Positions 1-64,000 of a DNA stretch of 64,000 bases are shown here, one piece after another (the stretch's first letter is position 1; each line of letters begins with the position of its first letter). The position numbers and the translations under genes are program-made. The stretch is from Amoebidium appalachense (lineage: Eukaryota; Protista; Ichthyosporea): positions 6,883,794 through 6,947,793 of the forward strand of contig CAVNZM010000010.1 of assembly GCA_963693365.1 (NCBI GenBank), given 5' to 3'. The notes under the pieces are model-generated. The model made no database searches, was not told where the DNA came from, and worked only from the letters and a program-made list of their open reading frames with translations.

Positions 1-116
1 AGGGGGGGAGGAGGGGGGTAAAGGGGGAGAGGGGGGGGGGGGGGTTGTTGTTGATTGTGATGTGGTCTGTGGAGATGCGGAGCTGAGCATGTGCTGCTCA
101 TTATCGACTTTCGTCA

Positions 117-148
<32 letters not shown>

Positions 149-310
149 AAAAACGAAAGAAACGGAAAGAAAAAGAAAAAGAACATCCAGCCCCGCCCCC
201 CTCCCCCCCGCCGCTCCCCCCCTTCCCGCCCGGTCTCCACCCATCACCTCTACTCTTGATCTTTTTCTCTTTTGATTTCTTCTGAACCTCTTTGCTGCCG
301 CTGTTTTCAC

Positions 311-363
<53 letters not shown>

Positions 364-773
364 CCCCTTCTCCTTCCCCCGCATCCGCCTTTATCCTGTA
401 CACACACCCTTGGCCTCCCTGCAACCTACTGTTTCTTTCCCCCCTTCATATACTTCCTTGCCAAGCCCTCCTTTCAACCTCCCCCTCCCCCTCCTCCCCC
501 CACGCACCCCCCCCCCCCCCACCCCCCCCCACCCCGCCTCTTTCCCTCCCTTTCCCCCCTCCCACATCCGGAAACGACTCAACTAACCATAACTCCCCCC
601 CCCCCAACCTCTCTCAGGAATATCTCACTCAACCAACTACCCCCCACCCCTCCCCCTCTTCCTCTTTCCCGCGTATCCCCCCCCCCCCCCCCCCCACTTT
701 CTTCCCTCCATCCCCCCCCCTTCCCTCTTCCCCCACCACCACCGCCGTTGCCGCCTCCCCCACCCACCCACAG

Positions 774-874
774 AGAGAGGATAGTTCTCTTCACCGATGA
801 GCCTCGCAACATGAGTTTCTCCGAAGACTTGGCAAAAGCCATGCTCGAACTCGTCATGAAAGAACCGTGTGTTG

Positions 875-924
<50 letters not shown>

Positions 925-2006
925 ACCACCACCACCACCTCCTCCCGCCCCTCTCCCCCTCCCCACCCCCACCCTTTGCCTCCTTTCCCTCTCTGCTTTT
1001 AGCCGTTTTAGCCTCTCCACATGTCTCCCGCATCAACATTTCTTTATGAAGATACACGCTTTGTCAGCTAACAGTTGTAGATCGACACATGCTCTATAAA
1101 CCCACCCAAAACTGCACCCAAAAAAAGCTCGAAGTCGATATCTTGCCACCAAGACCCTCTTTCGCCTGTCTATTTCATCTCATGGGTAACACAGATAACA
1201 AGTATTCATGAGTGTATTATTCGTTGATATGAGAATCAAATCACCATAAATATATGAGTTGTCTGCCATACATAAGCATATGAATGAATTGCTCAAATAA
1301 TGGCTTGCCAACATTGCCGCCTTCCCCCTCCCTCGCAATATTAGACATAATGGTATCCGACTCGAGCTCAATGGCATTTCAGATGAGAGGGAGGGGTGTG
1401 TGCGTGTGTGTGTGTGCGGTTATGTGTGTGTGGTGGTGGCGGTTGGGGGGGGGGGGAGGGAGGGAGGGAAGAGAGATGGGAAGGGGAATGGGTGGTGGGG
1501 GGAGGGGGGGATGGGGGGAGGGGAAAGAAAGAAGGTGGATGGGGTGGAAGGGGGGGGGGGGGGGGGGGGGGGAAGAGAGGGGAGGGAGGGAGAGAAACTG
1601 GCAGAGAGAGAGGGATGGGGGGGGGGGGGGGGGGGGGGGGGAGAAGGTGGGCAGGTAGCAAACAAGATGGACACCTGCAGGTGGTCTTGGGATATGTGGG
1701 GGCCCAATAGATGCTGCACTGCGTACATGCATATGGTGGTGTACGGGTAGACAGAATATGCCGAGGGGTTGATGTTGTTCTGTGTGTCAGTTATCAATAT
1801 CAGTGTAAGCACGGCATGCGAGTTTGTTTTGTTGTTGTGGTTATTGTTGAGTGTACAGGTGTGAATGGGAGACTAAGGAAGTGTACGAAACTGGGCCCAA
1901 CTATTGGTACTGATGTGTTTTGAATTGCAGAGACCACTGGGGAATTCTGAATCTTGTCAGCTCAGAACCCACAAATGTGAGAGCCCTCTCCTCCCCCCCC
2001 CTCTCC

Positions 2007-2048
<42 letters not shown>

Positions 2049-2237
2049 ACCACCACCACCCAAACAACCCCCCCCCCCCCCCCCCCCCCTCCCCCCCCTC
2101 AGAGGCCCGTCCCTACCTCCACCACCAGCACTACCACCATGGCATATGTTTAGGTGTACGTGTGGATGTGTTCTTTCGACTACCGTACTGCAAAGTGCTC
2201 TCTGTAGGGGTCATTGCTCTTCACGTCCTACCTACAG

Positions 2238-2281
<44 letters not shown>

Positions 2282-2442
2282 AAAAAAAAAAAAAAAACAA
2301 CCCCACAAAAAAGGAAACCTCCCCCCCCCCCCCCCCCTCCCCCCTCCCCCCGCGTGCGCGCTCGTGCACACACACAAATACACACACAGAGCCACATGGA
2401 CATGCACGTAGGGAGACAAGCTCAGGTACACTCACAGGCATG

Positions 2443-2499
<57 letters not shown>

Positions 2500-2836
2500 T
2501 TTGGCCTTCCATTCCTATTCTGCCCCCTGCCTATCACCGGCCTCTCTTCTACTCATCCACCCACATCCTACTAACTTGTTTTCCCTCCTTGCTCTCCCGC
2601 CCCCCTCCTCCCTCCCCCCCCCCCCCCCCCCCCCCCCCCTTCTTCTTCAGAGATACGAGCTAGCCCGGTTGATCAACCAATCACTTCACGAAGGCTCCAT
2701 GGAAAACATTCAAACGGGACTTTCTGCCGAATCGGGGCTTAATCGGCCTCTGGATCTGACGATGGACACGACAAAAGTGCGATCGCTGCTAAAGACACAC
2801 ATCAGAGGGATTTCGGAGTACTTCAAAGCGCTCTAA
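774..2836 (+). CDS. 3' part of an RmlD-like (dTDP-4-dehydrorhamnose reductase / MAT2B-type SDR) gene; exons ~774-866, 1931-1976, 2651-2836; 5' exons lie outside the window
   Basis: GT-AG joins keep frame and give [50 protein letters not shown]...[16 protein letters not shown]. This matches the RmlD substrate-binding C-terminus (LFTDExR...EDLA, GIxNL, SRYELA, RPxDxxLD). Confidence 0.75.
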
Positions 2837-3846
2837 ATCTTAACATTTATTGTTAAGCATGCTGTTAGTCGTCACCTAAGTACTGAATTTTGTTTGGTTT
2901 CCTGTATGGGTTGAATTATACATGGTTTATAGCAAATGTGATGATAAGACTGTTCATGTGGTGATAGGTGAGTGTACACTTGGTTTCCAAAAAAATATGG
3001 AATTCCAAAAGACTGTAATCAAAAATAGTGGGAATCCTGAATACACACCGTAGGCCAAACAACGGTGGTGTGGGTTCTGGACAAATGCACTTCATAAGCA
3101 ACGGTAAAAGTACAAAAGACACAAAAAAGATAGAAAGCTGATTTTTGAGTCTGGGTATTACTAACCCTAACATATCTGCATGCTCGGGTGACTGTTGTGT
3201 GCTTCCATATACATAGATACTATAGAGGATTAAGTGAGGAGATTATATTCCAAGGAGGGAAGCAGGCATCCAGATATGTATGTATAGACCTAGAAAGCCC
3301 TAAAATCATGTACGGGGGTGGTATTGGATGATAATATACTTAAGGAGGACGAAACCACGGGTTTCATGAGGGTTTCATCGACATAATAAGTACATTTGCC
3401 GATGAAAACCCACCTAATGATTGTGCTGTATGAATCCAAACCCACCCACTTGCACATGGGGTTGTGCGTAGTGCACACACTTGCATGCTCAAAACCAGAT
3501 CAAAATGTAGGCAAACATATGTCACGAGTTGTGTCTACGATTATGCATGCTAATGCATGCCACTGCAGTACCGATACATACACACGTCCATGTACAGAAA
3601 CAATCTGCTTCACACGCAAGGCGTGTGTTTATATGCATACGTAAAGTTTAATATTACGGATACGCGTACTTATGCACCCATAAAAAGTAAGCATACATAT
3701 GCATATGCCAGGCACACACTCACACACCCCTTCACTGTCAAGTGATTCTGATGCAAATTATTAATGCAATGCTTATGCACCTCCCTCTACGGGACACATG
3801 CACACACACAAACACACACAGAGAGAGAGGGGGGGGGGGGGGGGGG

Positions 3847-3889
<43 letters not shown>

Positions 3890-3913
3890 GGAGAAAGAGA
3901 GAGAGAGAGGGAG

Positions 3914-3948
<35 letters not shown>

Positions 3949-3953
3949 TGTGT

Positions 3954-3984
<31 letters not shown>

Positions 3985-4598
3985 GGGGGAAGGGGGGACC
4001 CACCCTTTTTTTCCACACCACCACAGGGGCTCTAATCTCTTTCCTCTTGTTATTCACAGAGTTGAAAATGTAACAATTAAAAGGGGACCGTCAGACGTCG
4101 ACGTTTTGTTAACCTTGTATATGACGGGCGTTCATTTGGCCACCCAATACCCCCAAATACATACAAGGGGCAAGGAATAAGAGCACATTGCATCAGCATC
4201 GATATCACATCTCATCAGACTTAGGGGTCACTTGCAAACCTGTACTCGTGTACTCTTTTCTTTTTTCCGATGAATCTGTGTATTTGGAATTCAACATGGT
4301 TGCTAAGTAATATAAAGTACATGCCTACAGGCTATCATATACACGGGACCTCAAAGTCCAACAAAAGTTGTGTGCCGGCACACGAACTCACAAACGATCC
4401 ATGTCACCACCGGGAGCCCGCTCCCGTGACTGCTAGCTAAATTCTACCACGCTTTTGCACCAAAGTTATAACACAATAATAGTTCACTTGCTCGCTTATA
4501 TGTCACGGAGTACACCTAGCAAATATGATGCATTTCAATTAACACAGGAAAGTAAACACCGTGATGTTTACATGCAGACCTTTGGCCACCTATCCTTC

Positions 4599-4631
<33 letters not shown>

Positions 4632-5012
4632 TTCCACACACACACACCCACACACACACCCACCCACCCACACACACAAAAAAAAACAAAAAAAGAAAAA
4701 AAAAAAAAAAAAACGAAACGAACAACCAAGCAAGCAAGCAAACAAACAAACAAAGAAATAAACAAAACGCCCCCAACCCTACCCCATCCACCCATGACCA
4801 GCCCACACACAACAAAATCCACCGAGAAATTCGTTATTATTATCCACTGATCGGGTCTCACCACCTCTTCAAACAGATCCTTAAACCCCCACACATCCGT
4901 TCAGTCGTCCAAGCTGGCAAGTCGTTCCCTATTCCTGGCTATATTATACCCAATCGGCCTTAATCGGTTCTAATCGATTTGCGGTCAGTCTTCAAATTGC
5001 CGATTTACGCAG

Positions 5013-6002
5013 TTATGGTGTCCACTCTGGGTAGCAATAGTTCTTAGGCACCAGCCCCTTCCTGCCGCCGAACTCCACCACCATCCACCCCTCACAGTCT
5101 CCTTGCTCGATCACACGCATGCGGTCACCCTGCAGGGTGAAGGTGAAGGAGGGGGGTTTAGAATGCATTACTGAGTACAAGTACGCATTCACGACAGACT
5201 ACAGCACACACTCAAGACAGACTACAGCACACATTCACGACAGACAAGACCATGCAAATATTGCAGGAAGGGAGGGGAGAAGGGGGGGGAGGGGGGGGAA
5301 AGACGACAGAGTCAGAGAGGAGGAGAAAGGGGTAGCCGAGTATATGCAGAGGAGGTTTGTTTGAGCGCATGTTGTCGGAGGGGGGGGGGAGGGGGGGGGG
5401 GGGGGGGGGGGAGGGAAGGGGAGGGGTGCGTGCGTGTGTGTAGGCCCGGCGGGGGGGGGGGGGGGGGGGGGGGGATTGTATTGTGTTACTGAGTACGAAG
5501 CACACATGCTAGGCCCGGGGGGTGGGGTGGGGAGGGGGGAGGGGGGGGGGGGGGGGGGGGGGGAGGAGGGAGGGAGGCATATCATAAAAGATAGGTCATA
5601 GCTTCATGAGGGTATTCTATCAGAGTTTGTGAGTATTTCAATTCATCCGGCAGCTACTTAAACTCTCTTCATCATAATAGCAATCATCAATCAACATCTT
5701 TCTTATTTCTTTTTCTTTCTCCCTCTCTCTTTTCTCATCCTCCTTCCCTCCCTCCTCTCCCTGGGGATAGTGGGAAGAGGGGGGGCAGGGCGCGGGGGAC
5801 GGCGGGGGGGGGTTTCACGTTGGGTCTTCTGCTACCATTGACCTATCCATTTCCCTTTCTCAGAAGGCACTATTCATATCAGACACAAAAAAGGAAGCAC
5901 AAATGGGAGGGGAAGGTGTGTGTGTGTGTGTGGTGTGTGTGTGGGGGGAGAGGAAGGAGGAGGGGGGGGGGGGGGTTGCCATGGGGTGGTGGTGGTGGTG
6001 GT

Positions 6003-6033
<31 letters not shown>

Positions 6034-6576
6034 GGGGGGGGAGGGGGAGGGAGGGGGGGGGGGGGAGGGAGGGGAGGCACACTACCATATGGAATGTGAG
6101 CTCATCTTGGTCTGTGGCCGTGTATGGATAGGCCGCAACCAAATACGCAGGTAGGCCCTGGGCTGCATGCTGGATGGCTGGCTCAGGAGATGACGTCTCT
6201 GCCGCTGGCGCTACCTCAGGGGGAATGGGTGAAGGTGCACGGTGAAGCTCAGGAGAGGGGGAGACCGGGTAGATGTGTTCGTATGCATGCACGGGGAGTG
6301 GGACAATGGGTGTAGTGTGGTTGTAGGTTTGGGAGAGAGAGGAATCACTGGAGTTGTATGGATGTGGGAGGGGGATGGTGGGGAGGGCATGGGGGTGGGT
6401 GTATGGTTTGTGCAATGTGTCGTATGGGTCGTGGCCGTTAGAACTCGGCAGGGAGGTGGAGGAGGAGGGGGTCATTGCTGCTGAGCGCTCACTGCGTGTT
6501 GGCTGTGGGGATGCCCATTCGTCATGTTCCTGCGTGAAGAACAGGGTGAGTACAGTACCCAATCTGAAACTGCCAT

Positions 6577-6610
<34 letters not shown>

Positions 6611-7005
6611 CCATTTCCCCCTTGCCCCGGCCGCGGCCCCCTGTCCGCCACCAGTTGTTCTCATCCTTCTCCCCAACACACAAAAAACAGGCTCACACAG
6701 GTACACAGGCAAATACACAAACACACACACACACCCATGCACGCACGGACGCATGCACACATGCACACACGCGCTGCTCCCCCCCCTCCCCCCCAACCTC
6801 CCTCCCAGAAAACCTGCATCCAGAAAATTGGACTTCGGAAGTTTACATAATGAGAGTGTCTTAGTCTTTTCTCCAGCCTTGCTGTAATGCACACAAGCAA
6901 ATTCTTCATAACATTGATGTTTGTAAAGAGGACGAGTGGTGTAGTGGTGGAGTTGTGGCGATGGCGGTGGTGATGCTTTTTTTTTTTTTTTTTTTTTTTT
7001 TGTTG

Positions 7006-7045
<40 letters not shown>

Positions 7046-7258
7046 GGGCACGTACATCGATATTGCTGACTGGGTGGGCAGGCTCGGGAGGTTCTTTGTG
7101 GTCGATGGTGGGGTCCATGCGCACAGGCAGGTGCACCTGCACACGTTCCTTGGTCTGAATGCCACCACCACGTGTGTGAGTCAACAGGCACATAATGCCC
7201 CCCCCCCCCTCCCCCCCCCCCCCCCTTCCTCCTTTCCTTACCCCCGCCCCCCGGAAGC

Positions 7259-7289
<31 letters not shown>

Positions 7290-7360
7290 AAAACACACAC
7301 ACACAAGCCCCCATTCCCCCAACACAGAAAAAAAGAAACACAGTCGACACAAACAAGCTC

Positions 7361-7394
<34 letters not shown>

Positions 7395-8305
7395 CCCCCC
7401 TTCCCTTAATAAAAAAAAAAGAGAGGAACACACACACACACACACACACACGCATGCACGCACGCACACACGCGCATCCATTCACTTCTCCTGAATATTT
7501 CTGCTTATGCTGGTCGCTACTGCTGCAAGTGCCGAAAGACAAACCAACATCTATGTAGTTGGGGCCACACCAACCAGTCCCAACGAGAGTGTGGCAGGTC
7601 CCAACCACCACCAGCAAGCCACACAGCACCAACAAGAAGAGCACACCACATGCACATACATACACCCTACACGTGCACACACACTGACCAAACCATAGCA
7701 CATGCACATACATACACCCTACACGTGCACACACACTGACCAAACCATAGCACATGCACATACATACACCCTACACGTGCACATATACTGACCAAACCAT
7801 AGCACATGCACATACATACACCCTACACGTGCAGACACATTCAACCTACATGTACACACACACATTCACACACCATAGCACATGCACATACATTCACACA
7901 CCGCAGCACGTGCACATAGACTGACCATTCATACCACATTCCATATACATTCACCATACCACGTGCACACACTGGCCAAACCATACACGTGCACACACAC
8001 TGGCCAATCATACCGGCTACTCATACCACATGCACACAAGGACACCCAAGGACACGTACATTCACCAACTCAGCCAAGTCATCAGGCAGCAGGCATGCCG
8101 TGCCTATGACCGTCTCCCACTTTGGCTCATGTTTCTCACACTCCCGCTTGATCTCACAGGCATTGCCCCCCTCCACCCACCAGCCCAGCACAGACCTCTC
8201 CTGCTGCAGCACACGGCACATGCGTGACCGCTGCTCTAGAAGCAACTGGGGAAAAAAAGATGATAGGAGGTAAGCACAGTGATCAAGAATGATGTTTTTT
8301 TTTTT

Positions 8306-8336
<31 letters not shown>

Positions 8337-8942
8337 GGGGAGGGGGGAGGGGGGGAGGGGGGGGGGGGGGGGAAGGAGAGGTAGCGGAAGAGAACAAACA
8401 CACATGTTTCTAGAATCAGAGTGCACACCACAGTGCAGGTTTAACCACAGCTGTAAACTCATGTGCACAAAGCAAGAGGATAACGGGCAAAGAGGCAAAG
8501 AGGAAGGGGGGGGGGGGGAGGGGGGGGGGGGGGGGGGGGGGGGGGAGGAAGGGGGGCCGGGCCCTATATCTAAGGATATAGTTCTTCAAAAGTATATAGA
8601 CCTAATCAACCCCCCCCCCCCCCCCCCCCCACACCCCCCCGTACTCCCCTCGGCGCTCCATTTATCTCTAAAAAGTATAACTCAACCTCACTCCCCCCTC
8701 TTCTTAGCACGCCCCTGAACCAATACCAACTACCCCAACTGTGCGAAGCACACAAACAGAGCACAACACCACCCACCTTTTCACACTCCTCCTTGTGGAA
8801 GTCAGAGATGCGTTTTGTCTGCGCTGTAACCTGTCGGAGGGACTGGGGGAATTTTAATGTGCCTGTGTGAGAACGGAACGAAGGGGCAGAAATAGGACAC
8901 ATTAGGGTCAATCGAATGTACTGTAAGGCCTACCCGTACTAC

Positions 8943-8981
<39 letters not shown>

Positions 8982-9803
8982 CATGGCCTGGCACGGTAGA
9001 TACCGCAAAGACAAACATGAAAGTGTGGGCAAAGAAAGAAAGCTGGATGCTGGTAAATGAGCCTTACTACGAAACCCTCCACCCACACCCATAACGTCAC
9101 CCAATCGCCCTGATCTCTTTGCTCCTTTCTTTTCTTTTCTTTTCTTTCTTTTCTCCTTCACATAATTCCCCTTCTGTTTTCCGGTGTGTGCATGTGTGTG
9201 CGTGCGTGTGCGTGTGCGTGAGTGTGTTCGTGTGCGTGTGGATGTGCATGGGCGTGCGGGTGTGTGTGTGTGCGCACGCGTCCGTGCGTGCGCGCGGGTG
9301 TATGTACTGTAAGTTGCCTTAAACGGCCACCCTTTCGCACCATGTACGGGCGGTGACTAGAGAACTAGAAGTACACTATACGAAGAAAAAAAAATAAAAA
9401 TCACTATAAATAAGAAAAATACTATATCTTCTATTTCTACTAAGCATGTACATATGTAGAGTTGCATAAAAGTATGTTTTTTTGCTTGCGACGCCGATGA
9501 TAATTTCTGGTGGCAAATTTTTGATCTGTGGTAAATAGGCCACCCCGGGCGGAAATCAGCCAGATTCGGCCAAATGGCAGTCCAGATTCCTCAGTCTTTA
9601 AAAAAGTTGACAAAACGTCCATGTAAGCGGTGTCGCTCTCATAGGTTTCGCAGCGCAAGCGCTTTCTTAGTATCGCTGGAAAGGTAAGGGAAAATGCTTT
9701 CTAGAGGTACCCTGCATTTTGGGCTAGCGCGATTCTTGCGATACTTAGCGATTGAAAACCAAACGTGGCCGAATTAACACGGTGGCCGATTTAGGCAATT
9801 TAC

Positions 9804-9859
<56 letters not shown>

Positions 9860-10583
9860 CGCGCGCCTGTGTGTGTAGGGGTATTACAATACCTCCTGCA
9901 AGTTGACGGCATTCTTATCCCCCGTCTTGGCAGCCATCTTACCCCCCTTCTTAGCCATGTTCTCCATGGCCTTGAGCTGCTTCTGCAGGCTGGCATTCTC
10001 CGTCTTAAAGCCCTTCTCAAACGTCTGAAAAAAGAGAAACCAGTAAGTGTGTGCCTTTGGGGGGGAGGGGGAGGGGGGGGGGGGGGGGGGGGAGGGGGGA
10101 TGGGAGTGAGGGAGAGGGAAGGGATTGAAGGTGGCAGAAATGTAAAATCGAGCCGAAGTAATGTGAGGTAGGGGAACAGAGAGCACACCAGTGTGGCAGC
10201 ACCATGCAAATGATGTATTCCCCGTAGGGGGGGAGGGGGGACGTCGGGGGGGGGGGGGGGGGGGGGGGGGGGGGAGAAGGGCAAGGTCTATGTCGGCCTT
10301 TCTCTGTTAGTCATCATGTTATGTCAATTTTCGAGGACTGCTGACGTCACAGAGTGGCTCATGGCAGGTCGGTACTGGTAGAATGCAGCCCACTGGTTGG
10401 ATTTCATATGCATGGAATGCCCATTGCTTGATAATCGACATACATGGTTGATGGGATGCATACCTATGAGAAGTGGTGACATAGTCGTTAAAGCATACCA
10501 GACGAGACGAGCATATAGAAGAATTTTTCAGGGGCTGGGGATAAGTTGGGCTCGTGGGTGGATGGAGTGGGGTGTGTGTGTAT

Positions 10584-10615
<32 letters not shown>

Positions 10616-11461
10616 GCGCCACCCATACCTGGAGGAATTTTGGCTCCTCGGCTATTGAGTTGCGCAGACCCGCATCTAAATCAAGCAGCCGGCTGGCCTG
10701 TACATATTCACCGATCAGTCATATGTATAACCCCCCCCCCACCTCCCCCCTCTCCCCAAAGTGCCACCAATAGGCAACCATGCATCATGCAACCACGTGA
10801 GAAACTAAGCTGCATTAGGAACCATATAACACGACAAAGTCGAAAGGTGAAAGGGGGGATGGGTAGGCTGTGCATCAAAAATGAAAGCTAGCTGGGAAGG
10901 GGAGGGGGGGGGGGGGGGGGGTGTGGGGGGGGGGGGGTATCTATCTGAGGGCAAGAGAGAGAGAGAGAGGGAGGGAGGGAGGGGGGAGGGGGGGTACGTG
11001 TGAGTGGGGAAGTGAGTGAGTGAGTGAGTGAGTGAGTTAATTTGTGTGCGTGTGTGTGCATATGTGTGTGTGTGCACATGGAGAAACACAGAGAGGGAGA
11101 CGACGGTTGGAGTGGGGATGGGGAGGGTGGGAAAAGGAGCAGGAGACAAGGGAAAGTAGGGGAACGGGGAATGGGGAGAGGGGGGAGAAAGGCAGAGTAA
11201 GTAGAAAGGATCAGCAAAAGAGGAATCTCCGAAATCCCCACACAGGCACACAGGCACACAAACACACAGGCACACAGGCACACAAACAACAGGTGCACAT
11301 GCACACAGGCACACAGACACGCATGCATGGGGCCAATACCATCTCATCGTAGTGCTGGCCCAGTCCAATGTGCACCTCGGCTGCATCCTTGAGCCCATCC
11401 ACTGCACCATGCATGGGGACAAACATGCGAGTGTGGCGTGTGTGTGCGTGTGTGTACCCAC

Positions 11462-11531
<70 letters not shown>

Positions 11532-11674
11532 TGTATGTGTGTGTGTATGTGCATGTCAGTACACTGTGTGTTAAGGTGTCTGCGTGTGTTTGTGCTTGTG
11601 CCTGTGGTTGCTCGTATGTGCAAATAGTAAGCCCGCATGTCTGTGAGTATGTGTTTGTGCCCGTGTGTGTGTGC

Positions 11675-11715
<41 letters not shown>

Positions 11716-11743
11716 CGTGTGTGTGCATGTGTGTGCGTGCGTG

Positions 11744-11794
<51 letters not shown>

Positions 11795-11923
11795 ACGCAT
11801 GCGTGCCTGAGAGCATGTGCTCGTGTGCGCGCATGTGCATGCATGCAACGGCTCCATATAGTACAAGGTCAGAGAGTGGGTGTCTGGGCCAATGTAATGT
11901 GTGTGTGTAAGTGTGTGTGACAC

Positions 11924-11974
<51 letters not shown>

Positions 11975-12712
11975 CACACCCACCTGCATCTTTGACTGCA
12001 GGGATGTGAGCCAGCCTGTCATAAGCCCTCATAGCCTCCCCATACTGCCGCTCATACTTGGCCACCTCTGCACCACGCACACACCTGTGTCAGTAACTCC
12101 AGTCTAGCCGTCTTATTTTCTTTTAAAGTCGCTGTCTCCTACCCCCTCTCCTCTCCCCCCCCCCCCCCCCCCCCCCCCCCGCCCCCTCCCCCCCCCCCCC
12201 CCCCCCCCTCCCCCCCTGCCCTCCCTCCCACCCCCTCCCTCCCCTTCCCTTCCTTCCCGGCCGCCCCTCCTAACCCCCCCCCCCCCCCCCCCAGCTCCAC
12301 TCCCCCCATGCCCCCACCTCCCTCCTATTCTATCGCCCTAGCCATCCAAACACCCCAATAATTTTCAAACAACCAGGAAGGGCTTGGAATGTTTCTTGTT
12401 TTTTTCCCTTCTTTTCTTTTCTTTTTTTTTTTTTCCTTGGGGGGGGGGAGGGAGGGAGGGGGGAGGGGGGGAGGGGGGAGGGGAACGGACACGTACCCTT
12501 GTAAGCATTTGCAAGTTTCACAACCTCCTTGCGGTGGCAATAGAACACACGGGACTCACTGCGCATGTGCTGTTTTTTTGTTTGTTTTTTTGCGGGGGGA
12601 GGGGGGGGGAGAGGGGAGGGCAGGGAGGGAGGGGAGGGGGGGATGGTCACACACCAACCAGACACCAAAAGAGTGGATGCATAGGATCGTAAAAATGCAC
12701 ACGTGCTTGCTA

Positions 12713-12745
<33 letters not shown>

Positions 12746-13274
12746 AGCCCCCGTTGTCCACAAAAAAAAAAAAATGCAAGCACATGTCTCCTGATATCCC
12801 TCTCCGAACAATTCCATGACCAGGCCAGACCCTCCTCTCCCCCTTCAGCCCATCCCCCCCATCCCCCCCCCCCCCCCCTCTCTCCTCTCTCCCCCACCCA
12901 CTACTATCCTGCCTCACCTCCCCTTCGCCCTGGCCTCCACCACACGTGAGCTGCCCCCCCCCCCCCCCCCCCCCCCAAACCTTCCCCTCCCTCCTAACAG
13001 GCGACAAAAAAACATCAACTAGCTTAACTCTTCCCTCCCTTTCCCATTTCAAGTATGTTTCCACTATTTATAATTCCTGTCCACGACAACCAAGTACCAG
13101 CTACATAGCCAAGGTGAAGCAAACAAAAGCACTCTTGACACACCTCCATAGTTTCTGTTGCCACTTTAACCACCCTTGTCTTCCCTCCCATGTCTGACTC
13201 ATCCACCAGCTGCATACTGCCACCACCTCCAAAAGATGCCGTCAAGGCAGAAGAACCAGTCCGTGCAAGTGACG
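5013..13274 (-). CDS. IRSp53/MIM-like I-BAR (IMD) + C-terminal SH3 protein; exons ~13144-13274, 12497-12569, 11985-12084, 11339-11402, 9893-10024, 8777-8830, 8110-8245, 7055-7154, 6086-6529, 5013-5129 (an exon near 10.2-10.4 kb and the start are unresolved)
   Basis: Spliced helical region includes [47 protein letters not shown] and [16 protein letters not shown] (compare IMD ALIEERRRFCFL). A Pro-rich linker follows, then a clear SH3: [17 protein letters not shown]|[32 protein letters not shown]. Confidence 0.75.
7648..7850. repeat. 52-bp intronic minisatellite, ~3.5 copies
   Basis: ACATGCACATACATACACCCTACACGTGCACACACACTGACCAAACCATAGC recurs at a 52-nt period. Confidence 0.85.
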
Positions 13275-15546
13275 CTGGAAGACAAAAAAACATGAGAATC
13301 ACTGAGCCTGAATGCATGATGTGACAAAATTCGCTCAGCGTCTGTGTGTAGGTGGATGAAGAGTGCGTTTTTGCGAGTACGTGGGCGAATGTACTTAGAC
13401 ATTTGTGTGCTCGAACGCCTAATCAGGTATCTCTGTCCCTGCCATGGGATGTGCCAGAAACAAATCGTGTGCTTGCACTGACGTGCTTGTGGTGTGTGTG
13501 TGTCTGCGCGTTCTCGTGGTATGTCCATGGTTGCACAGGTGCATGTGTTTCTGCTTCACTTCGGTCGTAAGCTGCATGGTGCAAACCTCGAAAAAACCTC
13601 TACCTATTGTCTAAAGCTTCCCCCAGATCTCATAAGAGGAGGCAGCACAGCACACTCGGGTAGGCACAACATGACCTGCATCAACCTGCTAAAACATAAG
13701 AGAACGAACACGCCCAAAGATTATAGGCCACGAGAATGCATAAAACCACCACAACATGGCACATAAGCACAAGAAGCTCTCAGCTGCAAAATCATAGCAC
13801 TAGGCTAGTTGCTTGTTTGCCAGTGCAGAACGCTAACCACCCGTGAACTCGAGCATCGCACATGAATATATGTAATTAGATTAAGTTTGTCTTGCTCGAC
13901 GATGTGAACGTTAAAAACCTTGCACCATAACCAATCCAGCCCAAAACAAGCTGATACCAGCGCCTTAATAAAGCCACACAGCCAGCAGCGTCGACATTTT
14001 CTTGGGAGAATGACCCGAGGGAAGCCTACCTGCCATTTTCGGCTACTCAGGCACCGCGCCTTGCAAGTTGCAATCACAACCAAACCCGAATATATGCTAA
14101 CTATCCACTGCTACAAGGCGTGTTAAACAGCATACAGACAGCCAAAATTTATTTTTCAGAAACTCGTTTTCTTCATAACTACTGAGTCTAACCTCTCGAG
14201 TTCCACGTTTTGAACAAGTGAAAATGTGAATACTGATTGCTGAGTAAGCCGAGCCACATTCCAACGGCTTTTATACCTTCCCAAGGGCTGACACATTTTG
14301 AGTGGCTGGCGGTTATGGAGGGGGGTAAAAAATAGCTCCACCGAGGACACAAACGGAGCTCCGCCTCCGAGTCCACACACACACGTACATGACGCAGCTC
14401 TCTGCATTAATATCATGGCATGCCTCGCTCGTATAGCTCGCATCTTTTATTATGGTGTTACCAACATTAGATAGCTTCTAGTTTTCATTTTTCCATAATT
14501 ACCTTGCGCACTTCTGCGAAATTCGAATTCATGCCTCTCAGTGCATGCAGATCTGTAGTACTGTAACAGGTCTATGCTATCTTGTTTGCGATAAGAAATT
14601 CTGTAAAAATTGATGTCCCGAAATCGAAATCACCCTAGAAATCTGCCCAAAAATGGGCACTTGAGGCTGATAACAGTTTATCAAAAACAGAATCAAATCA
14701 TATGCAAGAGAAGCTGTCAAGAAGCGGGAGTTTCTGCAAGCCCTACCTTACCGTCTTATCTCTTTCTATGCCACAACTTCCCCTATAATCACTGGCTGGC
14801 AGGGTTACCAAGGCTTCAGGGTAAAGCCCCGAATTCCCACTTCGCTCAGGTTTTCAGAAGGTTACGTGAGTGGTAAGACTTTAGCAGCACAGGCATGAAA
14901 AAGCCACGTTTGGTTGGTTTAATTTTAGCTGTTCTCTTTAGTCATCCAACAAATGCACCATATATAGTTAGTATGTCACGCCATCCAATGGTCGCTTTAA
15001 GATAGCCCTTCTCACATATAAATTTGCTACGTGGCACACACTGTGCACGGCTTCAAAATCAAAACAGTGTGAAACGTTTCGAAAGCTTGTGTTTTCTTGG
15101 CCTGACGAACATTTTTAAGGTTAGAAGATTTGACTGCTATTGAAGCAAAGTAAATACTAGCTAAGGTCTTCTATATGTTACAGGCTGATTTTGGCTGAGC
15201 ATTCCACCCCCTTCTTCGTTAGCTTAGACGTAGGGTAGGCCAGCAAACTCAAAACACGTTTCCACCTTCTGAGGTTGCTGCAAACCTTGGTGGAATGTTT
15301 GCCTTGCGCACACAGAACAACTCGCAATATTTTGTTTAGGCTAACCATATACGCCAACCGCAATTACACCACAATATTCACTATTTACCAAAAAAAATAC
15401 ATAAATTGTCTTTTTTTTTCCCAAGCCGGAAAATGTTGGCACGTAGAAGGTCTTCCTTGTCCTTGGGTCCCTCAGCCTCTTCTCTTTTGGGGCGGGGTCA
15501 CCGTGTGCGTCTACGCAGTGAGGATTACCTTCGTTTGTTGACACAG

Positions 15547-25752
<10,206 letters not shown>

Positions 25753-26367
25753 TGGGATGAATGTCACACCTGGAATGTATGCTTGCCGTTTTTATGCTTC
25801 ATTCAAAGTTTCTTGTTGTAGGACTCGTTTGCTAGTGTGGTTTTGGTTGATTGTAGATCGATTCGGGTGCGCGATGTATGGGAATTAATGAAAAAAGTAG
25901 GTGTGTGAAATTTGTGAATGACTGTTTGTTAGGAAAGATGTAATTATGATATGGTTGAATCTATTACATGCGATAGGACGAGAAGAGCAATGTTTATGTG
26001 TTGAATGTAAACTGCAGAGTAATAATTCATGAGGACGTTGTGTTGGTTGGCTATGGAGTGAAATTTTTATTTTTTATATTTTTTTGGCTGATGAAAAAGA
26101 GATACGATTTGTGTTGGTGAACACGAAATGTATTAATATTAACCAATAGACATGTAATTGGGCAGACTCGCCCGTCCAATCACATGTCAGCAGACATGGG
26201 ATAAATACAGTACGGATTTAGGAGCTGATGGTGAGCCAATAAATCTCTGACGAAAGAATACATATCTGATACTATCATCGCTCAATTGCAACGTAACCCT
26301 CTCCCCTGCCACCTCTTCTTCCCCTCCCCCCCTCGAGCTCCCCCCTTCCATTTTTGGAAAAAACCCT

Positions 26368-26407
<40 letters not shown>

Positions 26408-27865
26408 CCGCAATTTCTAATTAATCAGGCAGGGCCACTGCGGCCAAGAGGTGTTTTTTTTTTTTTTTTTGGGTGTGGGTTAATCTAAATCTCAGTTTTC
26501 GTGGTGTATTGGGATAGTATGATTACAGCTAGTGGAATGATGGAGAGGAAAGGGGTTGCATGTTTTTGTGCACACACCACATGGCATTGCGTCCTCTCGT
26601 CGGCAAGCCGCGAGGGCGGCCCGAGGGGAGGGGAGGGGGGGAAGGATGGGAGGGAGGCCTCGAGGGGAGGGGAGGATAGATTAGGCAAAGATTGGGTTGC
26701 CATGATATAAACATGTTTTGGTGCACGCGCTCTTCCAAGGAGGGGTCCGGAAGGCGGGGGGGGCCGGGGGGGAGGGCCCGGGATTGGTGTGCCTTTAGGG
26801 GTGGGGGTGGGGGGGAGGAGGGGGAGGGGATCTCTTGAGGGGGTAGAAGATAGATAGGCAAAGAATGTGTCGTATACGTCTTGATATCGATCATGACAAT
26901 GTTTGTGTGCTTCCGCAGGGAGGGGAGGGTTTGGTGAACGTTAAGTTACACTCCAAGGGATCGAGCTCGAGGCTGAGATAGACAAAGATTGTGCTGTGGT
27001 ATACAAGTATTTGTGTGGGATCCAGCTCGGTGAGGCTTTTGGATGGGGGCCGGGGGGGGGACTCCGAGGGAAGGAGCTCGAGGGAGGATAGATAAATATT
27101 GTGCAGTATACATGTTTTTGTGTGGGATCCAGCCTAAGGTTTTTGGATGGGGGAAGGGGGGGGGGGGGGGGGGGGGGACATGTTTTTGTGTGCTCCAGTA
27201 ATAAGAGACATGGCATTGCAAAACCTCATTTTGTGTGCACATGCGCATGCACAGTAACAGCTGGAGTGCAGTTATCCACATGTCATAGCAACGGCTCCGA
27301 AATCACTGAATATCATTGTGAAGGGGACGGCATGCTACTACTTGCAACCAAACACAACATTTTCGTAATTATAAACAGCCCCCCCTCCCCCCCACCTGGT
27401 GAGTAGCTTTCCCCCACGGCCATGCAACCGCTCTTCAGCCCCAACACACATTTCACAAACCTGCCCCCTCTCGCCACACACGTGAATACACAACCCCCAT
27501 TGTCAGACCGGCGTACTACAACTAAATTATATAAAAACCTATAAACCGTAATTCCCCTCTTGTTTCCGTTTCTCCACCACCCCTCCATTACAACCACAAG
27601 GCATCACACCTGTTTGACAGGGCGTGCACACCCACCACATACAGGTGTGTGACGAGATGCAAATGTTCATTGCATGGACAGGATACACTGCACTAATGAC
27701 GATTTCGTCGTGGCACATTTGCGTAAAAAAAGATGAGCACAACACACCCAAATTGGCACGACAGGCATATTTATTTCCTTCAATATATATATGACACGCC
27801 AGCGTGCCATACGGAGGGCGTTCAGAAAGGCAGGAGGAAGAAAGAACCACTAGGGCAGAGGGCAT

Positions 27866-30111
27866 TTACTTCTTGCCACCCTTCTTGGCAGCGGCCGTGG
27901 CACCCTTGCCACCGGCGGCGGCCTTGTCCACCTTCTCAACGGACTTGATCACACCGACGGCAACAGTTTGCCTCATGTCGCGCACGGCGAAGCGACCAAG
28001 AGGGGGGTAGGCCTGGAAGGACTCAACGCACATGGGCTTCTGGGGAACCATGGTAACCATGGCGGCATCACCGGACTTGACGAACTTGGGCAGGTCCTCG
28101 AGCTTCTTGCCGGAGCGGCGGTCGATCTTCTCCTGGATCTCAGCGAACTTGCAGGCAATGTGGGCGGTGTGGCAGTCGAGCACGGGGGCATAGCCGTTGC
28201 CGATCTGGCCGGGGTGGTTGAGAATGATGACCTGGGCAAGGAAAGACTTGGACTCCTTGGGGGGGTCGTTCTTGGAGTCACCAGCCACATTACCACGGCG
28301 GATATCCTTGACGGAGACGTTCTTGATGTTGAAACCGACGTTGTCACCCGGGACGGCCTCGGGCATGGACTCGTGGTGCATCTCCACGGACTTGACTTCA
28401 GTGGTCACACCGGTGGGGGCGAAGGTGACGACCATGCCGGGCTTGATGATACCGGTCTCCACACGGCCCACGGGCACAGTGCCGATACCGCCGATCTTGT
28501 ACACATCCTGAAGGGGCAGACGGAGGGGCTTGTCCGTGGGGCGCTTGGGCGGCAGGATGGCATCGAGGGCCTCCAGCAGGGTCTTGCCGGCGGCGTTGCC
28601 CTCCTTGCGCTCAACCTCCCATCCCTTGTACCAGGGCATGTTGTCGGTGGGCTCGATCATGTTGTCACCGTGCCAGCCGGAGATGGGCACGAAGGCAACG
28701 GCCTTAGGGTTGTAACCGATCTTCTTGATGTAGTTGGACACTTCGCTCACGATTTCGTTGAAGCGCTCCTGGTTGAACTTGATCGAGTCCATCTTGTTGA
28801 CGGCGACGATCAGCTGCTTGACACCGAGGGTGAAGGCGAGCAGAGCATGCTCACGGGTCTGGCCATCCTTGGAGATACCAGCCTCGAACTCACCGGTACC
28901 GGCGGCAACGATGAGCACGGCGCAATCAGCCTGGGAGGTACCTGTTTCCAAACAAGATCAGTAACGGGTCTGGTTCGGAAAAGTACGGAGTGTCGACACA
29001 GTTTCAGATATCTAAGAGCGACCATCAGCCCAACCCACACCGACAAAAGGAGTTGCACCATAGCACTACACCCGAACCGCCTGCCCAAGCCCAACTGTGC
29101 GGATTAAGATAACAGCGCCAACAGCAATGCACCTGTCAATAAACCAGAGCAAAAGGGGACAATACAGCCACCAGCACGAGCACAGGTACTCACCGGTAAT
29201 CATGTTCTTGATGAAATCACGGTGGCCCGGGGCATCGATAATGGTGACCATGTACTTGGTGGTCTCGAACTTCCACAGGGCGATGTCGATGGTGATACCG
29301 CGCTCGCGCTCGGCCTTCAGTTTGTCAAGCACCCAGGCGTACTTGAAGGAGCCCTTGCCCATTTCCTGGGCTTCCTTCTCGAACTTCTCGATAGTACGCT
29401 TGTCGATACCACCGCACTTGTAGATAAGGTGACCGGTGGAGGTCGACTTACCGGAGTCGACGTGACCGATCACGACAATGTTGATATGGCTCTTATCTGC
29501 AAGCAAGTGAGAATTAGAACCCATAGATAAACCAGACAGACTCGAACCTGTGCAACCACACGGCCAACAAAGCCTTCAGGAAAGCACAGTTCAACACACG
29601 TGAGGTCAGGGGTACCACATGCAACGGCTTTTTTTTTTCCATGATTGCGGAAAATAAGTACTGTTTAGAACGCTTACGCCTAATGCAAACAACTTGCCTA
29701 CTCTACCGGCCGAGAGATCTCTTCCTGCTAAAAGACCAGGGCAAAAACTCTCTTCCTGTTAACAGACCAGGGCAAAAAGGTGTTCACAGATGCCCACTGC
29801 AGATCCGCCACCATTTACAGATTAGCTTTACGGCTGCAATGCTATGGAGTCGTCGTAAGATTTGTATGGAAGAGAGCCAGGCTGGAAACGAAGCTTCTAC
29901 TCGCAGGAACACCATTCTTCCCCTACAATAAGCTGGACAGAGCTGAACATGGAAAAACCTAAACTTTCCGTCAGCACTGATAATCAACTGAAACCTCCTT
30001 GCATGATATTAGAGTCACGAAAAGCGTTATTGCCGCCCATAGCAATAAAGCCACTTCCTCCTAATAAAACTAAGGAACGAGAAAAAGGGAAGAAAACATA
30101 CCCTTTCCCAT
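27866..30111 (-). CDS. EEF1A: Elongation factor 1-alpha; exons 30102-30111, 29194-29496, 27866-28941
   Basis: ATGGGAAAGG|GTATGT..CAG|ATAAG gives [30 protein letters not shown] and NKMD motifs present, opisthokont insertion [19 protein letters not shown], strong C/G-ending codon bias. Confidence 0.98.
29778..29923 (-). ncRNA. Candidate intronic box H/ACA snoRNA in EF1A intron 1
   Basis: On the sense strand: hairpin GGAAGA..TCTTCC, H box ATACAA (29862-29867), second hairpin CATTGCAG..CTGCAGTG, then ACA plus 3 nt (29781-29783); ~146 nt. No target identified. Confidence 0.3.
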
Positions 30112-31860
30112 GTTTGCGATTTAGTCGACAAGCGACGAACAACGAAATGTGATTTCTGAAGGTCGGGGACCCGTTCTGAGGCACACGTGGACTTTTTATA
30201 CCACCCATATTTTCCCCCGGGCGACGTAGCATGCTACACCGTCATTGCTTATATTTAATTGGAGGTTAGTCCTGTTGATGTCCTGTGCACACATGACTTT
30301 AGGCCAATCAATGATAATTAAGTTAAAACCAGCTCCTTGTAACTTGAAGAGTTTTCTGTCTATTTTTTTCTATCAAGTATATGTAGTTAAATTAATAAAT
30401 ATCTTAAATAGTCATTTTAAACGTCAAAATTGAGTGTTTTGTGTTTGTTACCCTACATATATAGGTTGAGCTTGTGTGTTTCACACGGGGAGAAAGAATG
30501 CTTAGAAGCGAATGACCAATGAAAAAGTTCTGAAAAATGTGAGTGTGGCCGCTACACCGCCTATTATGTAAGATCTGTTAGATCTGTCGAGTCCCACTGC
30601 ATTCCATTTCAGCTGGTTCAAAGTGGCGCCCAAGTTTTGTTTGAGTTTGTCCTTCCGTTATGCAGCTACAATATGGACTAATGTATAGCCTATAAGAGAA
30701 ACTTTGTGTAATACACAAGCAAACACAGCAGTACAGCATGCCTATGGCACCATGGCACAGAATGACCGTTGTAACGCAGCATCGTTTTAGTGGACCAGTC
30801 AAACCACATACGTACATTCCGAAGCCTTGTGCTTTCGAGAGTTGCTGGCCATGGCCATGACAGGCAAAGGACATGGCCTTCATTCTTGCCGAACTAATAT
30901 TATAAATATAACGTTTCATCCAGTTGCAATTCTCATTCCGAAACGACAAACAAACTCCAGCTGACTCTTCTGACCAAGGGTCTTACCCATGGGCAAGTTT
31001 CATGGTCGTGCTCATTCACATGTTCGGTTGTTCGGAGGGCCCATTCTGGTCCGCTCTGTTGCATTCTATATACCATGGAGCTGCAATCAAAATGCATATG
31101 CATTTTTCAATTGGCCTATGTTCTAGCTGTTAGGGTGGAACCGCCTGGTACTTTCTTGAAGCTTTTCGTTTCATCCCCCCACCCGCCGTCCGCCCGCCCC
31201 TCGATCCTTGCAGCAGTCCTCCCCCCTCCCCCCTTCTCCCCCCCCCCCCCCCCCCCCCCCCCTTCCCCTCCCGAATTCTGCAGCTGCCGCAGTCCTCCTT
31301 TCCTCCGCCTCCCCCCCCGCGCCCCCCCCCTTTTCCCCAACACACACATGCATATGTTTGTCTCTCCTTCTCTCCCTCGCCCCCTTCCCGACTCGGAGAG
31401 ACTTTTCACATAGTCTTTTCCCCTTTGCATAGGTCATCCCCATCCCTATCCCCCTTATGCATGCGTATTTGGCATATCCATACCTAAGGCTTTGGAATTC
31501 AACCCCTCCCCCCGCATGCCCCCCCCCCCCCCCCCCCCCCCCCTTTCCTTTTAAGTTCTTTTTCGATTATCCTTTGTCCGTGGATCCCCACCCTCTTCCC
31601 CCATTTTGGCCTGCATATATATGGCTATTTCGTGTTCCATTTTCAACATCTGTTTGTAGGCAGCCTCGGCCTCCGGCTTCCCCTTAGACCCTACCTCACC
31701 TTCAAGTCAGCTAATACAGTGGTGCGCAAGCATGCATATGTGCTAATATTAGCTCTTTTTTTTGGGTTGTTGTTTTTAATTTTCTCCTGTTTGTTGTTTG
31801 TAAGGGAGCGCGTGTGGGGTGTGTAGCGGGCCCCTGGGGGGAGGGGTTGGGGGGGGTGGT

Positions 31861-32098
31861 TTTGAATGCGTCAAAAAGTGCGAAGTACACAAGAACAAAC
31901 GGATAACACGATGCAGAATGCAAGCCATACATAAAGAGTATGCATAATAAGCAGAGCCCATCCTCAGGGGGGGCCCACGTCATCCACAGTACCCGAGTTT
32001 CGACCTATTCCCCTCGCTAACGAAACCCAACTCAGATACTGTTTCACTTGAACATGAGTAGGTCACCCGTCTTGATCAGAGACGAGCAGGGTTGCTTA
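31861..32098 (-). mobile_element. SINE-like structured-RNA element, apparently full-length copy A, poly(C)-tailed
   Basis: Nearly identical to 36369-36546 and homologous to 35028-35298; flanked on both sides by GGGGTTGGGGGGGG (TSD-like). Confidence 0.75.
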
Positions 32099-32832
32099 GG
32101 GGGGTTGGGGGGGGGGGGGTCATTTGGTTTGTACATTCGTGACCATAAAGCCCATATTTATGGCATGTTCATATATTTTGTTCTTTTTTTCGTAATCATG
32201 TGGCATGTTCATATCGAATTTGTCCGGGTTATTTACAGCAATAAAGAACAACATACTTTGGGACAATACAATGAGTACTTGTCTTTCAATGAGTCTCCCA
32301 GTGAGCTTCAGAGTCGAGTATCAGCAAGCGTGACTGTTACTAAATTTTTTTAAAGATCAATAAAAAGCCATACCTCTTAGTTGTAATACTAAAAACGGCA
32401 CGAGGTTCTCATTGTGGTTGTGGAGGGGCGGAATGTTGCCTCACCAAAACCTACTACTATATATCTATCAATAGCAACTGCGTAAATATACATACGAAAA
32501 CGCATATAAAAACACTGTTAGTATCACTTCAGTCCCAATTTACGATGATTGGTAACATACACCACAAAAAAGAGATTATAAAAAAAAACCTGCACTAATA
32601 TTGTATGTGTTTGAGTACAGATTAATTTTTGGGCCTTCGAATTAGTGGGATGATTGCTTGTCCTATCCTATCGAAAAAAGCAACATCTGCTATCAGGCGT
32701 ATCACTGATATGGCATGTGAAATTCTGTGAGTGTAAAATATCTACACAGAAACACATCAAACAACGTCCTATCATTAGACCTAATGAGAGTGCAAAAAAC
32801 GTGCACGTGAGATAAGAGAACACGTCAAGAGA

Positions 32833-33574
32833 CTAACAGCATTCGTGGAGGGATTGACTTTCTATGGTGCCGGTGGCAGCGGCGGGTGGTAGTGGTGGTG
32901 GGCCGGTGCCTGTTTGTGTGCACGTGTGTGTGTGTGGGGGGGCGGGCGGGGAGGGAGGGGGGAGGGCAGGGCTATAAGATACAACAGCAAGAGCTATAGC
33001 ACGATGATTGCTGCTGCTTGGATCCGGACTTCTGGGTACTGCTCGAAGTGAGGGCATGGGGGGGAGGGGTGGCAGGTGCACCTCAAGGGGGTTCTCCATC
33101 ATCCTCTGTGCCGGCATAGTCCCTGCATCATACATCTGCACGTGTGTGTGTGTGTGAGTTGGGGGGGTGGAGGGATGGGGGGGGGGGGGGGGGGTAGTCA
33201 TGGTATGTGCGTGACTGGTGTAGTTGTCAGTATTATATGCCTTATCCAAAAACATGATCAGATAGCCTTTCGTCTGAGCGAGGCTGGGCTTAAGCCCTTG
33301 CAAGGGAATAATGTCAACTTGCCAGAACGACAGGGCTCAGAGTCTCGGCTAGGCATACCATTAGTGCACCACCAACACCATATATGGCATCACCCACAAC
33401 GCAAAGAGGCTGAGAGCAGGAACAAGTGCACACCTCCAACATGCACCCCCCTTCCTTTCCGCCCGTTCCTCTCTCCTTTCCATTTAGGGGCAATCTCCCT
33501 GGCTGCCTTTGCACCCTTGTGAGCACCTTGCTCCCCTCTTTCTCTTAACCCCGCGACCGCTAACAACCCCACCT

Positions 33575-33610
<36 letters not shown>

Positions 33611-34210
33611 CCCACACACACACACACAGACACAAAGGCAGACCCACACCCACACCCACACACGCTCGCACGCGCGCGTGCAGCACACACAAACACGCGC
33701 AGACACACACACAATCTTATGTTGAGGACACAGACACACACCTTTCTGTTGACGCTAGGCAGGCGCAGGTAGTGGCATATGGCGTTGCAGCGGTGGGTCT
33801 TCAGGAAATGCTCAAAGCCCTTCACCCCAAGATTGCCCTTGCCGAACCCCCACCTGCAATCATACATGTAGCCCTGTCAGTCCATCTGTTGTGCATAACT
33901 AGGGCATGCAAAAATGAGACATCGTCGTATCCCCTGTGACGAAGCAAAGAAAAGGGATGGCTTTAGGGGAGGGAGGGAGAAGGGGGAGGGGTGGGGGGGA
34001 TAAGAATACGCTACCCAGCACCAAATACACATTCACGAAGAACAGCACCTTCAAGTACAAGAGTATGCATCATAAACAGAGCCCATCTTCCGGGGGAAAA
34101 GTCCCGGGTGTAGTGGCGGGTGGGTTGGGGTTGGAGGGGGAAGGGGGGGGGGGGGAGGAGGGGGGGGGGGGGGGGGAGGTAGGGGGAGGAGGAGGAGGAG
34201 GAGGAGGAGG

Positions 34211-34250
<40 letters not shown>

Positions 34251-34377
34251 ATGCACCCGTCCAAGGTGTGCATCTGGGGGTCTGTGTAAAGATCGCTCAC
34301 ACCCTGAATGTCGCACACGAGCACACTGTGCCGTGAGGCCTCGTACGTGAAGTGGGAGAATGCCTGCAAGGGGGTGT

Positions 34378-34438
<61 letters not shown>

Positions 34439-34856
34439 CCGTGTTGCACAGTACACTGTGTTGTGTATGTGTGTGTACACGCGTATGTCACGGTGCCACG
34501 GTGTGTGTGTGTGCCCGTGTGTCACCGTGTGTGTGTGTGCCACGCTTGGCATGTGTGTGCCCGTGTACACATGTACACTGTGTGTGTGTGTGTGTGTATG
34601 CGTGCACGCGCGCGCGCGTGTGTGTGTGAGCACGTGTGTGTGCTTGTGTGTGTGTGCACGGAACTGTGTATGTGTGTGTATGTGTGTACATCATGTGTAG
34701 CCTCTGTGTGTACATGTGCCATGGTGTGTATGTGGGGGTCACGGTGCTGGGCCTGCAAGCAGGGTGAAGTACATGTGTTTGTACATGTGTACCGTATCTA
34801 GGACACTGATGCACTGCAACAGTGCAGGCCCCTGGGGGGCGGGGCGGGGGGGGGGG

Positions 34857-34907
<51 letters not shown>

Positions 34908-35427
34908 TTCGATATGCATTTTCGATCCGGCCCAGGCACAGATCGAATTTCAGTTTCAAAAATCGAACCATTCGATCAAAAAAATCGAATCTTCCGAACC
35001 CTGGGGGGGGGGGGGGGGGGGGGGGGGTTGAATGCGGAACACGGTACGAAGTACGCATACACGATGAGAAGCATGGTGCAGGACACATGCAAAGGCAAAC
35101 ATCAAGTATGCAACATCAGCCATGCGCACAGTATGCGTCATAAGCAGAGCCCATCCTCAGGGAGAGTCCAAGTCATCAATTGCGTCTGAGTTTCGACCCC
35201 TTAGCCCGCGTATATACGACACTCCAACTCAGACAGCAGCATCAACTGAACTTGGGAGGGTCAACCCGTCTTGATATCAAGACGAGCAGGGTTGCTTATG
35301 CAAGCAAGGTGAGCAAAACGGTGAAGATGTGTGTGCAAATTAATGCAGCGCAGCGAAAAATGTGTATGTGCTTACAGATGCACGACATAGAGCAACCATG
35401 CCCGGTTGCATGGAAGTAAAGCTGTCT

Positions 35428-35468
<41 letters not shown>

Positions 35469-37517
35469 GAATGTAGTGCCAAAAAACGAGTCAAGATACA
35501 CAGCTAATAAATAAGGTGCATGAAATGCAATAAGGAAAACACGGTGAGTATGGAGGCCATGCATTCCTGGCAAAAACAAAGAATAGAAGCACGACATCAA
35601 AATGCACAAGCACGAACACCACACGCACACACGCGCGCACACACAAGTAAACATACAATTATACGCATACACGCACACACCCGCACACCCACATAAGCCC
35701 CCCCCCCCCCCCCCCCCCCCCCCCTCTCTCTCTCCCTCCCCCCTCCCCCGGGACACGGATGCACCGTGCCCCCAATCACGCACGCACACACTCACCCACA
35801 CATACAGGCAGGCAGGCACACATCTAGCACGTGCACGCAAACACGAACACACCTGGAAATATACGTCTCTATCCTCATATGGGTCAATCGAGCACTTAGC
35901 CACATATTTCGTGCCGGGCTCCGACACAATTTGCATGTGGATGGCATATCTCAGACCCCCCCGAGCAAATGGTTGGGGATCCAACTTGACCTGTTAAAAC
36001 ATTGTTATCCGGTCAGTATCCTATCACCATGCTATGCTTTGGCGAAAAATGGGTTACTAACCTCTATGATGTAAGTGCATTAATGTAAACACTATGGATA
36101 TATATATACCTTTCGTATCAAACCGGCTTGACTTATTGTGGGAGGTTTAGATAGATGACCGGGAGCGGGTAGGCCGGGGGGGGTTGGGGGGGGGGGGGGG
36201 GGAGATGGTTAGAATACCTTATTGAGTACCAAGTTCGAGGTACACATTCATAACGGACAAGACAATGCAGAGTGCAAACCACAGATAAAGTGTATGCAAA
36301 ATAAGCAGGGCCCATCATGCTCAGGGTGGGCCCACAATATCTACGAGGGAGGGCGGGGAGGGGGGGGGTTTTGAATGCGTCAAAAAGTACGAAGTACACA
36401 AGAACAAACGGATAACACGATGCAGAATGCAAGCCATACATAAAGAGTATGCATAATAAGCAGAGCCCATCCTCAGGGGGGGCCCACGTCATCCACAGTA
36501 CCCGAGTTTCGACCTATTCCCCTCGTTAACGAAACCCAACTCAGAGGGGGGGGGGGGGGGGGGGGGGGGGGCACAAGAGAATCTGACGGGGACAAAGGGC
36601 TAGCTGAAAATCCCTAATACAGAAAACAACGGTGCAGACAAAACAAATGAGTTCTCCTAACAACATTGTTTATCAGCATAACAAAAAGCACTGACTCGCC
36701 CATGTGGTTTGGATGCCAGGAGAGCAATGTGGGAAAGCTTTAAGAGCCACATAAGAGAAAGGAAAACGGAGAGGGGGGGGGGGGGGGGGGGGGGGGGGGG
36801 CTACATTACCGTGATTGGATTTGCAGACCATGTGCCTGTTTTGATGTCGAAGGTGTGCTGGGTGGCACTCAGAGCCTGCAGAGTAGGTGGGTGAGTGCTG
36901 GAACCTACCCACCCTTCCCTCTCCCCTCCCCCCATTTTCCTCCCTCTTCCCCCTTCCCTTCCTTCCCCCCTGTCTCCCTGGCTTGCTCAATCCCTTTCTC
37001 GTTCACACAAGCCCTCCCTCCCTCTCTCTCCCCCCCCCACTCTCCTCTCTCACTAATCTCTCTCTCACTCTTCCCGCCCCCCCCCCCCCCCCCCCCCCCC
37101 CGGCGACCCCTCCCTTTCCCATCCCCTTCCTCCCCCCCCCCCCCCCCCCCCCCCCGGCCCTTCACTATCCCTCTCACTCACTCTTTCTTCTTACTGATAA
37201 TAAATTATATTGCCACTTTTCTTTCATTCCCACTTGGCCTTGCACCACTTACTGGCCACAGACACAAGCACATGCAACGACATATAGTCATATACAGGTC
37301 CGGGCAGTGCTGGGGAGGAAAAAGGGGGGAGAGGGCGAGGGCGGGGGGAGGGGAGGGGAAGGGGGGGGGAGGGAGGAGGGGGGGGGGGGGGGGAGGTTCG
37401 TACTCGTGAAAGGGAGAAGTCAGGTGGGGGGTGGGGGACAACTTGTCGGAGGGTTTGAACAGTGCGGCCACCTGGACTGGTTGGCTTTGCATCGGGTACA
37501 ATGGATGTGCCTGTGTA

Positions 37518-37549
<32 letters not shown>

Positions 37550-38031
37550 TGTGTGTGCGCGTGTGTGTGTGTGTGTGTGCGCGCGCGGTTGTGTCTGCAA
37601 ACGTGCATGCATAGGATCGTGTGTATTAGCTTGTGTGTTTGTTGGTTGATTTGTTGTTGTTAATTTCTTACGTGTGCTAGCTTGTGATCGATCATGGGTA
37701 CAAGTGCATGCACGCATGTACCCATGAGTTTATGCATGCGAGTCTGGTGATAGTAACAGGTTTGCATGTCTAACTGTTTCCTTACGACCACTACCGCCAA
37801 CACCCATCCACACCCCCAACCCAACCCTCCCGAGACACACACACACATATACACACACACGCACAATCACGACCGTGAGTGCGGGAGCCACCCACACACC
37901 CACGCACCCACGCACCCACACCCACACCCACACAAGCACACGCACACGCACACGCACACGCACACGCACGCACACGCACACGCACACGCACACGCACACG
38001 CACACGCACACGCACACGCACACGCACACGC

Positions 38032-38127
<96 letters not shown>

Positions 38128-38751
38128 CACGCACAGCAGGCACGCACGCACGCACATATACACACCTCCCTAAACCCCAAACCAATCTCTCCCCTGCCCT
38201 CCCCCGCTCCCCCCTCACTCACCCCCTCCGCCCCCTCCTCCTATCCCCTCCCTACCCTCTCCTCACCCCCCTTCCCCCCTTTTCCTTTTGTTTTCGTTTT
38301 TTTTTTCCCACCTGTGAGGTCGTCCACCAGCTGAGCCTTTCTCTGCCCGTATTCGTCCTGACTGATAAACCCCTCCCTTAACAATTCCTTTAAGTTGTGT
38401 AGTTGCTGCCATCTCGTGGTGCTCCGGCCTGCACGGATGGTCCCGCGCTCGCGCCTAAAAAAAAATAAAAAAATAACAAAAAAAGTTTAGAAGGGTTACC
38501 CTCCTCTTAGGTTTATCATGGGAACAGAAAATGTTTCAGAAGGTAACCTTGCCTTAGGCCATGAGAAGAAATGGTTTCGAAGGCAATCTTCATATCCAGC
38601 TTCACATCTCGAGAGAGAAAGGGGGAGATTAGGATGTGTTATATGGGTCGAAGCACAAAACCTTAACCATGTAAGACGGTTTTGTTCATTTTTGGTAGAT
38701 GAAGGGGGGGGGGGGGGGGGGGTGGGCAGCAGGGGAAGGGGGAGTTGGGGG

Positions 38752-38787
<36 letters not shown>

Positions 38788-39025
38788 GAAGGGGGGGGGG
38801 GGGGGGGGGGGGGAAGGTAGAATGTGTCACGTATACCAAGTACAAATTCACAACGGACCATGGAATGCAGACATAAACAAGAGAAAAACACAAATCGTAT
38901 GCCACATAGTAGAGCCCCATCTTTGTCGGGAGCACGAGAAAGACTGTAGGTTATTTTTATATTTACTTTTTTCCTTTTTTTTTTTTTTTTTGTGTGTGTG
39001 TGTGTGTGGTGGTGGTGGTGGCGGT

Positions 39026-39096
<71 letters not shown>

Positions 39097-40599
39097 TCCG
39101 AATAATAAGTTAAAGCTTTACAACGTCACCTAAACCAAGGAGCACGAGACAAAAAAAAAAAAAAGGGGGGGGGGGGAGGGGGTTTGAATGCGGAACACGG
39201 TACGACGTACACATGCACAATGGGGGAAGAAGAAAATGTGTGCTGCACTGCCAGAGCTCTTATTCGCAGGGGCCGCCCCAGGGAGGGGGGGGGGGGGGGG
39301 GGGGGGGGGGGAAGGGGGGTACATACGTGTCCTTTCTTCGGGTAGTACTTGTTGGTCTGTTCTTGCCCCGTGTAGGGGGTAGGGGCATGAGGGGTGCCCT
39401 CTCATCCTCATCACACCCACTCAGACTGTCACTAGCCTCCCGGCGGAAGGGGGTGGTGGCTGGAGGGGAAAGGGGGGCTGTTAGAAAACATGAAAAGGAG
39501 GGTATATGGGGGGGGGGGGGGGGGGGGAGGGGGAGGGGGGGAGAGGGGGAGGAGAGGGAGGGGGGGGGGGGGGGGGGGGGGAGATATATGTTACAGGGCA
39601 CCAAGTACACATGACAGACAACACAATGCAGATTGCAAAGCATGAATAATAGAGAATGCATCATGGGGGGGAGGGGGGGGAGGGGGGGGAAGGGAAGGGG
39701 GGGGGGAGGGGGGGGGAAGGGGAGGGGGGGGGGGGGGGGGACGAGGGGTGGATGTTCGGGCAGAAGGGCGAGCACAGTGAGAGAGAGCAGGGGAGGGGAG
39801 GGGAGGGGAGCTGGGGGGGGGGGGGGGGGGGGAGGAGGGAGGGAGGGGTGGAGGGGTGGGGTGGGGTTGCGTGTGTGTGTGTGTGTGTGTATGTGGGGGG
39901 GGGGGGGGGGGGTATGGTGGTAGGTGAAGGGGGACCAACAAGGGAGGGGTACAAATGTGCAGTGTACCAAATAAATCGAGAGAGCCTGTGTAGGCATTAC
40001 AGACTCTCATTACAACGAGTGGATGCATGTGATATGGGGAAAAAATGTTCTATCACAATAACGAAAGATATGTGCGTGGTAGCTTATGATTGTTAGAACA
40101 CCGTATACAGCATGCAGATGCAGCTGTTAGACTAACAAAAAGACATACAAAAGTAATTTAAAAAATGTTCAATTCACCTATCCACCATTTAATGTATGTG
40201 AGAAGACCGTTAACCTGACAAAGTCTCCCACTACCACCATGACATACTAGCTGCCCCATTCACATCATCATTTCCCCTTTCAACTCCCCCCCCCCCCCCC
40301 CCCCCCCCCCGGTCGCTCCGTGAACGCTAACCTACACTCAAAATCATCTTATTAACAAACTCAATTACCCCAAACACAACAGAGAGAAGAGAAGAGTGGG
40401 GGGATCGCAGAAATTCATGCGGCAAATGGTGGGTGTTTATGCTTCTGTTTGCTTACAGGATGACCCCTCGTTTGTGATGGCACCATAGCCAGGCCCAACA
40501 GTCGGTGGGGGGGAGGGAAAATGGGCCTCGGGGCCTGTGCTCTCTCTGTCATGAATGTGTACGTGTGTGTGTGTGCGTGTGTGTGTGTGTGCGCGCGCA

Positions 40600-40660
<61 letters not shown>

Positions 40661-41778
40661 ACGTGTGTGTGTGTTTGGGGGGGGGGGGGGGGGGGAGGGG
40701 GAAGGAAGAAGAGGGGTGTGTGTGTGGGTGTGTGCTTGTTTGTGTGCATGTGTGACTGTGCGTGCATGTACATGTACGCGTGTGGTGGTGACGGTGGTTG
40801 GGGGGAGAGGGGGGGGGGGGGGGGGGAGTAGGTTAGAACGTGTAACAAAGACCGAGATTCAAACTCACAACGGGCAGCATAATACAAAAAAAGGTGCAAA
40901 AGAAACATCACACAAAGAGCATGCAACAGAAGCAGTCGAGCTTATCAGAAAGAGGCCAAGGTCTGTGTATGTGTGTGTGGTGGTGTGTGTGTGTATGGGA
41001 GGGGGGGAGGGGGGTAGACCACGTACATAGTTCACACATGTATGGCTAGGCTTATAATGTGTATGCCCATATTGGGTGGTCGTGTCCGTTTTTTTTTCTT
41101 TTTCTTTTGCAATTTTCTTGTTGATTCCTTTGGTGGAGCAGCCTCCCCGCGGGGGGGGGAGGGGGGTGGGGGTGGGGGGGGGGGGTGGGGGGGGGGGGGG
41201 GGGGGGGGGATGAGTTACATAATATCAAATACACACTCACAAGGGACAACACAAAGCAGATTCTGCAATGAACAAAACAGGAGTATGCATCATAAGTACA
41301 GCCATCAGCAGGGGCTCAAATCACACGCAGCACCCGGATTTCGGCAGCCGCGGCCGCGCCGGGGGGGGAGGGGGGGGGGGGGGAGGGGGAGGGTTAGACT
41401 TTGTTGAACAGTCAGAAGTATGCATTCACGACAGGCAATAACATGGTGGCTGGGGGAGGGGGGGGGGGGGGGGAGGGGGGGGGGGAGGGGAGCAGAAAGG
41501 GGGGAGGGGGGTAAAAACATTTCAAGGAACAGGAGAGGGAGGGGAGGGGCGGGTGGGGAGGGGTCTTCGGGGGGGGGGGGGGGGGAGGGGGGGTTGGAGG
41601 GTGTGGGAAAGGGGGGGGGAGAAGAGGGGGGGGGGGGGAGGGAACATACAGACTACCGATGGGGACAGAGGCCTCAACACCACTGTCTGAATATTCGGGG
41701 GGTGCCCAGACATGACGGGCACACGGTGGGGCCATCAGCTACTGTGTGCAAACAGTATTCTCAAGCGGGCAACGTCAC
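32833..41778 (-). CDS. Alpha-kinase (eEF2K/MHCK family, Dictyostelium AK1-like architecture) with a SHOCT-like helix; exons include ~39331-39461, 38313-38454, 37404-37471, 36809-36875, 35853-35990, 34257-34363, 33743-33853, ~33003-33135, 32833-32909; central kinase exons not found
   Basis: [33 protein letters not shown] (SHOCT-like), [48 protein letters not shown] and [20 protein letters not shown] are diagnostic alpha-kinase motifs. The 5' exons are uncertain. Confidence 0.85.
35028..35298 (-). mobile_element. SINE-like structured-RNA element, diverged copy B
   Basis: Same 5' boundary (TAAGCAACCCTGCTCGTCT) and same 3' end (CGCATTCAA followed by Cn) as copy A, with compensatory substitutions in the stems. 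Confidence 0.75.
36369..36546 (-). mobile_element. 5'-truncated copy C of the same element
   Basis: Near-identical to 31861-32036, truncated inside the long stem, with G-tracts on both sides. Confidence 0.8.
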
Positions 41779-41870
41779 TGCAGGGAGGGGGGAGGGCGGG
41801 AAGGGGGGAGAAGTGAGGGGGGGGGGGGGGGGGGGAGGGGGGGGGAGAAGGAGGAGGGGGTGGTGTGGGT

Positions 41871-41901
<31 letters not shown>

Positions 41902-42053
41902 GGGGGAGTAAGAATGCAGTACAGGGTAAGGAAATACAAGTACAAGCAGAAAACTTATGGTAAAATACCGAGGCAAGGGCAAAGGTGACACATGACATTT
42001 GCACAGCTCGACATGAATCACCGAAATTGTCAGGGAGGGAAGAGAGGGGGGGG

Positions 42054-42096
<43 letters not shown>

Positions 42097-42908
42097 CTTG
42101 GTGAAAAAAAAATACAGGAGTATATAATCAAACAATCCTGCGCACGTGAAGAAAGAGGGGGGGTCGCCATTAAGCCTTGTGTATGGACGTAACGATGATG
42201 GGCAGGCAATCAAGGACACATTAGCACTGGTCAGGGAACACAAGTTGAGAAAGAAGGACAGAAGCACAGATGCCTAAGGGTCTGTGTTTCCAGAAGAGTT
42301 GTGCGGTCTCTAAGCGTTTACAATGGCACCACTTTTAACACCATTCCTAGAGTGTGTTTCTTTTTGGAGTTCACCCTCTAACTGTGTTGCTGTTAAGGGT
42401 AGGAATGCTGTCTGGAAACATGAAGAATTATACTGGCCAGTCACTGTAGTCTTCGCTTTGTATGTAAACGGGATGTCATGATGTTCGTGAGTGTTACAAA
42501 ACAACCGGCACCACGCACCTGTTTTACTGGCACGAACACTCGACGCACGGCACGTACCTAGTTGAGGGCAATCTCACTAGAAGGCACGGTTACTCGACGG
42601 ATTTTCACTATAATAGAAACTCACATGGAGTCTCTAGTTGTAAGGTTGAAAGAGGGAAAACGAAGTTATGGTGATCCCTGCTGCATCCCCTTTTCCTAAT
42701 GGAGGTGCCGGGTCATTAGACTAGAGGTGCTTGATTTCTTCTACGAGAAAACTTTATCCTTTAAATTTGCGTCCCTATGATCGAAGCTCCTGTCTCTGGA
42801 CTCGGAGGAAAAAAACTTAGGAAACGAAAAGTGTGTGCTTTGGCTGGCAATGGCTGCCAAAAAAATGCATTCCACGCCACTTCACCAACCAATCAATGGC
42901 TCCTAAAT

Positions 42909-43577
42909 TATGAAAACCACATTTCACATCACTCACTCGTGCTTGCCTCATGCCCCCCGTGTCCGTGGAGTGCAGGCCGTCGTGCCTGCACCCAAGGGGC
43001 TGGCCGAGGCGGGGGCCGCCAGGTGGGGTCCATGCCATGAGCCCCCCCCGCACCAGCCGGGGCTGGGCCCCGCCTCGACATGCTTTATTGCCGCTGCAAT
43101 CGGGCTGTGAGCCAGTCACAGTCGCATACGTACACCGTCATGTATACAGACTGAGAGGTGGGTGGGTGGGAGCCGCCGTGTGCTAGCCACCGAAAACGCA
43201 ATCGTGCTAACAAAAACCGTACGTGCAGCACACGGCGAAAACGAAGGTGGCCTGCATCTGCAGTGTGCTGCGCCGGAAATACCGGCGCTGGTGGCGCCTG
43301 ACGTCAGGCGCTGCGCCAGACCGATGTCAGCCGCCGCTGCGGCTGCGCCTGGCGCCGCGGCCCGTGACGTCATGGGCCGCCCGGCTGCCTGCGCCCGAAG
43401 TGATCCGTGAAACATCTTTCATCTGCTGCGCATATGAAACGTACATTCACATCACTCACTCGTGCTTGCCTCATGCCCCCCGTGTCCGTGGAGTGCAGGC
43501 CGTCGTGCCTGCACCCAAGGGGCTGGCCGAGGCGGGGGCCGCCAGGGGGGTCCATGCCATGAGCCCCCCCCGCACCA
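42909..43577 (-). repeat. Split direct repeats (B1-A2-B2) forming the 3' end of a PAT/DIRS-type element
   Basis: A ~145-bp near-perfect direct repeat at 42909-43055 and 43433-43577, immediately downstream of the recombinase stop. Confidence 0.8.
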
Positions 43578-43587
43578 CAAGGCCCCC

Positions 43588-44711
43588 CTACTGCGATGTA
43601 GGGGGTCCGCCCCAAGGTCCCGTGGCGAGGCCCTGGTGTGACCAGACGGTGGCAATGGAGGCTTGCACGTCGCGGTGGGGCAGCCGGATGTAGACCATGA
43701 ATGCGTCTGATGCCCAGCGGCCAACTTGAAGGGCTTTGATGGTGGCGTCAGGTAGGCCCGCTCTCTCAGCTGCAGTGGCCCCCCCTATGCGCAGGCTGTG
43801 GCCGGCGTACCGGTCGGGGTCGTAGCCCGCATGGTGTAGAGCTGTGCGGAAACCGGCGATGAAGGTGCTCTTGAGGTAAGGGCTGCCGTCGACGCTGAAC
43901 AGGGGTGCATCTGGGTGGATGCCTGCCCTGGTTGACGAGACCCCCAGGAAGAGGGCTAGATTGGCTGCTGGGCAGAAGGAAGGCTCCTCCGGGAAGGCGG
44001 GCACCCGGATGGTAACACCCTTGCCCGTGGGGTCGGTCTTAGATGTCGGCAGGAAGACTGTTGCCCCAATCAGGCGGCCATCCTGCCATAGGAGCTGGAC
44101 GTCGCGACGCTTGGCGTGAAGGAGGGGGTTGAACTTGGCCGCAGATTTGGACGTGAACTCGCCCGAGCGCAGGAGGCACGAGCTGCCAAGCAGCAGGGCA
44201 GCCCACAGACGCAGGGCCTCCAATGAAGAGCCCGGTTGGATGACTGGGAGGAGGGCGCGGAGGTCGGCTGGGAGGAGGGGCTCGAGCACTCGTTTGGGCC
44301 GGTGGCTGCCTTCCAGCAGCAGGAAGCGGCCAGCCCCGCGGATAAACCACTGAAGGCTCTGCTGGCCGGAGCCCGCTGGTGGTGCCATGCCCAAGCTGCG
44401 GTGCAGGCTGTTGACGGCGGAGACGATGCTGGGCATGGTCCGGGCTTGCACCGCACGCATGGCGCACCAGGCAAGGAACAGCTGCACTTGGGCTGGGCAG
44501 GCTGGCAGGTAGCCACCATCAGGATTGCGGCAGTCCATTGCGTAGATGAAGTCGATAAACTGGCGCTGGTAGGACGAGTAGGAGGACTCCGTGCTGTCGC
44601 CCACTGACAGCCGAGTGATGGTGCGGGCCACCTCCGGGACACGGGCCAAAACCTCGGGGGTGAACCACTGGGCAAGCCTACCATGGTCGCCACCAAAGGG
44701 GAGCAAGCCAC
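43588..44711 (-). CDS. Tyrosine recombinase of a DIRS/PAT-type retrotransposon
   Basis: Helical N-terminal domain plus the full catalytic set: LLRSGE (R), SKTD (K), GHSLRIGGAT (HxxR), GRW and MVYIR (Y). Frame is open for 372 codons with no in-frame ATG at the start. Confidence 0.92.
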
Positions 44712-46341
44712 CTGCAGGGACAGAGCTGTGTGAGCATCATGCCTAGAGTTGGGCCAGGGGGGGGGGGGGGGGGGGGGGGTAAAGGCAACGAGCGGGGTGG
44801 GCGGCAGGCAAGCGGGTGCACAGGCAGGCAAACAAGGGGGGGGAGGGGGGGGGGGGGGGGCGTAGCTAAAGGGCAGAGGATGCATGCAGCGCTGGCAGGG
44901 AGGGCGGGGGAAGGGGAGGGGGGGGTATGCGCGCACAAGCCGCGGTGTAGGCGTGCGTGTGTGTGCGCTAGTGTGTGGGTGTGTATGAGCATGTGTGTGT
45001 AACACCGAGGTTAAGCATGCACGATCGAAGGGGCGGGTGGAGGGGTGGCAGGGTGGGGTTGGGGGGGTTGGGGGGAGGGGAAGGAGGGGGGGGGGGGGGG
45101 GGGGGGGGGGCAGGACACGCCACAAGCAGTTGGCACTGCGGGCCAGCACAGAACAAAGAGGCACACCGTGTGTACACCGTAAGACCGTAATGTATTGTCC
45201 CAAACACTCCACCGGGTGAGTGAGGGAATCCGAGCGAATTCGTGTAGTGGGGGGGGGCCGGCCCCGGCCGCCACTGCAGAACATGACTCGATGAGCGATA
45301 TACAAAGTGGGAAGGGGGGAAGGGGGGGTGTCGGTGCCCCCCACAGCCCACACGCCAAGCCCAATACGAAGGCAAAGGAACAGGGGAGGGGGCTCGGCCC
45401 AGCCCCATCACGAGAGAGGGGCAGCAAACCGTACGCGTTTTCGATTTGCGGTTGGATCGGGTAACCGTAACGGTACGAGCACTGAGCAGTCAGGCGGTAC
45501 CAGGGTTCGAAGGACGGTGGAGCCCATTAACGGAAGTCGAAATCCCGTTTCGGAAAAACTCTTCGAAAATCGGAATGCTCCGTCGGAGCAGGCCCACCAA
45601 AATTCGTAATCGTCGCGCATCAGTAAACTAGGGCATGCTTATTTTAGACACCAAACTGCTTTTCGATTGCTTTATGGCCGGTCTGATGATGAGAGGCAGC
45701 ACCCGGCTGCCGTCCCCGCAGACCCCCACTGGGCCGCAAATAAATCACATGTACTGACTCCCGGCCCTGGGGCCATACACACGAGATCAATACAGATAAG
45801 GCCCCCGGGCCCGAAAACAGAAATCATCCCCCCCCCCTCCCCCCCCCCCCCCCCCCAACTCAGAAGTTTGAAGAACAATAAAGCTTCTGATACACGAGAG
45901 AAAATCATTACTTCTTCTTCTAGGATAAAAAATCTTAATCATACAATCAAGATGTTAATCAATGAACTCCTCAAATGAAAAGATCATTTCTAACCCCCCC
46001 CCCAACAACCAAGCACTACTACCCTCAACCTAGCACTTACAGCCCTGATCCATAAAGCTGAGAGCAGCAGGCAAACGGCGAGGAAACAGAATGCGGGCGG
46101 GCGGGTGGGTCCTAAGAGAAGCGGCGAGGAAAAGACTGTTTGAGAGAAGCGAAAAACACGACTTTTATAGTCGCTTCTACAGGAAGAGATGTGTGATGCC
46201 GATCATCACACCATCTTCTTCCAATTGGTGGATAAAATGAGTATTTACCAAATATATCATTTTAGACACCAAACTGCTATGGGCTACGTCCACTCAGACA
46301 CAGCGGCTCCGATCGGCTAACATACACTATTATACAATAAC

Positions 46342-48405
46342 GCTGGCTGGCTGGGGCCCCTCAGCCTGCCCAGGAACCGGGGGTGCCGTCCAGACGAAAT
46401 GCTTGCATACGCCACGGCCGCACCCCGCGCGGGAAAATCACCTCAGAGGGGCGCAGAGGCACAAAGGCTTGCCGGAGCCAACCCCTGAATGACGGGCCAC
46501 CACGACGCCGTATCCCACACTCAGTCTGGAATTCGAACGACGAGGATCCCGCTGCAGCTTGGCCACCGTTCGCTTTATCAGCGGGAACGGAGGCGCCCAC
46601 CAGCTTGGTGCCGTCGCAAAGGAACGGCAGTCTGAGGAGCTAAATACCCGTTAAATGTACTAATACACGGATAGAATAGGTTTTTAGTGAAGTTTATTTA
46701 TTTATTCAGGTCAGCACGTGTCTCACCTGCAGTTTATCGTAGGCACCAGGCCGTGTACTTGAATGTAGAGGGCTTGCCTGAAGGGATGTTGATGTGCAGC
46801 TGAACTTCGTAGAGCGGAAATTGAGCTTATATAGTACTTGAGGAGCTAGGTGACTACTTGTATATCGCTATACGTAAAGTAGGCAGGTGCCTAAATGACC
46901 TAAACTAGGCGCTTTATATACTAGTCGAGCGGGGCGTCATCTATCCTGAATTTCTAGGCTAGACCCGATAACGATTCCTATTGGCTAAGACTATTAGATC
47001 TAACTATAAATAGCTATATTGCCGATTTATTCTATCGAATCACAACGCGCGGCTCGCATTCCTTCTAGCTGATGGAGTCCGGCATTCCATGCTAAGGCAC
47101 TAACTCAACATCCTTTCATACAAACATTTCATATGTACATGGGGGCTACGAATCTCGTATAGAATACAACACTATGTTATTATTAACTATGTGCAATACT
47201 AGAGATATATATAATGAATTACAATTTTCAATGAATATTGAAGTATATGCTGTAGTACGTTACTTTTCCCGGGAGATTTCCAGCCGATCTGTGATTGGCT
47301 GTTGTTCCTTATCAGTGCGCATAAAGCCCCAAAGGCTCACAGCCAAGTTGAGGTGCACCAATAGATAATTTGGATCGGTGATTGTTTACATTCCATATAT
47401 TACGATGAGCTTTTTATATTACGTAATTTGCTGTGCGCGTTCACATAGAGCTTTCGTTAGATAAAGCTCTTTATTTCTTTATGCTGTCCCTGGAGGGCTA
47501 TAATTAGAATCCAAGGATACTCCAAGGATATGCTCAGGCGGCTAAAGCATTGCTGGGATACTCCAAGGCTGTAGGGGGTCGTTCTTATTGCTCCGACCGA
47601 AATAGCGTGAAGGGTTTCTTTTAGAGGCTGGTCATTAGCATACGTGATAGTGAACCAATAGCATGCTTTCCGTCAGATCCTTTAGATCTGCGCTCTGCGC
47701 GAGTACATGAGCATGTACGTAAGTGTACAGATATGCATTTGGAGCACAGCGACATATGTAAAAGACTATTTCGACACACTTATAGTTTATATTTTAAAAT
47801 CATTTGCATATTAGCATACATAATTATTGACTACTTTGCGCCGTCCACGGCACCGCCAACCCATCTGCCATCCCACCAGGGGCCCCTGCCTGGGCCCACA
47901 CATTAAACTCGGCCTTCACTGCCGAGGTGTGGGTGGCAAACCGATCGACTTCGGGCTGCATGCCCAGCAGCCACTCCACCCGCTCGACTGCCTCCGGCGT
48001 GACTTGCCATTCATGCCGGGGGTCCACCCGTGACAGCCAATCTGCTCGGTCGTTGAGCTCACCCGGCCCCGGGGGATGTAGGCCACCTCCTGTGGCCAAG
48101 GCAACCCGTGGTCGAGGCACAACTGGAGAAGCTGCCACAGAATGGGCTGCATCGAGGGGCTGCCGCCGCTGCCCTTTTTCCGCACGGCCCCAAGGGCCGC
48201 CTGGGCATCGGCTTGCCACTGCACCCGCTGCCCACGGAGGGCTTCCTGCAGAGCAGGGCTCTGATAGGCCTCCAACAGGCCCTCACACTCCGCAATCGCC
48301 GCCGCCCGCGGAGCGTCGTCGGCTGCCCACCTGCAGGTCCCTGAGCCCCTCCGTCCCGTTCCCCGTCGTTCCTCCCGTCTCTCCTCCCGGCCTGCAACGG
48401 CTATG
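46342..48405 (-). pseudogene. Degenerate DIRS-type RNase H + adenine-methyltransferase-like domain, split by a ~1.2 kb insertion (~46640-47830)
   Basis: RNase H: IAECEGLL..VQWQADAQAA..YIPR/GELNDRADWLSR. MT-like: EWQV..VDRFAT..DGLAVPW, resuming near 46600 as WWAPPFPLIKRTVAKLQ..ILVV..SWWP. Frameshifts and stops present. Confidence 0.8.
46650..47825 (-). mobile_element. AT-rich insert(s) resembling one or two solo LTRs nested in the DIRS-type element
   Basis: Non-coding and interrupts the MT domain. Minus strand shows a TGTTGAG start (47110), TATATAAA and AATAAA signals. TSDs not resolved. Confidence 0.4.
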
Positions 48406-49200
48406 GTGAGCATCTCCCGACCCAGCCTTGATGTGTCTCAGCTGCCCCGGTCGATTCAGAAGCTGTGCTCCGGCCCCAAGGGTGACGACGTGGTTGCTGG
48501 CCTCGAGCTCACTGCCAAATACAAGGCTTTCATCGACAAGGACATCTTCAACGTAGTTGAGCCCCCCTCCGATGCCAACATCATCCTATTTTTAAGTGGA
48601 TTGCCGTCACGGAGAAGTTACTCAACTCTGCTGGTGACACCAAGATGAAGGGTCGTGGTGTGGCCAAGGGTTTCACCCAAGTCTATGGTGTTGACTACGG
48701 TGACAACTCTTCCCCCGTCGTCATGTCTTCCTCCGTCCGTGCCCTGCTTGCCCTCGGCGTACAGCAGGATCACGAGATCCATCAACTCGACATCAGCACG
48801 GCCTTCCTCAACAGCCCCCTCGACGAGACTTTGTACATGGAGCAACCTCCTGGTTTCATCCTCCCCGGCAACGAACACAAAGTCTGGAAACTCAAGAAGG
48901 CCCTCTACGGACTCAAGCAGGCCTCCCTGGCATGGTACGAGTTTTTCAACTCCATCCTTGTTGCCCACGGCCTCACCCGTATCCGTTTCGATCCGTGTGT
49001 CTACTGCCGTCAGTTCCCCAACGGGGAAATCATCCGATCGGGCAACTACGTTGATGATGCCATCATCACCTGCACACCGTGACGGTACTCCACCCTCATG
49101 AAGGAGCTTGTTGTCCACATCATGAAGTCTGCCGAGTGCAAGGTCGGTCTGCCAGACATCTTCCTCGGCACCCAGCTGCTGTACACCACCCCATAGTACC
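48405..49200 (+). pseudogene. Ty1/Copia reverse transcriptase fragment
   Basis: VAKGFTQVYGVDY, HQLDISTAFLN, LYMEQPPGF, LKKALYGLKQA, DPCVY and YVDD motifs, with frameshifts and stops; no LTRs seen. Confidence 0.9.
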
Positions 49201-49239
49201 CTAGTCGGCCATGGTAGAGTACCCCGTCTGACCTCAGCA

Positions 49240-49305
49240 AGTGGGGTATTTTGTTTTCGGGGTGGGGTATTTTGTAGGGTATTTTCCGGGTATTGTCTAA
49301 CCCTG
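49240..49305 (-). mobile_element. Possible hAT-like transposon end
   Basis: Minus strand CAGGGTTAG.. followed by clustered AATACCC subterminal motifs; no partner end found. Confidence 0.35.
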
Positions 49306-50299
49306 TTTGTATAGTGGGGACAGACTTTTAGAATTTAGCTTATTTCAGTCTTACATGTCCATATATATGTAAATCATAGTATATAATAGTATTGTAGCTT
49401 GAATATTGTAGCTTAATTAATTTATGGCGTAGTGATGTGTGGACCTACTACAAAAAAGGTACTTGTAAATGCCTTTGTTGTGGGCGGGAAGGCCGGGGAA
49501 GCCGGCGCATGATAAATTGGGCCGGTCGATCGTTAAAATGTTTCAAACAGCGTTGTTTTAACGCAGCGGGAACCGCCGTGAGGCCCCACGCACCGGCCAG
49601 CGGCGGTCGAAAATCTGTCAGTCTAAAATGCGCAGACCATAACGCAATCATTGATGATCGATCGATCGGTAGTCTTTCGCGCGCGCAGCCTGGTAGGGGC
49701 CGAAACTTTAGGCTAGTAAGGGCCAATGTAATTCTGATGGGCAATCGGAAAGTTTATTTTCCTGATGGGCAATAGGAACGCTTCCGTACTTCTGATGGGC
49801 AATAGGAACGCTTTCGTAATTTTGTTGTTAAGCAATAGGAACAAGCCTTTTTAATTCCCGTTGAATTACAGTATGTGTCCGCGCGTAACATACTCCGCGC
49901 ACAACATAACGTCGACGCCGATTTTCAAAAAATCTTAACATACTGACCTCGGTCATTTTTCGGGATTATGTTAGCGCACCAAGGGGTCCTATACATAGTA
50001 GGACGAGTAATCGGGTTTATCTGGTCAGTTTAGACCCCCTATCTTTAGTATTTCGATCTCTTTCCCAGACAAAACAGTGGTTCGCCGTGACTTCAACGAC
50101 CGCCCAAAGCTCGCCAGGGCCAATGATAGGCGGCGGCCGCACATCGCATGGTATGCAAGACTCATGTGGCCGACTATGTCGATAAACGAGCAGAAACATA
50201 CGAAGGCCCCAACTAGTTCGAAGCAGTCTTGTATAGCTAGTTTTTACATCCTAGTCATCATGATATAGGCAGGTTGAATGCATATTAAACCCACCGATC

Positions 50300-50600
50300 A
50301 TGAATAAGCCAGTAGTCCAGGTGCAGGCAGCTGCACTTGGGGCGTTGAATAGTGCACTGCACACAGTAAATGAGGCCACAGACAAGTTTCAGGAAACTAC
50401 CCAAGAAGCCCAAGCAATCATTTCTGAGGGTTTTGTAAACGCAAACGTTGAACACAATCAACAACGCAACCACACGGGCAATTGCACAAGCCGAAACGGC
50501 AAAAGCACAATTGCGCTCGCACATGGAGAGTTTAGAGAGCCGCAGAGCCCCCACACGCGCGGAATCGCTGAAAAAGGCTGCCAGTAAGCCTGGCGCCATG
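50300..50600 (+). pseudogene. Frameshifted coiled-coil-like ORF remnant
   Basis: MNKPVVQVQAAALGALNSAL..EAQAII continues in another frame as TINNATTRAIAQAETAKAQLRSHMESLE. Composition evidence only. Confidence 0.3.
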
Positions 50601-51339
50601 GGCAGAAGACGATGTTCGATTTTGGGTGCATGGGTGTGAGATCTTGCGCAGGTTTAGTTTGGTGGGCTGGCTGCGTGGGGTGATAGTGGGTGGTGCCCAG
50701 AAAGGGGGGTTTCTTTTCCGTGTGAGTTACGGTAATGGTTTGGAGCTTGATGAAACCCTGAATACGGATTTGTATGAGGCGAAGGGGGAGGGGTTGCCTC
50801 TTACTCGTGTAGGCCCTGTGTGTGGTGCCAAATTCGTAAGGTGTGAGAGGAAGGTGTGAGGGAGCAGAAAGACTAGTACGTCCATCAGCAATCTTGTTCG
50901 GCGATCCGGATCCCATCCAGGACACCTTTTGGGGGTCCTCCCACCATATCCACCCCACACATCCACCACAACCTACCTACATGATGCCATCTAGATGGGA
51001 TGTGGGGGTCGTAAACAATTTGGATGGCCACTATCCATAACTCATCTATGATGTCCAGGAGGGGATAAAGGGGACTTGATATCATCCATCATCCAGAACA
51101 GCACCGCAAGGCATCTACTATGGTGTCATGAAATGATCTACAACCCATCCTAAATGCATATTAAATGCCCCGATGTTCAAAATTTTCCGAACACAATTTG
51201 GTGGGGTTTGGGTGGTGATATGGACCATCTAAAGACCACATTAAATGCTCTTTTCTTGTACCCATCCCAAAGTACACCCTAAGTACTCCAGGACGTCCAA
51301 GTGTACTTCTAGTTTATTTCCGGTGCACATAGACATTAT

Positions 51340-52540
51340 GAGGACCACTTTATATGATCATATTTTCTTCCCATCCATTTCTACCCCCTAAGTCCCCTAT
51401 GATGTCCAAGACTAGTTTTAGTGCATTTTATACGATCCATATTGTTTTTTCGCTGTTATATGCACAACATATGCACTTTTAATGATCGACAAAGTGTCTG
51501 TATGTGCTCTTGTAGATGGACCTCATCCACGACGTCATAGATGGTATGTGGATTGGGTGGTGCACATGATAGGCATATATGGTTGCTTTAATGTTGCTGG
51601 ACGCTATTCCTGGTATACAGCATCTTTTTGACGTCTTTAAGTGGTCTGTTAATGAACCTTTTAGGAACATTTAGTTGTCATGAGGGAAAACCATATTTGC
51701 ATCTTATATGGCCTTTACGTGGTCTTTTAGATGCCTTTCGGATGGGCATCATGAGGTTTCTGGGATGGGTTTGTGACATCTTTTTGACCCTGGCTCGATC
51801 TCGATTCCGTGCACTTGAAGGCATCTACATGTGGACCTATGGTGTTGATGATGTGGTATTACAGATCTCTGAATATCCTATCCTTTTCCCATCCATATGT
51901 ACCCCCTAGGTACCCTCAGATGTCTAAGTGTATTTCTGGTGCATATTATATCATCATTCCTGATTTATCCCTGTTCTAGGCACAGCATGTGCACTTTATG
52001 ATATCTAGTTAGGGTCTCTATGTGATCTTTGCGATGGTCCACATCCACGACGTCATAGATGGTTTGTGGATTACCCGGTGCACATGATAGGCATATATAG
52101 ATGCTATAATGTTGCTGGATGCAATTCTCATACTAGAATGGAGTCCACAGCATCTCTCTAGGGTCTTTAAGTGGTCCTTGTATGCACTTTTCAGGAGCCG
52201 TTAGTTGTCTGAAGATGAATCTATATATGCACATTATGGTGTCTTGCAATTGTCCCTTTGATGTGTTTTGGATGGTCATCATGAGATTCCTGGGATGGGT
52301 TCGAGGCATCTTTTGGACCCAGGCTAGATCGATTCCGTGCACTTTTAAGCATCGCAAGATGGACATCAGGTGAATGTAAAGATGCTATATTGATAAGTTC
52401 TGATATCTTTTTAGCCATAAACTTATACCATTTGGATGTCAACATGTATATAATGATATCAGCAGGAGAATGTAAAGATGCTATAACGATAAGTTCTGAT
52501 ATCTTTTTCGTAGTAAACCTATACTATTTGGATGTCAATA
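51340..52540. repeat. Two diverged ~518-bp tandem units followed by two ~96-bp units
   Basis: CATCCACGACGTCATAGATGGT at ~51524 and ~52042; CAGG(T/A)GAATGTAAAGATGCTATA at ~52367 and ~52463. Confidence 0.8.
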
Positions 52541-52883
52541 TATTGATGCATCCGAAATGTACTCTGATCGGAGAACTTAGCGGCCATAAGTACTCTGACC
52601 GCAGTACTTTAGGAATGCTTGTTTCGGAAGGATACCGCGAGCTATTGGGGCCCAGGAGCCCGCTTTTTTTTGTACAGCCAGTAAGAAAACATAAGTTTAC
52701 ACCTTTTTTGTCTTTGGTACGGTAACTAACAAGGCCTTCCCTAGCTTTTATTGGTTGCCGACGCTGTTGCAAGTTTTTGAATTCATGCTCGACAACAACA
52801 TGATTCATGATCAAACGGACGAAACTTGCTGAGTCCGCGAACACAACAAGCCATGGGTTTCATGTGAAAGATGAGCGCCCAAC

Positions 52884-54917
52884 ATGGCCGAAACATTAGA
52901 CCCAATAGAGCCACTTTATTCTGGAGCTCGTGTCTGTTGTTTTGCATACATATTTGACGGGGTTCAGGGGGAAGATTTCACAGATGACACCACACGTTGG
53001 TCTTACAAGAAGTTCGGCCTGAGTTGGGACACACAAATACTGGTTGGCACAGTAGTGAAACGATGCAAGACAAACGAAGGCAGTGAATGGAAAGTAAAGT
53101 TTGATTTTGACGGTACCACAGAAGTAGTTCTGCGCCATCAGCTAACTTTAATAGATGAAGAAGACAGTGAACACACAAGTAGCGAGCTAGAGAGTGATAG
53201 TGACGAAGATCCAGATGGAGACATCCAACAAGTAGAGATTCCTGTCACAGACAGTGAGAATGAAGATGAGATAGAACTTGTAGATGAACAAGTAGAGTTA
53301 CCTACCCCCACCGACCCCACGTGCACCTTGCAATGGACCATTCCAGATGAGCAAGTACTTGACAAAAGAACAGGCCCACGCAGAAAACCAACCATTCCAC
53401 TAGCACTAAACAAGCGCAAGAGTGTTCTGTGTTTGTTTGAACACTTCATGCCTATGGAGTATCTCTTCACAGCAGTCATTCCACTCACAAACGAAGTAGG
53501 TCGTGCACGTTACAAAAATTGGGTTGACTTAACCCCGGGTGAGCTACTTAGGTGGTTGGGTATGTGGATTTACATGGCTGGAACATTTGAACCCGGCTCG
53601 AGATCGAACTACTGGACGTCGGCAGCAGAGAACCCAAGCCGCATATTTCCCGTACAGGACTTTGCCCGCTTCATGACCGAACACCGGTTCGAAAACATCC
53701 GTGCCTGCTTTACCGTCACCGACATCACTCAATATCCGGAGGATGATCCACTGAAAGACACACGCGGTTTCATGGAAGCACTGCAGAGTCGGTGCCGTTG
53801 CTCTATCGAGCCCGGGGATGAATTATGCGAAGACGAGGCCATCTTTGCCAGCTATCATTGCAACCTTCCGTGCCAAATCTACATAAAACGAAAACCCCAC
53901 CCTCTCGGTCAAGAAATAAAAACTCTACACGACTGTGTAACCAACATACTCATTAACTTCGAAATGAACGAGGGGAAGCTTAGGATGGCTAGCAAACCGT
54001 ACCGACAGTTGGGAGCTGGAACAGGCACCACCTTGCGTCTTCTAACCCCATGGGCCAACCCCACCCACCGTAACCCCAGAACGATCGTCGGAGACAGCTG
54101 GTTTGGGTCAGTAACCGGGACAAGGGAAGTGTACAAAATCGGATTCTACGCACTTTTCAATGTCAAAACCGCAACCAGAGACTTTCCCCTCAACATGTTG
54201 GACCTTCTATGTGAGGAAGGACGTGGTGTATGGTCGGAGGCAGTGTGCAGTGTGGACGGAGTAGACCTCGTTGCGGTGTTATGGAGAAACAAGAACTACA
54301 GTATGAAAGTGATCACCTCATGTTCAAGTACTCAGCCGGGTCAACCGAGAAAATCACGAAACGGAAATGACGTCCCCCAACCGAAAGCAGTCGAAGAATA
54401 CTTCGAAAACTACAACATGGCCGATATATTCAACAAAACACGAATGTTAAACGGCTCTGTGGACGAAGCCTTGGGCACTAAACGTCACCAACTCCGCACC
54501 TTTGGGGGGCTTCTGGGGTTTGTAGTAGCAAACGTACACTTTGCATACAGATACTTTGGCAAATCCACAAACACGAGCATGGACACAAGGCGTGAGCTAG
54601 CAGAAGCACTCATATGCAACCCCCACCTGCCTGCACTAGAATACCCCCTTCCCCCTGCTGCTCCTGCCCCCCATGCTCTACACGGACACCAGCGTGCCAG
54701 AAAAGAAAGAAAAGGTAGATGCGTTCTCTGCTTTAGGAACAAAGGGGAACGCCACCAGACACATACCTACTGCATCAAGTGTAATGTGTTTCTCTGCAAT
54801 GATCAAACACGTGCATGCTTCGAAAACCACATCACATATGGTGTTCCTCCACGCACACGCACCCAAGTCAACACAAACACAGGCCCGGTACGATCACGCA
54901 GAAACACTACACGTTAA
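52884..54917 (+). CDS. piggyBac-family DDD transposase (intact, intronless, 677 aa)
   Basis: CEDEAI, YIKRKPHPLG, GDSWFGS and NMADIFNK (DDD triad), plus a C-terminal Cys-rich domain CVLC..HTYCIKCNVFLC..CFENH. Confidence 0.93.
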   Translation: MAETLDPIEPLYSGARVCCFAYIFDGVQGEDFTDDTTRWSYKKFGLSWDTQILVGTVVKRCKTNEGSEWKVKFDFDGTTEVVLRHQLTLIDEEDSEHTSSELESDSDEDPDGDIQQVEIPVTDSENEDEIELVDEQVELPTPTDPTCTLQWTIPDEQVLDKRTGPRRKPTIPLALNKRKSVLCLFEHFMPMEYLFTAVIPLTNEVGRARYKNWVDLTPGELLRWLGMWIYMAGTFEPGSRSNYWTSAAENPSRIFPVQDFARFMTEHRFENIRACFTVTDITQYPEDDPLKDTRGFMEALQSRCRCSIEPGDELCEDEAIFASYHCNLPCQIYIKRKPHPLGQEIKTLHDCVTNILINFEMNEGKLRMASKPYRQLGAGTGTTLRLLTPWANPTHRNPRTIVGDSWFGSVTGTREVYKIGFYALFNVKTATRDFPLNMLDLLCEEGRGVWSEAVCSVDGVDLVAVLWRNKNYSMKVITSCSSTQPGQPRKSRNGNDVPQPKAVEEYFENYNMADIFNKTRMLNGSVDEALGTKRHQLRTFGGLLGFVVANVHFAYRYFGKSTNTSMDTRRELAEALICNPHLPALEYPLPPAAPAPHALHGHQRARKERKGRCVLCFRNKGERHQTHTYCIKCNVFLCNDQTRACFENHITYGVPPRTRTQVNTNTGPVRSRRNTTR

Positions 54918-55676
54918 AGTACCTTCTGCCCACTGGTCAGTTTCTGTACATTGCGCAACACTCATTTGTCGTTTTCGGATTAGGTGTGATTTGTTTGGTT
55001 TTTATTCGTTTCTTCGAAACTGTTTGTGGTAACTAGATGCTAAAAGGGTTATTTGAAGTGTGTGTACCGAAAAAAACGAATTTGAAAGCTGATGTCAATG
55101 TTTCTCAAACGAAAAATGCACCTGTGGTGCAAAAGCAACAACGTGAACGTTTAAAGTATGCATCTTTGGCACACATTTGTAACAAGTTTGACGTTTTTCT
55201 TGGCTCAGGCCTATGGCCTCCCGGTGCCAGAACCCGTAAAGTGCAAAATAAGCCATACCAACAAGCATTCCGAGAAATTATTGTAGTCATGGGGTGCGCA
55301 AACACTACAAAGTTCTCCGTAAATTGATGCTCAAAATCGTTGAATGCCTACCATTACTTACTAAGCCACTACCCCGCCAAGAATTTTTCTACGGTTTTTT
55401 TGTGATGTGCTTGTTCCCTGTCACGTTAGGGTAAAATGGTGAGAAAAAGAGAGTAACACGTGCAAAACTGACCCTGCGCCAGGCGTTTTTATATGATGAC
55501 GTCATACAGTACTCTGGTTGGAGCGTTTATCGATTCAGGTCGGATCAGTATACCTAAAAGGTTGGGTTGCAGTCCACTTAAACTTCTGACATCGGCACAG
55601 CGCCTATATGTTACAGGCTACTGACACACGTGAAAACCAAACCCCCTACACCCCCACTCATCAACAAACAGAAAAT

Positions 55677-56840
55677 TTACTCTGCGTCTTCGCCCATCTC
55701 CTCGTCTGGCTCTGGCCCAGCCTGTCCGAGAAACAACTCTTGTGCTTCCTCATCGAAGCCACACATGGCAAGGTATGAGGGAAGCTCTATGTCGTCCATT
55801 GAAGCGCCCATCTCTGCAACTAGCCCAGGGAGGTATTCTCCCATGTCTATTGGGTCGCTATAACGGAAATTCCCACTGGCGGCTCTGACTGTGATATATT
55901 GGTAGATTGCCGTCCACAACTGTTGCTCCCTGTCTTTCAGGTTTTTTTGAAACACCCTGTTTACCTCGGCTTTTGTGTCTGGGTGCGACCAGTCAATCTC
56001 GGCGTTAATGTTGGGCAGCACAGTTTCCATTTTTATCCGCGTGTAGTACTTTTGGCATGTAGCGAAGTGGAGAAGGTGCCAACCACGCACTTCTTCAAAG
56101 GATATCTCCACAACTTTATCTTCCTCCCATGTAAAATTACAGGCCCCTGGCACCATGAGTTGTCGTACAGCCGCCGACGTGTCGCGGTTAAGGACGGCAA
56201 TATTTGCGAGCCTAACCATATGGTCGGCGAATGCAGTGATAAATCGTTGTTGGGCATCGTTCAACGAAGCGGAGATGTCTGTCTGTGCTGCCAAATGAGC
56301 ATCCCTGACCATTCGGTATGTATCGACGGCCATACGCTGTGTTATGTTCCCGCCAATACCGTCCATGGCGCCAGTGTGGAAGGCCCAGGCGTTGAGCACT
56401 TGCCGTTTCAGCAGTTGTAGACTGCGGTTTGTACGCCTCCCCTTGTCGGTTTTGCGGTATGCAGTCTGGTTTTTTCGCTTGCGGTAAGCAATCCATGTAG
56501 CGCGTTCATATTCTGAATCATCGCTCACGGCCCACACTAGTGCATGCTCAGCCTTAGGAACGCGATGGGTCTGCAGCAGCATGCCTATTTCGTAGCCAGT
56601 GTAATGGCGAATTGTATCTCGGTGGGCGTCAATAAGGTGTTGAGAGAGAACACGGATGCCCTGTTTATTACACAGGGCGCAGAAGCCCGCGGGGTGCCTA
56701 GAACCCTCGTCACATGCCACGTATTCACCATGGTGTTCAACGTAAAAGTTAACGTATGCAGTCACCATTTCTGAGGTAAATGGTGAGCCCTGTGTAACAG
56801 CATGTGCGGGTGCATTTACAGCAACGTTTCGGGCCGCCAT
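55677..56840 (-). CDS. Hypothetical 387-aa protein with a C2H2-like Zn finger and a basic segment; probably element cargo
   Basis: Long intronless, non-repetitive ATG ORF; CALC-x10-H-x4-H; RKRKNQTAYRKTDKGRR; acidic tail. Confidence 0.7.
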   Translation of the reverse strand: MAARNVAVNAPAHAVTQGSPFTSEMVTAYVNFYVEHHGEYVACDEGSRHPAGFCALCNKQGIRVLSQHLIDAHRDTIRHYTGYEIGMLLQTHRVPKAEHALVWAVSDDSEYERATWIAYRKRKNQTAYRKTDKGRRTNRSLQLLKRQVLNAWAFHTGAMDGIGGNITQRMAVDTYRMVRDAHLAAQTDISASLNDAQQRFITAFADHMVRLANIAVLNRDTSAAVRQLMVPGACNFTWEEDKVVEISFEEVRGWHLLHFATCQKYYTRIKMETVLPNINAEIDWSHPDTKAEVNRVFQKNLKDREQQLWTAIYQYITVRAASGNFRYSDPIDMGEYLPGLVAEMGASMDDIELPSYLAMCGFDEEAQELFLGQAGPEPDEEMGEDAE

Positions 56841-57879
56841 TTTTGTTCAATCATTGGTGGATAGCAGTATGCCAGGCAGCAAAAAGCTACTGTGCATGTG
56901 TGGCCGTGAGCATATGCAAACCTACTGACTGACTGACTGATGATATGGTTTCCACAGTGTGATCGACTCCGCGCGCCGCGCGCCGCTCCGGGCGGTGCGC
57001 GGCGTGGAATGAAAGCCAATGAATATTCACGGATTTGAGAGATAGGATTTCGCGTCATGTGATTGGATCACATAATTTTTCTGGAGGCGTGCAAAGCACT
57101 GGCAGACCACCATCCTTGCCGGGAGACCGCAAAATTGATTTTGATCACGCTTTAATGTGGTAGAACTGGCTCAGGAATTAACAGCTGAAAATTATAAGAT
57201 TTATAAAAGTAATACTTTGATAAAACACGCCTATATTATTCATTTAAAGGTTGCCAGACAGAGGCGTGCAAATGAAGGGAGCCAGCCATTCCACCCATAT
57301 GGCTAGTGTAGATAATTACCAACAACCTTGGTTGTAAAGATATATTTTGATATAATTTATAACAGATAATAATATTGTTGCATAAATGAATGATTCATGA
57401 AAGAAGTCGTATCAGATATGGCAGAGGAGCAACACCCTTGTGTCACAGACTTGGTGCACGTGCGCGTGCACAAATTCCATCGTCCGAGACATCATAAACC
57501 CGCCACTAAGTCGTCATTTAGTTGTCCATACGGGCCCATGTGGGCGGGCAGGCTTACGGTAACTGTCAGCATTGTTACTAGATATACTAATGGCCACAAC
57601 CCTTTCCGTTATTTGTTAGCTGATGTGGCCACTACAGGGTCCACAGATACATATAGATGCGGCAACGATTGGCATTATTAAGTGAATCCAAGCCGAAAAC
57701 AAAAATTATGCACTCGATTCAGACATCAACATATTGTCAAACAGATCTCATAAAGATATCCGAAAGGTTCGGATGTGGGGGTGATCGAGATGGGAAAAAA
57801 GGAAAATGTAGTCTAAAAGTCCCCATAAAGGCATCTTTTAAGGGTACGACAATTTGCATAGCCTCACCCATTGCTACCT

Positions 57880-58562
57880 CTACATATTCACGAACCGGTT
57901 AACCAGGAACTTCTTCTGCACCCCGTCTTGTGCATACATGGGGATACAGTGGAAAGTCCCCAGTATGGATTCCACGTCGATGACGTCGTATCTGGGCCTC
58001 CTCCGGGCACCCGTCCCTGTCATTTCCACTTGGAGTTTCTTGCACCCTGTGAGGGGATCCACCTCCACCTCGGTGTAGTACCGTACAAAGGCAAGCTGGT
58101 GCAAGACCTTTTCCGACGCCCCCGGTTGGCCATCCTCAGCGCATTCCTCCGTCTCGCACGTAAATAGGAGCACCGTCCGTGCGTACCAAACTCCGTCCTG
58201 ACCCTGGATCACGATGTCGTCGTACCGGTCACGCCGCCCGTAGAACTGGTCACACGCCACCACTCTATGCCACACCCTCTCATCCGGCACTCCCAGCCTG
58301 ATGTAGCAGCTGTTGTACACCTTCACCTTGCAGCCCAGTGGAACAGGCAGTGTATGACGGTCAACGTTGCGGGCCTGTGCTTCGGACACGGAGGCCAGGT
58401 GCAGCTGCGTCTGTAATGGCAGATACTTGAGGCACTTGCTGCGGTCCGAGCCCAGGAAGGGGCTTGGCACAAACTCCTGGCCAGGGGGAACAAAGAACTT
58501 GTCCAGGGTAGACCACAGCAGACCGGTCTTATCGAGGCCCGGGTGGCTCTTGATCTTTATAC
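57880..58562 (-). CDS. Last exon of a Plavaka/CACTA-like transposase (C-terminal BAH-like region)
   Basis: FYGRRDRYDDIVIQ..WYARTVLLF..LAFVRYY..YDVIDVESILGTFHCIP..FLVNRF resembles C-termini of Plavaka-type transposases. A CCTGCAG acceptor lies at 58563; upstream exons are not in view. Confidence 0.65.
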
Positions 58563-58829
58563 CTGCAGGGTAGACACAACCTCAAAAACCAATTACTCGC
58601 TACGTTTACCATATATGGTGCTGGTGTCCCCCTAGACCTTAGGAATTTGCCACGACGTCCCCCTTCCCCTTCTCCCCCCCTACACCACACACACACAAAC
58701 ACACATAATACATACACACACCCACAATTACACAACCAAAACTGACATCGTAATGTCAGTTTTGCTACATTTAAAAAATGAGAATAAAACGATGTATGTA
58801 ACCATATGGGCGGGGTTTAGGGGGCTTTA

Positions 58830-60365
58830 GGGCTGTAGCCCTGGACCTTGGCCCACACCTCCCTAGTACCTATATGCTGCTATTCCCAAAACATGGATGC
58901 TCCCAGGCCATTGGTTCGTGGGTGGCAACAAAAGTGCACCTAGCCATATGAAGGCACATATGGGAAAAACGCACCCGCCGGGTGGGAAAGTGGGGGGGCT
59001 TGGTGGGGGTTTGTGGTGCACGGCTAAAACTCGGTGCACACGTTCCTAGCACCCATATTCTATTTTAAACCAAGTTTTAACTGCTACTTGCACGTGGAAC
59101 ACGTTGTATTCATTATCTGGTGGTGCCCTGAGTGGTTGATGTTGCACATGTAGAAAAAATACCATTTACGGGTGTAAATGTAGGGGGGTTTTTTTTGGTA
59201 TTTTGGCTGCAGCCCTGTAACTTGGCCCACACCTGCTTAGTACCTATGTGCTGCTATTCCCAAAACATGGATGCTCCCAGGCCATTGGTTCGTGGGTGGC
59301 AACAAAAGTGCACCTAGCCATATGAAGGCACATATGGGAAAAACGCACCCGCCGGGTGGGAAAGTGGGGGGGCTTGGTGGGGGTTTGTGGTGCACGGCTA
59401 AAACTCGGTGCACACGTTCCTAGCACCCATATTCTACTTTAAACCAAGTTTCAACTGCTACTTGCACGTGGAACACGTTTTATTCATTATCTGGTGGTTC
59501 TCTGAGTGGTTGATGTTGCACATGTAGAAAAAATACCATTTACGGGTGTAAATGTAGGGGGTTTTTTTTTGGTATTTTGGCTGCAGCCCTGGACCTTGGC
59601 CCACACCTCCCTAGTACCTATATGCTGCTATTCCCAAAACATGGATGCTCCCAGGCCATTGGTTCGTGGGTGGCAACAAAAGTGCACCTAGCCATATGAA
59701 GGCACATATGGGAAAAACGCACCCGCCGGGTGGGAAAGTGGGGGGGCTTGGTGGGGGTTTGTGGTGCACTGCTAAAACTCGGTGCACACGTTCCTAGCAC
59801 CCATATTCTACTTTAAACCAAGTTTCAACTGCTACTTGCACGTGGAACACGTTGTATTCATTATCTGGTGGTGCCCTGAGTGGTTGATGTTGCACATGTT
59901 ACAGTAGAAAAAATACCATTTACGGGTGTAAATGTAGGGGGTTTTTTTTTGGTATTTTGGCTGCAGCCCTGTAACTTGGCCCACACCTCCCTAGTACCTA
60001 TATGCTGCTATTCCCAAAACATGGATGCTCCCAGGCCATTGGTTCGTGGGTGGCAACAAAAGTGCACCTAGCCATATGAAGGCACATATGGGAAAAACGC
60101 ACCCGCCGGGTGGGAAAGTGGGGGGGGCTTAGTGGGGGTTTGTGGTGCACGTCTAAAACTCGGTGCACACGTTCCTAGCACCCATATTCTACTTTATACC
60201 AAGTTTCAACTGCTACTTGCACGTGGAACACGTTGTATTCATTATCTGGTGGTGCCCAGTGAGTGGTTGATGTTGCACATGTAGAAAAAATACCATTTAC
60301 GGGTGTAAATGTAGGGGGGTTTTTTTTTGGTATTTTGGCTGCAGCCCTGTAACTTGGCCCACACG
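58830..60365. repeat. 374-bp tandem repeat, ~4.1 highly similar copies
   Basis: Unit starts CTG(T/C)AGCCCTG..CTTGGCCCACAC at ~58833, 59207, 59581, ~59962 and ~60339; one unit carries a 6-bp insertion. Confidence 0.95.
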
Positions 60366-60459
60366 CAGGGGGGTCTTGATGGGGTTTTAAGCTACATGAG
60401 GGCATGTATAGGAAAAACACTCCCAAAAACACTCCCTCGGGTGGGAATGTTGTTCTTTT

Positions 60460-60506
<47 letters not shown>

Positions 60507-60507
<1 letters not shown>

Positions 60508-61223
60508 GTCGTATCCTAATATATGTGTACTAGAGACGCGGCACTCTACTAAGTGTACACACACGAAAAGGAACGAACGTGTACAGAAAAACGGTAAAGT
60601 TTATTCAGACCAGGCTCCGACGGGCAAACTTAGATCCGAACGGAATGAGTCTAAGTTACGACTGAGGCCATCAAGGCCGTGCCCTACAAGATCATCATCA
60701 CCTGGCCCCCTACGATGCCACATTCCATTAACATTCCGATCTACTTTTATCGTGCGCCTGCACGAGCTAAGTCGATCTACTCAACTAATATATTTATCCA
60801 AGTCTCACCCCTCACCCTCCCCCTAGTGGCACCGCAGAGTCTAAATCTACATTTCATACTATCCTCCCCCCCCCTCCCTCCCCCCTTTCCTCTACATCTA
60901 CATATATAAATACGTTTGGCAACATATACTATCAAACCTTGCCAATCCTTACAAAAGGGCTTCTGCCCGAACAATCACATTCCTAAGTCCTCCTACGATC
61001 TATCCTACACACTAATTAGAATTCTATTGGTCGGCTGTCCCGGCTGACGTGGTCCAATGCCCTGCGCCGGCAGAGGCAAGATGCACGCAGCTGTTCAGCT
61101 ATCTTGAGGCCCCGGACTTGATCTTGAGGATCTGTGGACCCGGGCCACCCCCCCCCCCCCCCCCCCCCCCCGATCTCGATCGTAGACTTAGGCTAATCTG
61201 CTGAGACGGATTAGTATATGTCA
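60507..61223 (-). mobile_element. 3' LTR of the Gypsy element
   Basis: TG..CA ends with imperfect inverted termini (TGACATAT..ATACGACA on minus), preceded by a G-rich PPT; AATAAA near 60600; abuts a poly(G) tract. Confidence 0.7.
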
Positions 61224-61425
61224 ACTCCCCCCCCGGCCCCCGGAAAAGCTGAGTCCCACCTCAGTCACATTACATCTAACACCCCCTAAAAAGACATAGA
61301 CTAATCAGTCTCCTAAAAAAATTAAATTAAATGAATGACGAAGAAAAATAATAAATTAATCTACACCATAAGCTTGATACCTACGGAGACACCTATGATA
61401 ATAAATTAAATTCCTACGACTACGT

Positions 61426-64000
61426 TCACACTCCTCCTCGGTCTCCTCCCCCCCCTCCCCCTCCCCCCGTGTGTCTACGTGTATTTGCATCACTCCCCCC
61501 CCGGTCCCCTCCCCCCACCGACTTTTTCACACCACGATTAAACTGAGGAATAACTCTCTTTGGCCTAGAGGGAGCACTAGGCAACTCCCTCTGCACTAAT
61601 CTAGCCTCATAAGCACGAATAGAAAACGAACAATCCAAATGAAACTCAGGCAACCACTGATCTTCCTGATAACCTCCCTCAAAACGAATTAAATAATAAT
61701 TTACCTTACCTTCCTTACCTTCGATAACCTTTTTATCCATAATTTTATCTACTGCAGCCTCCCGGATACATCCACCGACCCGTCATAGTCGGGGGTGAAT
61801 GCATCTAACACTCGACGGCCCTCCGGCCGTTTAACCCTAAGGGCCCTATCATAATATTCCTTTATATCATCTACATTATAAAATCTAACATCACTCTCAT
61901 TATCTAACCTCTGCACCTTATATTCCGTCGGACCTAACCTAGCCACTATTTTATACGGGCCAATGAAAAGAGGCAACCATTTCTTACCATACGTACGAAG
62001 ACCTTCACCTTCACCCTTACCTTCCTGCTCCTGCTTATATCTCTTTTTCCTAGTATGATCCCTAATTAAAACTAAAGTACCCTCGGCAAATTCACGTAAC
62101 GGACGTGTGGACACGTCTGCACGTGTCTGTGCCTGCTGTGTACGGGCCAGAGCTGCATCACGTGCAGCCCGGGCCCGGGTTAGTAGCTGCTCCCGGAACT
62201 CAGTCCAGTGGGGATAAGTTAGTCGGTCAGCCCCCCCCATCGGCAAAAGTGCCGTATCTAACAAACTAATAGCCTCCTGCCCATAGACCAAATAAAACGG
62301 AGAAAAACCAGTCACAGCATGAGGGGTAGAATTATATGAATGAGCAATAAACCTAGACATATGATCCCAATCATTAGCCTCCACATCCACCATTTTGCCA
62401 AAGGACTTCTGAAACACTGCATGCACACGTTCAGAGATGGCATTTGCTTGAGGGTGATATGCAGACGTAGTGATATGAGCTACCCTTAAAATTTTACACA
62501 CCTCCGACACCAACTGATTTAAAAACACACGACTCCTATCCGTTAACAAAACACGAGGACAACCAAACCTAAGACAAATTTCATCCACAAAAATACGAGC
62601 AAACAAAACGGCATTAGCAGTGGGGAGAGGAAAAACTTCAACCCAACGAGTGGCCACATCGGTGACGGTAACCAGAACAGTGTTACCCTCAACCGTAGAA
62701 TTAAAAGGACCGACCACATCCACCGCTACCCTTTCAAACATACGAACATTAAAATCCCTAATAAACGACGGGCGGGAACGAGAGTGGGGACTCTCATTCC
62801 TTTCCTGACAATGCATGCATGACAACACATAATCCCTCACCTCCCTACTCATACCCGGCCAAAAATACGAACGATTAACACGAAGCAACGTCCTATTTAC
62901 ACCTAAATGACCAGCCATGGGATGCTCATGCACCATATGCAAAACCTCAGGCACAAGTGCCGTCGGGACCCAAACTCGGTGTCCGTCTGGCCCAGAACAA
63001 TGATAGACTAAATCCTGCTCTACCTGACACATTTTTGCTAACTTAGCTACCTTAATCATCTGCCTTTTATTTTTAAATTTAATCGAATCAACCGGCCCCT
63101 TTAAATAATTCTTAACCAGACCAATCAACACATCTTCCTCCTGAGCTAAGATCAAAGCCGTAGGTGCTAAGGCAGGGGCCGAGCCATGAGACTCGGTCCC
63201 GACCTCAGACACTGACAAATACCTCCCCCCCCCTCCCCTACACTTATAAGCAAGCAACCCCGGAGCCCAAGAAGAAACATCAACAGACACAGCATCTATT
63301 CCTTTCTGCTCACTCTCCCCCCCCCCTTCCCCCCCCTCCCCCCCCCGTCTCTCACTATCCCCCCCCTCCCCCTCCTTCTCTTCTTCAAACAAAATATAAG
63401 CAGCACGAGAGAGAGCATCACAGTCAACCATTGTTTCACCCTTGGCATAAAACAATTTATAGGAGAACTCACCGAGAGCCGCGGCCCACTTCTGCATCCT
63501 CTCGTTGACCAGACGAGTGGTGCCGGCCATGGCTAGGCAGGGCTTGTGGTCGGTGTAGACCTCAAACGTCCTGCCTGCGAGTATATACCTCCATGCCTGT
63601 GAGACTGCCCAAAAGATAGCATGGGACTCTCTCTCCGGATTGCTATATCTACGTTCACTTTTACTAAATGAACGACTAGCATAAGCAATCACTCTATCCT
63701 GCCCCTCCTGCACTTGATATAACACGGCCCCCTCAGCAACCTTACTTGCATCACACCGAACTTTAAACATCCCCCCCCCGGCCGAAAAATCAGGATGAAC
63801 AAGCATACTCGAAGACTGCAAAGCTAACTTAAGCTTTTCGAAAGCAGAAACAGCATCAACATTCCAATCTATTCTATTCTTCTTCTCCCCCCCGTCTGAC
63901 TAGTTAACGGCAAAGCAAGCATACTATAATCCTTAATATAACGACGAAGATAATTAGTTAAACCTAAAAATTGCCTTAGTTGAGTGACAGTCTGAGGACG
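61426..64000 (-). mobile_element. Ty3/Gypsy (chromovirus-type) pol: RT thumb, RNase H, integrase, chromodomain; continues beyond the window
   Basis: LRQFLGLTNY, CDAS..IAYASR, YTDHKP, HHCC (H..GHLG..CMHCQ), DVVGP/TDRS/NAISER core, GPY motif, chromodomain VDKIMDKK..YYLIRFEGG..DQWLPEFHL. Frame breaks at ~63888 and ~61760. Confidence 0.95.

What the first reader, a model, noticed from the sequence alone, without database searches (positions are those of the whole stretch)
31948..32098. Doubly pseudoknotted ~150-nt RNA at the 5' end of a SINE-like element, with covariation between copies
Seen in sequence, minus strand, copy A (31948-32098) versus copy B (~35141-35298). Closing stem TAAGCA/TGCTTA in both. 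Hairpin CTCGTCT/AGACGGG in both. Helix CATG-TTCA/TGA-CGTG (A) versus CAAG-TTCA/TGA-CTTG (B). Long stem ACAGTATCTGAGTT/AACTCGGGTACTGT (A) versus TGC-T-GTCTGAGTT/AACTCAGACGCA (B). The loop of this stem can pair upstream (GACCTA/TAGGTC versus GACCCT/GGGGTC) and downstream (GGGTT/GGCCC versus GGAGT/ACTCT). The short motifs GTCGAAAC and CTGAGGATGGG are invariant. G-U pairs fix the minus strand as the RNA strand, and both copies start at the same TAAGCA. Inference: this is a selected fold that I cannot assign to tRNA, 5S, 7SL, hammerhead, HDV-like, twister or pistol classes. It may be a new ribozyme defining the element's 5' end, or an RT-recruitment/template RNA.
Basis: partly seen in the sequence, partly recalled or inferred. 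Interest (0 to 1): 0.85.

Follow-up and report, generated by a model that had tools for sequence, protein, structure and literature searches.

The report
Scrambled hammerhead ribozyme in a retroposon
A 150-nt fold in the middle of an abundant, roughly 400-bp mobile repeat of a eukaryote holds all the catalytic nucleotides of a hammerhead ribozyme in a scrambled order, with one stem partner moved upstream, so it likely cuts itself through a layout thought not to be allowed.

Summary
The stems are real: between copies A and B, 6 of 45 pairs change on both sides and still pair. The fold is not unclassifiable. It holds the whole hammerhead core (GUU cut triplet on stem III, C-GAAA, CUGAGGA-U beside stem I) in the non-circular order S-G-C that Eckert et al. 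2023 found in metatranscriptomes. Shuffled copies give this order 7-8 times in 20,000. The unpaired core is invariant (0 of 12 positions differ, against 27 of 56 other unpaired positions).

New features: the best stem II partner lies about 100 nt upstream of CUGAGGA, a split that paper assumed does not occur, and a textbook kink-turn closes the arm.

The fold is mid-element: a 128-nt leader precedes it in copy B and is deeply covered in DNA runs. The second pseudoknot was paired in the wrong register.

Cleavage is untested, no RNA data were found, only two complete copies were aligned, and a rough geometric budget makes the fully folded state look strained. Verdict: new variant of a known ribozyme, in a C-run-flanked non-autonomous retroposon.

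The parts
31948..32098 (-). Copy A: complete fold (151 nt), SGC-order hammerhead core with displaced stem II strand
32093..32098 (-). P0 5' strand (pairs with 31948-31953); closes the domain
   Evidence: pair probability 0.92 in A and B; invariant, so no covariation
32089..32091 (-). Pa: CCC pairing with the GGG at 31957-31959 that follows CUGAGGA-U; occupies the strand that is stem II in ordinary SGC ribozymes
   Evidence: probability 0.28 (A), 0.81 (B); invariant
32065..32087 (-). P1 hairpin; its loop holds the palindrome UGAUCA (32073-32078)
   Evidence: B-family majority loop also contains it (variants at 35276-35278)
32059..32064 (-). Strand W (GACCUA): predicted stem II 5' strand (G10.1...), pairs with 32002-32007
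   Evidence: 2 pairs changed on both sides A vs B; minor variants at 32060 and 32006 at similar shares; duplex -7.3/-9.4 kcal/mol
32049..32056 (-). Arm helix 5' strand (pairs with 31976-31982); analogue of the 'I' helix of SGC ribozymes
   Evidence: 1 pair changed on both sides; same position after the stem II strand as in the HRIMA-1 alignment
32043..32048 (-). Predicted kink-turn bulged strand (3-nt bulge, then G, A); partner strand 31983-31985
   Evidence: G.A, A.G, A.G in A; G.A, A.G, U.U in B; definition from PMC5061560
32030..32042 (-). Stem III 5' strand (pairs with 31986-31998)
   Evidence: 2 double and 3 single changes, 1 non-pair; probability 0.87/0.99
32028..32031 (-). GUU triplet; predicted cut between 32029 and 32028
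   Evidence: by analogy with hammerhead numbering; not tested
32025..32028 (-). Stem I 5' strand (pairs with 31968-31971): 3 bp in A, 4 bp in B
   Evidence: G-C in A vs A-U in B at the third pair
31998..32007 (-). Block G: stem II 3' strand, C11.1, GAAA
31960..31967 (-). CUGAGGA plus U9a (core strand of block C)
   Evidence: invariant in A, B, C
31864..31947 (-). 3' tail of copy A, followed by a C-rich run
35030..35426 (-). Copy B, the longest copy in the window (397 bp) between two C-runs; fold at 35141-35298, predicted cut 35226/35225
35299..35426 (-). 128-nt leader upstream of the fold, part of the high-copy family
   Evidence: depth; single copy in the window
36373..36545 (-). Copy C, 5'-truncated, 98% like A; keeps S, G and C blocks with a 7-bp stem III but lacks W; predicted cut 36538/36537
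36208..36344 (-). Copy D, 5'-truncated, directly downstream of C; 3 extra nt inside the CUGA-GA strand
41209..41359 (-). Diverged 5'-truncated copy E
   Evidence: seed
34004..34103 (-). 5'-truncated copy F
   Evidence: seed
38818..40960 (-). Four more decayed 3' ends (38818-38933, 39183-39274, 39586-39666, 40834-40960)
   Evidence: 38818 and 40834 were not seeds (E 7.8e-7, 1.5e-5)
20960..21059 (+). 5'-truncated copy I on the other strand
   Evidence: seed

Best explanation
The fold holds every conserved nucleotide of the hammerhead core in the non-circular order S-G-C, sits in the middle of a high-copy repeat of about 400 bp, and is predicted to cut itself after the GUU triplet (32029/32028 in copy A, 35226/35225 in B). 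Shown in sequence: stem III ends in GUU, the next strand pairs with the bases just before CUGAGGA (stem I), and C-GAAA precedes the other stem III strand. Inferred: stem II is completed not by the bases after CUGAGGA-U but by the upstream strand GACCUA, which is followed by an arm helix and a kink-turn leading into stem III. Read as a circle, this is an SGC hammerhead with the rest of the element inserted between U9a and G10.1, clamped by helices Pa and P0. Inferred life cycle: the repeat is a non-autonomous retroposon. A borrowed reverse transcriptase would prime at a genomic G-run paired to the C-run at the RNA's 3' end, which fits fixed 3' ends, ragged 5' ends and C-runs on both sides. Because genomic copies span the cut, cleavage would not set the element's 5' end. 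It would cut read-through or tandem transcripts to unit length for re-ligation, as in retrozymes. The kink-turn arm would hold the ribozyme mostly off while kinked, protecting the template.
For: Core blocks in SGC order with stems III and I: found in copies A, B and C; 8 and 7 of 20,000 shuffles of the A and B cores give that order, 41 and 46 give any order; 0 of 30 whole-window shuffles give an SGC hit with C11.1. 0 of 12 unpaired core positions differ between A and B, against 27 of 56 other unpaired columns (Fisher p 0.001, gaps counted as differences). No variant is listed at a core position in the DNA runs (3% cut-off, 1%). Changes on both sides occur in stem I (1), W-stem II (2), the arm (1) and stem III (2). 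The majority letters keep the hammerhead register of stem I. In the published SGC alignment the stem II strand follows CUGAUGA-U and is itself followed by 1 nt and the 'I' strand (PMC10085705 supplement); here W is followed by 2 nt and the arm strand. W pairs with block G at -7.3/-9.4 kcal/mol, against -2.3/-5.6 for the downstream strand. Kink-turn consensus in both copies despite a different third pair. Of 11 copies, all 11 have 57% C or more in the 30 nt downstream and 9 have 60% or more upstream, against a 26% background.
Against: No cleavage assay and no RNA data. Stem I has only 3 pairs in copies A and C. No natural hammerhead with a helix inserted between A9 and G10.1 turned up in my reading, and Eckert et al. 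state that known alignments tolerate only 1-2 nt there. A rough budget needs about 70 A between the far ends of coaxial stems III and II, while the arm offers 14-22 A plus about 18 A of linker (helix-width offsets not counted), so all helices may not form in the active shape at once. The first 19 and last 22 columns of the A/B alignment are also identical, so invariance of CUGAGGA-U could come from protein recognition. Only two complete copies were aligned. A variant that breaks a P1 pair reaches 11% of depth in run X3. No full head-to-tail dimer is in the window, and no LINE or Penelope reverse transcriptase was found among 151 scanned frames.
Confidence: 0.5

Rival explanations
1. An ordinary SGC hammerhead under a conformational lock. 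The active stem II is formed by the GGGCUC that follows CUGAGGA-U. The upstream domain (W, CCC, UAAGCA) is an inhibitor that sequesters both stem II strands until a protein, a dimer partner or a truncated transcript frees them.
For: The downstream strand can give G-C and G.U then a G-G clash (1-nt offset), or 4 pairs in A and 6 in B with 2-3 G.U (2-nt offset). The upstream domain pairs with exactly these strands. Copy C lacks W yet keeps all three blocks. The geometry concern fits an off state.
Against: The duplex is 4-5 kcal/mol weaker than W's and must also displace Pa and P0. Without W the 'I' helix has no covarying partner in the SGC position. The G-G clash is the same in A, B and C.
Confidence: 0.17
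2. A catalytically dead descendant of a hammerhead, kept as a scaffold that recruits the partner reverse transcriptase or an L7Ae-family protein and protects the RNA.
For: Genomic copies span the predicted cut with no fall in depth on its 5' side (X2: 528,707 in bin 32019-32027, then 694,926 and 792,930 in the next two). Stem I has 3 bp in A. Block C is split. Long invariant non-core stretches. Kink-turns bind proteins (PMC5061560).
Against: GAAA and the U at the cut position are invariant amid variable neighbours. The stem I register next to CUGA is kept by a change on both sides. These are the constraints catalysis imposes.
Confidence: 0.25
3. The hammerhead likeness is coincidence, and the fold is another class: a new ribozyme, HDV-like, or a box C/D snoRNA derivative.
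For: No Rfam hammerhead model matches. CGAA before a helix recalls HDV J4/2, and UGAUGA...CUGA in copy B recalls boxes C'/D (both recalled, not from a call).
Against: Rfam's nested models are not expected to score a non-circular order (inference). Chance of any-order core about 0.2% per shuffle. A loose HDV descriptor gives 1 fit in A, 0 in B, and none at the shared C. The box C-like word differs in A, and its CUGA partner is buried in the covarying stem III.
Confidence: 0.08

Closest known systems
Type-SGC hammerhead ribozymes (HRIMA-1 and SGC variants; Eckert et al. 2023, PMC10085705)
   Same: Block order S-G-C, two core pseudoknots, U after CUGAnGA, G10.1-C11.1, and an extra helix joining the strand after stem II to the linker between stem III and stem I.
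   Different: Theirs come from metatranscriptomes, none from the genome of a known organism, and are at most 104 nt. The stem II strand follows CUGAUGA-U directly, and the S-to-G linker is about 3 nt. Here: eukaryotic DNA repeat, 151-158 nt, stem II strand moved upstream of stem III, linker 17-21 nt, N7 = G, kink-turn. 'kink-turn' and 'k-turn' occur 0 times in their supplement.
Non-LTR retrozymes (Cervera and de la Pena 2020, PMC7229834; Li et al. 2026, 10.64898/2026.07.22.740005)
   Same: Short non-coding repeats of a few hundred bp with one internal hammerhead per unit, many of them dispersed monomers.
   Different: Those carry type I hammerheads in tandem arrays and have shown circular RNAs. 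Here the order is SGC, copies are dispersed, 5'-truncated and flanked by C-runs, and no RNA was examined.
Hammerheads in the pLTRs of Penelope-like elements (Cervera and de la Pena 2014, PMC4209133)
   Same: [quoted passage not shown]
   Different: Type I topology next to an RT ORF; no such ORF was found in this window.
Standard kink-turn (Kt-7, box C/D; PMC5061560)
   Same: [quoted passage not shown]
   Different: Here it sits in a ribozyme arm. The searches listed no natural hammerhead with one (listings only).

Membership tests
Hammerhead ribozyme | CUGAnGA strand directly 3' of a stem I strand | tested here: met
   CUGAGGA in A, B, C
Hammerhead ribozyme | C-GAAA strand leading into stem III with A15.1-U16.1 | tested here: met
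Hammerhead ribozyme | NUH triplet between stems III and I | tested here: met
   GUU in A, B, C
Hammerhead ribozyme | Stem I of at least 4 bp (minimum of the published descriptor) | tested here: inconclusive
   4 bp in B, 3 bp in A and C
Hammerhead ribozyme | Site-specific self-cleavage after NUH | not testable with these tools
   no assay; no RNA holder listed
Type-SGC hammerhead | Block order S, G, C | tested here: met
Type-SGC hammerhead | Unbroken block C: stem II strand right after CUGAnGA(-U) | tested here: not met
   With a 1-nt offset only G-C and G.U form before a G-G clash; the stronger, covarying partner is upstream. A weak 2-nt-offset pairing remains possible.
Type-SGC hammerhead | Extra helix ('I') between the strand after stem II and the G-to-C linker | tested here: met
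   met if W is the stem II strand; 1 double change
Type-SGC hammerhead | Short S-to-G linker (at most 8 nt in the published pattern) | tested here: not met
   17 nt in A, 21 nt in B
Standard kink-turn | 3-nt bulge followed by G.A and A.G pairs between two helices | tested here: met
   sequence only; folding not tested
Non-LTR retrozyme | Tandem units, each with a type I hammerhead | tested here: not met
   SGC order; no full dimer in the window; one contig joint suggests a head-to-tail pair elsewhere
Non-LTR retrozyme | Unit-length linear and circular RNAs | not testable with these tools
   only contigs, no RNA on record
HDV-like ribozyme | P1/P2/P3 nested double pseudoknot with catalytic C in J4/2, shared by the copies | tested here: not met
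   no Rfam match
tRNA-, 5S- or 7SL-derived SINE | Recognisable Pol III RNA head | tested here: not met
   ARAGORN 0 genes; no such Rfam match up to E 10 in 31000-37000, which includes B's leader
Target-primed non-autonomous retroposon | Fixed 3' end, ragged 5' ends, no coding capacity | tested here: met
   target-site duplications cannot be read inside C-runs
Target-primed non-autonomous retroposon | Autonomous partner sharing the 3' end | not testable with these tools
   whole genome not held; none in the window

The most novel reading that the evidence does not exclude
An active hammerhead in a topology outside the six permutations thought possible: the core is assembled from four strands, with a whole RNA domain inserted between A9/U9a and G10.1. 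A natural kink-turn acts as a protein-operated off switch, and the ribozyme drives a circular-RNA retroposon that seeds the poly-C/poly-G runs of its host genome.
Probability: 0.3. Interest if true: 0.88.

Novelty: new variant of a known kind. Interest (0 to 1): 0.72.

Why it matters
Non-circularly permuted hammerheads were reported in 2023 from environmental sequence only (bar one weak bacterial candidate), and their classification rests on three blocks assumed unbreakable. A eukaryotic genome with a high-copy repeat carrying the SGC order would give the class a host, a biological job and many natural variants. If the upstream strand is the working stem II, the core tolerates a break at a junction treated as fixed, and descriptor searches have been blind to such ribozymes. 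A built-in kink-turn would be a natural protein handle on a hammerhead. All of this can be tested with one 150-nt transcript.

Tried and rejected
Rfam: 0 matches at gathering scores in the window; 26 chance-level matches up to E 10 in 31000-37000, none to a ribozyme.

Relatives elsewhere: exact family patterns found 0 loci in metagenome contigs, GTDB genomes and viral contigs. Looser patterns gave 11 viral loci (read as chance), 116 metagenome loci from a scan that stopped after 24 of 64 parts and 8 viral loci. Scored, the best of those 124 had stem III/stem I of 10/3 and 6/5 pairs with upstream partners of only 4 bp and look like coding DNA; I count none as a relative.

The fourth descriptor hit in the window (27487; 5+3 pairs, no C11.1) is at chance level.

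Whole genome not held, so no genome-wide alignment, covariance model or R-scape-type test could be made.

Sequencing runs: no RNA holder listed; run X12 is only guessed to be RNA; contigs cannot show RNA ends. Summed depth is not a copy number, so I give none.

Earlier scan notes: nothing in 3 look-ups.

A domain-swapped dimer through the palindromic P1 loop was considered; by my reasoning it does not ease the geometry if the kink-turn is kept, so it is left as a lead.

The paper search for C-run-targeted retroposons listed nothing specific (listing only).

Full report
Setting. The window is eukaryotic. It holds a split EF1A gene (27866-29575; Pfam) whose best structural matches are eukaryotic eEF1A chains. 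It aligns without a gap across the stretch I recall as the opisthokont insertion and lacks two residues present in the best-matching chain, which I recall as a trait of fungi and some unicellular holozoans; the lineage was not established further. The window is rich in C- and G-runs and carries gypsy, copia and piggyBac-like fragments. No whole genome is held.

The observation. On the A/B alignment, 45 modelled pairs give 97.8% paired cells, 6 pairs changed on both sides, 3 on one side and 2 with a non-pair. 8 of 500 shuffles reach this, and slid partners pair in 28-43%. My own substitution null gave P about 1e-5. Both tests favour a structure that was read from these two sequences, and there are only two complete copies. 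Nested folding energy is unremarkable (z -0.71 and -1.97). Rfam has no match.

Two corrections. First, the fold is not the element's 5' end. Copy B has a 128-nt leader (35299-35426). When Logan contigs of DNA runs are laid on B (1,755, 7,005, 4,116 and 15 contigs), the leader is covered at summed depths of 90,000-615,000 in X2, comparable with the fold (140,000-1,035,000). Most long single contigs in the same table have depths of 5-28. Contigs laid on A continue past 32098 with the letters found before TAAGCA in B (38, 66 and 54 contigs). The element is therefore about 400 bp: leader, fold and a tail of 85-110 nt. The register that holds is GGG/CCC in A and GGAG/CUCC in B, directly next to CUGAGGA.

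What it is. With that register the parts are those of a hammerhead. Stem III ends in G-U-U, the next strand forms stem I with the bases just 5' of CUGAGGA, and C-GAAA leads into the other strand of stem III. The 5'-to-3' order is cleavage block, GAAA block, CUGA block, which is not one of types I-III. A descriptor that asks for these three blocks in any order hits copies A, B and C, plus one weak site. It fires in 41 and 46 of 20,000 dinucleotide shuffles of the two cores (8 and 7 in this order). In 30 whole-window shuffles it gave 4 hits of any order and none in this order with C11.1. None of the 12 unpaired core nucleotides differs between A and B, against 27 of 56 other unpaired columns (p 0.001). 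No core variant is listed in the run tables (cut-offs 3% and 1%).

Comparison with print. This order is type SGC of Eckert et al. 2023 (PMC10085705; I read parts 3-6 of 8 of the text, and parts 1, 4, 8 and 18 of 42 of the supplement plus search passages; figures not seen). They validated cleavage of five SGC RNAs, found them only in metatranscriptomes, report at most 104 nt, and assume that CUGAnGA and its adjacent stem strands cannot be separated by more than 1-2 nt. In their alignment CUGAUGA is followed by U, the stem II strand, usually 1 nt, and a strand that pairs with the linker between stem III and stem I.

Here CUGAGGA is followed by U and GGGCUC, which gives only G-C and G.U before a G-G clash (or 4-6 pairs with 2-3 G.U at a 2-nt offset; -2.3 and -5.6 kcal/mol). 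The upstream strand W gives 6 pairs (-7.3 and -9.4) with 2 double changes. Minor variants at 32060 and 32006 appear at similar shares (2-4% and 3-4% in three runs; linkage cannot be seen). W is followed by 2 nt and the strand that pairs with that same linker, as in the published layout. So the piece that ends a normal SGC ribozyme has moved to the front, and the GGG after CUGAGGA-U is taken by a CCC next to the closing stem. Their search pattern would miss it on the core word, the 8-nt linker limit and stem II.

Literature searches. 'type-SGC' with 'hammerhead' returned only that paper. Searches on non-circular permutation, hammerhead with kink-turn, retrozymes and Penelope elements, structural variants and a candidate lineage listed nothing describing this element; most subscription papers are not searched. 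Passages of PMC3088659 describe only 1-2 nt core insertions.

The kink-turn. Between the arm and stem III both copies have a 3-nt bulge ending in U, then G.A and A.G, then A.G (A) or U.U (B). That is the standard k-turn, which bends the axis to a 50-degree angle and binds L7Ae-family proteins (PMC5061560, passages). A G at the third pair's 3n position permits folding in ions alone (PMC4382518, abstract start in the listing), which applies to A. Stem III plus these pairs is 16 steps in both copies although the distal sequence differs. This raises a difficulty. Hammerhead stems II and III stack (PMC4209133, passages), which needs about 70 A from the k-turn to the far end of stem II, while the arm offers 14-22 A plus about 18 A of linker (arithmetic; helix-width offsets, perhaps 20 A, not counted). 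The fully folded, kinked form is thus likely strained or off; fraying or an unkinked arm would be needed to cleave. This is inference, not a model.

The element. A profile from 9 seed copies finds 16 places at E 5 or below in the window, 11 of them at 1.5e-5 or below, 2 of those not seeds. They share the 3' end and differ at the 5' end. All 11 have 57% C or more just downstream and 9 of 11 have 60% or more just upstream, against 26% background. Many contigs leave the element for a C-run at its internal C-rich stretch (48 and 77 contigs at 31973). This fits target-primed reverse transcription in C/G runs by a borrowed enzyme (inference). No tRNA head and no LINE or Penelope RT were found in 151 scanned frames, out of 401 stop-to-stop frames of 75 aa or more, chosen by complexity.

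Depth does not fall on the 5' side of the predicted cut, so integrated copies come from RNA that is intact or re-ligated there. Non-LTR retrozymes offer the precedent of an internal hammerhead giving unit-length and circular RNA (PMC7229834, passages; 10.64898/2026.07.22.740005, parts 1-2 of 5). Two anecdotes, 1 of 15 joints shown in each table: a contig in X2 and one in X3 in which a second copy begins at 32029, one base from the predicted cut, and one contig joining a fold end to a leader start.

Spread. Runs under three organism labels hold the stretch at shares of 0.72-0.91; the best may be the window's own source. No relative was found in metagenome, viral or prokaryotic collections (the loose metagenome scan covered 24 of 64 parts).

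Verdict. Shown: a selected, doubly pseudoknotted fold with a complete hammerhead core in SGC order, internal to an abundant C-run-flanked repeat. Inferred: cleavage at GUU, W as stem II, k-turn control, retrozyme-like cycle. It works like a hammerhead with about two-thirds probability (0.5 split core, 0.17 locked ordinary SGC); a dead scaffold gets 0.25 and another class 0.08. It is not a strict member of type SGC, since block C is split and the linker is long. New variant of a known kind; interest 0.72.

Noticed in passing
window 32073-32078 and 35272-35279 (minus): The P1 loop is palindromic in both copies (UGAUCA; UGAUAUCA in B), a possible kissing-loop dimer signal.
   Followed up: partly
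window 35299-35309 (minus): The end of the leader (UGCUU) can pair with the AAGCA of P0 as a local hairpin, in competition with the 3' UGCUUA; it can also extend P0 by two pairs with the tail. A possible second switch.
   Followed up: partly
whole window: 46 C-runs and 68 G-runs of 12 nt or more; in 32001-48000 they are strongly one-sided (38 G, 6 C), matching the orientation of the copies there. The family may seed these runs or only use them.
   Followed up: partly
window 35430-35560 (minus): A diverged stretch ending in CATTCAA and a C-run lies directly upstream of copy B's leader, like an older 3' tail in tandem; not among the hits.
   Followed up: no
window 20960-21059 (+) and 34004-34103 (-): Two truncated copies both read CGGA instead of CUGA in the core strand, perhaps a subfamily with a dead core.
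   Followed up: no
window 43588-44736 (-), with direct repeats near 42930-43060 and 43450-43590: 382-aa frame with tyrosine-recombinase-like motifs (recalled) and a nearby repeat of about 130 nt, probably a DIRS/Ngaro element; no Pfam match.
   Followed up: no
window 52875-54917 (+): 680-aa piggyBac-like transposase frame (DDE_Tnp_1_7, E 4e-38).
   Followed up: no
window 61429-63899 (-) and 48561-49082 (+): Gypsy-type RNase H and integrase with a weak chromodomain match, and a copia-type RT fragment.
   Followed up: no
window 55677-56846 (-) and 57880-58581 (-): Open frames of 389 and 233 aa without a Pfam match; the first has a zinc-finger-like CxxC...H...H stretch.
   Followed up: no
window 22622-25752 (+): Exon fragments with SPRY (weak) and RING-finger matches: a host gene spread among repeats.
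   Followed up: no
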